Shown: positions 1 to 49,977 of the stretch, piece after piece | How the letters are laid out: the number at the start of each line of letters is the position of its first letter | Position numbering within the stretch: the stretch's first letter is position 1 | Source of the DNA: Desulfobacterales bacterium | GTDB taxonomy: Bacteria > Desulfobacterota > Desulfobacteria > Desulfobacterales > SURF-7 | Length of the DNA: 49,977 bases | Assembly (NCBI GenBank): GCA_030145525.1 | Contig: JAQYVL010000037.1 | Coordinates: forward strand, 1-49,977 | Direction of reading: 5' to 3' | Made by a program: the position numbers and the translations under genes | The notes under the pieces: model-generated | The model's input: only the letters and a program-made list of their open reading frames with translations | Told to the model about the DNA's origin: nothing | Databases searched by the model: none

Positions 1-104
1 GGGTCGGATGAAATGATATCCGGCCCGGCAGCACAGCCTGAAATCATAGTCCACAGCAGTATGGCAGCTCCAATAATGGCGGCTGCTTTTGGTGTCTGTT
101 TCAA
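1..104 (-). CDS. Putative lipoprotein, N-terminal part only (gene runs off the window start)
   Basis: The minus-strand reading from a TTG at 104..102 gives MKQTPKAAAIIGAAILLWTMISGCAAGPDIISSD. This is a signal peptide with a lipobox (ISGC). There is no strong RBS and only about 34 codons are visible. Confidence 0.35.
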   Translation of the reverse strand, partial: MKQTPKAAAIIGAAILLWTMISGCAAGPDIISSD

Positions 105-214
105 AGAAGTTCTTTCATATATCCCAAAGGGGAATTTTCCGGGTTCCCTCTGATTGTTTTTCATTTGCTATTTTCTCCGGTTTGTTTTACGGGTTATTTA
201 TTAAAATAAAATAT

Positions 215-225
215 GAACAGTGTTC
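215..225. promoter_or_regulatory. Palindrome GAACAGTGTTC inside the repeated 20-nt box AAATATGAACAnnGTTCTT; candidate TetR operator
   Basis: It is a perfect 5+1+5 inverted repeat in the region between the divergent lipoprotein gene and the tetR-sulfatase genes. The same extended box recurs 56 bp downstream. Confidence 0.4.
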
Positions 226-270
226 TTGTTCAATAGGGCCAGAAAAAATACGGTTTGTCAATAAAAATAT

Positions 271-281
271 GAACATCGTTC
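271..281. promoter_or_regulatory. Second copy of the box (GAACATCGTTC within AAATATGAACATCGTTCTTATT); candidate TetR operator
   Basis: It is a direct repeat of the 211..230 box and lies about 80 bp upstream of the TetR start codon. A weaker third copy (ATGAACAGAAGTT) is at 321..333. Confidence 0.4.
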
Positions 282-361
282 TTATTTTGTCATTATCATA
301 ACACGGTTTGAAAAATGGATATGAACAGAAGTTAATCAAATGCCTGCAGGTGATTTTATAA

Positions 362-994
362 ATGAAAGAGGCTGAAAAAAAGATTCGGACACCCGTCCAG
401 AGTAGGTCCAAAGAGAAAAAAGATCGTATTATCCGGGTTGCCTACGATCTTTTTAACGAAGAAGGATACAACGCGGTAAGCATTCGAAAGATCGCGAAGG
501 CAGCCGAGGTGTCGATTGGCACGATCTATTCCTATTTCCAGGATAAGCGTGATGTTTATATCGCGACTGTTGCATTATATGGCCATGATATGTATGACAA
601 CTTTTCATCGGTCATCGAAAACAAGAAGTTTTCAGCAGAAAATGTTGAGGAAATGGTATATGCAATAATCATAAAATTCAAAGAGATTATTCAATCCCAT
701 TACAATTTTCACCTGGATTCAGTTGTGCTTTCACTCACAGATGAAAAGATCCGTGAAGCACTGGCTGCGCAAGAGCATGAGATCGCCAATTCCGTCAGCA
801 CGTTGTTTGTCCAATTGATGGGGGATAAAATAGAAGTCCAGGATTATGAGGTTTCTACATTTATTGTGCATAAAGCGATCGAAGATATTGTGCAGCATAT
901 ATTGTTTTATAAAGTGGATCTCCCGGAGGAGCTTGTTTTTCGGGAATTGGCTTTAATGGTATCCAGGTATCTTGAGAAAAAATCTCCTTCATAG
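362..994 (+). CDS. TetR/AcrR family transcriptional regulator
   Basis: The N-terminal HTH region (RIIRVAYDLFNEEGYNAVSIRKIAKAAEVSIGTIYSYFQDKRDVY) is typical of TetR_N. The 210-aa size fits the family, and a target gene lies directly downstream. Confidence 0.85.
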   Translation: MKEAEKKIRTPVQSRSKEKKDRIIRVAYDLFNEEGYNAVSIRKIAKAAEVSIGTIYSYFQDKRDVYIATVALYGHDMYDNFSSVIENKKFSAENVEEMVYAIIIKFKEIIQSHYNFHLDSVVLSLTDEKIREALAAQEHEIANSVSTLFVQLMGDKIEVQDYEVSTFIVHKAIEDIVQHILFYKVDLPEELVFRELALMVSRYLEKKSPS

Positions 995-1013
995 AAAAAT
1001 ATAAGGAGGACGA

Positions 1014-2540
1014 ATGACCGATAGAAAAATAATCCGAAGGGGATTTGTCAAGAGTGTTGCAGCCATAGGGTTTTCTCTTTTCATCGTCAGTATGATTTCT
1101 GCCTGTTCAAAAAAAGATCCCTCTGGATACTCAAAGGATAAAAGGGAAACGATAGGCCTTGTTGAGGGCTATTCCGAGGCCCTCCCGAATATTGTCATTA
1201 TTAATGCCGATGATCTGGGATATGGAGATCTGGGATGCTATGGAAGCAGGGCGATCCAGACCCCCCGCATCAACAGCCTTTCGGATCAGGGAGTCCGGTT
1301 TACGGATTTTCATGCCTGTGATTCCGTATGCACGCCATCGAGGGCGGGATTGCTTACGGGGAGATACCCCAAAAGAATGCAGCTGGATATGCCGCTGCTT
1401 TCGGAAAACATGCCTTTCGGAAAAAGCATGCTGGTGAGATTAGGTTTTTTAATGGGGAAACTGGGTGTCACGGATATTGCAACCAAAGGCGGAGCTACAG
1501 GCATTCCAAAACATGAAATAACCCTTGCCGAGGCACTGAAAAAAAGAAATTATCGAACAGGCATGGTCGGCAAGTGGCACCTGGGTGACTATTCGGGCAA
1601 TCCGGAGCACAATCCAAGAAATCACGGTTTCGATTATTATTTCGGTGTTCCGCACAGTAATGATATCCATCCTTTTCCTCTTTACCGAAATGAAACGGAA
1701 CTGGAACCGGAGGTAACCGACCAGTCCAAACTTACCGGTCTATATACGGATGAAGCGATAAACTTTATAAAAACATCAAAGGGAGACCCCTTCTTTCTCT
1801 ATTTTGCCCATACTTTTCCCCACCGGCCTCTTTACGCGTCAAAAGATTTTAAAAATAGATCGGAAGGGGGTATCTTTGGAGACACAGTAGAAGAGATCGA
1901 CTGGAGCGTTGGCAGGATACTGGATACCCTGAAGGAAAATAATCTTGACAGCAACACGCTGGTTATATTCACCAGCGACAATGGCCCGTGGTATCAGGGA
2001 AGCCCCGGAGAATTCAGGGGGAGAAAAGGGCAAAGCTATGAAGGAGGCCACAGAGTGCCATTCATAGCGCGCTGGAAAGGGCATATCAAACCCGGAAGCA
2101 TCTGCACCGAATCTGCAATGAACATCGATTTATTCCCTACATGCCTGGCATCGGCAGGTCTTACCCTGCCTGATGACCGGATTATTGACGGCATGGATAT
2201 CAGGGACCTCCTTATACAGGAAAACAGCAAGACACCTCATGACTATTTCTTTTTTTATCATCACGGAGAACTGGAAGGAATAAGGACAGAGAACTGGAAG
2301 TATTTTCGTTCCATCAATCATTACAGCTGGCCGATGCCGGTAAATAAGAAATTTGGGAGTTTAATCAGTTATACAAACGGCCCCCTGCCATTGCTGTTTA
2401 ATCTGGGAATTGATCCCGGTGAATCTTACAATGTCATTGAAAAGTATCCTGGTAAAGCCAGAGAGCTTGAGAACGTAATGGCAAGGTGGGAAAAAGAAAT
2501 GACGGATAATCCGGGCGGCTGGATAAAGAGGGCGAATTAA
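1014..2540 (+). CDS. Cys-type sulfatase (arylsulfatase family), lipoprotein signal
   Basis: The formylglycine motif C-T-P-S-R is present (CTPSRAGLLTGRYP), along with NADDLGYGDLGCYG and SDNGPW motifs. The N-terminus carries a lipobox (MISAC). An AAGGAGGA RBS precedes the ATG. Confidence 0.9.
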   Translation: MTDRKIIRRGFVKSVAAIGFSLFIVSMISACSKKDPSGYSKDKRETIGLVEGYSEALPNIVIINADDLGYGDLGCYGSRAIQTPRINSLSDQGVRFTDFHACDSVCTPSRAGLLTGRYPKRMQLDMPLLSENMPFGKSMLVRLGFLMGKLGVTDIATKGGATGIPKHEITLAEALKKRNYRTGMVGKWHLGDYSGNPEHNPRNHGFDYYFGVPHSNDIHPFPLYRNETELEPEVTDQSKLTGLYTDEAINFIKTSKGDPFFLYFAHTFPHRPLYASKDFKNRSEGGIFGDTVEEIDWSVGRILDTLKENNLDSNTLVIFTSDNGPWYQGSPGEFRGRKGQSYEGGHRVPFIARWKGHIKPGSICTESAMNIDLFPTCLASAGLTLPDDRIIDGMDIRDLLIQENSKTPHDYFFFYHHGELEGIRTENWKYFRSINHYSWPMPVNKKFGSLISYTNGPLPLLFNLGIDPGESYNVIEKYPGKARELENVMARWEKEMTDNPGGWIKRAN

Positions 2541-2563
2541 TACATAAAAAATGAAAGATATAG

Positions 2564-2790
2564 CTTCTGACAGTCTCGTAAAAAGTCAAAACTCTGATGG
2601 CAAAGCAAAAAGTTCCCCGCTTTTAGCGGGGTTTCCGCTTCGCTCCAACAAGCTATTCCAGGCGCGCAAATCCCGAGGAATGAGTAGTAGTTAACCTACT
2701 CACGCCTATCGGCTACCGTTGCGCTTCGCTTAGCGGTACTGACGAGGGATGAAGCGCAACACAGAAATTGGACTTTTTACGAAGTCATCA
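2564..2790 (-). repeat. Intergenic palindromic MITE/REP-like element, copy A (long form)
   Basis: Terminal inverted repeats are CGTAAAAAGTC (2577..2587) and GACTTTTTACG (2771..2781). Internal perfect hairpins are GTTGCGCTTC...GAAGCGCAAC and CCCCGC-TTTTA-GCGGGG. The reverse complement aligns by eye along the whole of copy B at 32042..32195. Confidence 0.75.
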
Positions 2791-2794
2791 GCTT

Positions 2795-3448
2795 CTAGTA
2801 GTTCCAGCCGAGAAGACCAAAGGCGATTATATTCATAGCCGCCGCCAACGAATAGATCGCGCAAACGGCATAAATCTTCATCGCGTTCGTCTTTAGACCG
2901 ATAACCAGCATCGGGCTCAGGAAAAGAGGGAAATATCCGGCAAAAAAGATGGGCAGTACACCCGCCATTGACAATTTCCACCAGGGATATTCCCAGACCA
3001 GGTGCCCACCGATATTCAGCAGGCACTCAACAAATACGCAGAAGGACGCGTAGGAAAAGGACCAGAACAATCGGTTCGGAATTCCCAGGATTTTTGCATC
3101 CCTGTCCCTGGACAGCGTATTGTAATAAATGATTCCGGCAATAGAAAACATGAACATGATTTCGATGTTCCAGCCCACAGTCGTGCGTAGCGCTGTTTCT
3201 CCAGGAGCGGTCCAGAAGGCTGAATGCCCGGATAAATGGAATATCCAGCCGTTTATGGTTTCAAAAAGGAAATCCACACCGAAAAGCGTTGCACCTGCAA
3301 AAACAGGGTCCCAGTTTCCCGATTCCCTTGCCTTCTGAATTTCGGAAGTGTAGATATAAAAAACGATTGCCAGCAGGGGAAAAACATACCACTTGATCGT
3401 TGAAAGATCTCTGAGGCCTACCAACGCAAGCTCGGATGCAGATGTCAT
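2795..3448 (-). CDS. Multi-pass membrane protein of unknown function
   Basis: The ORF is hydrophobic and Trp/Phe-rich. A strong GAGGAGG RBS sits 5 nt before the internal ATG at 3448 (MTSASELALVG...), so this start is preferred over the ORF-track start at 3538. Confidence 0.6.
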   Translation of the reverse strand: MTSASELALVGLRDLSTIKWYVFPLLAIVFYIYTSEIQKARESGNWDPVFAGATLFGVDFLFETINGWIFHLSGHSAFWTAPGETALRTTVGWNIEIMFMFSIAGIIYYNTLSRDRDAKILGIPNRLFWSFSYASFCVFVECLLNIGGHLVWEYPWWKLSMAGVLPIFFAGYFPLFLSPMLVIGLKTNAMKIYAVCAIYSLAAAMNIIAFGLLGWNY

Positions 3449-3824
3449 TACAACCTCCTCATGGGTGCAGGGCAAGAAAATCGGCACTGATGGACTTTCT
3501 TGTTCTATCTCCATTACGGACCAATAAGATATTCTCACGTATTCAATTCATATTTTGAAATAAATGTCAAAACAAGAGGGAGTGATGATAGGGTATATGG
3601 AGATCGTGGAGCTTGTTAACCAGATCGCTACATGGATAAGAGTATTTAATTGTAAAAATTGAAACTTGACCTGGCAGTCTTTGTAATTCGTTTTTGTTTT
3701 TCTTTACAGATCAGATGAAAAATCCAATACTTTCGATCCAACAGCATCAGGGCAAATTTTAAAGAACACAGATTTTGAGGAAGGCATTTCCCTTTTAGTT
3801 TTTCTGTTTCAGGTGTGTTAGCAA

Positions 3825-3860
3825 CAATACCGGTTCATTCAAGAAAATGAACCGGTATTG
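3825..3860 (-). terminator. Perfect 15-bp stem hairpin downstream of hcp (terminator-like, no clear U-tract)
   Basis: The hairpin is CAATACCGGTTCATT-caagaa-AATGAACCGGTATTG and starts 35 nt after the hcp stop. Only TT follows it on the minus strand. Confidence 0.45.
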
Positions 3861-3894
3861 TGCGGAAGTCAGAAGACCTTTTCGATTGGTATGG

Positions 3895-5655
3895 TTATCC
3901 CAAAATGGCTTTAAGATCGTTTTCCGGTGTATCGATCGGCATAATATTATAATTTTTTACCAATACATTTAAAACATTTGGAGTAATAAATGTCGGCAGC
4001 GTGGGCCCCAAGCGTATGTCTTTGATTCCCAGTGAAAGAAGGCTGAGAAGAATCGCAACCGCTTTTTGTTCGTACCAGGAGAGGACAATGGAGAGCGGAA
4101 GTCCGTTAACATCCGTATTGAATGCTTTGGCAAGTGCTACGGAAATCTGTACAGCGGAATAGGCGTCGTTACACTGTCCGACATCGAGAAGTCTTGGAAT
4201 TCCGTTGATATCACCCAGCTTTTGTTTAAAGAATTTGAATTTTCCGCAGGCAAGGGTGAGAATAAGCGTGTCATTCGGGGTTTTCTCGACAAATTCAGTG
4301 TAGTAGTTTCTGGATTTTTTTACCCCATCACAGCCTCCAACCAGGAAGAGATGCCGGATGGATTTATCCTTGACCCCGGCGATGATTTTATCGGCTACGC
4401 CCAGAACACTCTTGTGGCCGAAACCCACCATGATTTTCATGTCCTCTATATCCTCCGTATATCCTTCAAGTTCCAGCGCCTTGTCGATAAGAGGTTTCAG
4501 GTTGTTCTTATTAATATGGGCGACACCCGGCCATCCCACCGTACCGGTTGTGAATATATTTTTTTTATAGGATTTTCTCGGTTTTTGAATACAGTTTGAG
4601 GTCATCAGGATGGCGCCGGGAAATTTATCAAATTCTTTTTTCTGGTTCTGCCATGCAGTACCGTAATGACCGTAGAAATGGGGGAATTTTTCCTTCAGTT
4701 TGGGATAGCCGTGACACGGAAGCATTTCCCCGTGCGTGTAAACAAAGATTCCTTTGCCCGCACTGGCTTTCAGGACAGCTTCAAGGTCAATGAGATCATG
4801 GCCGGAAACCAGTATAGCTTTGCCTTTTTTAGCTCCCAGTGGTACTTCGGTCGGCACCGGATGCCCATAGGCTTTTGTATTGCCTATATTGAGCAGTTCC
4901 ATGGCCCGGATATTCTTTTCTCCGCATTCAAGCACCAACGCAAGCAATGCATTGAGATCTTTTGTTTTATCCGTAAGTGCTGCCAGTCCCCGGTGTACGA
5001 ATTCGTAATTGGCATCGTCTTCCTCTCCGTGTTCGGCTGCATGATCCGTGTATGCTCCCATTCCTTTAATGCCGTACAGGAGAAGATGCTGCAGCGATCT
5101 GATATCCGGATCAACATCCGGATCAGACATCAAACCGTATTGTCTGCCCTGGGCAATCATACCTTCCAGAGAAGGTTTCAGTTTGAGTGTTAACGAGTCA
5201 CTGCTTGAAGAAATTTTTCCTCCAGCGGCTTTTACTTTTTGGATCATCTTGTCCCTTAATTCAGTGGATTCGGATAGCAGGTCTTCAAAACGATAAGGGT
5301 CAAATTCCACGTTTGTCAGTGTTGAGAAAAGAGCCATACAGGTAAAGCGGTTGGTCTTTTGATCATTAATGTTCACTTTTCTACCCGCCTCTGCCGCTAT
5401 GGAAATTCCTTTCAACATGTGGATCAATAAATCCTGAAGTGCAGCAACCTCCGGCGTTTTTCCGCATACGCCGATTTTGGTGCAGCCTTTGCCTCCCATG
5501 GTCTGTTCGCATTGGTAGCAGAACATTTTTTGTTTTGATTTGGATTTGGCCTCTGCCTGATCGGTTTTTAATATCGATGGCAGCAAGGTTGCACCGGTAA
5601 CGGCAATTGTACTTTTTTTAATAAAGTTTCTTCTTGACAGGTTTTGATCTTTCAT
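3895..5655 (-). CDS. hcp: Hybrid-cluster protein / hydroxylamine reductase with N-terminal twin-arginine signal peptide
   Basis: The N-terminal Cys motif MFCYQCEQT...GCTKIGVCGK is preceded by about 43 aa containing SRRNFIK plus a hydrophobic stretch and AEA. The rest of the 586 aa follows the Hcp/prismane pattern. Confidence 0.9.
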   Translation of the reverse strand: MKDQNLSRRNFIKKSTIAVTGATLLPSILKTDQAEAKSKSKQKMFCYQCEQTMGGKGCTKIGVCGKTPEVAALQDLLIHMLKGISIAAEAGRKVNINDQKTNRFTCMALFSTLTNVEFDPYRFEDLLSESTELRDKMIQKVKAAGGKISSSSDSLTLKLKPSLEGMIAQGRQYGLMSDPDVDPDIRSLQHLLLYGIKGMGAYTDHAAEHGEEDDANYEFVHRGLAALTDKTKDLNALLALVLECGEKNIRAMELLNIGNTKAYGHPVPTEVPLGAKKGKAILVSGHDLIDLEAVLKASAGKGIFVYTHGEMLPCHGYPKLKEKFPHFYGHYGTAWQNQKKEFDKFPGAILMTSNCIQKPRKSYKKNIFTTGTVGWPGVAHINKNNLKPLIDKALELEGYTEDIEDMKIMVGFGHKSVLGVADKIIAGVKDKSIRHLFLVGGCDGVKKSRNYYTEFVEKTPNDTLILTLACGKFKFFKQKLGDINGIPRLLDVGQCNDAYSAVQISVALAKAFNTDVNGLPLSIVLSWYEQKAVAILLSLLSLGIKDIRLGPTLPTFITPNVLNVLVKNYNIMPIDTPENDLKAILG

Positions 5656-5761
5656 GCCTTCCCCCTTTTTAAATTATTAAAATCAAAACAATTAGGTTGT
5701 GAATTTTTGTGGCGACGTGTTTTTTTGTTAACTGATCATATCAGAGCCGAAGAAAACGGCT

Positions 5762-5775
5762 TTGACCTAAGTCAA
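5762..5775. promoter_or_regulatory. CRP/FNR-family type palindrome TTGACCTAAGTCAA upstream of hcp
   Basis: It is a perfect TTGAC-N4-GTCAA palindrome centred about 113 bp upstream of the hcp start codon. Confidence 0.45.
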
Positions 5776-5870
5776 TAAAGTGTGTTTTTAAATCACAGGG
5801 AGGATATTTTTATCTTGAACTAAAAAGCTTTATTCTGCTATTGAGTTATCATCAATTTATAGTCCTCATT

Positions 5871-5884
5871 TTGACAAATGTCAA
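5871..5884. promoter_or_regulatory. Second CRP/FNR-family type palindrome TTGACAAATGTCAA upstream of hcp
   Basis: It is a perfect TTGAC-N4-GTCAA palindrome centred about 222 bp upstream of the hcp start codon. Confidence 0.45.
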
Positions 5885-6038
5885 ATAAAATGCTCAATAA
5901 TTTTAACAAACAGAGCAAAAATTAACTGGATTGTTTTCAAGAATAAAGCATTATTGAATCCCTGTTCGACATTCCGGCCCTTGTTGCCAATCCCGGTCTT
6001 CAGTTTCGTTTGATAATCTGTAATTAATCCCGTTATTT

Positions 6039-6599
6039 TTATATGGGTTTTGTTTTTTTTATCTCATCCGAAAGCAGTATTCTGCAGTAGCGGCAGAGCT
6101 GGTCAGATTTTTTGTCCACATCCTGTATGCCCCGACAATAATGCATTATGCAGGAAGAATCCTGGCAGTGCCTTAGATTAAAAGCATGCCCCAGTTCATG
6201 TACAGCCTCTTTACAAACCCTTGAATGAAAAGACTCTTCGGGTTTAACCGGTGAAAGAGCCTCTTCCAGGCGATGTGTGGAAATAATGGCTGCTCTGCCT
6301 CCGAGCTGAGCCTCCCCATAAACGTATGTTAAAATAGGAATGAAAAGATCAACCTTCGTCACAGCCAGTATTTTCAAAGATTTCGTGAGAGTGTTTTTGG
6401 ATAACATTTTAAGAATCAGGGTTGAATTGTATTGATCCCGATTATGATCATAAGCAAATGAAACATCTGAGAGAAGGGAGATGACTTCTGTGGGAAAGCC
6501 GAATATTCCGTTTACTTTACGGCCTACGATTTCAAAAAGTGAATTTTCGAAATCTCCTACCGGAGAAATTATAATAGTATGTTCAGGAAGGGTTTTCAA
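6039..6599 (-). CDS. Archaemetzincin-like zinc metallopeptidase (M54 family)
   Basis: The motif HELGHAFNLRHCQDSSCIM...CRYC matches the archaemetzincin signature HExxHxxGxxxCxxxxCxM...CxxC, with N at the G position. Its TTG start overlaps the stop of the upstream response regulator (TTGA). Confidence 0.75.
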   Translation of the reverse strand: MKTLPEHTIIISPVGDFENSLFEIVGRKVNGIFGFPTEVISLLSDVSFAYDHNRDQYNSTLILKMLSKNTLTKSLKILAVTKVDLFIPILTYVYGEAQLGGRAAIISTHRLEEALSPVKPEESFHSRVCKEAVHELGHAFNLRHCQDSSCIMHYCRGIQDVDKKSDQLCRYCRILLSDEIKKTKPI

Positions 6600-7939
6600 C
6601 TTGATTTATTAATACCGTAAGCCTTGATTTTGTTGTATAGTGTGGAGCGGTCAATTTCGAGGATTTTAGCGCTTTTTGAGATATTCCATTTGTTTTCATT
6701 CAAAATGGTTGTTATATGAAGTTTTTCTATTTCCCTGAGAGAAGAACTTCCTGGTAGATTTTGGTACTCAGCCCTGAAAAGAGGAAGATCGCCGGGTTGA
6801 ATGCTTCTACCTTTACCGACAACCACAGCTCGTTCAATTGCATTTTCAAGCTCTCTCACATTACCCGGCCATTCATAAATCATTATTTCATCCATTGCTT
6901 CACGACTGATGGTGTCGATTTGTTTTTTTGTTTCCTGAGAGAAGCGTCTTATGAAATGCTCGGCAAGAAGAGGTATGTCCTCTTTGCGCTTGCGCAGCGG
7001 GGGCATTTTGAAAGAGATGACATTCAGGCGGTAGTAAAGGTCCTCTCTGAAAATTCCTTCACGAATGGCTTCCTCCAGGTTTCGATTTGTTGCAGCGATA
7101 ACGCGGAAGTCAGCACTTATGGGTTGTGTGCCCCCCACGCGGTAGAAAACACGATCTTCAAGAACACGAAGAAGATCGATCTGCATCCGCATACTGATTT
7201 CACCGATTTCATCGAGAAAAATAGTGCCGCCGTGAGCCAATTCCAGTCTTCCTTTTTTGGTTTCTCTGGCATCGGTGAATGCACCCTTCTGGTGTCCGAA
7301 GAGTTCGCTTTCCATGAGATGCTCGGGAATGGAACCGCAATTAACAATTACAAAAGGGCCTTCAGAAAGAGGACTGGCAGTATGGATGGCCTTTGCTGCA
7401 AGTCCTTTCCCCGTTCCGGTTTCACCAAGTATCAGAACCGTTGATTCGACAGGAGCAATGTCCTGAATAAGATCGAAAACTTCCTGCATCGGAGGTGATT
7501 GTCCGATCATACTTTCAAAGCGTGTTCTGTCCTTATACTGTTCTCTCAGATAGAGGTTTTCCCTTGCCTGGGCCTGGTGCTTGATGATCTTATTAATGAG
7601 AACGCCCAGTTCACTCGGGTCAAAAGGTTTCAGCAGATAATCGTATGCTCCGTTTTTAATGGCTTCGATTGCGGTTGGAATAGACCCGTATGCAGTGATC
7701 ATTACGACTTCCACATCAGAATCATTTTCTTTCACATTCTTTAATACTTCAAGCCCGCTTATACCGCCCATTTTGATATCAACCAGGAGAATATCAAAGC
7801 GTACCGTTTTGATATTCTCAAGAGCTTCTTCACCGCTGCCTGCTTTTTCAACAAGGTGCCCGTCCCTTTCAAGCCATCCTGCAAGAGATTCCCTCATAAT
7901 CACTTCATCATCAACAATCAGAATTTTTGTACCGCTCAT
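6596..7939 (-). CDS. Sigma-54-dependent response regulator (NtrC family: receiver + AAA+ + HTH)
   Basis: The receiver domain is visible (ILIVDDE...DILLVDIKMGG). The AAA+ domain has a Walker A (GETGTGKG), a GAFTDA loop and ESELFGH. A C-terminal Fis-type HTH is present, and GGAGG lies 7 nt before the ATG. Confidence 0.92.
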   Translation of the reverse strand: MSGTKILIVDDEVIMRESLAGWLERDGHLVEKAGSGEEALENIKTVRFDILLVDIKMGGISGLEVLKNVKENDSDVEVVMITAYGSIPTAIEAIKNGAYDYLLKPFDPSELGVLINKIIKHQAQARENLYLREQYKDRTRFESMIGQSPPMQEVFDLIQDIAPVESTVLILGETGTGKGLAAKAIHTASPLSEGPFVIVNCGSIPEHLMESELFGHQKGAFTDARETKKGRLELAHGGTIFLDEIGEISMRMQIDLLRVLEDRVFYRVGGTQPISADFRVIAATNRNLEEAIREGIFREDLYYRLNVISFKMPPLRKRKEDIPLLAEHFIRRFSQETKKQIDTISREAMDEIMIYEWPGNVRELENAIERAVVVGKGRSIQPGDLPLFRAEYQNLPGSSSLREIEKLHITTILNENKWNISKSAKILEIDRSTLYNKIKAYGINKSS

Positions 7940-7954
7940 TAAGTGACCTCCATT

Positions 7955-9502
7955 TTACTTCTTGGCAGCAGATATTGCATGTATCGGAAGTTCGATTGAG
8001 AAACTTGTACCTTTACCCTCCGCGGATTTAACATTAATGGCGCCTCCATGTTCTTCAATGATCCCGTATGCCACCGAAAGACCAAGCCCCACTCCTTTAC
8101 CCTTCTTCTTGGTTGTGAAAAAAGGTTCAAACACTTTTGGAATGTTATCTTGAGGTATTCCAATTCCGGTATCCTTGAAAATGGCTTTAACTGTATTTTT
8201 TTTCAAAGAATGACTTGTTTTGATATTGAGAACACCTCCACCTGCAGATTCAATCGCTTCGGCTGCGTTTGATACAATATTCATAAAAACCTGTAGAATC
8301 TGGTCTTCCGACCCTTTAAGATCAGGCAGTTTCTGATCCAGTTTGGTTTCGATTCTTGCTCCGTCGATTTTTAGAAGATTCGAATTAAGAAAAAGCGTCT
8401 TTTCGATAAGCTGGTTGATATTGATTTTTTTAAGTTCCATCCTGGATTGGCGGGAGAAGGCAAGAAGGTTGGAGACTATTCTGCTGGTTCGCCTGGTTTC
8501 AGTTTCCATGAGATCCAGATACTGTCCGAACTGGTTATCTTTTTTTAGGTTTAAGCCATCCTCTTCTATGATTCGTTTCATCAGCATAATCAGGTTAAGT
8601 ATTCCTGCAATCGGATTGTTGATTTCATGCACTACTGAGGCTGAAAGCTTTCCAAGGGATGCCATTTTGTCCTGATGAAGGAGTTTCGCATGGGTTTCCT
8701 TAAGCTGTTTGGTTCTTTCTTCAACCATCTTCTCCAATCTTCTGGTGATTTCGGCTTCTTCCTGTTTGCTTTGTGAAATATCCTTGCTGATGTGGATAAA
8801 TTTGGAAATTTTTCCATCTTTTTCCCAAATGGGATAGATGTTGACTTCGTAATATCGCTTTTCGCCGTTCGGCATACGCCGTGTTTGTACCTGACGGCAC
8901 TGTCTTTTGTTTCTGATAACATCTTTTAGCGGGCAGTCAACCTTGCTCTCGTCGCATGGATGATCAATCTTATGATAAATCTGATAGCATTTTTTTCCTA
9001 TGACGTTTTTACGGCTGTATCCTGTTTTTTGGAGAAAGGCTTCATTGACTTCAACAACTTTCATATCAGGTGTCAATACAAGGATAAAGTCACGAATCCC
9101 GTCAATTATGGTCTCGATTTCTTTGGTGCGTTCCCTTAGTTTGCGCTCCTCAAGGCTGATTGCAGTCCATAGAATTTCAAATGTTTGAAATGACAGGAGT
9201 CTGATATTCTTCGGTTTTGTGGCAAGTACATCCTCTAATATTTCCATTTCCGGAGTCATCAGAATAAGAAGCTGCAGATCATAATCCGGTGAATACAGTC
9301 TGTGGTAATCTGTCTCGGTTTTGAGCCCGAGTTTTTCTGCAAATAAAATTCCCGGCGCATCATGGTCGGGATCTGCGACGGCGATTATTTTTGCATCAAT
9401 TTCATGGCGATATTCAAACGTTGACTTTGTAAGAAAATCCTTGCAGAATGTGCCGCCGCCGATGAGGGCTATGTTCATGATAACATGTTTTTTAGGCAAC
9501 AT
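7955..9502 (-). CDS. Cytoplasmic sensor histidine kinase: Rossmann-like N-domain + Cys-rich PAS + HisKA + HATPase
   Basis: The H-box (SASVVHEINNPIAGI) and the N/G boxes (NIVSNAAEA, DTGIGI, GKGVGLGLSV) are present. The PAS region has four Cys. The N-terminus is NIALIGGGTFCKDF...IIAVADPD, and no TM segment is visible. Confidence 0.9.
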   Translation of the reverse strand: MLPKKHVIMNIALIGGGTFCKDFLTKSTFEYRHEIDAKIIAVADPDHDAPGILFAEKLGLKTETDYHRLYSPDYDLQLLILMTPEMEILEDVLATKPKNIRLLSFQTFEILWTAISLEERKLRERTKEIETIIDGIRDFILVLTPDMKVVEVNEAFLQKTGYSRKNVIGKKCYQIYHKIDHPCDESKVDCPLKDVIRNKRQCRQVQTRRMPNGEKRYYEVNIYPIWEKDGKISKFIHISKDISQSKQEEAEITRRLEKMVEERTKQLKETHAKLLHQDKMASLGKLSASVVHEINNPIAGILNLIMLMKRIIEEDGLNLKKDNQFGQYLDLMETETRRTSRIVSNLLAFSRQSRMELKKININQLIEKTLFLNSNLLKIDGARIETKLDQKLPDLKGSEDQILQVFMNIVSNAAEAIESAGGGVLNIKTSHSLKKNTVKAIFKDTGIGIPQDNIPKVFEPFFTTKKKGKGVGLGLSVAYGIIEEHGGAINVKSAEGKGTSFSIELPIHAISAAKK

Positions 9503-9858
9503 TAACTCCCTTTTTGCAGGGCCTGCCGGGTTTATTTAAGAGGAGCGGAATCGATAGACCATGCCCGTTTATTGAACGCCATAATCGCATTATAACATTA
9601 CCGTCGTCATCCTGTTAGCAGCTTTGATTTTGCGAAACCCTATCATGGCCGGCATTCCGTTTTCAAGGTAAAATTTTGCCAGGATTGTGAACTCCTGAGT
9701 TTATATCCATTCCAAAAAATTGCGCTATTGGTGCGGATAAATTGGGGTTGACAAAATTTGATATTGATGGGAAGAACGGTGTAACTACCACGGAACAGTG
9801 TGTTTTAACGCGGAAAGACCTTCTTAAATAGTTTTAAGAAGAGGTGTTTGGAGGGTGT

Positions 9859-12800
9859 ATGACCAAGAAAGTCATTGGATCTGTTATGGTTTTAGGCGGA
9901 GGTATTGCAGGAATGCAGTCCGCTATAGACCTGGCCAACTCAGGATACTATGTTTATCTCGTCGAAAAATCATCAGCCGTTGGAGGGCTGATGTCCCAGC
10001 TTGATAAGACCTTCCCAACCAACGACTGTGCCATGTGAATTATATCACCCAAACTGGTCGAGGTCGGCCGGCACATAAATATTGAACTATTGACAAACAG
10101 CGAGCTTGAAAGTCTTGAGGGCGGACCCGGTAATTTCAAGGTCCGTGTGAGACAGGAACCGCGCTTTATTGATCTGTCCAAATGCACAAGCTGTGGAGAG
10201 TGTGATAAAGTATGCCCTGTTGAACTCCCAAATGAATATGATGAAGGACTTTCAACCAAAAGAGCTGCTTTTAAAAAATATGCCCAGGCAATCCCCGGTG
10301 CTTTTGCAATAGATAAAACGGATAATGCGCCATGCCGTTTGGCGTGCCCTGCCGGACTTAATGTTCAGGGCTACGTTCAAATGGTGAAGCAGGAAAAATA
10401 TGAAGAGGCGCTGCAAATTATTATGGAAGACCTTCCTCTTCCGGGAGTTCTCGGACGCATCTGTCCGCATGGCTGTGAAGATGCCTGCCGCCGATGCGAG
10501 GTGGAGGAGCCGGTCGCAATCTGTAAATTGAAACGACTTGCTGCCGACCGGTTTGATCCAAGGGATGTCAAAATTGATTGTCAGCCTGAAAAGGAGGGCA
10601 AAGTTGCGATTATCGGTTCCGGTCCGGCAGGCCTTTCTGCTGCCTATCATCTTGCACGTAAAGGGATCCAATCGACAATTTTTGAATCTTTGCCAAAGCC
10701 CGGCGGGATGCTGAGAGTGGGGATCCCGGATCATCGACTTCCCCCCGAAGTTCTTGACAGGGAGATAGAGGTCATAACAAACCTCGGTGTTGAGATAAAG
10801 ACGAATACTCCCCTCGGTCCTGAGTTGGCGATTGATGACCTTTTGGGGGATGGATACAAAGCGGTATATCTGGCAATGGGGGCTCATAAAGGTATTGAGC
10901 TTGGCATACCGGGGGAAAAAGCGGAAGGCATCCGCCAGGGAGTTGATTTTTTAAAAGAGGTAAACCTGACCGGAAAGGCAGAGGTTGGGAAAAAAGTTGC
11001 GATAATAGGCGGCGGAAATGTGGCGATTGATGTTTCCCGATCTGCAATAAGGCTTGGTGCAGAAGAAGTTACGATAATTTATCGCCGAACGAGAGCAGAA
11101 ATGCCTGCATGGGAAGAAGAAATCCATGCCGCTGAGGAAGAAGGTGTCGGAATAACTTATCTGTCGGCCCCCCAGGAAGTTCTTGTTCAAGAAGGCAGAG
11201 TCAGAGGCCTTCGATGTATCCGGATGGAGTTGAGTGAACCGGATTCATCCGGCCGCAAGAGGCCTGTTCCTGTTCCCGGAAGTGAATATGATATAGAGAT
11301 TGATCAGATTATTCCTGCAATCGGCCAAAGGCCGGATTTGTCTGTGATAGAGGATGTGACCGGTCTCACTTTTTCACGTTGGGGAACGACAGAAGTGAAT
11401 GCGGTAACCTATGCCACTGAGCGAGAAGGTGTTTTTGCCGGTGGAGACCTGCAGACCGGCCCATGGGTAGCCATAGGCGCAATCGCCGCAGGTCGTGAGG
11501 CGGCGGAATCTATCGCAAGATTCATAGATGGGCTTGATATGGAAGAGGGTCGCGAGCCTGTTGTAAATGAAAGCCCTGTTTATCGTCCGATTCCCGAGGA
11601 TCAGGTTAAGCAGGCAAGAGAAAAATTACCGGAACTGCCGGTAGAAGATCGTAAAGGTAATTTTAAGGAAGTGGAACTGGGCTTTGATGATGATGCCGGG
11701 CAAAAGGAAGCGGCAAGATGCCTTAATTGCGGCTACTGCTCCGAGTGCTTGCAGTGCGTTGATGTTTGTCTGGCAGGTGCAATTGATCACAGTCAGAAAA
11801 CTGAAATGAAAGAAATAGAAGTAGGCTCGGTAATCCTTTCCGCAGGAAGCAGGCCTTATGATCCTTCCGCTTTGGATGAATTTTATCATTACAAGACAAA
11901 TCCAAATGTCCTTACCAGCCTTGAGTTTGAAAGAATTTTAAGCGCTTCAGGCCCTACAATGGGGCATCTCGTTAGACCATCTGACAATAAGGAACCCAAA
12001 AAAATTGCCTGGCTTCAGTGCGTCGGATCAAGGGATAACAATAAGTGCGGCAATGGATATTGCTCTTCAGTTTGCTGCATGTATGCCGTTAAGGATGCAA
12101 TGATAGCCAAAGAGCATTCGAAAGAAGATCTGGACTGTGTTGTCTTCAATATGGACATCCGAACATTTGGTAAAGATTATGAAAAGTATTATAATCGTGC
12201 AAAGGACAAGGAAGGCGTCCGGTTCGTAAAAGCCAGAATCCATACCATCGGTGAAATCAGGGAAACCGGTGATCTTAACATTCGGTATGTGGACGACTCA
12301 GGCGCAATCTGTGAAGAAATATTTGATATGGTTGTGCTTTCCGTGGGTCTTCAAATAGAAGAATCAACGATTCAACTGGCGAAAAAGCTTGAAATTGATC
12401 TTGATAAATACAGTTTTGCCGATACACAACCCTTCACTCCTGTTGTGACCACGAGACCCGGGATATATGCATGTGGTGCTTTACAGGGGCCAAAGGATAT
12501 TCCGAGTTCGGTTACCGAGGCAAGTGCTGCCGCTGCCGCTGCCGGAATTTGTCTTGCAGACGCACGCGGTACCTGCACAAAATCTGTTGAAATTCCCGAG
12601 GAGATGGATGTCAGCGGTGAGGAGCCAAGGATTGGTGTATTTGTATGTAACTGCGGCATAAACATAGCCGGAGTTGTTGATGTCAAAGCTGTGGAAGAAT
12701 ACGCAAAAAGTATTCCGGGAGTGGTGTTCAGTACTCAAAATCTGTTTACCTGTTCCCAGGATTCACAAGACCAGATGAAGGAAATAATCAAGGAAAATAG

Positions 12801-14292
12801 ACTTAACAGAGTAGTCGTTGCCGCATGCACTCCGAAAACTCATGAAGGAATATTCATGGACACTCTCGAGGCTTGCGGTTTGAACAAATACCTTTTTGAA
12901 ATGGCAAATATTCGCAATCAGAATTCATGGCCGCATTCTGATGAGCCTGATACGGCAACGCAAAAGGCAAAAGATCTGGTGAGGATGGCGGCTGCCAGAG
13001 CGGCGACCCTCACACCGTTACATGAAAAAAAGATTTCCGTTATAGAAAGGGCACTGGTAATCGGAGGTGGCGTTTCCGGTATGAATGCCGCGTTAAATCT
13101 GGCGGATCAAGGATTTGAAGTGGTTCTGATAGATAAAGAGGCGGAACTGGGAGGCATGGCTAAACACCTCACGGAGACAATTGAGGGTGAAAATATAAGC
13201 ATTTACCTTGAAGAGCTCATTCGAAAGACTACTTCACATCCCAGGATTCAATCTTTGACGAACTCACTTGTTGTGGGGTTTTCGGGCTTTAAGGGGAATT
13301 TCAACACCGAAATACTGGTGGGGCCCGGTATGTATGAAAGAAAGATTGAACACGGTGTGGTCATTCTTGCAACAGGTGCAAATGAATATCAGCCCAAGGA
13401 GTTTCTTTATGGAGAAGATGAAAGGGTTGTAACCCAGGTCGAGCTTTCACAACAACTTGATGAAAAAGGGGCAGAGGGCCTTGACAGGGTAATCATGATC
13501 CAGTGCGTGGGATCAAGAAATGATGAAAATCCCAACTGTTCAAGGATTTGCTGCCAGGCCGCCATAAAAAATGCACTGCACATCAAGAAGCTTCGCCCTG
13601 ATACCGAAGTATTTATTCTTTATCGAGATATTAGATCATATGGTCTTCTTGAAGATTATTATACCGAGGCCAGAAAGCTCGGGGTTATTTTTTCACGGTA
13701 TGAGGCGGATAATCCGCCTGAGGTTAAAGTTGAGGATGGAGAGCTTTTTGTTACTTTCAGGGATCATGTTCTTGGTTGTGATCTAAAGGCGAGCGCTGAT
13801 ATTCTGGCCTTAAGCGCCGGTATGATAGCGGAGGATACGGAAGAACTCGCTTCGATCGTAAAGCTTGCGCGAAATGCGGAAGGCTTTTTTATGGAAGCAC
13901 ATGTAAAGCTCAGGCCTGTAGAAATGGCTACGGAAGGAATATTTATTTGCGGCACGGCCCATAGCCCCAAACTTATTACCGAGTCAATCGCCCAGGCACA
14001 GGCTGCGGCATCAAGAGCGGTTACCTTCCTTTCACAGTCCAGTTTGACCCTGTCGGCTGTTGTTGCGGAAGTAGAGGGAGAAAAGTGTGCTTCCTGCCTT
14101 ATTTGTGTACGCTCCTGTCCTTATGGCGTACCAAAAATAAATGAGGAGGGTGTCAGTGAGATCGATGAAGCCCTTTGTCACGGGTGTGGTGTTTGTGCAG
14201 CGGAATGTCCGGCTAAAGCGATTGAGCTTCACTGGTACGAGGATGATCAGTTACTTAGCAAGGTAGAGGCTTTGCTGGAAGGGGTGTTATGA
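9859..14292 (+). CDS. hdrA: Giant HdrA-like flavoprotein (tandem HdrA modules with embedded GltD/NfnB-like NAD(P)H module), selenocysteine at TGA 10036..10038
   Basis: ORFs 9844..10038 and 10090..14292 are in the same frame and separated only by one TGA. Read-through gives [18 protein letters not shown], the conserved HdrA DCxMC motif. GxGxxG FAD sites, the VGSRD...CSxxCC motif (twice) and 4Fe-4S CxxCxxCxxxCP motifs are present. GGAGGG precedes the ATG at 9859. Confidence 0.85.
10054..10071 (+). promoter_or_regulatory. Candidate bacterial SECIS hairpin for the hdrA UGA
   Basis: CUGGUC-GAGGUC-GGCCGG forms a 6-bp stem including G-U pairs, with a 6-nt loop containing GGUC. It starts 15 nt after the UGA. 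Confidence 0.4.
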
Positions 14293-14744
14293 AGCAGGAT
14301 TTTGAACCGATTATCGTCTCGTTTTGCTGCAATTTCTGAGGGTATACGGCAGCGGACCTGGCAGGTTCGATGAGGCTTAGCTATCCTACAAGTATTAAAA
14401 TTATTCGAGTTCCATGTACCGGCAAGGTAGATGTTATCCATATTCTCAGATCCTTTGAAAAAGGAGCGGATGGAGTTTATGTGGTCGGATGTATGGAAGG
14501 AGACTGCCATTTTAATAAAGGCAATTTTAGAGCCCGAAAACGGGTGGAACAGGCTCAAAAACTGCTGGAAGATATCGGAATCGGTGGGGAACGGGTAAAG
14601 ATGTACAACCTTTCTTCGAGTGAAGCGCCGCTTTTCGTAGAATATGCCAAAGAGATGTCAGAGAAGATTCTTGAACTTGGACCCAATCCGATTAAGGAGG
14701 CAAAAAAAAGTTTACGCGGGCAAAATGAGGCTGTCTCCGGCTGA
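14289..14744 (+). CDS. mvhD: MvhD/FlpD-like [2Fe-2S] protein with selenocysteine at TGA 14337..14339
   Basis: The ATG at 14289 overlaps the hdrA stop (ATGA). The frame is continuous with ORF 14370..14744 through one TGA. The translation [27 protein letters not shown]...IIRVPCTGKVD matches the MvhD motif CCNWCxYxxADxAG, with Sec at the Cys position. Confidence 0.8.
14353..14369 (+). promoter_or_regulatory. Candidate bacterial SECIS hairpin for the mvhD UGA
   Basis: CGGACC-UGGCA-GGUUCG forms a 6-bp stem with a 5-nt loop containing GG. It starts 13 nt after the UGA. Confidence 0.4.
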
Positions 14745-14823
14745 TTCCGAGTCTTTTGTCCGGGTCACTTTTTTGAGCTTTAACCCATGAACAAGAAACC
14801 ATATTATCTGTGAAGGTGTCTTT

Positions 14824-15492
14824 ATGATTGTTGCCGAAAGAAAACCGATTGATGAAATTATTGAAAAGATAAAGGATTACAATAAAATTCTTCTTTTGGG
14901 ATGTAATGAATGTGTTACGGTTTGCGAGGCCGGTGGGAAGAAGGAAGTCGGTGTGCTCGCCTCAGCTCTTCGAATGTATTTTTTGAATAAGGGAAAAGAG
15001 ATACTTATTGATGAAATTACCCTGGAGCGGCAGTGCGATCACGAGTATCTTGAAGAAATTCGCGACAGGATCGATCAATATGATGCCGTACTTTCCCTTG
15101 CCTGTGGTGTGGGCGTGCAGTTCATGGCTGATAAATATTTGTCAACACCAGTGTATCCAGGTGTTAATACATGCTTTTTAGGTGCTACGGAGAAGAGGGG
15201 GCTGTGGACCGAGAGGTGTCAGGCCTGCGGGCAGTGTATTCTCGCAAGCACCGGCGGAATCTGTCCTATATCCCGTTGTGCCAAGCGTGTTTTAAATGGT
15301 CCGTGCGGAGGGTCAACCAATGGTAAATGTGAACTCAGTAAAGAGCTTGATTGCGCCTGGCAGTTGATCATAGATCGGTTAAAAGCGATGGACAGGCTGG
15401 ATGATTATGAAAAACTGGCGGATATAAAGGACTGGTCCTCTGATAGGGCCGGGGGACCCAGAAAAGTTGTCAGGGAGGATGTTCAGGAATGA
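14824..15492 (+). CDS. metV: MetV-like Cys-rich small subunit of methylene-THF reductase (MTHFR C-terminal-like domain)
   Basis: Cys clusters are present (GCNECVTVCEAGG; CQACGQCILASTGGICPISRCAK...GPCGG). Its stop overlaps the metF start (ATGA). The gene order matches the known hdr-mvhD-metVF clusters. Confidence 0.75.
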   Translation: MIVAERKPIDEIIEKIKDYNKILLLGCNECVTVCEAGGKKEVGVLASALRMYFLNKGKEILIDEITLERQCDHEYLEEIRDRIDQYDAVLSLACGVGVQFMADKYLSTPVYPGVNTCFLGATEKRGLWTERCQACGQCILASTGGICPISRCAKRVLNGPCGGSTNGKCELSKELDCAWQLIIDRLKAMDRLDDYEKLADIKDWSSDRAGGPRKVVREDVQE

Positions 15493-16418
15493 GCGAAAAA
15501 ACATCAAGCAAACTGGAAAGAATTCTTGCCTCAGGCAATCTTGCCGTAACATCTGAATGTGGGCCGCCCCGAGGCACTGATCCTGAAGCGATTATTGAAA
15601 AAGCAAATCTGATAAAGGATTATGTCGATGCGATTAACATAACGGATAATCAGACCTCTGTTACTCGGATGTGCAGCCTGGCAGCGTGTATCCGGCTGAA
15701 ACTTATGGGCCTGGAGCCGGTTCTTCAAATGGTGACCAGAGATCGAAACAGAATTGCTTTGCAAAGCGATATTCTTGGCGCGGCTTCCTTTGATATTAAT
15801 AACATGCTATGCCTTTCAGGTGACCACCAGAGCTTTGGTGACTGTGCAGCAGGGCAGAACGTTCATGACCTTGACTCAATGCAGCTCCTTCAACTGGTGA
15901 GGAAAATGCGGGATGAAGGGAAATTTCTGGGTGGAGATGAGATTAAACGTCCTCCAAAAATGTTTGTCGGTGCTGCGGCCAACCCTTTTGCAGATCCATT
16001 CGAAATTCGGGTACCCCGCCTTGCAAAAAAGGTCGCTGCCGGTGCTGAATTTATTCAGACTCAATGTATTTATAATCTGGATAAGTTTGAGAAATGGATG
16101 GAAGGAGTCAGAGAGCGGGGTTTGCACGAGAAAGTCCATATCCTCGCGGGCGTTACCCCGTTTAAATCAGCCGGTATGGCACGATATATGAAAAACAGAG
16201 TGCCTGGTATGGATGTCCCTGATGATGTGGTCAAGAGGATGGCGGACACGCCAAAGGAAAAACAGGCGGAAGAAGGAATCAACATCTGTGTGGAATCGAT
16301 CCAGCGTCTTAAAGAAGTTGAGGGAGTTCATGGATTTCATGTGATGGCCATTGAATGGGAAGAGAAAGTCCCGGGAATAATAGAAAGGACAGGGCTCTAC
16401 CCCAGACCCGAAGTATAG
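15489..16418 (+). CDS. metF: Methylenetetrahydrofolate reductase
   Basis: The 309-aa protein has the MTHFR pattern (ECGPPRG, INITDNQ, RDRNRIALQSDILGA, FVGAAANP, GAEFIQTQ). It is translationally coupled to metV. Confidence 0.88.
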   Translation: MSEKTSSKLERILASGNLAVTSECGPPRGTDPEAIIEKANLIKDYVDAINITDNQTSVTRMCSLAACIRLKLMGLEPVLQMVTRDRNRIALQSDILGAASFDINNMLCLSGDHQSFGDCAAGQNVHDLDSMQLLQLVRKMRDEGKFLGGDEIKRPPKMFVGAAANPFADPFEIRVPRLAKKVAAGAEFIQTQCIYNLDKFEKWMEGVRERGLHEKVHILAGVTPFKSAGMARYMKNRVPGMDVPDDVVKRMADTPKEKQAEEGINICVESIQRLKEVEGVHGFHVMAIEWEEKVPGIIERTGLYPRPEV

Positions 16419-16600
16419 ATTCGTGTATACCTAAAAATGGCTGTTTACCCAGTTTCTACTTCAGGCTTAGATTATAATCCTTAAAATACTCCATAGTAAT
16501 ACTGCGGTTAAATTCTCGCCTTTTTGAATTTGAATAAAATTTTTTATTTATAGATGTATATCAGAATTGAATGTCCGCTCTTTAGGAAAGAGGGGAACGC

Positions 16601-16629
16601 TTGACATCCGCGAAGTCAGCAGATATAAA
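16601..16629 (+). promoter_or_regulatory. Sigma-70-like promoter TTGACA-N17-TATAAA
   Basis: The -35 is a consensus match, the spacer is exactly 17 nt and the -10 is near consensus. It lies about 114 bp upstream of the CheY-like gene. Confidence 0.4.
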
Positions 16630-16742
16630 TTGAACAGGTGTGTGTCGATTTGGAAGGCGGGATCGAATGATTGCCACAACGCTCGGGCGTGAAATTTTTT
16701 AATTAATAAATATAGATAGTTATAGTATTTAAGGGGGGAGGC

Positions 16743-17129
16743 ATGAGCGATAAAAAGACGATTCTTGTTGTTGATGATGAGCCTGATTTTGCTTCAATTG
16801 TACAGGCAAATCTCAAAAAGGAAGGCTTCAACGTAGAAGTGGCCTATGACGGTGTAGAAGCCCTCGAAAAGGTTAAGGCAAATCCGCCGGACGCGATTGT
16901 ACTCGATGTCATGATGCCTGAAAAGGACGGATTTGAGGTATGTTCGGAATTGAAAAAAGATGAAAAGTACATGGATATTCCCATTATCATGCTTACAGCT
17001 GTTGCAGACCATGTCAGTTCCACAAGATATTCTCATCATAGCGGGATGAGCATGGAGGCTGATGATTATCTTCCAAAACCAGCTTCCGCAGAAGACATTC
17101 TAGAAAGTGTAAAAAGTCTTCTTGAATAA
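16743..17129 (+). CDS. Stand-alone response-regulator receiver (CheY-like)
   Basis: The sequence ILVVDDEPD...DAIVLDVMMPEKDG...MLTA...KP is a 128-aa receiver domain only. A GGGGGGAGG RBS precedes it. Confidence 0.85.
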   Translation: MSDKKTILVVDDEPDFASIVQANLKKEGFNVEVAYDGVEALEKVKANPPDAIVLDVMMPEKDGFEVCSELKKDEKYMDIPIIMLTAVADHVSSTRYSHHSGMSMEADDYLPKPASAEDILESVKSLLE

Positions 17130-17382
17130 GGTATAATACCGGATTTTCACTTCATTTTTTTTTACACCAAATTGAGTAAATTTCCCGGGAAGAGCCGTTG
17201 AGGTTTAAGCGGCAGTTGACCTCTTTTACATCTTCCCGGAATTGATTCCGGGCGTTAATGGGGATTAAATCTGTTTCGAGATTGCAGGCCCTCTTTTTAA
17301 ATACCTTTAAGATGAATCGGCATTTTGTATAATCCGGAGTAATTTTTTCCCCACATCCCCCCCAAGCCAAACGGGTACAGGC

Positions 17383-18201
17383 ATGAAGACTTTTTGTATC
17401 TTAGGAGACGAACGTTCTTTTCGGTCAAAATCTCCGGTTATTTTTTCTGCGGTATTGAAGAGAGTCGGGATAAGAGGCGTGTATGTTCCTTTCAAGGTTG
17501 ATAAGGGGCAAATCGGTCCTGCAATGCAGAGTCTCAGGATTCTCAACATTGATGGCGCAAATATAACAGTGCCTTATAAGGAGACAGTCATACCGCATTT
17601 GGATATTCTTTCCGAAGGGGCCAATATTATAGGGGCGGTTAATACGGTCGTAAGAAATGGAGAAACGCTTAAAGGTTATAATACAAACGCAATTGGTTTT
17701 ATGGATACTCTGGAAGAGGTTGGATTTGATGTCGCAGGCAAGACTGCAGTTGTTTTCGGAACAGGGGGGATTGCAAAAGCAGTTGTTTTTATCCTTAACT
17801 GGCTTCGGGCGGAGCCGATTCTGGTTGCCGGCAGGGATGAAAACAGTATCTCCGGAATTGTAAATAAAATTGGCGGCATACCAAAACCGCTTCAAACATT
17901 TAACGATGCTCCTGTGTCTGCAAATATTGTAGTGAATGCGACCTCTGTTTCAAGCCCTGATGAGTCGCCGGAGCTGGCGGAACTTGTTGATCGGCTTGAT
18001 ATCAGAGACTGTGAAGTTTTAATGGATGTCAATTATGGCCGGGAAGTAAATTTTTGGGAGAGTAAAGCCCGGGAAAAAGGAATCAGATTTTTGGATGGAC
18101 TTTCCGTGCTGGCTCATCAGGCAAGAAGAAGCTTTTCGCTCTGGACAAGAATTGATGTGGAGGTTGAAGAGTTCCGAAAGGCATTGGAAAAGGATCTATA
18201 A
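17383..18201 (+). CDS. aroE: Shikimate dehydrogenase-like protein (AroE family, NTN instead of NTD motif)
   Basis: NITVPYKE, GAVNTV and the GTGGIAKA Rossmann motif are present. The canonical GYNTD reads GYNTN. Confidence 0.8.
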   Translation: MKTFCILGDERSFRSKSPVIFSAVLKRVGIRGVYVPFKVDKGQIGPAMQSLRILNIDGANITVPYKETVIPHLDILSEGANIIGAVNTVVRNGETLKGYNTNAIGFMDTLEEVGFDVAGKTAVVFGTGGIAKAVVFILNWLRAEPILVAGRDENSISGIVNKIGGIPKPLQTFNDAPVSANIVVNATSVSSPDESPELAELVDRLDIRDCEVLMDVNYGREVNFWESKAREKGIRFLDGLSVLAHQARRSFSLWTRIDVEVEEFRKALEKDL

Positions 18202-18209
18202 GAGGGAAA

Positions 18210-19697
18210 ATGCGTTCAGAATTAGAAAAAGAATATCTGTTAAAAGCAATCGATGCTTCAAAAAGAATATTTTTTATTATTTCACCTGATTTTGAAATCC
18301 TTGCAACCAACAGATACACCACGGAAAAGTATGGGCCCGATATGATCGGCAAGAAGTGCTACAACCTTTTGTGTGATTGGGAGTCGCCCGGTGACAATTG
18401 CCCTGCCCTGAATGTAATTCAGGGGTTGGAACCTGTTTTACGGAAAAAAAATAATGAGGACTCTTCCGATAAATGGACCACGTGCCGTTATTCGTATCCT
18501 ATATTTTCAGGAGAAAAAATTGACGCCGTCGCCGTATTGGAGTTTGATCGACCTTCTCGGGAAGAGATAGAGGAACAATTAAGACACGCCAATGCATTTT
18601 TTAAAAATCTTATTTTGAGTTCCGTGGATGGTGTTATTGCAGCGGATAAAACAGGGAGGATTTTGATTTTCAATGATGCGGCGGTGGAAGTCAGCGGTTA
18701 CAGTGTTGAGGAAGCGCTTGGCAATCTGGATATTCGTGATTTTTATCCGGGAGATGCAGCCCGGGAGATCATGCAAAAGTTAAGAAGTGATGATTTCGGA
18801 GGTAAAGGTAAGCTTAAATCATATCAAGTGGATGTGATCAAAAAAGATAGAGAAATCATCCCGATCAGATTGAATGCAGCCATTGTTTATAAGGGTGATA
18901 AGGAGGTGGCTTCAATTGGCTTTTTTCATGATATGCGTGAAGATCTTCGCATTAAATCCGAACTTGAAAAAACTCAAAGTCAACTTCTTCAGGCAGAAAA
19001 AATGTCTTCTTTAGGCAAGCTGTCTGCGGGTGTCGCTCATCAGTTGAATAATCCGCTTGGAGGAATTACTCTTTATACCAAATTTCTTTTAGAGGATTAC
19101 GATCTGGCAGATGATGCGAAGAAGGACTTGAATCGTATTCTGCAGGAGGCTAAGAGGTGCAGCGACACGGTTAAGGAACTTTTAGAATTCGCAAGACAGA
19201 CCAGCCATATGGTAAAACCGAATGATTTAAACAAGGCGCTTTTGAGGACTATGTTTTTGCTCGAAAATCAGACGCTTTTTCAGAACATAGAAATTGAAAA
19301 AAACTTCAAGGAAAATCTGCCGCAGGTTCCGGTAGATATACAACAGATGAACCACGTGTTTATGAACATAATTTTGAATGCGGCACAGGCTATGGATGGG
19401 AAAGGAACATTGACTCTGACAACCAAATTCGCTCCGACAGGAGACAGGGTTATTGTTGAAATAGCTGATACGGGTCCAGGAATACCTGAAGATACCCTGA
19501 AACACATTTTTGAACCGTTCTTTACAACCAAGGAGGAGGGAAAGGGTACGGGACTCGGGTTGAGCATGGTTTATGGAATTATAGAAGACCATGGCGGAAA
19601 AATAACTGCTAAAAGCAAGGTTGGCAGCGGTACTACCCTGATAATTGAGCTTTCGCTAAAAACGGCTAATGAAGGGGGAAAAGAAAGTGGAGAATAA
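18210..19697 (+). CDS. PAS-domain sensor histidine kinase (cytoplasmic)
   Basis: It has a Cys-containing N-terminal sensor region ([21 protein letters not shown]), a PAS domain, an H-box ([15 protein letters not shown]) and an HATPase domain ([16 protein letters not shown]). Confidence 0.9.
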
Positions 19698-21174
19698 ACT
19701 TGACACCGGAAGAGTTCTCGTTATCGACGATGAACAGGTATTGAGAGATGGTGCGGAACGGATACTTATCCGAATGAATTTTCAGGTGTTCAAAGCTTCA
19801 CGAGGGGATGAGGGATTAAAAATTCTGGAAAAAGAACCTGTTTCAATCGTCCTTTTGGATATGAAAATGCCCGGCATGGACGGAATGGAGGTTCTGAAAC
19901 GTATCAAGGAGATGGAAAGAGGCATTCTTGTGATTGTAATCACCGGTTTTGCCACTGTTGAAACAGCGATTGAAGCCATGAAACGAGGGGCTTATGATTT
20001 CATTCCAAAACCTTATGAGCCGGATCAACTGCGGATTGTTGTAAACCGTGCTCGTGAGAAAATGCAGCTGCAGCAGGAAACCGAAAAACTTGAAAAAGAA
20101 CGGAGGCGTACCCTTGCAGATCTGCATACATCGCAAAGCCGGGTTTATACGATTATCGAGTCGTTGCCGAATGGTGTGCTGGTAACCGATACAAATGGAA
20201 AGGTAGTTCTTTTAAATCCGGCTTTCCGTCAGCATCTTGGGATTGCAAGGGATATGGAGCCGGGAGGAGAGCTTGCATCGTATATAGATGATGAAAATCT
20301 CTGTAAGCTTATTATCGATATTTCACGCGGGAAATACGTGGATTTTGATGATATTCCAAATTATGAGCTGAATCTTGCCGGCGGAAAGTTCCTATTGGCA
20401 AGAGCAAGACCTGTTCTGGGGGAGAAAAGGGAATGCCTGGGGGCCGTGACAAATATCATGGATGTTTCCGCAATGAAGGCGCTGGATCAGTTGAGATCCG
20501 AGTTTGTTGCGAAAGTCTCCCATGAGCTGCGTTCGCCTCTTTCTACGATCCACGAACAACTCGCAATGGTTTTGAACGATATGGCCGAAGGGGCATCAGA
20601 GAATGAACAGCATATCATTTCCCGTGCAAAGGAAAAAACAAAGGGGCTTATCTCTTCAATAGGTGATTTGCTCGACCTGTCTCGAATAGAAGCGGGGATT
20701 GTATCAAAGGAATCAAAACCGGTTCAGGTGGGAGAACTTTTGAAAAGCATAGTTGACTTTCTTGGTGCGAGAGCAACCGCAAAAAAGCAGACACTTGAAC
20801 TTGAAATAAGCGGCGAGCCCCTTCCTACGATTTATGCTGATCCAATGGCTCTTGAAAGTGTATACGGAAATCTGATAACAAATGCAACAAACTACACACA
20901 GGAAGGCGGTGAAATTAAAGTTATTGCTGACAAGGCCGGGGCAAATTTGAGAGTTGTCGTGAAGGACAACGGTTATGGTATTGATGCAAAATATATGGGA
21001 AAGATATTTGAGAAATTTTATCGGGTCAAAAATGAAAAAACAAGATTCATAACCGGTACAGGCCTTGGATTGCCCATCGTAAAAGGTATTGTTGATTCGC
21101 TGGGAGGCTATATAGATGTGGAAAGTGAAACAGGAAAAGGAACGTCCTTTACCGTCCTGTTACCGATAAAATAA
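19669..21174 (+). CDS. Hybrid receiver-PAS-histidine kinase
   Basis: It has an N-terminal receiver (VLVIDDEQ...LLDMKMPGMDG), a PAS domain, a HisKA domain (FVAKVSHELRSPLSTI) and an HATPase domain (DNGYGI, GTGLGLPIV). The start is uncertain: the ORF overlaps the upstream gene by 29 nt, and a GTG near 19686 is possible. Confidence 0.88.
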   Translation: MKGEKKVENKLDTGRVLVIDDEQVLRDGAERILIRMNFQVFKASRGDEGLKILEKEPVSIVLLDMKMPGMDGMEVLKRIKEMERGILVIVITGFATVETAIEAMKRGAYDFIPKPYEPDQLRIVVNRAREKMQLQQETEKLEKERRRTLADLHTSQSRVYTIIESLPNGVLVTDTNGKVVLLNPAFRQHLGIARDMEPGGELASYIDDENLCKLIIDISRGKYVDFDDIPNYELNLAGGKFLLARARPVLGEKRECLGAVTNIMDVSAMKALDQLRSEFVAKVSHELRSPLSTIHEQLAMVLNDMAEGASENEQHIISRAKEKTKGLISSIGDLLDLSRIEAGIVSKESKPVQVGELLKSIVDFLGARATAKKQTLELEISGEPLPTIYADPMALESVYGNLITNATNYTQEGGEIKVIADKAGANLRVVVKDNGYGIDAKYMGKIFEKFYRVKNEKTRFITGTGLGLPIVKGIVDSLGGYIDVESETGKGTSFTVLLPIK

Positions 21175-21308
21175 TGTTGGACAATCAATTGTTGTTTATG
21201 TAAATAGTTTTTTTATTCCTTGGTTAAAAAAAGTTTTATCCGTTTGTTTTCGTTTAAATGGAGCAAATAAATACCTGTTAGTTGAAATTACAGTCCTGGA
21301 GGGAATGC

Positions 21309-22889
21309 ATGAAAGTTTTAGTGAGTGATAATCTTGGCGAAGTTGGTATTAAAATGTTCGAAGATGAAGAGAATATTGAGGTTGATGTTAAAACAGGGCT
21401 TTCACCCGAAGAGCTGAAAGCAATTATAGGTGAATATGATGCCCTTGCGATAAGAAGTGCAACCAAAGTAACAGCAGAGCTGCTTGGCGAAGCAAAAAAC
21501 TTAAAGGTCGTCGGCCGTGCCGGTATTGGTCTTGATAATGTTGATATACCTGAGGCTACAAAGCAGGGTGTGGTTGTAATGAATACGCCCGGTGGTAATG
21601 TTGTTACAACTGCTGAACATGCAATTTCAATGATGATGGCCCTTACCCGTAATATCCCGCAGGGGACAGCGTCATTGAAGGAGAACCGCTGGGATAAGAA
21701 AAAACTGCAGGGGAGAGAGATTTATAATAAAGTGCTGGGTGTTGTTGGCTTCGGCAATATCGGAGCAATTGTTGCCGATCGTGCAAGAGGCCTTAAAATG
21801 CGTGTTGCAGTATATGATCCGAATGTTACTGCTGAAAGGATTGAAAAAGCGGGTCATGAATATGTCAGCCTTGAGGAACTTTATGCAATAGCCGACTATA
21901 TAACGATCCATGTGCCTAAAATGAAAAGTACAATCGGGCTTCTGAACAAAAGCGCCTTTAAACAAATGAAGGATGGTGTAATGATTATCAACTGTGCACG
22001 GGGTGGTATAGTTGATGAGGCAGATCTTTATGAAGCGATTACATCCGGAAAAGTCGCAGGTGCGGCACTGGATGTTTTTGAAACAGAGCCTCCCGATGAC
22101 TCTCCGCTTTTTAAGCTTGACTCTGTGATCGGAACACCTCATCTGGGGGCATCCACCAAGGAGGCCCAGACCAATGTGGCTGTTGCCGTGGCGGAGCAGA
22201 TCATCGCTTATCTTAAACATGATACAGTCATAAATGCAGTCAATGCTCCGTCCATAACCGGCGAGCTTTTAAAAAAACTCGGACCCTATTTGTCACTTGC
22301 CGACCGGATAGGCTGCCTGCAGAGCCAGCTGATATGTGGACCGGTAAAGGAAGTTGTCATAGAGTATATTGGAGATTTTCAGGATTTAGATCTTTCTCCG
22401 GTTACAACAGCTCTTTTGAACGGACTGCTGACGATGATGGTAAAGGATGAAGTTAATTCGGTTAATGCTCCGATAATTGCAAAAAATATGGGGATAAAGG
22501 TCACGGAAACCACTATTGGTGAATCTCTTGATTATTCAAGTCTGATATCTGTGAAGTTGATTACAACAGAGATGACAAATATCGTTTCGGGAACCATCTT
22601 CGGGAAAAATGATCCCAGAATTGTCAAGATAAACAGTTTCCGTTTGGAAATGATTCCAAAAGGACATCTTGCCCTCATTCACAACGTAGATAAGCCGGGA
22701 GCAATTGGCAGTATTGGTACGGTTCTGGGTGAAAATGAACTGAATGTCGAAATCATGCAGGTCGGTCAGGAAGAGGATGGTGAGCGAAATATTATCTTCT
22801 TAAGAACCGACATCTCAATACCCGAGCCGGTTTTAAAAAAACTCGAGGCTCTGCCCATGGTTAAATCAGTTATTCCGTTGGAACTTTAA
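21309..22889 (+). CDS. serA: D-3-phosphoglycerate dehydrogenase with C-terminal ACT domain
   Basis: MKVLVSDNL..., GFGNIGAIVA, HLGASTKEAQ and a C-terminal ACT-like region are present. GGAGGG lies 6 nt upstream of the ATG at 21309. Confidence 0.92.
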   Translation: MKVLVSDNLGEVGIKMFEDEENIEVDVKTGLSPEELKAIIGEYDALAIRSATKVTAELLGEAKNLKVVGRAGIGLDNVDIPEATKQGVVVMNTPGGNVVTTAEHAISMMMALTRNIPQGTASLKENRWDKKKLQGREIYNKVLGVVGFGNIGAIVADRARGLKMRVAVYDPNVTAERIEKAGHEYVSLEELYAIADYITIHVPKMKSTIGLLNKSAFKQMKDGVMIINCARGGIVDEADLYEAITSGKVAGAALDVFETEPPDDSPLFKLDSVIGTPHLGASTKEAQTNVAVAVAEQIIAYLKHDTVINAVNAPSITGELLKKLGPYLSLADRIGCLQSQLICGPVKEVVIEYIGDFQDLDLSPVTTALLNGLLTMMVKDEVNSVNAPIIAKNMGIKVTETTIGESLDYSSLISVKLITTEMTNIVSGTIFGKNDPRIVKINSFRLEMIPKGHLALIHNVDKPGAIGSIGTVLGENELNVEIMQVGQEEDGERNIIFLRTDISIPEPVLKKLEALPMVKSVIPLEL

Positions 22890-22980
22890 AATGGAGGTTA
22901 TCCGGGCGTTGGTTGTCCGAATGATTTTTTTGGCAGGTATTTTTCCAACCGCCAAACAATATAAAATCGGGAGATGAGTC

Positions 22981-23394
22981 ATGACGGAAGAAAAAAAAGA
23001 TTTTGTTGTCAAGGACAAAAGAATTTTTTCCGAAGAGAATAAAACTAATGAAGACAAGGAAAAGAGCGCAGAAGATTCGACTGGTTCGGAAAGCAATGGA
23101 GAATCAGAAAAATCACCCTCAGAGAGAAAATCAGATCAGAACCAGCAGCTTCCGGAGATCAAATTTTCAACTTTTATTTTTTCTCTTAATTCATCGGCTC
23201 TTTTCCATCTCGGCCTGGTACCGGATCCAACCACCGGCAAAAATGAGAAGAATTTTTTACTGGCAAAACAAACCATCGATATTATAGGGATGCTCGATGA
23301 AAAAACTCGAGGCAATCTCACAGATGATGAAGAAAAACTTCTCAGAAATGTGCTGCATGATCTCAGACTCATGTATGTCAAGGAGAAAGGATGA
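22981..23394 (+). CDS. Small acidic protein, DUF1844-like
   Basis: The protein has a low-complexity acidic N-terminus. This is followed by FSTFIFSLNSSALFHLG...LAKQTIDIIGMLDEKTRGNLTDDEEKLL, a pattern I recall from DUF1844 (recognised from memory, not searched). Confidence 0.6.
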   Translation: MTEEKKDFVVKDKRIFSEENKTNEDKEKSAEDSTGSESNGESEKSPSERKSDQNQQLPEIKFSTFIFSLNSSALFHLGLVPDPTTGKNEKNFLLAKQTIDIIGMLDEKTRGNLTDDEEKLLRNVLHDLRLMYVKEKG

Positions 23395-24824
23395 TGTTTG
23401 AGACAATCGCAAAGCGTCATTTGTGTTTTCTGTTTATCATGTCAGTTCTCCTGCATTTTAGTGAAGCAGGGGCAAGGGAGGCGCCGGAAGATAACGTCAT
23501 CCTGCCGGGAAGTTTCAGCCATCTTGCGGAATCCGTCAGCCCGGCAGTGGTTAATATCAGAACCGAAAAGATTACAAAAGGCGGCGGTCGGGTATTCCGC
23601 CATTTCCCCAGACGTCCATTCGGCCATGATGATCCTTTTAATGATTTTTTTGAGAGATTTTTTGGAGATGACCCTAAGCGGGAGCACAAGCAGAGGAGCC
23701 TTGGCTCAGGTTTTATAATTGATCAGGATGGACATATCGTCACAAACAGTCATGTTATTGAAAATGCTGATAAAATTAAAGTAATACTAAAAGATGGTAA
23801 GGAATTTGAAGCCAAGGTGGTCGGTCTTGATTCAAAGACGGACATTGCCCTTATAAAGGTTGATCAGAAACAGAATTTGCCTTCTGTGAAGTTTGGAGAT
23901 TCTGAAAGTCTCATGGTCGGTCAATGGGTTGTCGCCATTGGAAGTCCATTCGGTCTTGAGCAGACTGTAACAGCCGGTATTGTAAGCGCAAAAGGGCGTG
24001 TAATCGGCTCCGGTCCGTATGACGATTTTATCCAGACTGACGCATCTATTAACCCGGGCAATAGCGGCGGCCCTCTACTGAATATGGATGGTGAGGTGAT
24101 CGGGATTAACACGGCTATTATAGCAAGTGGCCAGGGAATCGGCTTTGCCATTCCGATTAATCTCGCAAGGGGTATCATAGCTCAGCTTAAAGATCATGGG
24201 TCGGTGATACGCGGCTTTTTAGGTGTATCGATTCAGAATTTAAGCAAGGATCTTGCTGAGTATTATAATATCCAGGATGGGAGAGGCGTTTTTGTCGTCG
24301 AGGTCGTTCCAGGAGGCCCTGCAGATAATGCAGGCATTGCTGCAAAAGACATAATTCTGGAGGTGAACGGCAAGAAATTGGAAACCAGTCGCGCATTGTC
24401 TGGTTTGGTTGCGGATACTGCAGTTGGTAAGACAATTGAAATGAAGCTGCTTCGCGATGGAGAGAATAAAATAATCAAGGTCGAGATTGGAAGGATGGAG
24501 GATGAGAAAATTCAGTCCGGTCTGCCTTCAGAGCAGAGAGAAGAAGATCTTGGATTAGAACTCACTGAACTTACGGATGATATCGCTAAAGAATATAATT
24601 TGACTGAAACAACGGGTGTGATTGTCGTAGATGCGGAGCCTGACAGTAAAGGTGAAGAAGCGGGAATTTTACATGGTGATGTTATAAAGGAGATCAATCA
24701 CAATCCCGTAAAAAATTTGAAAGGCTTTAAAAAAATTCTTGAGGAAATGAAAAGCGGAGAATTGATTCAGATATTTATAAAGCGGAAAAATGTGGGATTT
24801 CTGGTTTTCAGAATTACGAAATAG
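23391..24824 (+). CDS. degP: Periplasmic serine endoprotease DegP/HtrA (two PDZ domains)
   Basis: It has a signal peptide, catalytic H/D/S motifs (TNSHV, DIALIKV, GNSGGPLLN) and two PDZ-like segments. Confidence 0.92.
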   Translation: MMFETIAKRHLCFLFIMSVLLHFSEAGAREAPEDNVILPGSFSHLAESVSPAVVNIRTEKITKGGGRVFRHFPRRPFGHDDPFNDFFERFFGDDPKREHKQRSLGSGFIIDQDGHIVTNSHVIENADKIKVILKDGKEFEAKVVGLDSKTDIALIKVDQKQNLPSVKFGDSESLMVGQWVVAIGSPFGLEQTVTAGIVSAKGRVIGSGPYDDFIQTDASINPGNSGGPLLNMDGEVIGINTAIIASGQGIGFAIPINLARGIIAQLKDHGSVIRGFLGVSIQNLSKDLAEYYNIQDGRGVFVVEVVPGGPADNAGIAAKDIILEVNGKKLETSRALSGLVADTAVGKTIEMKLLRDGENKIIKVEIGRMEDEKIQSGLPSEQREEDLGLELTELTDDIAKEYNLTETTGVIVVDAEPDSKGEEAGILHGDVIKEINHNPVKNLKGFKKILEEMKSGELIQIFIKRKNVGFLVFRITK

Positions 24825-24870
24825 TTACAGCCCCGGAAAGCGTTGCAGAATAAAATACGTATTTTCAAAA

Positions 24871-25730
24871 ATGCAGATAAATAAACCTCATGTTAGGGCT
24901 TTATCCCCTGCAAAAATAAATCTTTTTTTAAAGGTGACAGGCAAAAGACCCGATGGATACCACAATCTCCATACCCTCATGTGTGGAATTACGCTTTTTG
25001 ATAATCTTTTGTTTGAATTTGACGAATCGAATATCCGTGTGTGTTGCTCTCATCCTGAAGTGCCCGAGAACAATTCCAATCTGGTGTGGAGAGCCGCAGA
25101 TATTTTTTTAAGAAACATGGACAGAATCTGCGGCATAAAAATCACTATTGAAAAAAGATACCGGTTGGCGCGGGCTTAGGTGGCGGGAGCAGCAACGCTG
25201 CAACAGTGCTGAAAGTTCTTAATAAATATTTCGGTTTAAAATTTTCAGATGATAAACTCAGGGATATAAGCCTTGAGATCGGTGCAGATGTCCCCTTTTT
25301 TATCAGTGGCAGACCAGCTGTTGCGGAGGGGGTCGGAGAGAAGCTTCAAATAGTTGATCAGTTGAAGCCTTTTCATGTCTTATTGGTCAATCCCGGGTTC
25401 AGTGTTTCAACAGCAAAGGTTTATAAAAACCTTAATTTAGGATTGACAAAATGTGAAAAAAAAATTACAAAGACTCTTTTTAACGGTATATCAGTTGATA
25501 TCCCTGAAATTTTATGTAACGACCTTGAAACCGTTACGGCAAAAATGTTCCCTGACATTGAGAGGGCTAAAGCGCAACTGATTCAGGCAGGTGCCGAAGG
25601 GGCGCTGATGTCCGGCAGCGGGCCGACTGTGTTCGGCCTTTTTTCTGATGCGGATCAGGCTAAAAAAGCATATGGGGGGCTCGGACAGTTCAGTGAGAAA
25701 AATAAATTTTTGGCGGAGCTGATCGTTTGA
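24871..25730 (+). pseudogene. ispE: 4-diphosphocytidyl-2-C-methyl-D-erythritol kinase, interrupted by a 1-nt frameshift in the A6 run at 25151..25156 (possibly a sequencing artefact)
   Basis: The N-terminal part (LSPAKINLFLKVTGKRPDGYH) lies in frame 1 and stops at 25179. The GHMP motif IPVGAGLGGGSSNAA is read only after shifting frame inside GAAAAAAG. Adding one A restores ...ITIEKKIPVGAGLGGG. Confidence 0.85.
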
Positions 25731-25844
25731 CAAAAAAATTGTACTTGTTTCAAATTGGCGCAAAATAAACGCCAGTTTGTTTTGGATATCGCTGACAGGT
25801 CGGCTGCTCCGGTTTTCAGGCTGTCAGCCTGGCAAAAGGTATTA

Positions 25845-25920
25845 TGGGGCGTCGTCAAGTGGTAAAGACACAGGATTTTGATTCCTGCATTCGGAGGTTC
25901 GAATCCTCCCGCCCCAGCCA
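25845..25920 (+). tRNA. tRNA-Gln (anticodon UUG)
   Basis: A cloverleaf is readable by eye. The acceptor stem is UGGGGCG/CGCCCCA, the anticodon stem is CAGGA/UCCUG with loop UUUUGAU, and the T-arm is GGAGG-UUCGAAU-CCUCC. The discriminator is G, CCA is encoded, and the sequence closely resembles E. coli tRNA-Gln. Confidence 0.93.
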
Positions 25921-25965
25921 GATCCGTAAATGGCAAGTCTGAAACGATATAAACTTGGAGAAGAG

Positions 25966-26916
25966 ATGGATAATTCGACAAACGGGCTTTTTATTTTTAC
26001 GGGAAATTCAAATCCGATTCTGACAAAAAGGATATGTGAATACCTTGATATGCCCTTAGGCGGTGCCAAGGTTAAAACCTTTAGTGATGGCGAGATACAG
26101 ATTGAAATTGATGAAAATGTTCGTGGTAAGGATGTTTTTGTTGTCCAGTCGACCTGTCGCCCTGTAAATCACAGTCTTGTTGAACTTCTTCTTATGCTGG
26201 ATGCTCTGAAACGTTCCTCAGCTCAAAGAATAACAGCTGTGCTGCCGTATTTTGGGTATGCGAGACAAGATAAAAAGGTCGCACCGAGGGTTCCAATCAG
26301 TGCAAAGATGGTGGCGGATCTTCTGGAAGTTGCAGGCGCTCATCGGATTATTACAATGGACCTTCATGCCAGTCAGATACAGGGCTTTTTTAATATGCCG
26401 GTCGACAACCTGTTTGCCGCTCCGGTTATTCTGGAATATATAAAGAAAAGTTTTGGTGAAAAAGCGGTTATTGTTTCACCTGATGCCGGAGGAGCTGAAA
26501 GAGCGAGAGCCTTTGCGAAGAGGATAAACGCGGGCCTGGTCATTGTGGATAAGCGAAGGGATGTTCCTAATCAGGCAAAGGCTATGGCGGTGATAGGTGA
26601 TGTAAAGGATAAAATAGCCATTATTCTTGATGATATGGTAGATACTGCCGGCACTCTTACCGAGGCTGCCGGTGCAATCAAGGCAGAAGGTGCATTGGAA
26701 GTTCACGCTTGCTGCTCTCATCCAGTGCTTTCCGGTCCTGCTGTCGGCAGGATCATCAATTCCGAATTGAAAAGCCTCGTGGTGACAGACACGATTCCAT
26801 TAAGCAGTGAGGCACTGGCCTGTGACAAGATTAAGACGCTATCGATTGCAAAACTTGTTGGAGAGGCAATTATAAGGAGTCACCTTGGGGACTCTGTCAC
26901 ATCACTTTTTGTATAA
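25966..26916 (+). CDS. prs: Ribose-phosphate pyrophosphokinase
   Basis: FSDGEI, the [10 protein letters not shown] flexible loop, DLHA and the PRPP-binding loop [11 protein letters not shown] are present. The ATG at 25966 (GGAGAAG RBS) is preferred because the ORF-track start abuts the tRNA. Confidence 0.93.
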
Positions 26917-26949
26917 AATGAAATATTCAGCCTTGTAAGGAGGATAACT

Positions 26950-27612
26950 TTGGAAATACTTGAACTAAAAGCAGAAAAAAGACAAAGCACAGGGAAAGGG
27001 GAGTCACGTTCTCTACGGCGGGAAGGTAAAATCCCGGCCGTGCTTTATGGTCCGGATACACAACCGGTATACTTTTCCATCAATGAACATGAATTTATAA
27101 CACTTCTGAAAAATGCCCAATCGAGTCAGCAGCTCATAAAGATTGATACCGGTGATGGAGAGCAGCAGGCAGCTATGATTAAGGAATTGCAGACAAAGCC
27201 GGTTACAGAGGAAATCTTACATATTGATTTTTATAAAGTCGACATGAATAGAAAGATCAGGGTTCGTGTGCCGATAATTGTAAAAGGGAAATCAATAGGC
27301 GTTGAACTGGGAGGGCTTCTGCAGATCGTCAGACGTAAACTGGAGGTTCTGTGCCTTCCGCTTGAGATTCCTGAATCCATTGAGATCGATATTACCGATC
27401 TCAATGTTGGCGATTCCGTTCATGTGGAAGATATTTCTTTGCAGGATGATATTGAAATTCAGGCAGACGTTAATTTTACGGTTATCACCGTGCTGGCTCC
27501 CAAGAAGGAGGAAGTTGTCGAAGAAGAAGAGGAAGAGGAAGAAGGGCTTGAAGAAGAGGGTGCTGAGGAAGAATCCTCTGAAGATGAGTCCGCCGATGAA
27601 GAAAAGAAATGA
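26950..27612 (+). CDS. rplY: Ribosomal protein L25 / general stress protein Ctc with acidic C-terminal tail
   Basis: The Ctc pattern is present (RREGKIPAVLYG..., HIDFYKV). It lies in the conserved prs-ctc-pth context. It uses a TTG start after AAGGAGGA. Confidence 0.88.
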   Translation: MEILELKAEKRQSTGKGESRSLRREGKIPAVLYGPDTQPVYFSINEHEFITLLKNAQSSQQLIKIDTGDGEQQAAMIKELQTKPVTEEILHIDFYKVDMNRKIRVRVPIIVKGKSIGVELGGLLQIVRRKLEVLCLPLEIPESIEIDITDLNVGDSVHVEDISLQDDIEIQADVNFTVITVLAPKKEEVVEEEEEEEEGLEEEGAEEESSEDESADEEKK

Positions 27613-27715
27613 TCTGTTGAATTGGATTATAAAGCCAATATTCTGCGAGAGGCGGCCCGTTAAGTTGCCAGTTATAAGCTTTCGGATTGTTTATAACTTC
27701 AGGGCATAGACACAT

Positions 27716-28297
27716 ATGAATCGGAAACAATTCAGGCTGGTTGTCGGGCTCGGAAATTCTGGTAAATTGTATTCAGCGACCCGCCATAATATTGGTTTCA
27801 TGGTGATTGACGCTCTTGCGGAAAAATATTCAATACCTGTTGAAAAAAAAAAGTCTGACGTACTGTTCGGCCAGGGGAAGATAGAAGGTTCAACGATATT
27901 TCTTGCCAAACCAATGGCTTTTATGAACCGCAGCGGCCCTCCAATACGAAGACTTGCAGAATATTTTGGGATATCAGGCGAGGAGATTGTGGTCATACAC
28001 GATGACATCGACCTTGCCTTTGAAAGATTAAAAATAAAAATGAAAGGAGGACATGGCGGACACAATGGTATTAGATCAATGACCGGTGCTTTTGGAAATG
28101 GTGATTTTGCCAGAATCCGTATCGGCATCGGCCGTCCTGAAGGCCCCAGAGAAGTTACCGATTATGTGCTCGGAAAGTTTTCTTCTGAAGAGAACGAAAA
28201 GTTGGGAAGAGTGATATCAGAGGCTGGGGACGCAGTTGTCACCATACTTCGTGACGGGATTCAGGAAGGGATGAAGATGTTTAATAAACATAATTGA
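27716..28297 (+). CDS. pth: Peptidyl-tRNA hydrolase
   Basis: LVVGLGNSGKLYSATRHNIGF, HDDIDL and GGHGGHNGIRS are present. Confidence 0.92.
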   Translation: MNRKQFRLVVGLGNSGKLYSATRHNIGFMVIDALAEKYSIPVEKKKSDVLFGQGKIEGSTIFLAKPMAFMNRSGPPIRRLAEYFGISGEEIVVIHDDIDLAFERLKIKMKGGHGGHNGIRSMTGAFGNGDFARIRIGIGRPEGPREVTDYVLGKFSSEENEKLGRVISEAGDAVVTILRDGIQEGMKMFNKHN

Positions 28298-28327
28298 TTT
28301 TAAGCTAACAGTTGAATGGAGGGAAAC

Positions 28328-30340
28328 ATGGATTTTATATTGGAAAATATCCCATTGACGTGTGCACTCGTCGGAGTTGTCGGGATTATTTTTTCTCTGA
28401 TCCTTGCGGGAATCGTCAAAAGTGCTCCGGCAGGAAATGAGAAAATGCAGGAAATCGCTGGTGCAATTCAGGAAGGTGCAATTGCATATTTGAATCGTCA
28501 GCTGAAAAGTATGGCAGCAGCCGGTATCGTGATTTTTATCGTTATCTTCTGGACCATGGGCAGCATTACCGCAATCGGATTCGCTATCGGCGCCATTGCT
28601 TCTTTTTGTGCCGGTTATATCGGAATGCGGGTTTCCGTTCTTGCCAATGTCAGAACTGCCGAGGCTGCAAGAAAAGGCATGGCAGCAGGTCTTTCAATGG
28701 CATTCAGGGGCGGATCGGTTACCGGTATGATCGTTGCCGGTCTGGCCCTTACTTCTGTGGCCGGATACTACAATTACACACAGGATGTTATTTCTCTAGT
28801 TGCTCTCGGTTTCGGCGGCAGCTTGATTTCAATCTTTGCGCGTCTTGGCGGCGGTATCTTCACCAAGGGCGCTGATGTTGGCGCGGACCTTGTCGGTAAG
28901 GTTGAAGCTGGGATCCCCGAAGATGACCCTCGTAATCCTGCCACAATTGCGGACAACGTTGGAGACAATGTTGGTGACTGCGCCGGTATGGCCGCAGACC
29001 TTTTTGAAACCTATGCGATTACCGCGGTTGCTGCGATGCTTCTCGGCCATCTGCTTTTTCCCAAAAATGAAATGGCTGTTCTGTTTCCATTGATTTTGGG
29101 CGCGATTTCGATTATCGCATCCATCATTGCCGTTTTCTTCGTTCGCCTTGGAAGAAGCGAGTACATTATGGGCGCTCTTTATAAGGGAATGTTCGGTGCG
29201 GCGATCATTGCCGGTGTGGCCTTTTACTATGCAGCACAGAAATTCATAGCTGACGTGCCCGGACTCAATACAATGAACATATACTACTGCACACTGATCG
29301 GTCTTGTTCTGACCGTGGTTATTGTTATCATCACAGAATATTACACGGGTATCTATAAACCGGTTAAAGATATCGCAGAGGCTTCCACAACTGGGCACGG
29401 AACAAACATCATTGCCGGTCTTGCCGTAAGTATGCAGGCGACTGCTGCGCCGGTTATAGCGATCTGCATTTCCATTGCACTTGCCTATCATTTTTCAGGC
29501 CTTTACGGCATTGCCATGGCTGCCATGTCTATGCTTTCCATGACAGGTATGGTTATCGCCATCGATGCTTACGGCCCGATCACGGATAACGCAGGCGGTA
29601 TAGCTGAAATGGCGGGAATGGATGAAAGCGTTCGTGCGATAACCGATCCGCTTGATGCTGTCGGCAACACAACCAAAGCTGTAACCAAGGGTTATGCCAT
29701 TGGCTCTGCCGCTCTTGCCGCTCTTGTTCTTTTTGCTTGCTATGTTATGGAGTTTCAGCTTCATGGAGGCGAGGGGGAAGCAATTAAATTTGATCTTTCC
29801 GATGTTGACGTAATCATCGGTCTTTTTATCGGAGGTCTGCTGCCCTACCTGTTTGCATCAATTGCCATGAAAGCTGTTGGCAATGCCGGTAGCGCGGTTG
29901 TTGACGAAGTACGCCGTCAATTCCGTGAAATTCCGGGACTTATGGAAGGAACCGCAAAGCCCGATTACGCTGCATGCGTTGACATCGTTACCCAGTTCGC
30001 TCTCCGGGAAATGATCGTTCCGGCTCTGCTGCCGGTTGCCGCACCTATCATTGTCGGCCTTCTTCTTGGAAAGGTTGCTCTTGGCGGTCTTCTGATCGGA
30101 AGTATTGTAACCGGTATCTTTGTCGCCCTTTCCATGACAACCGGTGGTGCTGCATGGGATAATGCGAAGAAATACATCGAAGACGGTAACCTGGGCGGGA
30201 AGGGCAGTGATGCTCATAAAGCTGCCGTTACAGGAGACACTGTAGGCGATCCATACAAGGATACCGCAGGTCCGGCGATTAACCCGATGATCAAAATTCT
30301 GAACGTTGTTGCTCTGCTTATGGTGCCTTTCCTTATGTAA
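28328..30340 (+). CDS. hppA: Membrane-bound H+-translocating pyrophosphatase, K+-independent-type signature
   Basis: [25 protein letters not shown] and [14 protein letters not shown] are present. The GGAGGG RBS favours the ATG at 28328. Confidence 0.93.
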
Positions 30341-30369
30341 CAAAGCAGATATCAGGTAACGAATATCAA

Positions 30370-30410
30370 GGGGGATCGGCAGGGATTAAATGTCGGTCCC
30401 CCTTTTTTTT
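30370..30410 (+). terminator. Rho-independent terminator after hppA
   Basis: GGGGGATCG...CGGTCCCCC forms a 9-bp stem with one G-U pair and is followed by T8. Confidence 0.75.
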
Positions 30411-30526
30411 GTTGCTTCATCTCAATGAGTATGGTATGATATCTCTAGTTTTATATACGATATATTGTTAAAGTCGGCAAAGGCAGCTACGATATAATGT
30501 GTTTTTAATAAGATTTGGGGTAAAAA

Positions 30527-31054
30527 ATGGCGGAAAACGCGGTTAAACAAGAGCAAATTTCTCGGGAGTTCAGTCCGGGTGATCTTGCTGTCTATCCAGC
30601 GCATGGTGTGGGTCGTATCGAAGCGATTGAGAGTCGGGAGATAGGCGGCAACAGAATGGATTTTTATATCATGAAAATCCTTGAAAACGGTATGGTCATC
30701 ATGATTCCGACAAAAAATGTTGAATCCGTAGGCTTGAGAAACGTGATTCATAAAAATGACGTAAACAAAGTCTATGAAATCATGACATCGAAAAGAGAGA
30801 ATACGCTTGACAATCAGACCTGGAATCGAAGATACCGGGAATACATGGACAAGATAAAAACCGGTTCTCTTTATGATGTTGCTGAAGTTTTCAGGGATCT
30901 TTTTATTTTGAAGTCGACCAAGGATCTCTCCTTTGGCGAGAGAAAACTTCTTGACACCGCAAGGGGCCTTTTGCTCAAGGAGCTTTGTACAGCCAAGGAT
31001 AAAGATGAAAAAGCCATAATGGCAGAGATCGAGTCTCTTTTTACAGCCAATTAA
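30527..31054 (+). CDS. carD: CarD/CdnL family RNA-polymerase-binding regulator
   Basis: FSPGDLAVYPAHGVGRIEAIESREIGG...FYIMKI is the CarD_CdnL_TRCF N-domain. The protein is 175 aa. Confidence 0.85.
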   Translation: MAENAVKQEQISREFSPGDLAVYPAHGVGRIEAIESREIGGNRMDFYIMKILENGMVIMIPTKNVESVGLRNVIHKNDVNKVYEIMTSKRENTLDNQTWNRRYREYMDKIKTGSLYDVAEVFRDLFILKSTKDLSFGERKLLDTARGLLLKELCTAKDKDEKAIMAEIESLFTAN

Positions 31055-31072
31055 AATTCGGTAAATCCGCTT

Positions 31073-32041
31073 ATGCCAGATGAAGGTGGTTTTACCATCA
31101 AGACTGTTGAGGCTGATTCTGAAAAACGTCTGGATTCTCTTATTGCTGATCAAATTTCCTGCTGTTCCAGAAAACTCGCCGCATCCCTAATACGCAAAGG
31201 TCTGATTCGAGTTTCAGGGTCGGTCAAAAAGCCCGGATACAGGATACGTGCGGGCGATATTATTGAAGGGGTTATCCCGGAACCTGAAACAATTTCGTTT
31301 CAACCAGAGCCGGTTGAGCTTGACATCCTCTTTGAGGATGAGCACATCATAATACTGAACAAGGCACCTGGAATTGTCGTACACCCGTCGCCGGGTCACT
31401 ACACCGGGACGATCGTGAACGGCCTTCTGTACCATTGTCCTGATCTTGAGGGTATTGGAGGTGAAATCCGGCCGGGAATCGTACACAGGCTGGACAAGGA
31501 TACTTCCGGTGTTTTGGCTGTTGCCAAAAGTCATGCAGCCCACCTCCATCTTGCAGCCCAGTTTAAATCAAGAAATATAACAAAAAGTTATCTGGCTATC
31601 GTATATGGCGATTTTCAGGAAGATTCAGGTGTCATAAACCTGCCCATTGGCCGCCACCCAAGCGATCGTAAGAAAATGTCAATTCACAGCCGGAAAACAA
31701 GGGTAGCTGAGACTCATTGGAAAATTAGAGAACGTTTTGAAGGGATAACGCTTCTTGACCTTGAAATTAAGACGGGTAGAACACATCAAATAAGAGTGCA
31801 TTGTACAGCCATTCAGCATCCTATTGTTGGTGATCCGGTCTATGGGAGCCGGCGGGCGGCACAGAGAATCCGTCTGCTAAAAGACAGGGGCGCACTGTTA
31901 AAAAATATTTCTCGTCAAATGCTTCATGCCCGGCGTCTTTCAATAAAACATCCCATTACGGATCAAAGTATCTCCTTTGAAGCGCCTCTTCCTGAAGATA
32001 TGGTTGAACTTATATGCAATTTGAAAGAGTTCAAGAGATGA
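31073..32041 (+). CDS. rluD: 23S rRNA pseudouridine synthase, RluA/RluD family
   Basis: It has an S4-like N-terminus, the catalytic motif HRLDKDTSGVL, and GRTHQIRVH. Confidence 0.9.
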   Translation: MPDEGGFTIKTVEADSEKRLDSLIADQISCCSRKLAASLIRKGLIRVSGSVKKPGYRIRAGDIIEGVIPEPETISFQPEPVELDILFEDEHIIILNKAPGIVVHPSPGHYTGTIVNGLLYHCPDLEGIGGEIRPGIVHRLDKDTSGVLAVAKSHAAHLHLAAQFKSRNITKSYLAIVYGDFQEDSGVINLPIGRHPSDRKKMSIHSRKTRVAETHWKIRERFEGITLLDLEIKTGRTHQIRVHCTAIQHPIVGDPVYGSRRAAQRIRLLKDRGALLKNISRQMLHARRLSIKHPITDQSISFEAPLPEDMVELICNLKEFKR

Positions 32042-32195
32042 TGGCTTCCTAAAAAGTCCAATTTCTGTGTTGCGCTTCATCCTTCGTCACTGCGGAGTAA
32101 GCTAACTACGCCTCATTCCTCAGGATTTGCGCGCCTTGAACTTGAACTTTTTTCTTTGCCATCAATATTTTGACTTCTTACGAAACGGTCAAGAG
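32042..32195 (+). repeat. Intergenic palindromic MITE/REP-like element, copy B (short form)
   Basis: It aligns end to end with the reverse complement of copy A (TAAAAAGTCCAATTTCTGTGTTGCGCTTCATCC..., CATTCCTCAGGATTTGCGCGCCTTGAA, ...CTTTGCCATCA..TTTTGACTTCTTACGA). It fills the gap between the convergent rluD and rnfB genes. Confidence 0.75.
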
Positions 32196-32212
32196 ATCTA
32201 CATAATCACTTT

Positions 32213-34300
32213 TTATGCTGCATTCTTATCCTTATTGTAGCAGATCCGACAGCAATTCATACAGCGCGAAGACTCCCGCAACGAATCCTCCTCCTGAAGG
32301 ACAAGGTCCGCTTCATCAAAAGTTTTGATTCGTTCTTCAACAGGAAGTTCAGGCATTTCGGCTCGTTTTTGTTTAATAATATCATCAACCGAATCAAAAA
32401 GCGTTCCTTCAATATTCTCTTTAAACAGAGAGTTTGGTACCGGTTCAACAGGCCGGCAGGCGAGGTATTGATGGATTGATCTGGCTGCTCTTCTCCCGCC
32501 GCCGATGCCTTCAACCACGAGGGACGCTCCTGTGGCTGAATCTCCACCTGTAAAAATATAGGGTATATTGGTCTGGAGTGTTTCCGGGTTGGCTGAATCG
32601 ATTGTGTCCCATCGGGTCGTAACAAGTTCTGCCATTCGTTTTCCATTTTCCTTGAATGAAACATCAGGCCCCTGGCCGATGGCAGTTACAAGCATATCAA
32701 TGTCAAGGGCAGTTTCTGATCCTTCCACCGGTACCGGTCGGCGTCTGCCGCTGGCATCCGGTTCACCAAGCTCCATTTTCAGGTATTCAAGGCCTGTAAC
32801 CTTGCCGTCTTCATCCCCGATAACCTTATTGGGCGCCGCAAGAAAATTGAATTTCACACCTTCATGCTCTGCCGCTTCAATTTCAACAAGATTTGCCGGC
32901 ATTTCATTTCGGGTTCTGCGGTATACGATGGATACTTCTTCTGCGCCGAGTCGAATAAGAGTCCGAACACAGTCAATTGCAGTATTTCCACCACCGATCA
33001 CAGCACATTTTTTTCCGATGGGGATAATTAGATTGCTGTCGCCCTGCTGCGTGGTAGAAAATTTAGTCAGAAAATCGATTCCTGTATGACAACCTTCAAG
33101 ATCCTCCCCCTCAATTCTGAGACTGTAATCTTTCCATGCGCCGATCCCTAAAAAAATGGCATCATAGCCGGATGCAATCAATGACCCGAGATCGAAATCA
33201 TATCCGAATTTGACGTTTGTTTTGGCTTCTATGCCGAGTTTGAGAATACCCTCAATTTCCCATTCAAGAACCTCTTTGGGCAGCCGGTATTCCGGGATGC
33301 CGTACCGGATCATTCCGCCCAGTTTCGGCATCATCTCAAAGATGGTAACTGAATGTCCCAGCCGTCTAAGAAAAAAGGCACAGCTAAGGCCGGCCGGGCC
33401 CCCTCCGATTATCGCAACCTTTTTTCCGGTATCCGGAGCACATGGAATCGGCAAACGTTTTCCAGAGTCCATTTCATAGTCAGCGACAAAACGTTTTAAC
33501 TGGTTTATAGAAACCGGTTCATCCTCAATCCCCCGCCTGCATTTGTCCTCGCAAGGATGGGGGCATACACGCCCGCAGGAAAGAAGCAGGGGGTTCCGTT
33601 CACGGATCGTGCTCACGGCGCCCGTGTAGTCACCGTTTTTGATCTGCTGGATATATCTGGGAATATCAATTTCCGCGGGGCAGGTCTGCCTGCATGGGGC
33701 AAGCGCCGCATCAACCTGGTTAAAACTGAGAAGCCTTTCCGACATGGTTCTGATTTTGATGATATTTTTAGGGCAGACTTCTCTGCATGCACCGCATCCG
33801 ACACATTTGGATTCATCAACCTCAGGGTAACCGTTTGGCCCGAGGGCAATCGCATCAAATTTGCATGCGTCTATACAATCACCAAAGCCGATACACCCGA
33901 TACTGCAGACTCGTTTACCTCCATATAGTGCCGCCATTGCCCGGCATGAGGTAACACCCATGTAATGGTATTTATCATCCGCCCTGTTTCCGCCAAGGCA
34001 TTCATTTTGAGAAAGAATTGGTTCCGCAGTTCCAGGATCAAGACCCATAACAGCGGCAATTCCTGTTGCTGCCTCTGCACCCGCAACAATGCACACACTT
34101 GGAGGGGCCTCACCATTGACCACAGCTTCTGATGCAGCAGCGCATCCTGTATATCCGCATCCTCCACAGTTTGCTCCGGCTGTCAGACCTTCAATAATCG
34201 CTATTCTGGGATCTTCATAAACATAAAAAACTTTTGAGGCAATACTTAGAATGGCCCCGCATACCGTACCAAGGAACAGCATAAAAAGGAGAGCTGTCAC
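32213..34300 (-). CDS. rnfB: RnfB fused to a GltD/NfnB-like FAD/NAD(P)H oxidoreductase module
   Basis: The N-terminus has a TM helix plus GANCGGCGYTGCAAASEAV and two ferredoxin CxxCxxCxxxCP motifs, as in RnfB. The following about 470 aa carry CRQTCPAEIDIPRY, GRVCPHPCEDKCRR, VAIIGGGPAGLSCA, AVIGGGNTAIDC and TGGD, as in the glutamate synthase small subunit / NfnB. Confidence 0.85.
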   Translation of the reverse strand: MTALLFMLFLGTVCGAILSIASKVFYVYEDPRIAIIEGLTAGANCGGCGYTGCAAASEAVVNGEAPPSVCIVAGAEAATGIAAVMGLDPGTAEPILSQNECLGGNRADDKYHYMGVTSCRAMAALYGGKRVCSIGCIGFGDCIDACKFDAIALGPNGYPEVDESKCVGCGACREVCPKNIIKIRTMSERLLSFNQVDAALAPCRQTCPAEIDIPRYIQQIKNGDYTGAVSTIRERNPLLLSCGRVCPHPCEDKCRRGIEDEPVSINQLKRFVADYEMDSGKRLPIPCAPDTGKKVAIIGGGPAGLSCAFFLRRLGHSVTIFEMMPKLGGMIRYGIPEYRLPKEVLEWEIEGILKLGIEAKTNVKFGYDFDLGSLIASGYDAIFLGIGAWKDYSLRIEGEDLEGCHTGIDFLTKFSTTQQGDSNLIIPIGKKCAVIGGGNTAIDCVRTLIRLGAEEVSIVYRRTRNEMPANLVEIEAAEHEGVKFNFLAAPNKVIGDEDGKVTGLEYLKMELGEPDASGRRRPVPVEGSETALDIDMLVTAIGQGPDVSFKENGKRMAELVTTRWDTIDSANPETLQTNIPYIFTGGDSATGASLVVEGIGGGRRAARSIHQYLACRPVEPVPNSLFKENIEGTLFDSVDDIIKQKRAEMPELPVEERIKTFDEADLVLQEEDSLRESSRCMNCCRICYNKDKNAA

Positions 34301-34370
34301 GGTTTCCTCCTAACTTCCTGAAATACACATTAATAATAAAATAATGAAAGCGATCAAATAAATATTAAAA

Positions 34371-34425
34371 AATCGGGATATACACCATATTTCAATATTC
34401 CAAATAAGTAATGCATATCCCGATT
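34371..34425 (-). promoter_or_regulatory. Perfect 11-bp inverted repeat (AATCGGGATAT ... ATATCCCGATT) in the 166-bp AT-rich rnfA-rnfB gap
   Basis: The repeat is seen directly. All other rnf junctions are 14 nt or less or overlap. Confidence 0.4.
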
Positions 34426-34466
34426 GATTTGGTACCTTCCTGCATCATCCAAAAAGTCTAACCTTG

Positions 34467-35039
34467 CTATACCATCCCCTTGAAGGCGTAAAACGCAAGC
34501 GCAATCATACCGGCGGTTACAAGGCCGATTGAAGTGTCCTGGAGAGGTTTGGGTACCCTGGCGAGCAGAATTCTTTCCCGCACACCGGCGAAAAGGATAA
34601 GGGCCAAACCAAATCCAACAGCATAGGCAAATGAGGCGACCAGTGATTGCATAAACGTAAATTCTTTGTCAATATTCAGAATACATACACCCATAACTGC
34701 ACAGTTCGTTGTGATCAGAGGGAGAAAAATTCCCAGACCGGCATAGAGTGCCGGAATTGATTTTTTAAGAAACATCTCTACAAACTGGACAAGAGAGGCA
34801 ATTACGACGATGAAAGCGATTGTCCTTAAATAAACAAGATTGAACTCGACGAGAACATATGTAAAGATCAACCAGGTAATTGTGCCTGCCAACACAAGAA
34901 CAAATATGACGGCCATAGACATTCCCACAGCGGTCTCCATCTTTTTGGAAGTTCCCAGAAAAGGGCAATTTCCAAGAAACTGGGCAAGAAGGATGTTGTT
35001 TACAAAAATACATGCAATAATAAGTTCGAAATAGCCCAT
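34467..35039 (-). CDS. rnfA: Rnf complex subunit A
   Basis: The 190-aa polytopic membrane protein begins ...ACIFVNNILLAQFLGNCPFLG, the RnfA/NqrE pattern, and sits in the expected position in the rnf cluster. Confidence 0.9.
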   Translation of the reverse strand: MGYFELIIACIFVNNILLAQFLGNCPFLGTSKKMETAVGMSMAVIFVLVLAGTITWLIFTYVLVEFNLVYLRTIAFIVVIASLVQFVEMFLKKSIPALYAGLGIFLPLITTNCAVMGVCILNIDKEFTFMQSLVASFAYAVGFGLALILFAGVRERILLARVPKPLQDTSIGLVTAGMIALAFYAFKGMV

Positions 35040-35053
35040 TTTATTTTCTCCCG

Positions 35054-35665
35054 TTAATCACCAATGGCGTTTATGGCACAAAGCATCAATCCAAGTCCGA
35101 TGAAGGCGCCAGGGGCCTGAACCATGAATTCGAAAGGTTGAAAAGAAGGGAAAACTGATGTAAGGTTGTAACCAAGATCACCCCATATTGTCAGAGACCC
35201 TTTTCCTAATATTTCTCTAAATGCTCCCAGAGCACCTAAAGAAAGTGTGAAGCCAATTCCGATACCCATTCCGTCGGCCGTAGATGAGGCAATTCCGTTT
35301 TTTGATGCAAATGCTTCCGCACGTCCCAGAACGATACAGTTTACGACGATAAGCGGGATAAATACGCCCAGCTTGAGAAACAGCGGGTATGCATAGGCCT
35401 GCAGGAGATGCTCAACAACAATAACAAAGGAAGCAATTATAATAATAAAGCAGGCAATTCTGACCTTTGGCGGAATAATATTTCGCAAAAGCGATACGAG
35501 AATGTTGGAGCACGCAAGGACAAACGTGGTGGCTACCCCCATTCCAAGCCCGTTTTCCATGGATGTCGTTACACCTAGTACAGGGCAAAGGCCCAGTACC
35601 AGCCTGAACGGAGGGAGTTCTTCCCACAGACCTTTTGTAAATTCCTGAACGATAGATTTCGCCAT
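35054..35665 (-). CDS. rnfE: Rnf complex subunit E
   Basis: The 203-aa membrane protein has LVLGLCPVLGVTT and VVNCIVLGRAEAFA, the RnfE/NqrD pattern. Confidence 0.9.
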   Translation of the reverse strand: MAKSIVQEFTKGLWEELPPFRLVLGLCPVLGVTTSMENGLGMGVATTFVLACSNILVSLLRNIIPPKVRIACFIIIIASFVIVVEHLLQAYAYPLFLKLGVFIPLIVVNCIVLGRAEAFASKNGIASSTADGMGIGIGFTLSLGALGAFREILGKGSLTIWGDLGYNLTSVFPSFQPFEFMVQAPGAFIGLGLMLCAINAIGD

Positions 35666-35675
35666 ACTGTTCTCC

Positions 35676-36269
35676 CTAATTTTCGAAAGCTTTTATTTGT
35701 TCAGCAAGCTGAGGTTTTAATCTTTTATAAGAGGCCAGCGACTTTGCGACAGCGTCACAAACAGCGCGGGACGTAATTGTGGCTCCGCTTATTGCATTGA
35801 TACCGCCTCCGTCATTGGTAACTTTAACATTTTCATCCACTGAAAGGCCTTTGAATTGCAATGAAAAGCTGGGGTCTTCCTTGGATTTTGCTCCCAGGCC
35901 GGGTGTTTCGCTATGGGTCGTTACCGCAGCGCCGATCAATTTGTCGTCGTCAAGGTTAATGCCGATCATGACGCCGATGTCACCGCCGTATCCCTTCCCG
36001 AATCCTTCAAAGGCAACCGTATTCGCTTTTCCGTTGAATTTGCCCACAAAAAAACTTAGTTCCGTTTCCCCGTCGACAATTTTAAAACGATCGACAATGG
36101 GATCGTTCGCAGAACCCTCCAGAATGGTTTTTATCGCCGGCCCCTTAACAAACTTGAGCTGCTGGTTTTCAATCTGAGCAGCAGTGCCATCATGAATGGC
36201 CGCAAGGAGTCCACCTGAAACAGAGCTAAGGATTGTGAGAACAACAACCATTTTGATCATTTCATTCAT
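35676..36269 (-). CDS. rnfG: Rnf complex subunit G (FMN-binding)
   Basis: It has an N-terminal anchor and an FMN_bind domain with the flavinylation motif AISGATITS. Confidence 0.85.
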   Translation of the reverse strand: MNEMIKMVVVLTILSSVSGGLLAAIHDGTAAQIENQQLKFVKGPAIKTILEGSANDPIVDRFKIVDGETELSFFVGKFNGKANTVAFEGFGKGYGGDIGVMIGINLDDDKLIGAAVTTHSETPGLGAKSKEDPSFSLQFKGLSVDENVKVTNDGGGINAISGATITSRAVCDAVAKSLASYKRLKPQLAEQIKAFEN

Positions 36270-37234
36270 TTTCCAACAACCTTTCCAAGCGCTTTGGGCC
36301 TGATTTTATCCAAAAGTGGATTGACAATATTCATCAGCAGTATCGCAAGAACAACGCCATCCACATAGGCACCTATATTTCTTATCAGAATCGTCATGAC
36401 CCCGCAGCCGGTCCCATAGATGAGCATGGGGATAAAATTTACCGGTGAGGATGAATCTTCGGTTGCAAGATAAAAAGCTCCGATGAGTGTATAGCCGGTA
36501 AAGAGGTGAAAAAGCGGGCCGGCATATTTACTCTCTTCGCCGAACATGTTGAAAAGAAGCGCTGTGATAAAAATACCGGCGATGAAGGAGGCAGATATTT
36601 CCCAGCGAATAAAGCCGCGGGCGATCAGGTAGATTCCGCCGATAATAATAGCAATGCCGCAGGTAGAGCCGATCCCTCCAATTTGTCTTCCCATGAGAAG
36701 ATCGACAGATGAAAACGATGAGACGGAATCCGGCCCAAACGCCTTCAGCGCGGCCAGCGGATAGATCATTGTATGATCAAAATCATATGCTAAAAGGGCT
36801 TCATCAAAATCGAACATACCTTTCCAGGACAGCGAAAGAATGGCGATGGAAACCAGTACCGGATTAAACGGATTGCCGCCAAGTCCTCCATAGATCTGCT
36901 TTCCGATGACAACCGCAACCAATGTTCCCACAAGAACTCCCCACCAGGGTGTCGTCGCAGGTACCATCATCGCAAAGAGGAGCCCGATCATGGCCGCGTT
37001 GCCGTCACCGATGGAAACAGGCCGTTTACTTATATGATTGATAATAAGTTCCCAGATCATTGCAGTTGCGATGGAAAAACAGACGACCGCAACAGCGGGT
37101 CCGCCGTATTGCAGGAAACCCGGGATAACAGACAGCATGGCTGCGAGCATGATATGGTAGTTTTTTGTTGAAATCGAGCTCCCGTCTTGCCAGAAAGGGG
37201 CATGTGAAACAATAAATTTTTTCTGGTTAAACAT
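36266..37234 (-). CDS. rnfD: Rnf complex subunit D
   Basis: It has the NqrB/RnfD pattern (GGLGGNPFNP, TEDSSSP, DGVVLAILLMN). The start at 37234 (MFNQKK) has GGAGG 6 nt upstream and overlaps the rnfC end. Confidence 0.85.
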   Translation of the reverse strand: MFNQKKFIVSHAPFWQDGSSISTKNYHIMLAAMLSVIPGFLQYGGPAVAVVCFSIATAMIWELIINHISKRPVSIGDGNAAMIGLLFAMMVPATTPWWGVLVGTLVAVVIGKQIYGGLGGNPFNPVLVSIAILSLSWKGMFDFDEALLAYDFDHTMIYPLAALKAFGPDSVSSFSSVDLLMGRQIGGIGSTCGIAIIIGGIYLIARGFIRWEISASFIAGIFITALLFNMFGEESKYAGPLFHLFTGYTLIGAFYLATEDSSSPVNFIPMLIYGTGCGVMTILIRNIGAYVDGVVLAILLMNIVNPLLDKIRPKALGKVVGK

Positions 37235-38510
37235 TCTCCGCCTCCGCTGCATGAATTCTGGCAAGCTCGTATTTTGCAAGCCTTATATATTGGAAAATTG
37301 GAATTTTGGCGGTACAGACATAACTGCAAAGACCGCATTCAATGCATGAGAAAAGATCATAGCTGTCTGCAGCCTCCTCGTATTGGCTAACTTCAAGGAA
37401 GCGAACGAGCATGTTTGCAGGTACTTTTGCAGGACAGATTCGTACACACTCTCCGCAGTTGATGCATGCATTGTCGGAAATAAAAGGTATAACATTTCTA
37501 TCCTGCACAATCACCGCATCCGTATCGTTGCATATCGGATGGTCTTCTGTATAAACGGAAGATCCTGTCATGGGCCCACCTATGATGATCCGATCGCTGT
37601 CTTCCGCAGAAATGCTGAGCGCCGAAAAGATATCCTTCAGAGGTGTTCCTAGTATAGTTGATATCAGTTTTTTAAAGCCGTGTTTGTCAATAACGGTAAT
37701 AATTTTTTTGGTTGGTATTTCGTTTGTAGTATATGCTGTCCCAAGTGAAGCAACTGCTTCGGCACCTATAAGCAGTACGCCAAGCTCTTCAAACGAACTT
37801 CCGGCCGGGATTTCTTTCCCGAGTATCTCTTTTAAAACCAAATGGGGAAGTGCTTTCGGGTAGATTGAACTGACAGTCTTGACAGCAGCCCCGGTTGACG
37901 ACGCTTCCAGGGACAGTGCTTCCGGAACTGCAATTACGAAATTTTCGATGCCTGTTATTTCTTTCAGGATCTGAATTCCCTTTTTGATGGCACTCGTTGA
38001 GGTCTTGACAATATACTGCTTTGTGTTGACAAGCAGATCCGTATCCATACCGTTAATTACAATCGTATCGATTTTCCGGTCAGATTCGGAAAAAAGAGCT
38101 GATGGAAGAACACCCGGCAGACCTGCAAGGAAATCTTTTGTATTTTGAAGCGAGGGTGTCTTTGAAATCTCATTGAACCGGCCGTCTTTTTCTTCTTTAT
38201 CCTTTCGATTGATGATTATGGAGGTCATTTGGACTCCGAAATCGCCGGTGCAGGGTGAGATAGAGGTAATGGTTCCTGTGACGGGCGATATTACGTAATC
38301 CTCACTCTCCTTTAATATGGTCAACTTCTGGCCTGTTTTTACTTCATCACCCGGCTGTAAAGCAACTTGATCCTTTTTATCAAAAACGGTGTTTGAAAAA
38401 AGCTGAACGGTTTCTGATGCGGATATTTCCCGGGGCTCAGGTGCAGCTGCGCTGACAATGTCATATTCAAGCCTGGGTTTCTGTAAACCAAAGAATGATC
38501 TTTTTATCAT
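37227..38510 (-). CDS. rnfC: Rnf complex subunit C-like, divergent (canonical GGAGFP and ECEP motifs absent)
   Basis: It has an RnfC N-terminal barrel region, IIGGPMTG and two 4Fe-4S motifs (CINCGECVRICP, CIECGLCSYVCT). The expected GLGGAGFPT reads GLPGVLPSA, and NAAECEPY reads NGMDTDLL. Confidence 0.8.
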   Translation of the reverse strand: MIKRSFFGLQKPRLEYDIVSAAAPEPREISASETVQLFSNTVFDKKDQVALQPGDEVKTGQKLTILKESEDYVISPVTGTITSISPCTGDFGVQMTSIIINRKDKEEKDGRFNEISKTPSLQNTKDFLAGLPGVLPSALFSESDRKIDTIVINGMDTDLLVNTKQYIVKTSTSAIKKGIQILKEITGIENFVIAVPEALSLEASSTGAAVKTVSSIYPKALPHLVLKEILGKEIPAGSSFEELGVLLIGAEAVASLGTAYTTNEIPTKKIITVIDKHGFKKLISTILGTPLKDIFSALSISAEDSDRIIIGGPMTGSSVYTEDHPICNDTDAVIVQDRNVIPFISDNACINCGECVRICPAKVPANMLVRFLEVSQYEEAADSYDLFSCIECGLCSYVCTAKIPIFQYIRLAKYELARIHAAEAENV

Positions 38511-38522
38511 GATACCTTCCCT

Positions 38523-39095
38523 TTACATTACGTGGCAGGATGAACAATCAACAGGACCTGAACCGTATTCTTTATGACAGTCAATGCACTGCCTGTGGAA
38601 CGCGTCGGATCTTTTATGAAAATTCATGGTTTTTTCCTGGCCTTCAATTTCATCCGGTTCGTGACAGTCGCTGCAAACCTCTGGAGCGGATCCGTCTTCT
38701 ACGGGTTTATGGCATTCACTGCAGGCATGAAAATCAGATTCATCAGCATCTGTTGGATGATGGTCTTCAATCTCCCCTGCAGCTTCATGGCACTCAAGGC
38801 AGTTTTCGGGAACTGTTTTCGGCTCTTCGGCTTTATGGCATTCGCCGCAGGCCTTAAAGTCCGCTTCATCATCTTCATTGTGGTGATGGCAGTCAATACA
38901 CGCGACACTGTATCCCGCATCTATTCTGTGAACTTTATGGGTAAATAATACTTTTCCTGCAGATGTTTTAAATATTTTTCTAACAGGGTCTTTAGGGCTT
39001 TCTACAGGAAAAAAGGCCGCATAGCATAGTCCGCCCACAAGAAACAGAATAACCGCCAGACAATAAGCCAGCTTCAGTTCTTTACTAGAAGTCAT
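38523..39095 (-). CDS. Membrane-anchored multiheme cytochrome c (seven CxxCH motifs)
   Basis: The seven motifs are CIDCH, CGECH, CLECH, CSECH, CSDCH, CIDCH and CSSCH. It has one N-terminal hydrophobic helix. The start at M20 (39095) is preferred, and the ORF-track start at 39152 is possible. Confidence 0.85.
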   Translation of the reverse strand: MTSSKELKLAYCLAVILFLVGGLCYAAFFPVESPKDPVRKIFKTSAGKVLFTHKVHRIDAGYSVACIDCHHHNEDDEADFKACGECHKAEEPKTVPENCLECHEAAGEIEDHHPTDADESDFHACSECHKPVEDGSAPEVCSDCHEPDEIEGQEKTMNFHKRSDAFHRQCIDCHKEYGSGPVDCSSCHVM

Positions 39096-39196
39096 TGCGA
39101 ATTCATTCCTTTCAGCAAATTGATCCATATCAGGAAACAACAAAACAAACATGAACGGTTAACATAATCGATATTTTCATGCAACCCATTTTTTAT

Positions 39197-41047
39197 TCAA
39201 TACGGGTCCTCAAGGATCAGTTGAATCGCTTTTGTTTCTCCATCCCTCATAATCACAAAATTATGTTTTGTTCCGGCATTCTCTCGAAGCAGCCTGATTA
39301 TCTGAAGAATACTTGAACTGTTTTCCAACTTTTTGAGGTTGATTGATATGATGATATCTCCTTCTATAAAACCTGCTCTATAACCTGGTGATCCGGAAGA
39401 AACAAATACGATTTTTGGCTCGTCCCGTTCCGTTCTTCCGATAAGCATTCCGCTTTTATCCCTCGGGAAATTTTTGTTAAAATCTTTTCCCTTTTCAAGA
39501 ATGATCTGCTGTTTTTCGTAGTCAAGGTATATCTGAAAATGTCGCAGCGTTGAGTTCCCTATGTTGCCGACCAGTTCGCTGACAAGCGAAGCACCGGATT
39601 TTTTTTTATGGGGGACACTTATTAATGGTTTTGTGATGACAAACCCTCCAATTTTGAGGTTTTGAAACTGAATCGTCTTTTCCATGTATTCACCGCCCAT
39701 ACCCCTGCTAATCCGGTCTACCCCTTTTCGGGCAAGCAGATTGTTCTGGTTCGCAAATGGAAAATGGAAAGAGGTATTGAAGGAACCCAGGTCTACATGC
39801 CATCTTCCTGAATATTTATTATCAACCGTCATAGGAACGGTAAAAGTTCTGCTTTTCAGCGGCGCGTCAATAATAGTGCCATTGCCGGAGTATTTAAAAT
39901 TGATCGGATCATAAATAGAAAATTTTTGATCAGCATAGTCTATTTTAACTACAAACCGTGATAGAAAGTCATACCCTAATATTCCGAAACAGACAGGTTC
40001 ATGGAATTTTTCGGCCAAATTCGCAAAGGAAAAAATTTTTTGCTCTTGGAATTCCACACCTTTTACACTGAATGAAGGGATGGTTACAAAATGAAGATCA
40101 AAGTTTGCTCCAAAGCCAAAACCTTTGACGTTTCCGCTTGATTTTATACCCAGTGAATCAGCATAATTCTTATCAATAACAGACATGGAGGCGCCGCTGT
40201 CTAAAAGCCACAGACGTTCATCGTCTATTATTTTTACTTTCAGAAAAATGTTGTTCTCAACAAATTCAAAAGGGATGTTTTCGGAGCTGTTTCCCTTCTG
40301 AAAGCGAAAATCTTGAGCGCTGTTTTCAGGCATGTTGAAAATTGAGTTGTCAATATCCGTATTGATCAGACATTTTTCAATCCGGATAATCTCTTTTTTT
40401 TCTCTGGGGAAAATATCGGATTCTTCATAATATGCTATTTTTAAGCCATATTTTTCATGATAGTCTGAATATAGGGTGTGAATTTCAATATCAGGCTGTT
40501 TCAATATGGACTTTCGAAGAAGAAAGTGCTTTGTGTCGAAAAAATTCCATAGAACATCATGATTAATACGATTTGTCATCTTAACAACATAACATTGACA
40601 GTCCTCAACCATTTGGATGCCTTCAAACGACAGGGAGAAAAAATTTGAATTTGGCTGGAGATGTTCGAATTTTTCTAATCGAATCTTTATTTTTCTCCTT
40701 TTGATAGTCTCTTCGTCTCGCCGGATCATGACCTTGCCGTTTGTATCTTTTATCCATGAGAACTGCCCGTTATCCCCTTCAATTTGCGAAATAATCGTAA
40801 AATCCTCTTCCAGCCTGTAGCGCAGAGGGCTTTCTCCCCATTGCTTGAACCTGCCTTTCAGTCCATCATATACAGTCGTTCCTTCCAAATAAGCAGTTTT
40901 AACCGATTTTAATTTTTCGACACCTCCTATGGCTTTATAGTGACTTTTAAAGATTTGATACGGGTCCGTCAAATTCGGCTGAGAATAACCCGCAGAGGTT
41001 AAAAGAAGTCCAACGGTAAAGGCGATGATGATTTGTATATTTTTCAT
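39197..41047 (-). CDS. Secreted protein with retropepsin-like aspartyl protease domain and C-terminal PDZ domain
   Basis: It has a signal peptide, the motif LLDSGASMSVID (D-S-G active-site type) and a C-terminal PDZ-like segment (GSPGYRAGFIEGDIIISIN). The N-terminal third resembles a LolA-like fold by composition only. Confidence 0.65.
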   Translation of the reverse strand: MKNIQIIIAFTVGLLLTSAGYSQPNLTDPYQIFKSHYKAIGGVEKLKSVKTAYLEGTTVYDGLKGRFKQWGESPLRYRLEEDFTIISQIEGDNGQFSWIKDTNGKVMIRRDEETIKRRKIKIRLEKFEHLQPNSNFFSLSFEGIQMVEDCQCYVVKMTNRINHDVLWNFFDTKHFLLRKSILKQPDIEIHTLYSDYHEKYGLKIAYYEESDIFPREKKEIIRIEKCLINTDIDNSIFNMPENSAQDFRFQKGNSSENIPFEFVENNIFLKVKIIDDERLWLLDSGASMSVIDKNYADSLGIKSSGNVKGFGFGANFDLHFVTIPSFSVKGVEFQEQKIFSFANLAEKFHEPVCFGILGYDFLSRFVVKIDYADQKFSIYDPINFKYSGNGTIIDAPLKSRTFTVPMTVDNKYSGRWHVDLGSFNTSFHFPFANQNNLLARKGVDRISRGMGGEYMEKTIQFQNLKIGGFVITKPLISVPHKKKSGASLVSELVGNIGNSTLRHFQIYLDYEKQQIILEKGKDFNKNFPRDKSGMLIGRTERDEPKIVFVSSGSPGYRAGFIEGDIIISINLKKLENSSSILQIIRLLRENAGTKHNFVIMRDGETKAIQLILEDPY

Positions 41048-41079
41048 GAAATCTCACTTGATGGCAAAGAAAAGAGAAT

Positions 41080-42051
41080 CTAAGACAACCCATGTCTAAT
41101 TTTGATACATTCAATCGCTTCAAGAGCAACGGTTCTGATCTCATCTGTCGGAGAGCCTTCAAGCATTATCGTAAGTTTTGCAATGGTCTCAGGTGTGCCT
41201 GCTTCTCCAAAAATGTAAATCATGTCGCCCTTGATCTGATCATTCAGGGAGTTGAAGCGTTCAAGAACAGGATCGATCATCTCTGATGCAAGTTTTGGAT
41301 CATTTTCAATGATCTCTTCAACTACAACCATAGCTCCAAGCCGAACAGGCCATTTTTCATGAACAAGCAGATCAATGAATGCGGGATAAATTTTTTTGTT
41401 ATCGAGCATCATTTTGGCCACCCTTGAAGCCTCTCCTTCGTGTATTATGTTTTTAAGGGTTTCAGAACTCAGATTCGACGGGTCCCTGTCTGTAATGATA
41501 TCAACAAGCTCATGAATTTTAACTTCTCCGGTCCATCTGAAATTTTCAAAAATAACGGTTGGTGCTGATTGGACATTTTCTTTTTCAGCAAGTTCATGAA
41601 ACATTGTTCCGTCAATGATGTAGAGCTTTATCTGGTGATTTGCTTCTGAAAGAGGTATGATCCGGCTCACTACAGCGGGGCAGCGCGGGCAGTTGGGTGC
41701 AATGTATAGTCTGATTACGGTTGGAAATGTGATCGACTTTAGTTTGGCAGTTATTGATCCGGTGAGTTGGCCCCTTTGAAGCATAGCTTCCAGAAACGGC
41801 TGCAGCTCAGGCCCCAATGGGACAGCATGATAAATGAGCTGATCATTTACCATGATTGCCGGCATATCATTTTCATCAGCTTTTTCCTGGTAGACTTCTA
41901 CTTTAGAGAGTATTGAAGAGAGGTTATCACAGAACGACTTCATCTCTCTTCCCTGTCTGCTGTTTGAAAATTTCAGGGTAAGCCTTGTCGGATTTATTAT
42001 TTTTTTATTCCAGTCGGAGATGATGTTTATTTCTTGAGGTGTTATGTTCAT
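41080..42051 (-). CDS. Glutaredoxin/PDO-like thioredoxin-fold protein (CPRC) with C-terminal HEAT-like repeats
   Basis: IRLYIAPNCPRCPAVV...VQSAPTVIF is a thioredoxin-fold CxxC unit. The C-terminus is helical-repeat-like (WPVRLGAMVVVEEI..., IRTVALEAIECI). The start is either the ATG at 42051 or the TTG at 42078. Confidence 0.55.
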   Translation of the reverse strand: MNITPQEINIISDWNKKIINPTRLTLKFSNSRQGREMKSFCDNLSSILSKVEVYQEKADENDMPAIMVNDQLIYHAVPLGPELQPFLEAMLQRGQLTGSITAKLKSITFPTVIRLYIAPNCPRCPAVVSRIIPLSEANHQIKLYIIDGTMFHELAEKENVQSAPTVIFENFRWTGEVKIHELVDIITDRDPSNLSSETLKNIIHEGEASRVAKMMLDNKKIYPAFIDLLVHEKWPVRLGAMVVVEEIIENDPKLASEMIDPVLERFNSLNDQIKGDMIYIFGEAGTPETIAKLTIMLEGSPTDEIRTVALEAIECIKIRHGLS

Positions 42052-42430
42052 CTTCCTGCGCTCAATGTTTGATGGCAATTATGGAATAACTCATATCGCC
42101 TACAAATTTATATAAAATTATCACAGGTTTCAAGTCAAATATTTCGATCTGCGACTCCCTTTTGTCCAGCCTCATTTATCCGGGTGAAATAAAATTATCC
42201 ATGAGGCTATATTTATAATAAACTCCCCGACTCCTGATATATTTATGAAATATTTCTTTTTTTTCTTGATAAAGGAGGTCTGAATATTGTATTAAAATGT
42301 AGGTTTGCAGTGTAAACAAGGTTTATGCCTCAGGAGGCTTGTTTGCCGGTTTGGCTTTTTATTCTATTTCAAACCAATTCTTGAAAAGGGCAGAGCATGG
42401 CCGGATCATCCCGGCCTGGACAAATTGATT

Positions 42431-44620
42431 ATGAAGATGATATTTCCTCAAAAAAAATGGTATATAAATTCCTGGAAGCTTTTTTTCATCATCGGGCTGA
42501 TCGGATTTCTTTCAATAATCTGTAGTGTAGATGCCCCATCTTATGGCGGAAGACCGGCTAGTCGATCTTTTACGGATGATGAGTTTGTCTATGACGAGAT
42601 AAAGAAAGAAGGGATGTTTCATGTTGTTAATTCGAGGCAGCCAGACTGCTCTTTTGTATTGGAATTTCTAAACAGTGAACAGATTGAGACTCCGAATCGG
42701 GCCTACACGTATGTCATTGAAGATGGAATCATTCATATAATCGATCCTGCCGACAGTACCGGTATTCTGGTGACTCTTGAAATTTCTCCCCAGAACGCTG
42801 AAAATTCTGAATTTATTTCAGTGATCCAGACCTTCAGAGATCGGGATGCTGCTGAAGAAAGCGGTATGTGGATTGGTGAGCTTCCATCCAATGGGCCTTA
42901 TCGCTATGAAGCAGGCTGGTATCGGGCAAAGGTGGCAGTGGGATTGCGGCCATATGATATCGTTTTGGTGTCAACGGAAGAGGGAGAAGATTATCTGTAT
43001 GTGACAAACTCTTTCCAGGATACGGTATCGGTAATCAGTGCTTTGGACAATACCGTTGCAAGAACCGTCACCGTAGGTCGAAACCCCAAACGATTGGCAG
43101 TTTCACCTGACGGGAGTCATGTATATGTCGTAAATACAGCAGACGGTGCATCTGGAACCGTATCGGTATTGCGAACATCTGATCATGCCAATATTAGAAC
43201 GATTCCTGTCGGAATCAAACCATACGGCGTTACGGTCTCCCCGGATGGGCTTTATGTATATGTGACCAATACAGCCGAGAATTCGATACTGGTTATCCAG
43301 ACATCCGATCATACTGTTTTGGCAACAATACCCCTGGGACAGGATACATTGGAGTACGCGGAGGTATATTTCGGCAATCTAATCGATGATTCGGATTATT
43401 CCATTATTGCGATTGTGGGAGAGTGTGGTGTTTTTTCTAAGGTGCCTGATATGACGAATCCGATTTGCCGGGAAAATCCGAACAGCATTGAATGTCCATT
43501 AAAATGTCCGTCGACAGTCGGTGTGGTCAGGACGGTTATACGCAATGTGGAACCGGATGAAAACGGTTACTGGTATTCCGGTTTTTTAAATGATGAATTC
43601 GAAAACGGTACCTTAACCCTTATGCTTGTGGAAAAGTTTACAGGTGCAGAGGGTATGGATCTTGATCAGGATGATAACGGCATCCTGGATTATGAAGAGT
43701 CAACGGAGATTTTACCCCCCTGGCAGAATATTGTTGATGAGATTGCGGTTAACGATTATAGTGGAGAAGGCAAAGTTTACTCGAACACGGTGATTCAAAT
43801 CTATGCTCCCCATGGATCACCTCCTACAAATGGAAAACTGGAAATAACCGGAGGTTATTCACGAATCCCGAATGGTATCGACACCGATTCACCGGATGAC
43901 TGGACTCGCAACAGCAATTACAGCTCCTGGCTGTATTCTTTTTATGCAGACGATGATATTTTTCATCTGATCGATATTCCTGAAAATGGGAAGTCCTACA
44001 ATTCACCGGGAGAACGGAATCTGCTCTATGGTGAGGCTGCCTTTAATGGAGTGATAACAAGAGCAAATCATCCGGTGATTAATGAATTTGTGTTAAACCG
44101 GGGAGAATACAGGCCGCTTGCCCTTGCATCGCCACAGCAGGAAGAAGATAATTCTATCTACTTGAGCACACAAGAGAACATCATATTGAAAATTCGTTTG
44201 TCAGATGATAATGTTTATACTGTTATTGAAAGAATCAATTTGGGAACAGATGGGATCAATATTTCCAATACAACCGATATGACTTTGCTGCCCGGAGGTG
44301 ACCTGTATCTGGTTGACGAGAAAAACTCTTCCGCAACGGTTATCCGGGAAGGGGCTGTGATAAAAAGAGTCCCGGTCGGTTTTACACCATTTGGCATCGC
44401 ATCCTCTTTTGACGGTCGATATGTGTTTGTTACCAGCCTTGTGACGAAATTGCTGACGGTCATACGGACATCGGATAATTCGATTACGGAATTGATTCCA
44501 TTAAGCGACGAGTCGATAGGTATCGCAGCGCCGCGAAGTGGAAATTATGTCTATGTCGTAAATGAAAATGAGAACACCGTATCTGTTGTTGTGTATACGG
44601 ATGATGCCGTTTGTAACTGA
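42431..44620 (+). CDS. Exported YVTN-type beta-propeller repeat protein with large central insertion
   Basis: YVTN-like repeats occur at both ends (YLYVTNSFQDTVSVI, HVYVVNTADG..TVSVL, YVYVTNTAENSILVI; RYVFVTS..LLTVI, YVYVVNENENTVSVV). An N-terminal hydrophobic segment follows M at 42431. Confidence 0.7.
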   Translation: MKMIFPQKKWYINSWKLFFIIGLIGFLSIICSVDAPSYGGRPASRSFTDDEFVYDEIKKEGMFHVVNSRQPDCSFVLEFLNSEQIETPNRAYTYVIEDGIIHIIDPADSTGILVTLEISPQNAENSEFISVIQTFRDRDAAEESGMWIGELPSNGPYRYEAGWYRAKVAVGLRPYDIVLVSTEEGEDYLYVTNSFQDTVSVISALDNTVARTVTVGRNPKRLAVSPDGSHVYVVNTADGASGTVSVLRTSDHANIRTIPVGIKPYGVTVSPDGLYVYVTNTAENSILVIQTSDHTVLATIPLGQDTLEYAEVYFGNLIDDSDYSIIAIVGECGVFSKVPDMTNPICRENPNSIECPLKCPSTVGVVRTVIRNVEPDENGYWYSGFLNDEFENGTLTLMLVEKFTGAEGMDLDQDDNGILDYEESTEILPPWQNIVDEIAVNDYSGEGKVYSNTVIQIYAPHGSPPTNGKLEITGGYSRIPNGIDTDSPDDWTRNSNYSSWLYSFYADDDIFHLIDIPENGKSYNSPGERNLLYGEAAFNGVITRANHPVINEFVLNRGEYRPLALASPQQEEDNSIYLSTQENIILKIRLSDDNVYTVIERINLGTDGINISNTTDMTLLPGGDLYLVDEKNSSATVIREGAVIKRVPVGFTPFGIASSFDGRYVFVTSLVTKLLTVIRTSDNSITELIPLSDESIGIAAPRSGNYVYVVNENENTVSVVVYTDDAVCN

Positions 44621-44639
44621 CAACAAGGTCGAAATACAA

Positions 44640-44760
44640 AAAAATCGAACACTATGTTGTAAGACACAATACTAAATATATTCCTGCGGTTGAACTCCTC
44701 ACTCCGCCGCGACCTTAGACCCGATTGAAGGTTTTGAAACCAGTTCTAATCAGTAAAAAA
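44640..44760 (+). repeat. Partial, divergent copy (D) of the intergenic repeat family
   Basis: It shares ATATATTCCTGCGGTTGAA...CGCCGCGACCTTAGACCCGA with copy C (ATATATTCCTCTGGTTGAA...CGCGCGCCTTGATCTCGA). The boundaries are uncertain. Confidence 0.45.
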
Positions 44761-44787
44761 CTTTCCAACTAAAACAGGATTAAAACC

Positions 44788-45066
44788 ATGGAAAAGGAAT
44801 TGCTTTTCATCACCGTAATCGGTGAAGACAAAAAAGGCATTGTAGCCAAAATCTCAATGCTGTTGTACGAGTGTAATATCAACATTGAAGACATCAGTCA
44901 GAAGATTATGGACAGCTATTTTGTCATGACCATGCTGGTCAACATGAAAGAGTCGGAATACAAACTGGAGAAAGTCCGAAAAGAGCTGGAGAAGATCGGA
45001 AAAGAGCTTCAACTCAAGATCCAGATTCAGCATGAAAATATTTTTAAGATGATGCACAGGGTGTAA
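44788..45066 (+). CDS. ACT-domain protein (UPF0237 family)
   Basis: The 92-aa protein begins ITVIGEDKKGIVAKIS..., the ACT pattern. It is paired with the UPF0210 gene 3 nt downstream, a conserved two-gene arrangement. Confidence 0.8.
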   Translation: MEKELLFITVIGEDKKGIVAKISMLLYECNINIEDISQKIMDSYFVMTMLVNMKESEYKLEKVRKELEKIGKELQLKIQIQHENIFKMMHRV

Positions 45067-45069
45067 ACG

Positions 45070-46428
45070 ATGCCGATATCCGTAGAAGAAGTATTTGAAA
45101 CCGCCAGCATGATTCTGCATCAGAATCTGGATATCCGTACCACGACGCTGGGGATCAATCTGAAAGACTGCATTGACTCCGATTTTGAAACCTTTAAAGA
45201 GAACGTTTGCCGGAAAATATCCGTCAATGCCCGGCGGCTGGTGGAAGAGGCGGAAAAACTGGAATCCAAGTACGGAATCCCCATCGTCAATAAAAGGATA
45301 TCCATAACCCCGGTAAGCCTGATCATGGAGACTCATTGCACAAAGCGGAAATATATTGAAATGGCAAAAGCAATGGATAACGCGGCAAGGGATTCCGGGA
45401 TCGATTTTATCGGCGGATTTGGTGCAATGGTTCAAAAGGGGCTGACTGCCTCGGATACAATTCTGATTGAATCCCTCCCGGATATATTTTCAGAAACCAG
45501 AAGGATTTGTTCTTTTCTCAATGTCGGCACCAATGTAGCGGGAATGAACCTTGATGCTGTAAATATGATCGGAGGAATGCTGAAGCAGACCGCTTCAAAA
45601 ACCAAAGATGCCATTGGGTGCGCAAAATTTGTTGTCTTTGTCAACGCACCTGAGGACAATCCGTTTATGGCAGGGGCTTTTCATGGAGTCGGAGAGCCGG
45701 ACATGTCTCTTAATATCGGGATAAGCGGTCCGGGCGTAGTGTATAGCGTCGTGGATAAAAATCGGGAGTGCGATCTGACCGGGCTTTCGGAAATCATTAA
45801 AAGAACGGTTTTTAAAATTACAAGGGGAGGGGAACTCATAGGCCGGGAGCTTGCCGGAAATCTTGACGTTTCATTCGGGATTGTGGACATTTCACTGGCT
45901 TCAACAACTGCCCGGGGAGATTCGGTTGCCAATATAATTGAAGCATTCGGGATCGAATCCATGGGTGCACACGGCACCACCATGGCCACAGCATTGCTCA
46001 TGGATGCGGTAAAAAAAGGCGGGGCAATGGCGAGCGGAAATGTCGGGGGTTTGAGCGGAACTTTTATACCGGTGAGCGAGGATTCAGGGATGATTGAAGC
46101 TGTGAAAAAAGGCTCATTGAATCTTGCCAAGCTCGAAGCATTGACCTCGGTTTGTTCAGTGGGGCTTGATATGTTTGCCATCCCCGGTGATACGCCGGCA
46201 TATACGATCAATGCCATCATTGCCGATGAACTGGCCATCGGCATCATCAACAATAAAACAACGGCGGTTCGGGTTATCCCTGTTCCCGGGAAAAAAGCCG
46301 GGCAATCAGTTAATTTTGGAGGGTTGCTTGGCGAGGCGCCTATTATGGATGTAAGCCCATATTCCGCTGAGAACTTTTTGAAGCGGGGTGGGAGGTTGCC
46401 GGCGCCGGTGACTAGTATGAGAAACTAG
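45070..46428 (+). CDS. UPF0210 / DUF711 (PFL-like) family protein
   Basis: The 452-aa protein has [13 protein letters not shown]..., FIGGF and [13 protein letters not shown], a pattern recalled from UPF0210. It shows the typical pairing with an ACT protein. Confidence 0.85.
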
Positions 46429-46429
46429 T

Positions 46430-46573
46430 AGTGTCCATCCATTAAAGGCTATTTTGTCCGATATCTGCGTTGCACTCAAATCTCAATCCTCAAAATATAT
46501 CGATATATTCCTCTGGTTGAAATTTTCGCGCGCCTTGATCTCGAACAAAATATCTCATTACTGGACAGACACT
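46430..46573 (+). repeat. Intergenic palindromic element, copy C
   Basis: It is a long imperfect palindrome. AGTGTCCATCCA (left) pairs with TGGACAGACACT (right), and ATTTTGTCCGATATC pairs with GATCTCGAACAAAAT. It shares the core ATTCCTCnGG..TTTCGCGCGCCTTGA with copies A and B. It lies between the convergent UPF0210 and vapC genes. Confidence 0.65.
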
Positions 46574-46597
46574 GAATAGCTCAGGGGATAGAGAAGT

Positions 46598-46993
46598 TCA
46601 TTTCAATCTTTTAAGTCCGAAATGTTTTTCAATTGGAATAAAATCCTTATCGTTGTGAAGAAGAGGTATGCCATGCTCAATCGCTACTGCGGCAATCATA
46701 CAATCCACAGGTTTTCTTATCGTAATGCCTTTTCGACGAAGATTTCGATATATCTCTGCCGATCGGATAAAAACAGAATACTGCATGGGTAGAAAAACCA
46801 GGTTGGCGAGCAAATCGCGAGTCCGGTTAAATTCAGAATCTTCCCGAATCCCTTGAAGAACTTCGGTCAGAATAATACCGCAAAGGCAAATATCTTCCCG
46901 ATCGGCTATAAGATTTTCAAGAGTTTTCACATGCGGATAAGGATTTGCTGAAAAAAAGTCTATCCAGACAGTTGTATCAACCAGAACCATCAT
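46598..46993 (-). CDS. vapC: PIN-domain toxin VapC
   Basis: MMVLVDTTVWIDFF... and the conserved acidic residues of a PIN domain are present. The protein is 131 aa. Its start overlaps the antitoxin stop by 4 nt. Confidence 0.85.
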   Translation of the reverse strand: MMVLVDTTVWIDFFSANPYPHVKTLENLIADREDICLCGIILTEVLQGIREDSEFNRTRDLLANLVFLPMQYSVFIRSAEIYRNLRRKGITIRKPVDCMIAAVAIEHGIPLLHNDKDFIPIEKHFGLKRLK

Positions 46994-47193
46994 AAGCCAC
47001 GACCCTTACGCCACTCATCCAGGTTACCATTCCAGTTGATTCTACCTTTTAATTCGAGAATTTTAATCTGTTTTTCATGCCTGAGCAATTCACGCAAAGC
47101 ATGATCAATTAAAGCTTTTTGGGTTTTAATCCCGGTAGCCTTTATGCACTCTTTGACCAATTTCTCGTTAAGTACGACATTGGTACGTTTCAT
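46990..47193 (-). CDS. vapB: VapB-type antitoxin
   Basis: The 67-aa ORF begins MKRTNVVLNEKLVKECIKATGIKTQKALIDHALRELL. It lies immediately upstream of vapC and overlaps it. GGAGG precedes the ATG. Confidence 0.7.
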   Translation of the reverse strand: MKRTNVVLNEKLVKECIKATGIKTQKALIDHALRELLRHEKQIKILELKGRINWNGNLDEWRKGRGL

Positions 47194-47219
47194 GATGCGC
47201 CTCCTTAATAATTATTTTG

Positions 47220-47248
47220 ATACACATTATATCATAATTTATGTGTAT
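47220..47248. promoter_or_regulatory. Inverted repeat ATACACAT-N13-ATGTGTAT upstream of vapB (candidate autoregulatory operator)
   Basis: It is a perfect 8-bp inverted repeat beginning 27 bp upstream of the vapB start. Confidence 0.4.
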
Positions 47249-47524
47249 TGCAAGGGGGTTTTAATGATTGAACCAACCAAAGCTATGCAAGGCTGAAAAG
47301 AGAGCAAGAACTCAATGGGGGGGGTGAATCTTGACTGGTTTGATTTTGGCGCTATTTGCCCAAGCTGTCTTATAATCTCACGACTATTTGTTCTTCTGCT
47401 GCCTGTTACCTGCATATCACTTCTGTCAAGATTCAAGATCTGACCCTAGTTTTTTCATGTATTTACACGATATAAAAAAAATTACTCATGAGGTAGTGTT
47501 GATTATAGCAACCCGAAAGCAGAA

Positions 47525-48706
47525 CTATGCAGTTTTCCGCAGCCGGGTTACAGCATCGGAAACAACCTGAATTGCCCGGTCGATCTGATCTGTGGTAGTC
47601 ATCCGGCCCACACTGAAGCGGACGGTTCCTTTGGCCCATTCCAGGGGAACGTGCATGGCTTTCAGCACATGGGACAATTCCACGGTATCGGCATGGCATG
47701 CAGCACCGGCTGAAGCCGCCACCTCCAGACCGATCTCTTCCAGTATTCGGTTGGCCGGAAGGTTTTGAAACGAAATGCTCAGGGTATTGGGCAGTCTCTT
47801 TTCCGGGTGTCCGTTTAATCGAATGTTTCCAGGCAGTTCGCTGAGTCCTTTATGAAGCCTGTCCCGCGTGGCTTTCATGTGTGTCATATGCTGTTCCAGA
47901 TTTTTCCGGGCAATTTCGCAGGCTTTTCCCAGCCCCACAATCTCAAGGACGTTTTCAGTCCCAGCGCGGTAGCCTTTTTACTGCCCGGCGCCATGGCAGA
48001 ATATTTCCGGTTTGAGCGGCTTTTTGATATAAAGGGCACCAATTCCTTTTGGGGCATACAGTTTATGCCCGGCAATTGAGAGCATATTCACGCCAAGCTC
48101 TTTCACATCGGTCGGGATTTTCCCAATGGATTGTGCGGCGTCGGTATGCATCGTGACTCCATGTTTGGAAGCTATTTGCGCAATTTCACTGATCGGCTGA
48201 ATAGTTCCCACTTCATTATTGGCATGCATGATGGTGATGAGAATCGTATCGGCGCGGATAGACTTTTCGACATCAGAAGCATCAACAAGGCCGAAAGAAT
48301 CCACCGGCAGACAGGTTATTTTAAAACCACATCCTTCCAGATATTTACAAACTTCCAGCACAGCCGGGTGTTCAATGGCACATGTAATGATATGGCCGTC
48401 TTTTTTTTTCAATGACCCGGCCATTCCTTTGATGGCATGATTGTTCGATTCCGTTCCCCCACTGGTAAATATAATTTCCCCGGAGCTGCAGCCGAGTAAT
48501 TCTGCAACCTGTTCCCGAGCTTTTTCCACCGCGCGTTTTGGCTTGATTCCGTACCAGTGAGTACTTGACGGATTACCGAATTCTGATTCTAGAAACGGCC
48601 GCATTGCTTCGATAACCTCGGGATCATGAGGTGTGGTACCATTGTAGTCAAGATAGATGGGCGAAGGCATTCTGGTATAGCTCCCCGTATTAGAAGAATC
48701 GTTCAA
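47525..48706 (-). pseudogene. Class V aminotransferase / cysteine desulfurase (NifS/IscS-like) interrupted by in-frame TAA at 47978..47980
   Basis: The two ORFs are in the same frame. The translation across the junction reads ...FCHGAGQ-*-KGYRAGTENVLEIVGLGKACEIA, and homologues normally have GGGQE(R/K)GxRxGT here. The PLP Lys region (SIAGHKLYAPKG) and the C-terminal Cys loop (SAGAACHA) are present. Confidence 0.8.
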
Positions 48707-49235
48707 AAAAATTAAACATTACAGTTTTATAACCTCTTGCCGGGTAATTCCATTTTTTGCCGTATACATGAATCCGTTTGGTTTCTCCGGCTTCGTCATA
48801 CACTTTTCCTCCTTCCAGCACCCAGGCCAGCAATCCGCCTTTCAGGTTATACGCCTCTACTCCCTGTTTATTCAGTTCCTGGGTGAGTTTCCCGCTTCTA
48901 TAGCTGATGGTACAATATAGAACAATTGTTTTATCTTTGTATTGATTTTGATTTTCCAGATATGTTTTTTCGGAGATTGCCTGTGGAAGCATGGAAATTT
49001 TCATTTCCGCATCTTTCCGGGTATCAACAAATAAGATTCGATTTTCTTTCAGGAGTTCCATAGCTTCCTTTGGAGCCATATCCTTCACTGCGGGAAAATC
49101 TTTTTTGTATTCCCGGTACATTTCATAGACGGCCGCCTTTTTTTCGCCATCGGTCAATGTGTTGTCAGCCATCGCAAAGAATGGAAATACTATTATGAGG
49201 AAAAATAAATGCCATTTTACAAGATGCTGTATCAT
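48690..49235 (-). CDS. Exported rhodanese-domain sulfurtransferase
   Basis: It has a signal peptide (LFFLIIVFPFFAMA) and a rhodanese-like active-site loop (LYCTISYRSG). It is adjacent to the cysteine desulfurase gene. Confidence 0.75.
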   Translation of the reverse strand: MIQHLVKWHLFFLIIVFPFFAMADNTLTDGEKKAAVYEMYREYKKDFPAVKDMAPKEAMELLKENRILFVDTRKDAEMKISMLPQAISEKTYLENQNQYKDKTIVLYCTISYRSGKLTQELNKQGVEAYNLKGGLLAWVLEGGKVYDEAGETKRIHVYGKKWNYPARGYKTVMFNFFERFF

Positions 49236-49282
49236 GTTTCACCCGCCTGGATTTTATGTTATCCGTCCGGTTGTGAAGCGAA

Positions 49283-49792
49283 TTGGAAAAATCGAATCGA
49301 TTATACACCGCAAGAGATTTTCAGGCAAGCAGCACTTGTTATTCGAGACTCATTTTTTCAATGGCCGCGGACTATCGGATAGCTAAATTTAATCCGAAAA
49401 TCAAGCTCGGCATGTCTGAAATTAAGATCGGCCTTGCGCTCTCCATTGCCCAGAATGAAATAATGCGTTTTGGTCTTGATACAGATAAAAAGTTCAGGGA
49501 TGTCATGTATTTCGGAGAGATGTTCGGTGTGGAAAAAGCAAAAGAAATGGAAATCGTGGATGAGATAGTAAATGATGATGATGAGTTGATAAGAAGAGCC
49601 AAAGAGATTGTGGCTTTATGGATAGATACCCCGAACAGACCTTTTATCACCATGAAAAATTTATTAAAAAAGGATACGGTTGATAGAATCAGGGAACGGC
49701 TTAAGGGTTCTGAATGGAAAGAGGCGCTCCATTGCTTTTTCAAGGAAGATGTGAGAGCAACACTTGAATTTGTTCAGGGTTCCATGGAGTAG
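49283..49792 (+). pseudogene. Enoyl-CoA hydratase/isomerase (crotonase) family, C-terminal two-thirds only; probable 5'-truncated remnant
   Basis: MAADYRIA...LGMSEIKIGL...GEMFGVEKAKEMEIVDEIV matches the middle and C-terminal crotonase fold. The roughly 100-aa N-terminal part is missing, and only 48 bp separate it from the divergent rhodanese start. Confidence 0.55.
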
Positions 49793-49799
49793 ATTTAGG

Positions 49800-49976
49800 T
49801 TACATATGGTTATCCATCCATTTGATGATGTCGCTGAACACTTCCTCCCTGTTTGTTTCATTAAGCATTTCATGACGGCCTTCGTTGTAAAATTTGCAGC
49901 TGACATCAAGGATCCCGGCTTTTTCATAAGCCTTGAAAATTTGTTTAACGCCTTTTGAGTTGTTTCCTACAGGATC
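49800..49976 (-). CDS. Alpha/beta hydrolase (lysophospholipase-like), C-terminal end only; gene enters from beyond the window
   Basis: The minus-strand frame, which is not in the ORF track, reads DPVGNNSKGVKQIFKAYEKAGILDVSCKFYNEGRHEMLNETNREEVFSDIIKWMDNHM*. This is the typical C-terminal His-containing end of the fold (G-R-H-E). Confidence 0.5.
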   Translation of the reverse strand, partial: DPVGNNSKGVKQIFKAYEKAGILDVSCKFYNEGRHEMLNETNREEVFSDIIKWMDNHM

Positions 49977-49977
49977 C

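Follow-up and report, generated by a model that had tools for sequence, protein, structure and literature searches.

The two elements A and B of the window, by which we mean the whole contig of 49,977 nucleotides analysed here, are most probably MITEs (we put this at roughly 0.88), that is, non-coding, non-autonomous elements whose ends are those of an IS1182-like insertion sequence 1.9 kb in length. A sequence-only reading of the window had described four palindromic copies, A to D, as one family of either REP/BIME-type or non-autonomous mobile elements, and the second of these readings is supported: A and B have inverted ends and target duplications, one site is empty in congeners, and there is an autonomous relative that matches them in ends and footprint. 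Family 1, as we call the family of A and B, shows the features of MITEs: small size, no ORF of its own, inverted repeats, duplications, dispersed copies, presence or absence at a site and an autonomous relative. The kind of element is ordinary; less ordinary are its spread through an order and beyond, its modular long forms, a target that is like two abutted element ends and a core common to families with unrelated ends.

Copy number and anatomy of family 1

An HMM built from 62 family-1 copies was run on the 3.17-Mb draft genome of the window (G000; 308 contigs, 43% G+C, 91% completeness; the window is contig C37). The 194 matches merged into 183 elements, 113 of which cover the whole model, and together the elements make up 27 kb or 0.9% of the genome. 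The genome-wide search proposed in the sequence-only reading hence returned copies far above chance, with the consensus TGATGGCTTCGTAAAAAGTCCAATTTCTGYGTTGCGCTTCATCCCTCGTCACTGCGGAGTAGGCTAACTACGCCTCATTCCTCGGGATTTGCGCGCCTTGAACTTGAACTTTTTTCTTTGCCATCAGAATTTTGACTTTTTACGAGACTGTCA. Terminal inverted repeats of 20 nt, TGAYGGCTTCGTAAAAAGTC on the left and GACTTTTTACGAGNNNRTCA on the right, were read from 99 full copies. A and B have these ends and form one family; C and D, which had been counted in the same family with common terminal repeats, end differently and belong to two other MITE families (Table 1).

Table 1. Features of the window and modules of family 1, with elements listed under their most probable assignment
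Feature	Position in window	Length	Strand	Remarks
Element A, family-1 MITE, long form	2568..2790	223 nt	minus	nhmmer match, aligned with 50 long forms
GCTTC target-site duplication, left of A	2563..2567		.	read from sequence, repeated at 2791-2795
GCTTC target-site duplication, right of A	2791..2795		.	
Terminator-like hairpin CCCCGCTAAAAGCGGGG, then AACTTTTTGC	2615..2631		minus	inside M5 of A; terminator scan
Element B, family-1 MITE, short form	32039..32191	153 nt	plus	
AGAGA target-site duplication, left of B	32034..32038		.	
AGAGA target-site duplication, right of B	32192..32196		.	
TGA stop of RluD-like pseudouridine synthase ORF (31073..32041)	32039..32041		plus	first three bases of MITE B
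Element C, second MITE family	46430..46573	144 nt	plus	ends AGTGYCCRTCCATTAATGG; 13 aligned copies in genome
Element D, third MITE family, right half only	~44665..44748		plus	12 aligned copies in genome
Module M1		23 nt		
Module M2		34 nt		reverse complement of M3, opposite side of apex
Module M3		23-32 nt		reverse complement of M2, opposite side of apex
Module M4		21 nt		
Module M5		37 nt		ends CCCGCTAAAAGCGGGG and a T run

Bases 1-127 of the consensus form one long interrupted hairpin, in which an inner right end of degenerate sequence (GAACTTTTTTCTTTGCCATC) is the partner of the left end, and the last 26 nt contain the outer right end. Element B is laid out in the same way: its bases 1-127 are the palindromic unit, with the left end paired to the inner right end, and the outer right end sits in the additional 26 nt. 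The 153-nt backbone looks like a 127-nt unit with an extra outer end. A 127-nt form, found at loci L075 and L078 (genomes G217 and G250), stops where the 153-nt form has its inner right end, and the ACGA motif is gone from this inner end in the genome of the window.

Full copies are 151-255 nt long and fall mainly into classes of 153 nt (37 copies), 185-186 nt (27), 222 nt (6), 176 nt (5) and 209-210 nt (4), the long forms consisting of the 153-nt backbone and up to five optional modules. Since M2 and M3 are reverse complements that flank the apex, they are the two arms of a longer hairpin. Element A is made up of the backbone, M2 (34 nt, on the 5' side of the apex hairpin) and M5 (37 nt), and its RNA fold reaches -91 kcal/mol (z = -6.4). 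The earlier distinction of a long and a short form therefore stands, A being the backbone of B with M2 and M5 inserted, as does the description of B as the reverse complement of A, with three collinear blocks that are 93, 81 and 87% complementary. The longest forms measure 453 and 802 nt and consist of neighbouring or nested elements or contain an unrelated ORF. They encode no nuclease, and a GIY-YIG mini-transposon was rejected. Two minimal derivatives of 47 and 65 nt (G000 C137:2377-2423 and C73:4691-4755) contain little beyond the two ends. Four independent half elements (G000 C229:908, C288:958, C297:6245 and C10:2938) have the same breakpoint, just before the hairpin apex and after GTATAATTGC, which suggests a palindrome-centred deletion.

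The ORFs that run over family-1 elements are only spurious extensions of adjoining frames, and the elements have no coding frame of their own. The reverse complement of the left end, TTTTACGAAGCCATC, encodes FYEAI (for example at window positions 32039-32058 on the minus strand); spurious ORFs that start in elements have ...WTFYEAIKN-like peptides (for example in G000 C28, ~14340-14620), and such ORFs may stand in protein databases as hypothetical proteins. In the draft genome, 33 of the 616 contig ends lie at most 300 nt from a family-1 element, where ~16 would be expected, and the family contributes to the fragmentation of the assembly. For annotation, this means that a family that occupies ~1% of the genome and occurs in half of the sampled Desulfobacterales breaks assemblies, seeds spurious ORFs and rewrites gene 3' ends, as in the case of the stop codon of the RluD-like gene.

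Target sites and gene context

A check for target-site duplications, suggested along with the first description, found GCTTC on both sides of A and AGAGA on both sides of B. Among the 99 full copies with flanks, exact duplications of 4 bp were found in 55 and of 5 bp in 18, the duplication is preceded by A in 72 and followed by T in 79, and the target of the family-1 MITEs reads A-ANNT-T (hyphens mark the borders of the duplicated bases). The empty-site consensus is (t c)A-annT-T(a a) for the MITEs and (t n)A-AnaT-T(g a) for the insertion sequence described below. Insertion would accordingly be directed to a short AT-rich symmetric target, (tc)A-ANNT-T(ga), the central 4-5 bp of which are duplicated. 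The element's terminal T and A vary together with the flanking bases in ~12 of 16 informative (deviating) copies, and the true duplication may therefore be longer: from the sequences, it may be read as 4-5 bp, the element ending in TGA...TCA, or as 6-7 bp, with GA...TC as the element ends.

Read from its consensus, the target is a short symmetric AT-rich motif that resembles two abutted element ends (TCA-NNNN-TGA), and this likeness may explain the tandem insertions. Tandem elements are common and lie head to tail with exactly one duplication length between them (...ATCA NNNN TGATGG...). Examples are G000 C263:2211-2363 and loci L021, L049 and L027, and in L191 the 1.9-kb insertion sequence is also 4 nt away from a MITE end. 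An extended hairpin at the target was rejected, as the complementarity around empty sites is no greater than the make-up of the alignment columns predicts; the target is thus a consensus sequence and not a structure.

When the joined flanks of B were compared with congeners, the site proved to be uninterrupted in two of them (G374 and G393), reading TTCAAGAGAC(C/T)TCGATAA or, over a longer stretch, ...GAGTTCAAGAGAC(C/T)TCGATAATCA...; locus A is not syntenic in these genomes. Both congeners are also ~500 nt longer between the RluD-like gene and the RnfB fusion. This segment, which includes a small minus-strand ORF of ~60 aa, is missing beside MITE B (window 32197-32212 compared with L145, G374:C53, reverse strand, ~bases 360-900).

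Element A is neighboured by a sulfatase gene and an unassigned ORF of 247 aa, and element B by the genes for an RluD-type pseudouridine synthase and an RnfB-GltD fusion. The minus-strand ORF 2795..3538 has its stop codon at 2795-2797, one base of which also belongs to the right GCTTC of A. Element B provides the stop codon of the synthase, whose older stop, TAA, is found 9 nt past the insertion, and the protein is shorter by two residues. The position between convergent gene ends that had been described for three of the four copies holds for A, B and C in the window, but genome-wide it is no property of the family. Crude ORF-based calls gave 135 elements with two neighbours, of which 85 lie in co-directional, 28 in divergent and 22 in convergent gaps; among background gaps, 1,757 are co-directional, 359 divergent and 361 convergent, and the 22 of 135 elements are no enrichment over the 15% of convergent gaps. 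Neither is there an orientation bias, with 92 elements on the plus and 91 on the minus strand, and of the elements in co-directional gaps, 38 have the orientation of the genes and 47 the opposite one.

These figures bear on the view, raised in the sequence-only reading, that the elements are REP/BIME/REPIN-type palindromes, spread by a RAYT (IS200/IS605-type) tyrosine transposase and serving the host as terminators or mRNA stabilisers. Family 1 does share with such palindromes that its elements are intergenic, palindromic and mosaic, with optional modules, that they often lie at gene 3' ends and that many carrier genomes have no matching DDE transposase. The likeness extends to enterobacterial BIMEs and REPs and the pneumococcal SPRITE, with their mosaic modules and many gene-end copies, to which the rho-independent-terminator-like M5 may be added. 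REPs, REPINs and BIMEs, however, have no target duplication and no inverted transposon ends and depend on a tyrosine transposase. Family 1 has duplications of 4-5 bp and 20-nt inverted ends identical to those of a DDE insertion sequence, which are features of a DDE-mobilised MITE, and it shows neither an excess in convergent gaps nor a preferred orientation. We therefore give next to no credence to the REP/BIME explanation, which is not supported as the nature of the elements.

A different matter is whether the MITEs are secondarily used by their host, above all the M5 copies as intrinsic terminators or 3'-end stabilisers, which would be compatible with the MITE reading. The median distance of the elements is 14 nt to the adjacent gene 3' end versus 63 nt to the 5' end, and 30 of the 99 full copies supply or abut a stop codon (11 supply that of a crude ORF and another 19 lie at most 12 nt from one). 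M5 is a GC hairpin with a T run, which in A faces the minus-strand gene ending at 2795, and the purely Watson-Crick compensation described below would preserve a working hairpin in both orientations. On the other hand, the only terminator-like site in the window elements is M5 of copy A and the short form B was not flagged; of the ~10 full copies that have M5, only 7 have it facing the upstream gene, which is not significant; and 28 of the 135 elements lie in divergent gaps. The scan for promoters in the elements found no site above chance. Closeness to stop codons is real, but an AT-rich target together with selection against promoter hits leads one to expect it as well and is enough to explain it, with no termination role needed. 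Host use is in our opinion unlikely, and the intergenic, stop-adjacent placement of the MITEs would fit an AT-rich target and the selective removal of harmful insertions.

An IS1182-like insertion sequence with the same ends

The search for a cognate transposase gave an IS1182-like candidate in other genomes and none in this assembly. In genome G363 (contig C1, record JAGXLR010000124), 4 nt from the end of a family-1 MITE, lies an element of 1,906 bp, TGATGGCACTGTAAAAAGTC...GACTTTTTACGAGTCCATCA, with the ends TGATGGCACTGTAAAAAGTCAG and ATGACTTTTTACGAGTCCATCA and one ORF of 580 aa, in whose product Pfam domains DUF772, DDE_Tnp_1_6 and DDE_Tnp_1 were found. The best NCBIfam match of this transposase is IS1182 (NF033551; residues 39-525, model positions 30-487 of 488), and since its score of 151.8 bits is below the NCBI cut-off of 270, assignment to the family is approximate. 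Members of the IS1182 family in ISfinder are typically ~1.3-1.95 kb in size with short inverted repeats, a range that includes the candidate parent with its median of 1,901 bp and inverted ends of ~20 nt.

Relatives of the transposase numbered 159 in species-representative genomes, and 80 of the 159 loci were kept. A complete element (median 1,901 bp) is present at 68 of the 80, with the ends TGATGGNCTCGTAAAAAGTC and GACTTTTTACGAGNCCATCA. Exact duplications are of 4 bp in 33 of 63 and of 5 bp in 5 of 63, with A at -5 in 58 and T at +5 in 61 of the 63. All 68 complete insertion sequences are in Desulfobacterales genomes other than that of the window, and they have the ends, the duplication and the target of the MITE. 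Among the carriers are Desulfosarcina widdelii PP31, whose genome is complete, Desulfatitalea alkaliphila and several long-read assemblies, which have 5-12 copies, and in G217 (record CAXXLK01) insertion sequence and MITEs have the same GACGGT end variant. Judging from ends and footprint, the DDE transposase of the insertion sequence would bind the 20-nt inverted ends and move the MITE in trans. Within the insertion sequence, no match to the interior of the family-1 MITE was found; the interior does not derive from it and is a long imperfect hairpin that compensatory changes keep palindromic.

Close relatives of the transposase, with 54-69% identity, were also seen on short contigs (L198, L205, L208, L221, L223, L246, L253 and L257) of genomes labelled Gammaproteobacteria, Nitrospirota, Nitrospinaceae, Oscillospiraceae, Elusimicrobiota, Bacteroidales, Saccharibacteria and Paceibacterota; their presence there reflects broad horizontal transfer or else errors of binning. 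In addition, MITE families with different interiors and the same IS1182-like ends (GATGNNNTCGTAAAAAG) are found at L012:4190-4384, L054:3650-3810 and G000 C218 ~3370-3479, and from their ends several non-autonomous families seem to be served by one transposase type.

The earlier statement that the window has no transposase is correct, and the whole assembly also lacks one of this type. Within the taxonomic family of the window organism, G353 has an intact, G404 a broken and G232 a fragmentary transposase, and the scanned genomes G000, G374, G393, G311 and G263 have none. Despite this absence, 15-56 matches to the 20-nt end were found in G374, G393, G311 and G263, and several MITE-rich genomes likewise have no transposase of this kind. 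In the genome of the window, mean pairwise identity is 83.5% for the 153-nt copies and 93% for the 185-nt subfamily, and no two full copies are identical, from which we infer that the amplification of family 1 was not recent. Given the mean identity of 83.5%, the want of identical copies and an assembly with no matching transposase, the copies are old and probably immobile relics.

Other candidates for the parent were rejected. In the draft genome, distant inverted pairs of ends enclose ordinary genes only, solo ends belong to internally deleted or half elements, and comparison of the genome with itself gave no long transposase-encoding repeats. In MITE-rich genomes, matches to rve and ISNCY_2 transposases, as well as DDE_Tnp_1 matches other than the 600-aa type, are not flanked by family-1 ends. 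ISDol1, presumably an ISNCY element with 6-7-bp repeats, was taken as a possible lead; the ISNCY_1 model gave a weak partial match only, and the same search exposed the IS1182-like candidate. In low-copy closed genomes, the exact 20-nt end marked nothing but MITE copies, and the plasmid collection gave no match.

With one mismatch allowed, 197 of the 401 sampled Desulfobacterales genomes have the 20-nt end, in 88 of 174 genera and with up to 300 matches per genome. At the level of the phylum, 63 of 301 sampled genomes have it, and a control with the reversed sequence gave 0-1 per genome. An exact 29-mer of the core occurs at at least 67 loci in ~20 genomes. In the literature searched, family 1 is undescribed and we found nothing on MITEs in Desulfobacterales or Desulfobacterota; a 2024 review of prokaryotic MITEs (PMC10969869) mentions neither IS1182 nor Desulfo- taxa, and neither there nor in the literature searched are IS1182-derived MITEs reported. 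For transposon biology, the family would thus add a link between a large MITE group and a transposase that is IS1182-like and uses a symmetric target of defined sequence.

Like members of the IS1182 family such as staphylococcal IS1272, the insertion sequence has a single DDE transposase with N-terminal DUF772 and DDE_Tnp_1_6, a length of 1.9 kb and short inverted ends, and differs in its score of 151.8 bits, under the family cut-off of 270. IS1272 targets inverted repeats (PMC5678879), and according to Siguier et al., as cited in the same paper, some members of the family target palindromic sequences, to which the symmetric target consensus found here may be compared. However, IS1272 replaces its target stem-loop and leaves no duplication (PMC5678879), in contrast to the regular duplications of 4-5 bp described above. 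Among known MITEs, family 1 resembles the Correia elements of Neisseria, ERIC of enterobacteria and RUP of pneumococcus, which are 100-250 bp long with inverted ends and short duplications and occur in hundreds of intergenic copies, in long and short forms that make long hairpins when transcribed (see also PMC10969869). It differs from them in ends, parent family and target (TA for Correia), in its five optional modules and in having a core common to other-ended families. Moreover, Correia, ERIC and RUP belong to one genus or family each, whereas family 1 is found in half of the sampled genomes of its order and a fifth of those of its phylum.

The internal hairpin and the shared core

The long imperfect hairpin predicted for each element is confirmed for family 1 by fold z-scores of -3.4 to -6.4 and by compensatory changes. 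In an alignment of 51 diverse copies from many genomes, 95.7% of the cells of 23 consensus pairs are paired, and 123 cells are changed on both sides versus 40 ± 5 in shuffles, none of 500 of which reaches 123. This shuffle ignores the kinship of copies; when partners are slid, a control that accounts for relatedness, pairing falls to 36-54%. Among the compensated stems are ATCCC/GGGAT, ATCTC/GAGAT, ATCAT/ATGAT, ATCTTGTAT/ATACAAGAT and GCGC/GCGC versus GAGC/GCTC, with GTAG/CTAC, ATAG/CTAT and CGTAC/GTACG at the apex. Furthermore, changes in the left end are matched by changes in the inner right end (GATGGC/GCCATC versus GACGGC/GCCGTC). One-sided changes of the G-U type are rare compared with double changes, so that compensation is almost purely Watson-Crick. 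Because G-U changes are few and there is no strand bias, we infer a constraint on the two strands of the DNA alike, or on transcripts from either of them, and not on a one-strand RNA gene.

Folds and covariation of this strength are also what one would see in a structured RNA family, that of a small RNA gene or cis-regulatory element that keeps its hairpin for a function as RNA and was dispersed secondarily. However, no Rfam 15 family matched the elements at gathering score, the best match over copy B having E = 0.71, and a match to a known structured RNA, which the sequence-only reading had allowed for, is thereby not found. The equal numbers on both strands, the 38 elements that run with the gene versus 47 opposite to it in co-directional gaps and the lack of promoter-like sites above chance speak against an RNA gene as well, and Watson-Crick compensation with few G-U intermediates is better explained by a constraint on both strands of DNA. 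We consider a structured RNA very improbable. In the window, the sole Rfam match at gathering score is a tRNA gene at 25845-25917.

The two other families found in the window have ends of their own. Sister copies of C have duplications of ~4 bp such as ACCT and AGGT, and the window copy shows none that is recognisable. Full copies of the D family end TAGAACTGGTTTCAAAA...TTTTGAAACCAGTTCTA and by eye are apparently flanked by TA, which would suggest a parent of IS630 type. C and D have a 53-nt apex block in common (87% identity; score 59 versus 16.7 ± 2.3 when shuffled), and family 1 and C have GTCCRATWTCTGCGTTGSGCT (score 27 versus 16.2 ± 2.3) and, by eye, also GCGCGCCTTGAWCTYGAAC in common. 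The core that had been claimed for all copies is therefore upheld for C and D and for family 1 and C, but not for family 1 and D, whose comparison was not significant. Since C and D come from different families, it is also unlikely that they frame the ACT/DUF711 gene pair as a cassette.

Why the interior hairpin is so well conserved, and why its core recurs in families with other ends, is left unexplained by a plain MITE model. A tentative idea, which we regard as doubtful, is that the persisting unit is the hairpin core and not the transposon ends, the core being a DNA hairpin or cruciform module that was repeatedly captured by different ends. It is based on the three families with unrelated ends (IS1182-like; AGTGYCC with ~4-bp duplications; TAGAACTGG, apparently TA-flanked) and common core blocks, on the core being kept palindromic by almost purely Watson-Crick compensatory changes and on the IS1182-like ends that also flank quite different cores. 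A Watson-Crick-compensated core in families with unrelated ends offers a handle on what maintains the interiors of MITEs. A possible reason for its capture is that transposases of the IS1182 type seek palindromes; another possible one is that the core gives the host a signal at gene ends that works in either orientation.

Follow-up and report, generated by a model that had tools for sequence, protein, structure and literature searches.

Does the TGA codon that interrupts an HdrA-like gene in a member of the Desulfobacterales terminate that gene, or is it decoded as selenocysteine (Sec)? The window considered here (the whole stretch of 49,977 nucleotides that was analyzed) contains two open reading frames, 9844..10038 and 10090..14292, which have a common frame and are parted by a single in-frame TGA at 10036-10038. 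An earlier sequence-only reading had pointed to this split and proposed a probable Sec codon; the sequence and the list of reading frames bear out the former, and the Cys/Sec column, the codons of the homologues and a TGA-coupled hairpin support the latter. Taken together, these comparisons make it very probable that the UGA is a selenocysteine codon within one continuous gene, hdrL (Table 1). This gene is a well-supported further case of a recoding known in sulfate-reducing bacteria, and its annotation is corrected here.

Table 1. Features of the hdrL-mvhD-metV-metF locus (positions in the window)
Feature	Position	Strand	Description and basis
hdrL	9859..14292	+	1477 aa, UGA at codon 60; fusion of HdrA-like part, GltD-like NAD(P)H module and second HdrA-like part (translation, domain matches)
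UGA as probable selenocysteine codon (U60)	10036..10038	+	C57-x-x-U60 motif; Cys/Sec column in structures and homologues
Putative bacterial SECIS hairpin of hdrL	10054..10071	+	7-bp stem CUGGUCG/CGGCCGG (10054-10060/10065-10071); apical loop AGGU (10061-10064)
mvhD (FlpD family)	14289..14744	+	151 aa, UGA at codon 17; ATG overlaps the hdrL stop (ATGA) (translation, PF02662)
Second UGA as probable selenocysteine codon (U17 of MvhD)	14337..14339	+	C-C-N-F-U, a CxxU motif (C14-x-x-U17)
SECIS-like hairpin of mvhD	14353..14369	+	stem CGGACCU/AGGUUCG; loop GGC (14360-14362)
metV (methylene-THF reductase C-terminal-type small subunit)	14824..15492	+	PF12225, E = 5e-37; same operon
metF (methylenetetrahydrofolate reductase)	15489..16418	+	PF02219, E = 4e-38; same operon

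One reading frame across the TGA codon

Translation through the TGA yields a continuous HdrA-type domain with an open frame on both sides, and the remainder of the 4.4-kb frame is intact. Since homologues begin with MxKKxIGS..., the ATG at 9859 is the probable start, which places the recoded residue at position 60. The product matches HdrA2/HdrA and, separately, the glutamate-synthase small-subunit family (Pfam, NCBIfam). Its residues 8-163 align with solved HdrA structures (E = 1e-52 for 5odc), and it contains the thioredoxin-reductase-like FAD domain with the aligned motif DKTFPT-x-DC-x-x-(C/U), here in the CxxU form, that characterizes the HdrA family (COG1148/NF040770). Being a fusion, the protein scores 950 bits against NF040770, under the cutoff of 1100 bits. 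Fer4_20 and Pyr_redox_2 matches are embedded in HdrA-type sequence at residues ~155-556, and PRK12771 scores 566 bits (cutoff 516). One large polypeptide unites HdrA domains with a GltD-like NAD(P)H-binding module, and its gene is followed by mvhD, as described for HdrL (Strittmatter 2009). The HdrA family membership proposed from the sequence alone is thus retained, with a refinement: by its domain composition, the protein is of the HdrL subtype (HdrA/GltD-like fusion) and not a plain HdrA.

The TGA occupies the place of the second Cys in DCxMC-I-x-x-PK, the CxxC motif of HdrA. In the structure-chain alignment, its column corresponds to Cys197 of 5odc and to the non-standard residue X197 of 9sfi, which is Sec197 of Methanococcus maripaludis HdrA, bonded to a Cys near the FAD (PMC13518236). 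Among 83 related Desulfobacterales genes from species-level genomes, the codon at that column is TGA in 60 and TGC or TGT in 23. The alignment proposed as a check of the earlier reading therefore returns a Cys/Sec column in both structures and in the 23 Cys-type homologues, and the Cys/Sec pair by which bacterial selenoproteins are recognized (an in-frame UGA facing a Cys of homologues) is present. Two residues before this position, Ala occurs in 58/60 Sec genes and Ser in 21/23 Cys genes of the genome set, and M. maripaludis HdrA also has DCAM-Sec. We rejected Ala at -2 as a Sec-specific signature: many metagenomic Sec genes read DCSM-U and some Cys proteins DCAMC, so that the preference is lineage-specific.

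If translation truly ended at the TGA, a 59-aa peptide would result, along with a separate protein of ~1400 aa starting from TTG 10090 or a later ATG. This is how the mechanical listing of reading frames presents the locus; besides, other genes of the window do end normally in TGA, and some termination is expected as a side reaction under selenium limitation. However, a stop at this place would cut off residues 11-40, with the GxGxxG FAD-binding beta-alpha-beta unit, from the remainder of a domain that is continuous in the solved HdrA structures, while amino-acid conservation continues straight across the codon and the Cys-type homologues are single undivided genes. It would also leave unexplained the invariant hairpin that accompanies the TGA (see below). 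We consider genuine termination very improbable.

A hairpin coupled to the TGA codon

The sequence-only reading had noted a small hairpin downstream of the TGA, with a 6-bp stem and a GAGGUC loop. The hairpin is confirmed at that location, where the same element folds with one additional pair (-10.2 kcal/mol). As an isolated 24-nt sequence it is more stable than most shuffles (z = -2.9; 2/200 fold equally well). Over the 65 nt of 10036-10100, the hairpin is the minimum free energy (MFE) structure, yet the region is no stabler than its shuffles (z = -0.56), so that folding energy proves little by itself and the above-chance evidence is comparative.

Its interpretation as a SECIS element, also put forward earlier, agrees with the bacterial model of Zhang and Gladyshev, as summarized in PMC13188914. 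This model specifies an upper stem of 4-16 bp that bears an apical loop of 3-9 nt, a G in the first or second loop position that is usually followed by G or U, and a distance of 16-37 nt from the UGA to that loop with an MFE of at most -7.5 kcal/mol (PMC13188914). All four bSECIS constraints hold for hdrL, with a 4-nt loop, a 7-bp stem, a loop G followed by G/U, and both spacing (22 nt, 10039-10060) and MFE within range. The loop reads A-G-G-U, with A-G-U-U as sole natural variant (9/60 TGA genes). No Rfam SECIS family matched 9950-10200 at E up to 10 or the whole window at gathering score, which says little since bacterial SECIS elements are diverse. Compared with the consensus bacterial SECIS, the hdrL element similarly lies directly 3' of the UGA, has a small apical loop with G then G/U, and stays within the limits of spacing and stability; it differs by being invariant over 18 nt in ~150 genes, with no structural covariation. 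The GGUC of its loop region presumably resembles the apical loop of the Escherichia coli fdhF SECIS. Outside the loop, the two elements are unrelated in sequence, and no bulged U is evident in hdrL.

The comparative evidence is of two kinds. Firstly, the 18 nt CTGGTCGAG(G/T)TCGGCCGG, located 15 nt 3' of the TGA, are invariant in 60/60 TGA genes, synonymous sites included. Of the seven codons +5 to +11, six have zero entropy; codon +9 is only GTC or TTC, and the AAA at codon +5 (10051-10053), just before the hairpin, is found in 57/60 genes. The invariant codons include four- and six-fold degenerate ones for Leu, Val, Gly and Arg, whereas invariant residues on either side do show synonymous codon changes in the same TGA genes. 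In contrast, the corresponding codons of the 23 Cys genes vary freely and the hairpin is lost: its structure has -10.2 kcal/mol in 60/60 TGA genes versus -3.1 to +11 kcal/mol in Cys genes (Mann-Whitney p = 2e-13 for the folding energies of the region). Secondly, an unbiased scan of metagenomes for the 18-mer returned 124 matches, of which 35 were unrelated chance matches and 89 stood in hdrA context. The latter all lie 15 nt after a TGA (89/89) and none after a Cys codon. Codon entropy, structure energies and the 18-mer scan agree in showing an element selected only together with the UGA codon. The stem never varies in the 60 TGA genes and offers no compensatory base changes; synonymous-site entropy and coupling to the TGA were used in place of covariation, and the support is hence one of sequence conservation and TGA coupling. 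By these comparisons, the hdrL hairpin is a real constrained element coupled to the TGA.

A second in-frame TGA and the genes around it

A six-frame scan of the window for in-frame TGA codons retained 10036 and 14337 as the only credible ones; the others fall in non-coding frames or at gene junctions. The second belongs to mvhD, the product of which matches PF02662 with E = 4e-39; when its N-terminus is omitted, the match begins at profile position 21. MvhD/VhuD is a listed CxxU selenoprotein family (PMC13188914). As in that family, the window gene combines an FlpD domain with a UGA that falls on the conserved CxxC column, and a hairpin follows downstream (-8.2 kcal/mol, z = -2.5). The column has TGA in 35 related loci and TGY in 15 (FLCNWC in the Cys forms), and codons +5 to +9 (GCG GAC CTG GCA GGT) are invariant in the former and variable in the latter.

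The order hdrL-mvhD-metV-metF is kept in roughly 50/80 related loci. In the window, the cluster is preceded by a histidine kinase and a sigma-54 regulator and followed by a response regulator and shikimate dehydrogenase. Adjacent hdrB and hdrC (CCG-domain) genes, which would define a Moorella-type cluster, are absent. Elsewhere in the window, ispE contains a one-base frameshift in an A6 run, and a nifS-like gene has an in-frame TAA from a GAA-to-TAA change; this stop being TAA and not TAG, pyrrolysine was discarded. The assembly or the genome is thus not error-free. The locus belongs to a relative of Desulfosudis (Desulfococcus) oleivorans within the Desulfobacterales, with 88% identity to the best genome match. 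An independent metagenome assembly (ENA scaffold), 99.86% identical to window positions 10020-21108, has the same TGA. The gene caller cut mvhD down to 87 aa on that scaffold, and the list of reading frames splits both hdrL and mvhD, in line with the earlier remark that automated calling misses the recoding. The shortened HdrL call on the scaffold was set aside as evidence for callers stopping at the TGA, since the scaffold starts at window position 10020.

The UGA might also be read through without selenocysteine, either under a reassigned code (Trp or Gly) or by near-cognate or Cys-tRNA suppression. UGA is reassigned in some uncultured lineages, and the window displays no Sec machinery: selA, selB, selD and tRNA-Sec were not found in its 50 kb (~45 ORFs domain-searched, tRNA scan), where the only tRNA is tRNA-Gln. 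But TGA is the ordinary stop of 13/37 window genes, including hdrL, mvhD and metV, which excludes a global reassignment and indicates a site-specific recoding with no code change. Moreover, both credible internal TGAs fall on redox Cys columns of known selenoprotein families, each with a SECIS-type hairpin at canonical distance, in a lineage where selABCD and these selenoproteins are documented. A read-through of this kind is highly unlikely. Least probable of all is that the TGA arose from an original TGC/TGT Cys codon, through faulty sequencing or assembly or through a recent mutation that inactivated the gene (pseudogene), since despite the two other apparently damaged genes of the window (ispE, nifS-like) and the frameshifted tails of many database homologues, the same TGA recurs in 59 other related genes (independent assemblies), 89 metagenome contigs and the near-identical independent assembly, always with the hairpin that Cys-codon genes lack, and the rest of the hdrL frame is undamaged.

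Probable selenocysteine in HdrL and MvhD: proposed role and known systems

With the UGA as a selenocysteine codon, established bacterial Sec biology suggests that the mRNA hairpin acts as a SECIS recruiting SelB-GTP-Sec-tRNA(Sec), and that the ribosome, provided this decoding machinery is present, inserts Sec at codon 60 in place of termination. The product would be a flavo-iron-sulfur protein of 1477 aa with the C57-x-x-U60 pair in its thioredoxin-reductase-like FAD domain, at the position of the Cys/Sec197 pair beside the FAD of archaeal HdrA. By homology, this pair probably cycles as a selenylsulfide. The translationally coupled mvhD would be recoded likewise at codon 17 through its own hairpin. 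Gene order suggests that HdrL, MvhD and MetVF form a soluble complex, which would connect NAD(P)H, via the GltD-like insert, with the methylene-/methyl-tetrahydrofolate step of the Wood-Ljungdahl pathway; ferredoxin would probably be connected as well, through flavin-based electron bifurcation or confurcation.

A more tentative proposal, which we regard as possible but rather doubtful, is that the bacterial hdrA/hdrL SECIS is a distinct sequence-invariant RNA element and that, with a Sec-MvhD partner, the methylene-THF reductase step would be selenium-dependent. The 18 nt CUGGUCGAG(G/U)UCGGCCGG are identical in ~150 independent genes, covering HdrL orthologues and paralogues as well as classical HdrA-like genes; they have no Rfam family. 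The zero covariation may indicate that, in this element, SelB recognizes the bases themselves and not shape alone; alternatively, it could reflect a recent horizontal spread of the whole Sec-hdrA 5' module. If the proposal is true, the Wood-Ljungdahl methylene-THF reductase step of these sulfate reducers would depend directly on selenium.

The hdrL result leaves knowledge of selenoproteins and Hdr enzymes unchanged, and its practical value is in annotation: standard gene callers shorten or divide hdrL and mvhD, which both belong to an operon of central energy metabolism, so that the predicted HdrL loses its FAD-binding N-terminus and the two predicted products alike lose the redox-active CxxU motif. 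The 18-nt hairpin, in its exact sequence, is an inexpensive marker of high specificity, and the pattern TGA + 15 nt + CTGGTCGAGKTCGGCCGG could rescue mis-called metagenomic hdrA/hdrL genes. As selenoprotein genes, hdrL and mvhD mark the organism as a Sec user and suggest that its methyl-branch (MetVF-linked) module of electron transfer requires selenium.

The locus can be compared with three known systems. With the HdrCBA-MvhD-MetVF methylene-THF reductase complex of the Moorella thermoacetica type, it has in common an hdrA-type gene, mvhD, metV and metF in one operon. It differs by the missing adjacent hdrB/hdrC, by having HdrL, a fusion with an NAD(P)H module, as HdrA-type subunit, and by HdrL and MvhD being probable selenoproteins; the present system is known here from its genes, from which we infer complex formation and reaction direction. 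With M. maripaludis HdrA (9sfi; PMC13518236), HdrL has ~50-60% identity over ~155 residues, with the same residue column, the motif DCAM-U-I and a thioredoxin-reductase-like FAD domain. The archaeal protein, of ~658 aa, has an N-terminal ferredoxin domain and HdrBC and Vhu/Fdh as partners, unlike HdrL with its inserted GltD-like module, second HdrA-like half and no adjacent hdrBC. The archaeal SECIS also follows a different structural model from the bacterial stem-loop, which is located directly downstream of the UGA in the coding region (PMC13188914).

The closest parallels are found in sulfate reducers. A 2009 study of Desulfobacterium autotrophicum described Sec-containing HdrA, HdrL and MvhD along with selABCD (PMC2702500), and the same is reported for Desulfococcus multivorans (PMC5109826). 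As the earlier reading had stated, Sec-HdrA was thus already known from Methanococcales and deltaproteobacterial sulfate reducers (PMC2702500, PMC5109826, PMC13518236), and the present case is one of recoding and not a new protein class. D. oleovorans Hxd3 is said to be without HdrL (PMC2702500); a related Desulfosudis oleivorans genome bin has HdrL, with the TGA. The selenoproteins of D. autotrophicum HRM2 include HdrL1/HdrL3 and MvhD1-3,5 (Strittmatter et al. 2009, PMC2702500). According to their published description, HdrL1/HdrL3 resemble the present HdrL as large "heterodisulfide reductase/glutamate synthase fusion" proteins, with mvhD next to the gene and Sec in both proteins. HRM2 and the source organism belong to one order of complete-oxidising sulfate reducers, while the present locus comes from an uncultured relative of D. 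oleivorans and lies directly upstream of metV-metF.

Reading frame and recoded column of hdrL

The two mechanically called ORFs of hdrL (9844..10038 and 10090..14292) lie in one frame and are separated solely by the TGA at 10036-10038, as the sequence-only reading had proposed and as the window sequence and its read-through translation confirm. Since the ATG at 9859 is equivalent to the start of homologues, the fused product is 1477 aa long and its recoded residue occupies position 60. Pfam and NCBIfam recognize an HdrA-type thioredoxin-reductase-like FAD domain in the N-terminal part, interrupted by a NAD(P)H module resembling GltD, the glutamate synthase small subunit (Fer4_20 and Pyr_redox_2, residues ~155-556). 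After this module come the remainder of HdrA and a second HdrA-like half, whose C-terminus bears ferredoxin motifs.

The alignment of HdrL residues 8-163 with solved HdrA structures is gapless (E = 1e-52 for 5odc), and the expected Cys/Sec column indeed falls at the TGA: the facing residue is Cys197 in 5odc (motif DCSICI), X197, i.e. Sec197, in 9sfi (DCAM-X-I) and Cys in full-length Desulfobacterales homologues. In the 2026 structure of the M. maripaludis Hdr-Vhu-Fwd assembly, HdrA Sec197 forms a bond with a cysteine at a site between FAD and a [4Fe-4S] cluster, and a thiol/selenol relay has been proposed for it (PMC13518236). By homology with this residue, the C57-x-x-U60 pair of HdrL would probably form a redox-active selenylsulfide beside FAD. 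HdrA also figures as a CxxU selenoprotein family in published lists (PMC13188914). The closest protein homologues (~80% identity) are all devoid of the N-terminus, the outcome that gene calls truncated at the TGA would give. Searching species-representative genomes gave 80 loci, every one of Desulfobacterales type and the best from a Desulfosudis oleivorans genome bin (88% identity); the column is encoded by TGA in 60 genes (window included) and by TGC or TGT in 23.

A hairpin coupled to the TGA

A hairpin begins 15 nt past the UGA (see table), the offset already given from sequence alone. Its folding energy by itself is weak evidence either way: the surrounding 65-nt region is not more stable than shuffles (z = -0.56), and the isolated 24-mer is (z = -2.9). 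Codon usage is more telling. Among the 60 TGA genes, codons +6 to +8, +10 and +11 (CTG GTC GAG ... GGC CGG) do not vary by codon entropy; codon +9 is GTC except in nine genes with TTC, a loop change replacing Val by Phe, and codon +5 is AAA in 57/60. Leu, Val, Gly and Arg each have four to six synonymous codons available. In the same 60 genes, invariant residues flanking the element (Gly -18, Gly -17, Val -28, Gly +28, Gly +31) are each encoded by three to four different codons, so relatedness cannot account for the conservation of the hairpin codons. The 23 Cys genes use two to six codons at each of the same seven positions. The energy of the specified hairpin is -10.2 kcal/mol in all 60 TGA genes versus -3.1 to +11 kcal/mol in Cys genes, and the mean region MFE is -10.4 versus -4.7 kcal/mol (Mann-Whitney p = 2e-13); consensus folding of the Cys genes yields no structure.

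A scan of a metagenome collection in which the 18-mer CTGGTCGAGKTCGGCCGG was the sole search condition replicated this coupling. The 18-mer occurs 124 times, 89 of them in an hdrA-type context (PTN-D/E-C-x-x-*), where it always stands exactly 15 nt past a TGA and never behind a Cys codon. The other 35 were rejected as Sec-HdrA elements, being unrelated genes that encode LVE(V/F)GR by chance. As the matches span classical HdrA-like sequences and HdrL, the element is common to the bacterial Sec-HdrA family.

The published bacterial SECIS model (PMC13188914) specifies a stem of 4-16 bp, a loop of 3-9 nt with a G within its first two positions followed by G or U, a UGA-to-loop distance of 16-37 nt and an MFE <= -7.5 kcal/mol. 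With 7 bp, a 4-nt loop (A-G-G-U, variant A-G-U-U), a spacing of 22 nt and -10.2 kcal/mol, the hdrL element agrees with all four constraints, which upholds the SECIS proposed earlier. No Rfam family matches the hairpin, a result that is uninformative because bacterial SECIS elements are so diverse.

Features of the hdrL region and its neighbourhood
Feature	Position	Strand	Description
PAS histidine kinase and sigma-54-dependent response regulator	6596-9502	-	Divergent, upstream of hdrL
hdrL hairpin	10054-10071	+	Stem CUGGUCG/CGGCCGG, loop AGGU, -10.2 kcal/mol
mvhD	14289-14744	+	In-frame TGA 14337-14339 on conserved CxxC column (FCCNF-U-GY)
mvhD hairpin	14353-14369	+	Stem CGGACCU/AGGUUCG, loop GGC, -8.2 kcal/mol, 20 nt from UGA
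Stand-alone receiver, PAS kinase, hybrid kinase	16743-21174	+	Downstream of hdrL operon
694-aa protein	32213-34300	-	RnfB-like Fe-S domains and GltD-like NAD(P)H module; follows Rnf genes
Rnf-type cluster	34.5-39.2 kb	-	RnfA/E-like, FMN-binding RnfG-like, RnfD-like and RnfC-like genes
Multihaem cytochrome c gene	38523-39152	-	Precedes Rnf-type genes

Sequence error, genuine stop or recoding

A sequencing error or a pseudogene deserves fair caution, as the window also holds two other disrupted genes. In ispE, a GHMP kinase gene, a one-base frameshift within a run of six A (25151-25156) separates ORFs 24790-25179 and 25206-25730, the second frame yielding the motif KKIPVGAGLGGGSSNAA; it is apparently either an assembly error at the homopolymer or a true frameshift. 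In a class-V aminotransferase gene (NifS/IscS-like cysteine desulfurase, 47525-48706, minus strand), an in-frame TAA at 47978-47980 occupies a Glu column of homologues (GAGQ-*-KGYRAGTEN; GAA to TAA). Either a nonsense mutation or a miscalled base accounts for it; a Sec or Pyl codon was rejected, the codon being neither TGA nor TAG. Against such an origin for the hdrL TGA stand its ~150 independent occurrences and an independent metagenome assembly, ENA scaffold ERZ23491058, which is 99.86% identical to window 10020-21108 (16 mismatches, no gaps) and so shows that a strain-level relative was sampled elsewhere. Both the TGA and the hairpin are present in it, and a synonymous ATA to ATT change lies between them. 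A genuine stop would split the FAD-binding fold and gives no account of the TGA-coupled hairpin. A reassigned genetic code is excluded, since TGA terminates 13 of the 37 window genes, including hdrL, mvhD and metV. The assignment of the hdrL TGA as a selenocysteine codon is correct and very well supported.

A second Sec codon, the operon and known systems

The Pfam match of the mvhD ORF (FlpD/MvhD) begins only at profile position 21, and its ATG at 14289 overlaps the hdrL stop (ATGA). The recoded column carries TGA in 35 related loci and Cys in 15 (FLCNWC-S-Y). Codons +5 to +9 (GCG GAC CTG GCA GGT), from which the mvhD hairpin is built, are invariant in the TGA-type homologues only, and the hairpin is absent from the Cys-type ones. 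Both the ORF listing and an ENA gene call (87 aa) cut mvhD short, which bears out the earlier remark that automated calling misses such recoding. MvhD/VhuD is a known CxxU selenoprotein family (PMC13188914). A six-frame scan of the window gave no further credible in-frame TGA beyond these two.

The window operon has the order hdrL-mvhD-metV-metF, which is kept in ~50 of 80 related loci, Sec and Cys forms alike, and neither hdrB nor hdrC adjoins the operon. By analogy with acetogen Hdr-MvhD-MetVF and with HdrL proposals in sulfate reducers, HdrL, MvhD and MetVF may form one complex, whose GltD-like module would connect NAD(P)H with the redox step between methylene- and methyl-THF; ferredoxin would probably be coupled to this step as well, by flavin-based bifurcation or confurcation. 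The flanking signalling genes suggest that expression of hdrL-mvhD-metVF is regulated, possibly in a sigma-54-dependent manner, and the Rnf-type cluster with its RnfB/GltD-like protein fits a ferredoxin/NADH-centred energy metabolism. A paralogous HdrL group (loci L015, L024, L026, L031, L033, L037, L040, L042, L046, L049, L054, L055, L060, L064, L072 and L080) has a Cys-type MvhD, ~44% identical to that of the window, and no metVF downstream. All its members but one retain both the TGA of hdrL and its hairpin, frequently as the GAGTTC loop variant (Val to Phe); the exception, L072, has the Cys codon TGT and no hairpin.

As the sequence-only reading had anticipated, Sec-HdrA is not a new protein class: besides the M. 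maripaludis protein, Sec was reported in 2009 in HdrA1/A2, HdrL1/L3 and MvhD1-3,5 of D. autotrophicum, where selABCD is present (PMC2702500), the Sec-HdrA and Sec-MvhD of D. multivorans are annotated under split locus tags (PMC5109826), and reviews count both among selenoprotein families (PMC13188914). Sec-HdrL/MvhD being of a known kind, the value of the hdrL finding is one of annotation; mildly new are the rigidity and wide spread of its 18-nt SECIS, which no curated RNA family covers. The 2009 paper also stated that Desulfococcus oleovorans Hxd3 is without HdrL (PMC2702500). In the bin labelled Desulfosudis oleivorans, positions 6001-12618 of locus L001 hold an hdrL-mvhD-metVF operon that is 88% identical and has both TGAs, and on the basis of this bin that statement may be an artefact of split gene calls.

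Follow-up and report, generated by a model that had tools for sequence, protein, structure and literature searches.

A probable selenocysteine codon in the mvhD-like gene of an HdrL-MvhD-MetVF module in a Desulfobacterales bacterium

MvhD/VhuD proteins (PF02662) are listed in a review among the selenoprotein families verified by experiment, with the motif CxxU and with two selenocysteine (Sec) residues in VhuD (PMC13188914). Within the Desulfobacterales, a Sec-containing mvhD next to a Sec-containing hdrA/hdrL has been reported for Desulfobacterium autotrophicum HRM2 (PMC2702500) and for Desulfococcus multivorans (PMC5109826), in both cases together with selABCD. A Sec-containing MvhD beside a Sec-containing HdrA/HdrL is already published for these two species, and the locus described here is not new in concept. 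Two other systems are also related. BamF of the class II benzoyl-CoA reductase of Geobacter metallireducens is an MvhD-homologous [2Fe-2S] adaptor placed between an electron-input module and an HdrA-like bifurcating flavoprotein, and its Sec19 takes the place of the Cys near the [2Fe-2S] cluster (bioRxiv 10.64898/2026.04.10.717634). Moorella thermoacetica has a MetFV-HdrABC-MvhD methylene-THF reductase (PMC5861303).

We analysed a contig of a Desulfobacterales bacterium over 49,977 nucleotides (hereafter the window; Table 1). The mvhD-like gene lies directly downstream of the HdrA-type gene hdrL, an order that is conserved in related loci, and metV and metF are syntenic in 79 of the 85 Sec-type loci. 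This arrangement resembles that of MvhD1/2/3/5 of D. autotrophicum and dmul_C28840/50 of D. multivorans, likewise from Desulfobacterales, where mvhD directly follows a Sec-containing hdrA/hdrL and a UGA is combined with a SECIS element within the open reading frame (ORF). In contrast to these published loci, which have dsr, fdh or mvhAG neighbours, the present copy is linked to metVF. As for the Moorella complex, MvhD, an HdrA-type flavoprotein and MetV/MetF are encoded together, but the HdrA of Moorella is represented here by a 1477-residue HdrL that contains an NfnB-like NAD(P)H module, and neither hdrB/hdrC nor a hydrogenase gene adjoins the HdrL-MvhD-MetVF module. The Moorella complex is not known to contain Sec.

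Table 1. Features of the hdrL-mvhD-metVF locus (positions in the window)
Feature	Position	Strand	Description
hdrL	9859..14292	+	Large HdrA-like flavoprotein, 1477 codons, in-frame UGA, inserted NfnB/GltD-like NAD(P)H module
First in-frame UGA, predicted Sec60 of HdrL	10036..10038	+	Motif FPTNDCAM-U, CxxU pair
SECIS-like hairpin of hdrL	10054..10071	+	CUGGUCG-AGGU-CGGCCGG, MFE fold; 7 bp, loop AGGU, 15 nt after UGA
Shine-Dalgarno-like sequence GGAAGGGG (putative), purine-rich	14277..14284	+	Inside hdrL 3' end, 5-12 nt upstream of the mvhD ATG
mvhD-like gene, full	14289..14744	+	151 codons including UGA-17; TGA stop 14742-14744
ATGA overlap, mvhD start / hdrL stop	14289..14292	+	Seen in the sequence
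In-frame UGA of mvhD, predicted Sec17	14337..14339	+	Motif C14-N-F-U17 (CxxU)
Invariant SECIS core GCGGACCUGGCAGGU (putative), 15 nt	14352..14366	+	Encodes A-D-L-A-G of the AADLAG motif
SECIS-like hairpin of mvhD	14353..14369	+	MFE fold; core stem G14354-C14368, 6 bp, loop GGC 14360-14362
metV	14824..15492	+	DUF5981, small subunit of MetVF-type methylene-THF reductase; PF12225, E 5e-37
metF	15489..16418	+	Methylenetetrahydrofolate reductase; PF02219, E 3.6e-38

Judging from sequence comparison, we consider the in-frame TGA of mvhD very probably (probability about 0.93) to be the Sec codon of a 151-residue MvhD-type [2Fe-2S] electron-transfer protein of this sulfate-reducing bacterium. The original prediction described an ATG overlapping the hdrL stop codon, whose frame passes through one TGA into a downstream ORF. 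This is what the sequence contains: TGA 14290-14292 ends an upstream ORF of 1400 codons, and the TGA at codon 17 is the only one between ATG 14289 and ORF 14370-14744. Furthermore, ATG 14289 is the sole start codon of the mvhD frame between an upstream TAG and the UGA. In the related-locus comparison, 70 of 86 loci share the ATGA overlap at this position, and we infer that mvhD is translationally coupled to hdrL through it. The putative Shine-Dalgarno sequence of mvhD, GGAAGGGG, is kept in loci L001-L005.

The read-through product, with Cys substituted for U, matched PF02662 over the whole domain (residues 9-131 against profile positions 1-123 of 123; 166.4 bits, E 3.3e-49, gathering cut-off 22.3 bits), in agreement with its predicted assignment to the MvhD family. 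It also matched VhuD/MvhD chains in the PDB, with E-values from 9e-44 to 1.7e-34. Against the VhuD model, the full-length product scored 181 bits (profile positions 1-131); with 181.4 bits, it stayed below the cut-off of 215 for VhuD proper (NCBIfam NF045873). The mvhD product is a bacterial MvhD-like protein and not an archaeal hydrogenase subunit.

If the UGA were a real stop, the gene would be the annotated 124-aa ORF from ATG 14370, which lacks the N-terminal CCxxC segment, and the 16 codons upstream of the UGA would form an untranslated or separately translated leader. Every public gene call in close relatives begins at this ATG (products of 122-124 aa), which encodes Met28 and is invariant among UGA-type genes. 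Automatic callers, however, give such starts at any Sec codon, and hdrL is split at its UGA in the same way. Moreover, the product from ATG 14370 scored only 142 bits against the VhuD model (profile positions 24-131); profile positions 1-23 are missing from it, among them C14 and the CxxC/U position, which are conserved in all full-length homologues. Nearly all of the 85 related loci are Desulfobacterales genomes or metagenome contigs; across them, the amino acids encoded by the 16 upstream codons are kept while the third positions vary, and the segment fits the family profile. No Shine-Dalgarno-like sequence precedes 14370 except the hairpin itself. Termination at the UGA is accordingly a very improbable reading. 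The public MvhD calls of 122-124 residues, here and in close relatives, lack part of the cluster-binding motif, and reconstructing the metabolism of complete-oxidising sulfate reducers calls for corrected mvhD and hdrL models.

The UGA had been predicted to replace a conserved Cys. The conserved Cys set of the [2Fe-2S] region consists of a CxxC close to the N-terminus, the C of VPCTG, and GCxxxxC. Among 30 homologues, C14, C43, C68 and C73 do not vary, and at least 90% have Cys at position 17. In mvhD this position, the last Cys of CCxxC in Cys-type homologues, is occupied by UGA, in the peptide context FCCNF-U-GYTAADLAGSMR. VhuD, subunit D of the F420-non-reducing hydrogenase of Methanococcus maripaludis, M. 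jannaschii and M. voltae, shares the PF02662 fold (E 9e-44). U17 aligns with X14, the first of two residues deposited as X in M. maripaludis VhuD (PDB 9SFI chain K). We read X14 as one of the two Sec residues of VhuD, which would place a Sec at the CxxU position in both proteins; the second X of VhuD, in contrast, aligns with C68 of MvhD. The HdrA partner of VhuD has a Sec in a CxxU motif as well, as is predicted for HdrL. VhuD connects HdrABC with the Vhu hydrogenase or Fdh, whereas the partners here are HdrL and MetVF. From its position, Sec19 of BamF probably corresponds to U17, although BamF exceeds MvhD by more than 100 residues and has extra domains. A literature search for the Cys residues ligating the MvhD [2Fe-2S] cluster gave no usable result.

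In archaea, SECIS elements lie in untranslated regions and not directly after the UGA. The SECIS of Escherichia coli fdhF is a hairpin inside the ORF placed shortly after the UGA, with G residues in its apical loop. The mvhD and hdrL hairpins resemble this fdhF type: they lie within the ORF, start 13-15 nt after the UGA and have loop G residues at a distance of about 23-27 nt. Compared with the fdhF SECIS, however, the stem is shorter, and no bulged U was identified. The hairpin at 14353-14369 follows the UGA directly and has a G in its apical loop, as expected of a bacterial SECIS. It had been described as a 6-bp stem with a UGGCA loop, at a spacing similar to that in hdrL. This description holds, with a 7-bp stem and a GGC loop as the alternative; the hairpin starts 13 nt after the UGA, compared with 15 nt in hdrL.

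Evidence beyond chance came from the comparison of loci. The 15-mer GCGGACCUGGCAGGU (+15 to +29 from the UGA) was 100% identical in 83 distinct UGA-type sequences. Inside the mvhD hairpin, five of five synonymous sites were invariant, as against none of 38 outside (hypergeometric p ~1e-6). The degenerate sites flanking GCGGACCUGGCAGGU had top-base frequencies of 0.37-0.58, and median pairwise identity at synonymous sites outside the hairpin was 0.45. As a control, we used 117 Cys-type genes that encode AADLAG: the same five sites vary in these genes (top-base frequency 0.42-0.71), and the 15-mer occurs in none of them. These comparisons support nucleotide-level selection on the putative mvhD hairpin that is specific to UGA-type genes. 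Of the 83 Sec-type sequences, at least 79 gave this hairpin when the 21-mer was folded (42, 25 and 12 for the three most frequent structures, each of them this hairpin), the outer pair C14353:G14369 was present in only 44 of 83, and 4 of 83 had a G.A instead of the G.U pair. Folding of single sequences was no better than that of shuffles (z = -0.83 for mvhD, z = -0.56 for hdrL). RNAalifold on the 83 sequences gave only a weak consensus of 4-5 bp because nothing covaries; the stem is invariant, so covariation support is absent and the stem rests on synonymous-site invariance. Rfam scans (gathering-score scan of the window, E-value scan of 14280-14430) returned tRNA-Gln and mir-327 noise (E = 1.9), and no SECIS family.

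The hdrL gene presents the same combination. HdrL matched the Pfam families Pyr_redox_2, Fer4_20, FAD_oxidored and Fer4 and the HdrA chains of 8RVV, 5ODC and 9SFI in the PDB (E down to 1.9e-185), and its residues 155-636 matched NfnA/NfnB/GltD-type chains (PDB). Its UGA codon is TGA in all 59 related loci that reach that codon, and TGC or TGT in Cys-type homologues. A stretch of 20 nt (+18 to +37), with six synonymous sites in it, does not vary across 56 distinct sequences and fits the hairpin. The exactly delimited invariant SECIS cores, GCGGACCUGGCAGGU in mvhD and CUGGUCGAGGUCGGCCGGCA in hdrL, could serve as signatures for gene finding.

At codon 17 of mvhD, TGA was found in all 85 related loci (80/80 genome loci and 5/5 others). 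A pseudogene lesion or assembly error might be suspected, as the window holds other disrupted genes, one NifS-like (TAA nonsense codon) and one ispE-like (homopolymer frameshift). The same TGA in 85 independent assemblies of different species, at a known Sec position, effectively refutes this reading, to which we give practically no weight. A UGA read as another residue, whether by near-cognate insertion of Cys or Trp or under a reassigned code, has slightly more in its favour: L207, a single contig with 2x coverage, has TGG at the site, and L206 has TGC, so other residues are tolerated there. However, 13 of the 37 genes in the window use TGA as an ordinary stop; the UGA is not reassigned and the code is standard. 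Plain read-through would not need a conserved SECIS-like hairpin specific to UGA-type genes. In addition, the homologous VhuD site is deposited as X in a solved structure, and the review cited above gives VhuD two Sec. We regard a non-Sec reading as highly unlikely.

The predicted Sec states of mvhD and hdrL occurred together in 59 of 59 loci, and the hdrA neighbours of Cys-type mvhD were mostly of the Cys type (38 Cys vs 3 Sec). In the closest relatives, a Sec/Sec HdrL-MvhD-MetVF module is predicted to be the rule, which fits the known heavy selenium use in Desulfobacterales. Because the orthologous module of L206 combines TGC (Cys) at the MvhD site with a predicted Sec at that of HdrL, the two Sec sites are not obligately linked. 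The 15-mer GCGGACCUGGCAGGU is intact in L206 and looks like a fossil SECIS, consistent with a recent change from Sec to Cys.

With UGA-17 taken as a Sec codon, translation of mvhD would start at ATG 14289, and the ribosomes doing so would probably be those that had finished hdrL at the ATGA overlap. SelB.GTP.Sec-tRNA(Sec) would then be tethered at UGA-17 by the short hairpin 14-17 nt downstream, with its GG-containing apical loop, inside the AADLAG coding sequence, and Sec would be inserted without termination. Sec17 would replace the last Cys of CCxxC, the position of the first X in archaeal VhuD. SelB binding and actual Sec insertion are predicted steps, as are the chemical role of the selenol and the reaction catalysed. 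As the original prediction suggested, the module may depend on selenium. More tentatively, and with considerable doubt, HdrL-MvhD-MetVF in many Desulfobacterales species might work as an electron-confurcating methyl-THF dehydrogenase / methylene-THF reductase with an obligate need for selenium. Electrons would then pass between the [2Fe-2S] cluster and the bifurcating FAD over a selenol/thiol relay made up of Sec17 of MvhD and the C57-x-x-U60 pair of HdrL.

None of selA, selB, selD and tRNA-Sec was found within the 50-kb window, and a tRNA-Sec search of all fetched loci gave one match, in the unrelated Cys-type locus L140. A mechanical search for further UGA-interrupted genes returned 77 candidates in the window; besides hdrL and mvhD, those that were checked lie at annotated gene ends or within genes on another frame or strand. 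The split NifS-like and ispE-like genes were rejected as UGA cases, being interrupted by the TAA and the frameshift, respectively.

The frame of the mvhD-like gene opens at an ATG (14289) that overlaps the TGA stop of the upstream 1400-codon ORF (14290-14292) as ATGA; no other start codon occurs in this frame from the preceding TAG to the in-frame TGA at 14337-14339. The stretch 5-12 nt ahead of the ATG, GGAAGGGG, is rich in purines. The frame crosses the TGA into the listed ORF 14370-14744 and terminates at the TGA at 14742-14744, giving a read-through product of 151 codons. The sequence agrees with the original prediction on both the overlapping start and the passage through one TGA. The observation is confirmed and its interpretation supported: with a probability of about 0.93, the TGA is a selenocysteine codon (predicted Sec17, U17) with a SECIS, i.e. 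a hairpin just 3' of the codon, inside the ORF.

Cys was substituted for the UGA residue in profile comparisons. The read-through product filled positions 1-123 of the PF02662 profile (FlpD/MvhD; Pfam search, E 3.3e-49), the family proposed for it. Against the NCBIfam VhuD model it covered positions 1-131 with 181 bits, and the 124-residue ORF from ATG 14370 began at position 24 with 142 bits. Because both scores fall below the cut-off of 215 bits, we classify the product as MvhD-like rather than as archaeal VhuD itself. A PDB sequence search returned VhuD/MvhD chains (9SFI_K, 9SW2_D, 7BKB_F, 5ODC_D, 8RVU_F and 8RVV_F; E 9e-44 to 1.7e-34). In alignments with full-length homologues, C14, C43, C68 and C73 were invariant. 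The claim that the UGA replaces a conserved Cys held as well, with Cys in at least 90% of these homologues (motif FCCHYCAY). Two residues of 9SFI_K, the VhuD of M. maripaludis, are deposited as X; X14 (...FVCYQXGYGAADLAG) aligns exactly with U17, and the second X with C68. A 2026 review (PMC13188914) counts MvhD/VhuD (PF02662) among the selenoprotein families verified by experiment, with a CxxU motif and, in the archaeal representative, two Sec; the motif here is C14-N-F-U17. In the MvhD homologue BamF, Sec19 replaces a Cys near the [2Fe-2S] cluster, and the equivalent Cys in methanogen MvhD can form a disulfide (bioRxiv 10.64898/2026.04.10.717634); by analogy with BamF, we infer that Sec17 may have a comparable role.

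Gene calls for the nearest database proteins (80-100% identity) all give 122-124 residues, starting at the Met after the UGA. In five contigs encoding them, the frame can be followed upstream through the TGA as far as an ATG that overlaps the stop of hdrA; the peptide sequence is preserved, and the changes are synonymous. A species-level scan with one genome per species gave 80 loci (68-95% identity, almost all Desulfobacterales MAGs), all 80 with TGA at this codon, in the surroundings FCC[NSQ][FY]-TGA-GY[TS]AADLAG. A reassigned genetic code is excluded, because TGA is the normal stop of 13 of the 37 genes in the window. A few UGA-type loci (L046, L049, L076) come from MAGs assigned to Hyphomicrobiales, Nitrospinaceae or Anaerolineales. 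They share 74-78% identity with Desulfobacterales sequences and probably reflect contig mis-binning, not lateral transfer.

Folding of the mvhD transcript placed the claimed hairpin at C14353-G14369 (7 bp, loop GGC). Its folding energy was no better than that of shuffled sequence, and Rfam has no model for the element. Among 83 distinct UGA-type sequences, positions +15 to +29, counted from the U of the UGA (14352-14366, GCGGACCTGGCAGGT), were 100% identical. This 15-nt block takes in five codon third positions (Ala, Asp, Leu, Ala, Gly), whereas no other degenerate third position from -48 to +89, 38 in all, was invariant (median pairwise identity 0.45; hypergeometric p ~1e-6). The block maps onto the 6-bp stem G14354-C14368 and its loop. 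The outer C:G pair occurred in only 44 of the 83 sequences, and in four the G.U pair was replaced by G.A. For comparison, 117 distinct Cys-type genes encoding the same FCCxxCxYxAADLAG motif served as a control. Here the five sites varied freely (top-base frequency 0.42-0.71), the 15-mer was absent from all 117, and their 21-mers folded into no common hairpin.

The upstream hdrL has its own TGA at 10036-10038, followed by a block from +18 to +37 (CTGGTCGAGGTCGGCCGGCA) that was invariant in 56 distinct sequences and matches a hairpin at 10054-10071 with loop AGGU. The spacers from UGA to hairpin measure 13 nt in mvhD and 15 nt in hdrL, in line with the claimed likeness, and both loops contain GG. 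In both respects the two predicted hairpins resemble the E. coli fdhF type, as would be expected of hairpins that bind SelB in bacteria. The hdrL UGA sits in the motif FPTNDCAM-U. The HdrA of M. maripaludis has a Cys-Sec197 pair located between its bifurcating FAD and a [4Fe-4S] cluster (PMC13518236); by analogy, the hdrL site may correspond to this pair.

Cys/Sec alternation was compared at both positions, as the original prediction had suggested. The hdrL UGA was present in all 59 UGA-type mvhD loci extending far enough upstream; Cys-type loci with the hdrA site in reach had Cys in 38 cases and TGA in three. Among Cys-type relatives the closest, P0013 (locus L206), shares the arrangement hdrL-mvhD-metV-metF-response regulator with the window. 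It has TGC at the mvhD site, with the 15-nt SECIS core unchanged and the TGA of hdrL retained; this resembles a recent switch from Sec to Cys that left a fossil SECIS. Because L206 pairs a Cys mvhD with a TGA in hdrL, the two predicted Sec sites are not strictly coupled. In a close homologue on an ENA contig with 2x coverage (L207), the Sec position reads TGG (Trp) and the SECIS core is intact, possibly a sequencing error or a rare variant.

HdrL comprises 1477 codons. Its HdrA-type modules match HdrA chains of 8RVV, 8RVU, 5ODC and 9SFI with E as low as 1.9e-185, and an NfnB/GltD-like NAD(P)H-binding module is inserted at residues ~155-636. Downstream of mvhD follow metV (DUF5981) and metF. 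Contig ends limit the count for this four-gene module, which was present in no fewer than 62 of the 85 Sec-type loci; a Cys-type form was found elsewhere. After metF come a response regulator, a shikimate dehydrogenase gene and two PAS histidine kinases, an arrangement conserved in related contigs L001-L004.

Desulfobacterium autotrophicum HRM2 reportedly encodes selABCD and Sec-containing hdrA1, hdrA2, hdrL1, hdrL3, mvhD1, mvhD2, mvhD3 and mvhD5; apart from hdrA4, all of its hdrA and hdrL genes are followed by mvhD (PMC2702500). Desulfococcus multivorans has mvhD and hdrA with UGA/SECIS (PMC5109826). Because these cases are published, the present mvhD adds one protein to a known selenoprotein family in a genomic arrangement that is also known. 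Within the window, neither a Sec machinery gene nor a tRNA-Sec was found. ARAGORN called a tRNA-SeC (anticodon tca) on L140, a short metagenome contig also bearing a Cys-type mvhD.

Coordinates of genes and features in the window and in related loci
Feature	Sequence	Position	Strand	Remark
hdrL	window	9859-14292	+	predicted Sec60
mvhD-like gene	window	14289-14744	+	predicted Sec17
Region after metF	window	16743-21174	+	
ispE-like GHMP kinase	window	24790-25730	+	two ORFs, different frames, break around 25151-25157
Rnf operon (RnfC, D, G, E, A)	window	32213-39152	-	multihaem cytochrome c gene precedes
695-aa last Rnf-operon protein	window	32213-34300	-	RnfB-like Fe-S domains fused to NfnB/GltD-like NAD(P)H flavoprotein
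Multihaem cytochrome c gene ahead of Rnf operon	window	38523-39152	-	
NifS/IscS-like class-V aminotransferase (cysteine desulfurase type)	window	47525-48706	-	in-frame TAA at 47978-47980
Cys-type mvhD + UGA-bearing hdrL module	L206 (JGI Ga0164310_10005587)	4757-5188 and 267-4703		
mvhD homologue with TGG	L207	143-574		
tRNA-SeC	L140	1722-1810		

Elsewhere in the window, two genes are disrupted. The NifS/IscS-like gene is split by its single TAA (HGAGQ*KGYRAGTEN) into ORFs of 242 and 137 aa, at a position where related sequences presumably have Glu. A Sec codon was rejected here, the interrupting codon being TAA; the interruption reflects a nonsense mutation, a pseudogene or a base error. In the ispE-like gene, one A added to an A-run restores EKKIPVGAGLGGGSSNAA; the split reflects a genuine frameshift or else an indel in a homopolymer, and such an indel would point to assembly errors.

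Follow-up and report, generated by a model that had tools for sequence, protein, structure and literature searches.

The closest described relatives of the locus reported here are the Rnf complexes of marine sulfate-reducing bacteria studied by the Rabus group; the type was described for Desulfobacula toluolica (Woehlbrand 2013, as cited in PMC5109826), reported as a "D. toluolica Tol2-type Rnf" in Desulfococcus multivorans in 2016 (PMC5109826), and assigned in 2025, as "Rnf2", to all Desulfobacteraceae (PMC11887813, main text and supplement). These papers report a large RnfB, an RnfC without the FMN domain and a cytochrome c3 gene, call the remaining subunits "very similar" to the canonical ones, and describe Rnf2 expression as abundant and constitutive (PMC5109826, PMC11887813). 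The cluster cytochrome is seldom seen in proteomes (in D. multivorans under one condition only; PMC5109826), which the 2025 study ascribes to detectability, and a route from cytochrome c3 to Qrc was proposed by the same group (PMC11887813). We found no mention of a loss of the RnfD threonine in the Rnf2 papers (PMC5109826, PMC11887813) and no enzymology of Rnf2 in the literature, and a 2025 review of RNF and NQR is silent on Rnf2.

The window analysed is the whole 49,977-nucleotide stretch of contig JAQYVL010000037.1 of a Desulfobacterales bacterium. It contains seven co-directional minus-strand ORFs in the order cytochrome c-rnfC-D-G-E-A-B, the order given in the preliminary description, with the following features:

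38523-39152, minus strand, membrane-anchored multihaem cytochrome c of the c3/c7 family (Pfam Cytochrom_CIII, Cytochrome_C7, c3_2)
37227-38510, minus strand, rnfC, 427-aa variant with an RnfC-like fold, degenerate FMN/NADH site and intact 2x[4Fe-4S]
38097-38126, minus strand, RnfC residues 129-138, AGLPGVLPSA, replacing the FMN-phosphate loop GxGGAGFPT
38025-38057, minus strand, RnfC residues 152-162, INGMDTDLLVN, replacing NAAECEPY
37311-37466, minus strand, RnfC residues 349-400, two CxxCxxCxxxC(P) motifs for two [4Fe-4S] clusters
36266-37279, minus strand, rnfD, 337 aa from a TTG start (alternative start, the ATG at Met16)
36761-36763, minus strand, RnfD Tyr173, where canonical RnfD/NqrB has a covalently flavinylated (FMN) Thr
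35676-36269, minus strand, rnfG, periplasmic FMN-binding subunit (Pfam FMN_bind)
35778-35780, minus strand, Thr164 of the RnfG flavinylation motif SGAT, aligned with A. woodii Thr185
35054-35665, minus strand, rnfE (Pfam Rnf-Nqr), with Cys27 and Cys110 (LGLCP, VNCIVLG)
34467-35039, minus strand, rnfA (Pfam Rnf-Nqr), with Cys25 and Cys113 (GNCPF, TNCAVMG)
32213-34300, minus strand, rnfB, a single 695-aa reading frame
33731-34300, minus strand, residues 1-190 of the fusion, its RnfB portion (PF04060 and Fer4 matches)
32213-33718, minus strand, NfnL/NfnB/GltD-like module, residues 195-695 (PDB and NCBIfam matches, motif conservation)
33377-33412, minus strand, FAD fold of the module, IIGGGPAGL
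32891-33001, minus strand, NADP(H) fold of the module, VIGGGNTAID...VYRRTRNEMPA, with YRR

The rnfB gene is preceded by an AGGAGG ribosome-binding site, and its product begins with a hydrophobic transmembrane helix, followed by the CGGCGYTGC Fe-S domain (GANCGGCGYTGC at residues 42-53, PF04060) and then, at residues 135-182, by a ferredoxin domain with 2x[4Fe-4S]; residues 6-197 match 7zc6_B (E 1.6e-44) and 9eri_B (2.7e-42). The fused module that follows consists of Fer4_20 (residues 201-279, 2x[4Fe-4S]), Pyr_redox_2 (293-597) and a permuted C-terminal segment carrying CMNCCRIC, and it matches 9bov_A (E 1e-128), 9n5u_A (1e-121), 8oh5_C (3e-116) and 5jca_L (1e-97), as well as NCBIfam PRK12771 (505.9 bits). 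Within the fusion, conservation is highest in this module (72-82% identity); about 168 to 171 of 171 homologues keep its FAD and NADP(H) motifs, its YRR and every cluster cysteine. YRR is an NADPH-type motif, so a preference for NADPH over NADH is suggested. The domain matches indicate that an NfnL/GltD-type module replaces the distal ferredoxin domains of RnfB, and that its predicted clusters run on into the RnfB Fe-S wire.

RnfC is recognizably related to the RnfC chains of known structure (E 7e-34 to 2.5e-29), and scores 193.8 bits against TIGR01945, under its cut-off of 245.95. In alignments with RsxC of E. coli and with these RnfC structures, AGLPGVLPSA falls on GMGGA(G/T)FPT and INGMDTDLLVN on N(A/G)xECEPY; the canonical FMN-phosphate loop is present in none of 84 clade members and a NAAECEPY-type motif in none of 86. 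All eight Fe-S cysteines and GGPMTG are present, the two CxxCxxCxxxC motifs are intact in 95/96 and 98/98 homologues, and the 2x[4Fe-4S] domain has a clade-wide identity of 67%, compared with 42% for the former FMN domain.

RnfD is a clear family member (Pfam NQR2_RnfD_RnfE, 293.6 bits; PDB RnfD chains, E 2e-46) in which Tyr173 of HTMIYPLA aligns with A. woodii RnfD Thr156 and with SQATPL of E. coli. The residue at this position across the clade is Y (86), A (11), D (4), F (2), H (1) or N (1), and Thr or Ser occurs there in none of 105 homologues. The riboflavin ligand positions are retained, A. woodii N123/D249 being N139/E274 here. RnfG scores 247.8 bits against NCBIfam RnfG_DVU2794 (cut-off 205) and RnfA 242.7 bits against TIGR01943 (cut-off 229.3); by homology the RnfA and RnfE cysteines are the predicted ligands of the intramembrane [2Fe-2S] cluster, and with these and the RnfG flavinylation site the membrane core is intact in sequence. 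The cytochrome, whose true start may be Met20, has seven CxxCH motifs; in nearly all related loci such a gene, encoding 3-8 haems, lies directly upstream of rnfC. The preliminary description had noted the RnfB fusion, the loss of FMN/NADH motifs from an RnfC that keeps its Fe-S motifs and GGPMTG, IYPL at the flavinylated RnfD position and SGAT in RnfG, and the unbroken ORF, domain matches and alignments bear it out on each of these.

Relatives of the fused RnfB fall into more than 120 protein clusters (built at 90% identity), full length and 72-100% identical, and the same synteny and motif states recur in about 100 independent Desulfobacterales loci; the closest genomes belong to Desulfobacterales, among them Desulfosudis oleivorans, Desulfobacula and Desulfobacter postgatei. 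Fused RnfB, degenerate RnfC and an RnfD without the FMN threonine co-occur throughout the clade, and the caution in the preliminary description that the fusion might be an assembly or annotation artefact can be set aside. Judged by this conservation, the cluster is a real, widely conserved Rnf variant, neither chance nor assembly error. The suggestion that a pyridine-nucleotide site has moved to, or been added on, the RnfB side stands as a sequence-level structure, given the motifs and their clade-wide co-occurrence; it does not stand as a novelty, since the published Rnf2 already combines its large RnfB with an RnfC that lacks the FMN domain and with a cytochrome c3 gene. Genomic and proteomic studies of marine sulfate reducers have described the architecture, and its characterization is at that level rather than biochemical.

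In the Rnf2/Tol2-type clusters, as here, RnfB is about 700 aa long and joins about 500 aa of pyridine-nucleotide oxidoreductase domain to the RnfB N-terminus, RnfC lacks a functional Complex1_51K FMN/NADH domain, the cluster includes a cytochrome c3-type gene, and the gene order is the same; the RnfB of the Desulfobacula loci is 65-68% identical to ours. There is no essential difference, the cytochrome of the present clade being 7-haem rather than 4-5-haem. All six subunits are also homologous to those of canonical Rnf (A. woodii 9eri, C. tetanomorphum 7zc6, A. vinelandii 8ahx), with which they share the RnfA/E cysteines, the RnfG flavinylation site, the proximal RnfB clusters and the RnfC 2x[4Fe-4S]. 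Unlike canonical Rnf, the present cluster lacks the RnfC FMN/NADH motifs and the RnfD FMN threonine, has an NADP(H)/FAD module in place of the distal RnfB domains, and has gained a cytochrome c. The motif losses in RnfC and RnfD indicate that the U-shaped electron path of canonical Rnf has had its return half dismantled.

The cluster is a member of the Rnf2 (D. toluolica Tol2-type) group, and on balance we lean towards the view that electrons enter at its RnfB and leave on the periplasmic side to cytochrome c. Its function would most likely be that of an ion-pumping ferredoxin/NADPH:cytochrome c oxidoreductase. Reduced ferredoxin and/or NADPH would donate electrons at the fused RnfB, from which they would pass to RnfA/E and on to RnfG-FMN, the equivalent step powering Na+/H+ export in canonical Rnf; RnfG would then reduce the periplasmic co-encoded multihaem cytochrome c, and electrons would continue through Qrc to menaquinone for sulfate reduction, along a path that is possibly reversible. 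NADP(H) input is supported by the closest solved homologues of the module, the NfnL-like domains of Bfu-type NfnABC and StnC, in which NADPH reduces the FAD and the FAD feeds an Fe-S chain by single electrons; NfnB-like proteins are also able to bind ferredoxin. In A. woodii, Na+ is released as electrons move from the RnfA/E cluster to FMN-G. A periplasmic exit is supported by SGAT, retained in 91/91 RnfG homologues, and by the cytochrome c gene that precedes rnfC in nearly all Rnf2 loci. Methanosarcina acetivorans Rnf-MmcA, set alongside by its description, similarly has a cytochrome c gene directly upstream of rnfCDGEAB; it is a ferredoxin:methanophenazine route via a multihaem cytochrome, with RnfG-FMN the proposed donor to the cytochrome, and with RnfC clusters and no NAD(P) use. 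By analogy, the present complex may be an Nqr-like or Rnf-MmcA-like functional solution on an Rnf scaffold.

Several observations on relatives bear on this proposal from one side or the other. Variants whose RnfB is short retain a degenerate RnfC, a Tyr-RnfD and the cytochrome, which speaks for a periplasmic exit. Pointing the other way, a more distant lineage (L119) with fused RnfB, degenerate RnfC and Thr-less RnfD has no adjoining cytochrome gene, one sub-branch has lost the NADP(H) motif entirely, and the cluster cytochrome is rarely detected in proteomes. The near-invariant RnfC Fe-S cysteines and retained RnfD riboflavin ligands also count against it, and they imply that the RnfC/RnfD cytoplasmic half is probably still functional in some role. 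RnfG-FMN might also enter the empty RnfD pocket, which would keep the RnfC path open in the manner proposed for Nqr/Rnf-like complexes.

Na+-NQR suggests a different exit. It too has a membrane-anchored NAD(P)H/FAD/Fe-S entry subunit that is encoded last, and its NqrA, the RnfC homologue, has no nucleotide or flavin site. The present complex could by this parallel be an Nqr-like NAD(P)H (or ferredoxin):menaquinone oxidoreductase, in which electrons pass from RnfB through RnfG and the RnfD riboflavin site to menaquinone, RnfC is an NqrA-like lid with accessory clusters, and the cytochrome is a side branch. NqrA models do match RnfC at 102 bits, the riboflavin ligand positions are kept, and the L119 lineage shows that a cytochrome is not always adjacent. 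In Nqr, the counterpart of the RnfD FMN is required for electrons to reach riboflavin and quinone. The threonine carrying this flavin (FMN-B/D) is retained in NqrB and missing here, and in A. woodii the FMN sits between FMN-G and riboflavin. In addition, the two RnfC clusters are absent from NqrA, and we consider this exit unlikely. The entry modules also differ in type, NfnL/GltD on an RnfB scaffold here and the FNR-type NqrF in Na+-NQR.

We regard as quite unlikely a swapped-site, NADP-specific Rnf, an ion-coupled ferredoxin:NADP+ oxidoreductase in which NADP(H) would bind to the fused RnfB, and exposed RnfC clusters would receive ferredoxin or some other one-electron carrier. The NADP(H) motifs would fit, as would RnfC clusters that are strictly conserved and have lost their covering FMN. 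With the A. woodii geometry, however, ions are exported when electrons flow from RnfB to RnfC. Transfer from NADPH to ferredoxin is endergonic, and flow in the opposite direction would dissipate the gradient. The FMN-D link is absent, and the conserved cytochrome c gene is left unexplained.

A membrane-coupled flavin-based bifurcation or confurcation seems improbable. Here the RnfB FAD would feed both the RnfB wire, which leads via RnfA/E and RnfG to cytochrome c, and the RnfC clusters, which lead to riboflavin, RnfC standing to RnfB as NfnA/NfnS does to NfnB. The module has Fer4_20, the FAD and NADP(H) folds and YRR in common with Bfu-type NfnABC/StnABC (9bov, 9n5u, 8oh5), NfnSL (5jca, 4ylf) and Cac_0764-type FNOR; NfnB/NfnL is bifurcating, RnfB and RnfC lie side by side in A. 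woodii, and the conserved RnfC clusters have no obvious partner. However, in the closest homologues (Bfu-type NfnA, StnC) the FAD is a plain NADPH input, and it is their arrangement, with the N-terminal segment of NfnB placed C-terminally, that is found here, joined to a membrane-anchored RnfB and neither to [2Fe-2S] and Fdh-like domains nor paired with NfnA. Asn here replaces P. furiosus NfnI-B Arg333, reported to be unique to NfnB (its role is only hypothesised), and the nearest RnfB-RnfC clusters are more than 30 Angstrom apart in A. woodii. A canonical ferredoxin:NAD+ Rnf with shifted RnfC FMN/NADH residues, or an artefactual fusion, is highly improbable despite a marginal RnfC match to Pfam Complex1_51K (32.0 bits against a cut-off of 31.2), since three independent alignments to solved chains place the degenerate residues exactly on the motifs, neither motif occurs in any clade member, and more than 120 clusters, and dozens of genomes sequenced in different projects, carry the fusion as one ORF.

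To the published picture of Rnf2 our analysis adds the loss of Thr/Ser at the RnfD FMN-attachment position, the YRR motif and the kinship of the fused module with Bfu-type NfnABC/Stn, and it also adds variants of this family in which RnfB is short, the NADPH site is degenerate or an adjoining cytochrome gene is absent.

The Rnf cluster of the window is a member of the already published Rnf2 type of Desulfobacteraceae, here from an uncultured Desulfobacterales genome. Its seven ORFs, each assigned by Pfam and NCBIfam models, are co-directional on the minus strand in the order cytochrome c-rnfC-D-G-E-A-B:

38523-39152, minus strand, cytochrome c gene, 209 aa, 7-haem, ending 12 bp upstream of rnfC
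37227-38510, minus strand, rnfC, 427 aa
36266-37279, minus strand, rnfD, 337 aa
35676-36269, minus strand, rnfG, 197 aa
35054-35665, minus strand, rnfE, 203 aa
34467-35039, minus strand, rnfA, 190 aa
32213-34300, minus strand, rnfB, fused, 695 aa

It shares with Rnf2 the two-part RnfB, an RnfC lacking a functional Complex1_51K FMN domain and a cytochrome c3-type gene. The passages on Rnf in Doerries et al. (PMC5109826) cite a 2013 description of the Desulfobacula toluolica type, with an RnfB of about 700 aa carrying NAD-binding sites, and report that D. multivorans forms both an Acetobacterium woodii-type Rnf1 and Rnf2. In a 2025 Science Advances paper Rnf2 is counted as part of the core genome of the Desulfobacteraceae, and proteomics of six strains shows it to be abundant and constitutively formed; the supplement of the paper describes a 200 + 500 residue RnfB, an RnfC without the FMN domain and a cytochrome c3 gene, calls the other subunits "very similar", and proposes that ferredoxin, perhaps NADH, reduces the cytochrome and thence Qrc (PMC11887813). 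We found in these two papers no mention of the loss of the RnfD threonine described below, and no enzymology or structure of Rnf2. The architecture is thus known; the RnfD loss, the co-occurrence of the changes, and the relatives and variants of the fused module are the additions made here. The preliminary description knew of no biochemical account of such a complex, which still holds for its enzymology but not for its architecture (PMC5109826, PMC11887813).

The membrane core is that of an Rnf. All core subunits score better with Rnf than with Nqr models, and the cysteine pairs for the [2Fe-2S] cluster (RnfA C25/C113 and RnfE C27/C110) are present and, like the RnfG flavinylation motif, shared with canonical Rnf. 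The number of CxxCH haem motifs in the cluster cytochrome ranges from 3 to 8 across the clade; the sub-clade of the window has 7, and Desulfobacula and most others have 4-5. A further ion-motive enzyme of a kind typical for the energy metabolism of Desulfobacteraceae, the membrane-integral ion-pumping pyrophosphatase HppA (28316-30340, plus strand; H_PPase 876 bits), is encoded on the other strand about 1.9 kb away from rnfB, behind CarD and RluD-like genes. The window also contains a sulfatase gene (1014-2540, plus strand), a hybrid-cluster protein gene of the Prismane family (3895-5655, minus strand) and one tRNA gene (25845-25917, plus strand), the sole Rfam match in the whole window.

RnfC scores 193.8 bits against TIGR01945, under the cut-off of 245.95, and matches Complex1_51K marginally (32.0 bits, cut-off 31.2); NqrA models match it too. 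HMMER alignments to the solved chains 7zc6_C, 8ahx_C and 9eri_C set its AGLPGVLPSA opposite GMGGAxFPT and its GMDTDLL opposite ECEPY, whereas canonical Rnf has GxGGAGFPT and ECEPY. A MAFFT alignment with E. coli RsxC, whose GLGGAGFPT and NAAECEPYIT the preliminary description had quoted correctly, agrees that both FMN/NADH motifs have been replaced, as had been claimed. Displacement of these motifs to other positions is ruled out by the three alignments to solved structures and by a clade-wide alignment, in which the degenerate residues sit on the canonical motifs and motif 1 is found in 0/84 and motif 2 in 0/86 members. The eight Fe-S cysteines are kept, and the Fe-S motifs are intact in 95/96 and 98/98 members of the clade; identity to the window is 67% in the Fe-S domain and 42% in the former FMN domain.

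The other lost site is in RnfD, where FMN is carried by T156 in the A. woodii structure. Tyr173 of the window protein (the IYPL that had been noticed from sequence) aligns to this Thr of A. woodii TTATPL and to that of E. coli QATPL. Across the clade (n = 105) the position is Y in 86, A in 11, D in 4, F in 2, H in 1 and N in 1, and never Thr or Ser (0/105). When 1.84 billion 50%-identity representatives were searched with RnfD, the closest 35 or so lacked DxxTxAT, and the motif was the rule from about rank 36. The riboflavin ligand positions are kept (A. woodii N123/D249, N139/E274 in the window). A tyrosine is also found at the equivalent position of the Vibrio cholerae NqrB chain 9ud3_B, unlike in wild-type chains; this is presumably an engineered FMN-less NqrB variant. 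RnfG has retained its SGAT, as had been stated, with Thr164 aligned to A. woodii T185, and [STAG]GA[TS] is present in 91/91 clade members. With the RnfC FMN/NADH motifs and the RnfD FMN threonine ([ST]xAT-PL) missing, identity as a canonical Rnf, a ferredoxin:NAD+ oxidoreductase, is rejected at the sequence level.

The rnfB gene is a single unbroken ORF with a GTG start preceded by an AGGAGG site, and its domains bear out the fusion of an RnfB N-terminus to a GltD/NfnB-like module. PF04060 and Fer4 span residues 1-190, comprising a hydrophobic N-terminus, the Fe-S domain GANCGGCGYTGC at 42-53 (PF04060) and a 2x[4Fe-4S] ferredoxin domain at 135-182; Fer4_20 (201-279) and Pyr_redox_2 (293-597, with IIGGGPAGL and VIGGGNTAID...VYRRTRNEMPA) follow. 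All sequence marks of an NfnL/NfnB/GltD-type NADPH-FAD-2x[4Fe-4S] module are present, and the Fer4_20 cysteines, the FAD GxGxxG, the NADP(H) GxGxxA and YRR, and the cysteines of the terminal segment are kept in about 168-171 of 171 homologues. The module is also the best conserved part of the protein, with identities to the window across the clade of 80-82% for Fer4_20 and 72-76% for the FAD/NADP(H) part, and about 65% for the N-terminal part. Matches to the solved chains 9bov_A, 9n5u_A, 8oh5_C, 5jca_L and 4ylf_B have E values of 1e-128 to 1e-96; the closest relative is the NfnL-like domain of Caldicellulosiruptor NfnA (9bov_A, E 1e-128), others close to it are archaeal Nfn-Bfu (9n5u_A) and Sporomusa StnC (8oh5_C), and next come NfnB/NfnL of NfnSL (5jca_L, 4ylf_B), GltD and DPD. 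YRR is common to this module and the NADPH-dependent NfnB, StnC and GltD, and its conservation (R461 in 169/171 and R462 in 168/171 homologues) points to the use of NADPH rather than NADH by the fused module.

The last residues of RnfB, about 645-695 (RAEMPELPVEERIKTFDE...SSRCMNCCRIC, window 32213-32360), are the counterpart of the N-terminal 45 residues of NfnB/NfnL, the aligned stretch being about 645-687; NfnB itself gives a weak match (domain i-Evalue 1.2 for 5jca_L and 40 for 4ylf_B), but the segment falls within the strong 9bov_A, 9n5u_A and 8oh5_C alignments. All 171 homologues have C680, C683 and C687. From this alignment the cluster-ligand segment appears to be circularly permuted, as in NfnA and StnC of the Bfu-type enzymes. 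Bifurcating NfnSL-type NfnB proteins are recognised by nfnA lying upstream, by an extension of the N-terminus and by Arg333 (Pyrococcus furiosus NfnI-B numbering), the last reported as unique to NfnB proteins (PMC12221290). That identity is rejected for the fused RnfB, which has no nfnA neighbour among the window genes, has the N-terminal segment apparently permuted to its C-terminus and has Asn at the Arg333 position. In NfnABC, NADPH binds beside the NfnL-like FAD, which passes single electrons into the Fe-S chain, and bifurcation takes place elsewhere in the enzyme. Because stand-alone NfnB-like proteins carry out ferredoxin:NADP+ oxidoreduction, the fused module may dock ferredoxin too. 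An NfnB/GltD-like module (Fer4_20 and Pyr_redox_2) is also found in a 1400-aa ORF of the window, together with a second FAD/Rossmann region (about residues 986-1057) and a C-terminal 2x[4Fe-4S]; the region, at 10090-16418 on the plus strand, continues with an ORF of 222 aa and the gene of a methylenetetrahydrofolate reductase (MetF). The 1400-aa product has the look of an electron-transfer protein of the reverse Wood-Ljungdahl pathway that is associated with MetF and possibly bifurcating.

Searching 5.8 billion proteins gave, for the fused RnfB, over 120 clusters (90% identity level), every one of full length (685-704 aa), with 72-100% identity and the same Pfam composition; they derive from NCBI, JGI, ENA and Logan assemblies, megabase-size contigs included. 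A missed stop, frameshift or other assembly or annotation artefact is excluded, since the fusion is a single ORF that recurs full length in all these clusters, and synteny is conserved. With one genome taken per species, it occurs at 28 loci, all Desulfobacterales (Desulfosudis oleivorans, Desulfocicer, Desulfobacula, Desulfobacter postgatei MAGs and others), and the cytochrome-rnfCDGEAB order is conserved except at the related loci L016, L017 and L020, in which the fused rnfB precedes the cytochrome gene. The window RnfB is 84% identical to that of a Desulfosudis oleivorans MAG and 65-68% to those of Desulfobacula and Desulfobacter postgatei MAGs, with the same synteny.

Co-occurrence was counted at these 28 RnfB-anchored loci and at 80 RnfD-anchored metagenome loci chosen without regard to RnfB type. 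The latter are close relatives (59-90% identity) and do not reach distant lineages, which were sampled through 50%-identity representatives and their encoding contigs. Degenerate RnfC is found throughout the clade, in keeping with the pairing first noticed in the window, but it is also seen with short, unfused RnfB. Four RnfD-anchored loci (L056 at 6846-12785, L060, L064 and L111) have a 4-haem cytochrome, degenerate RnfC, Tyr-RnfD and an ordinary polyferredoxin RnfB of some 270 aa, whose gene lies upstream or is divergently oriented. Genes for ApbE, Usp and RseC are close to these Rnf2-like clusters, and a GltD-like gene is absent; the fusion is thus no prerequisite for the losses in RnfC and RnfD. 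Five further loci (L057, L059, L062, L078 and L079) encode divergent fused RnfBs, 36-47% identical to that of the window. The three aligned at full length (L057 12835-14916, L079 4874-7180 and L062 3301-5388; 36-40% identical) have lost YRR and retain the FAD motif and Fe-S cysteines; L057 and L079 have a degenerate second GxGxxG (e.g. IINDEVEGLD, ASKLRV), and L062 has kept the motif (ILGGGKAS). Three distant loci also have a Thr-less RnfD: L119 encodes a fused RnfB, ApbE and degenerate RnfC motifs with no adjoining cytochrome; L122 a short RnfB, RseC, a 4-haem cytochrome and a 507-aa RnfD-RnfG fusion, beside pyruvate:ferredoxin oxidoreductase; and L123 an 8-haem cytochrome, a fused RnfB (CLE for YRR), a second cytochrome and a NiFe-hydrogenase small subunit. 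Judging by these variant and distant loci, the RnfC and RnfD losses travel together and are not strictly dependent on the RnfB fusion.

As read from sequence, then, the complex has an intact entry wire, RnfA/E [2Fe-2S] ligands and RnfG-FMN site, has lost FMN-D (the covalent FMN of RnfD) and the RnfC FMN/NADH sites, and has gained an NADP(H)/FAD entry. The suggestion of a moved or added pyridine-nucleotide site on the RnfB side was right in substance, but its implied novelty fails with the publication of the architecture as Rnf2. In A. woodii, Na+ is released as electrons pass from the RnfA/E cluster to FMN-G, and what follows serves only to bring the electron back to the cytoplasm. We infer a route in which electrons from NADPH and/or ferredoxin would enter at the fused RnfB, ions would be pumped as the electrons travel to RnfG, and RnfG would pass them to the co-encoded periplasmic cytochrome c, in agreement with the Rabus proposal; the route resembles that of the Methanosarcina acetivorans Rnf-MmcA system. 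The complex is parallel in design to Nqr, but NqrF joins a [2Fe-2S] domain to an FNR-type FAD/NADH domain, whereas the last gene here joins RnfB to an NfnL/GltD-type module, and NqrA is cofactor-free, whereas RnfC keeps eight Fe-S cysteines. The complex may be an Nqr-like, ion-pumping NADPH/ferredoxin:cytochrome c oxidoreductase of independent origin, and might then serve marine sulfate reducers as the main entry to their respiratory chain.

Menaquinone reduction at RnfD is a rival to exit through RnfG and the cytochrome. Exchanged sites and polarity, with ferredoxin at RnfC and NADP(H) at RnfB, are unlikely on thermodynamic grounds. The RnfC clusters, conserved though "orphaned", favour a further reading, in which they and the RnfD riboflavin site would form a second branch fed from the NfnL-like FAD, giving flavin-based bifurcation or confurcation coupled to ion translocation; NADPH electrons might, for example, be split between the periplasmic cytochrome/menaquinone route and a second acceptor. 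We regard this as very improbable; if true, it would define a new class of membrane-bound bifurcating enzyme. For Thr-less Nqr/Rnf-like complexes it has been suggested that the G-subunit FMN dips into the empty RnfD-type pocket, and such movement of RnfG-FMN might leave a route to RnfC open here as well.

Rnf2 is the leading candidate for the system by which the complete oxidisers of the Desulfobacteraceae pass electrons of cytoplasmic NAD(P)H and ferredoxin on to the menaquinone/cytochrome pool. It seems to have been overlooked in mechanistic studies of Rnf and Nqr: an RNF/NQR review of 2025 is silent on Rnf2, with no mention of Desulfo-, sulfate or NADPH. Rnf2 is a natural experiment in which the NADH end and FMN-D have been removed and a new NADP(H) entry added, and it could test models of where ion pumping couples along the electron path; it is also an example of the way in which Rnf can give rise to a design like that of Nqr. 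The Desulfobacteraceae account for much of seabed carbon oxidation, and Rnf2 is a worthwhile and tractable biochemical target.
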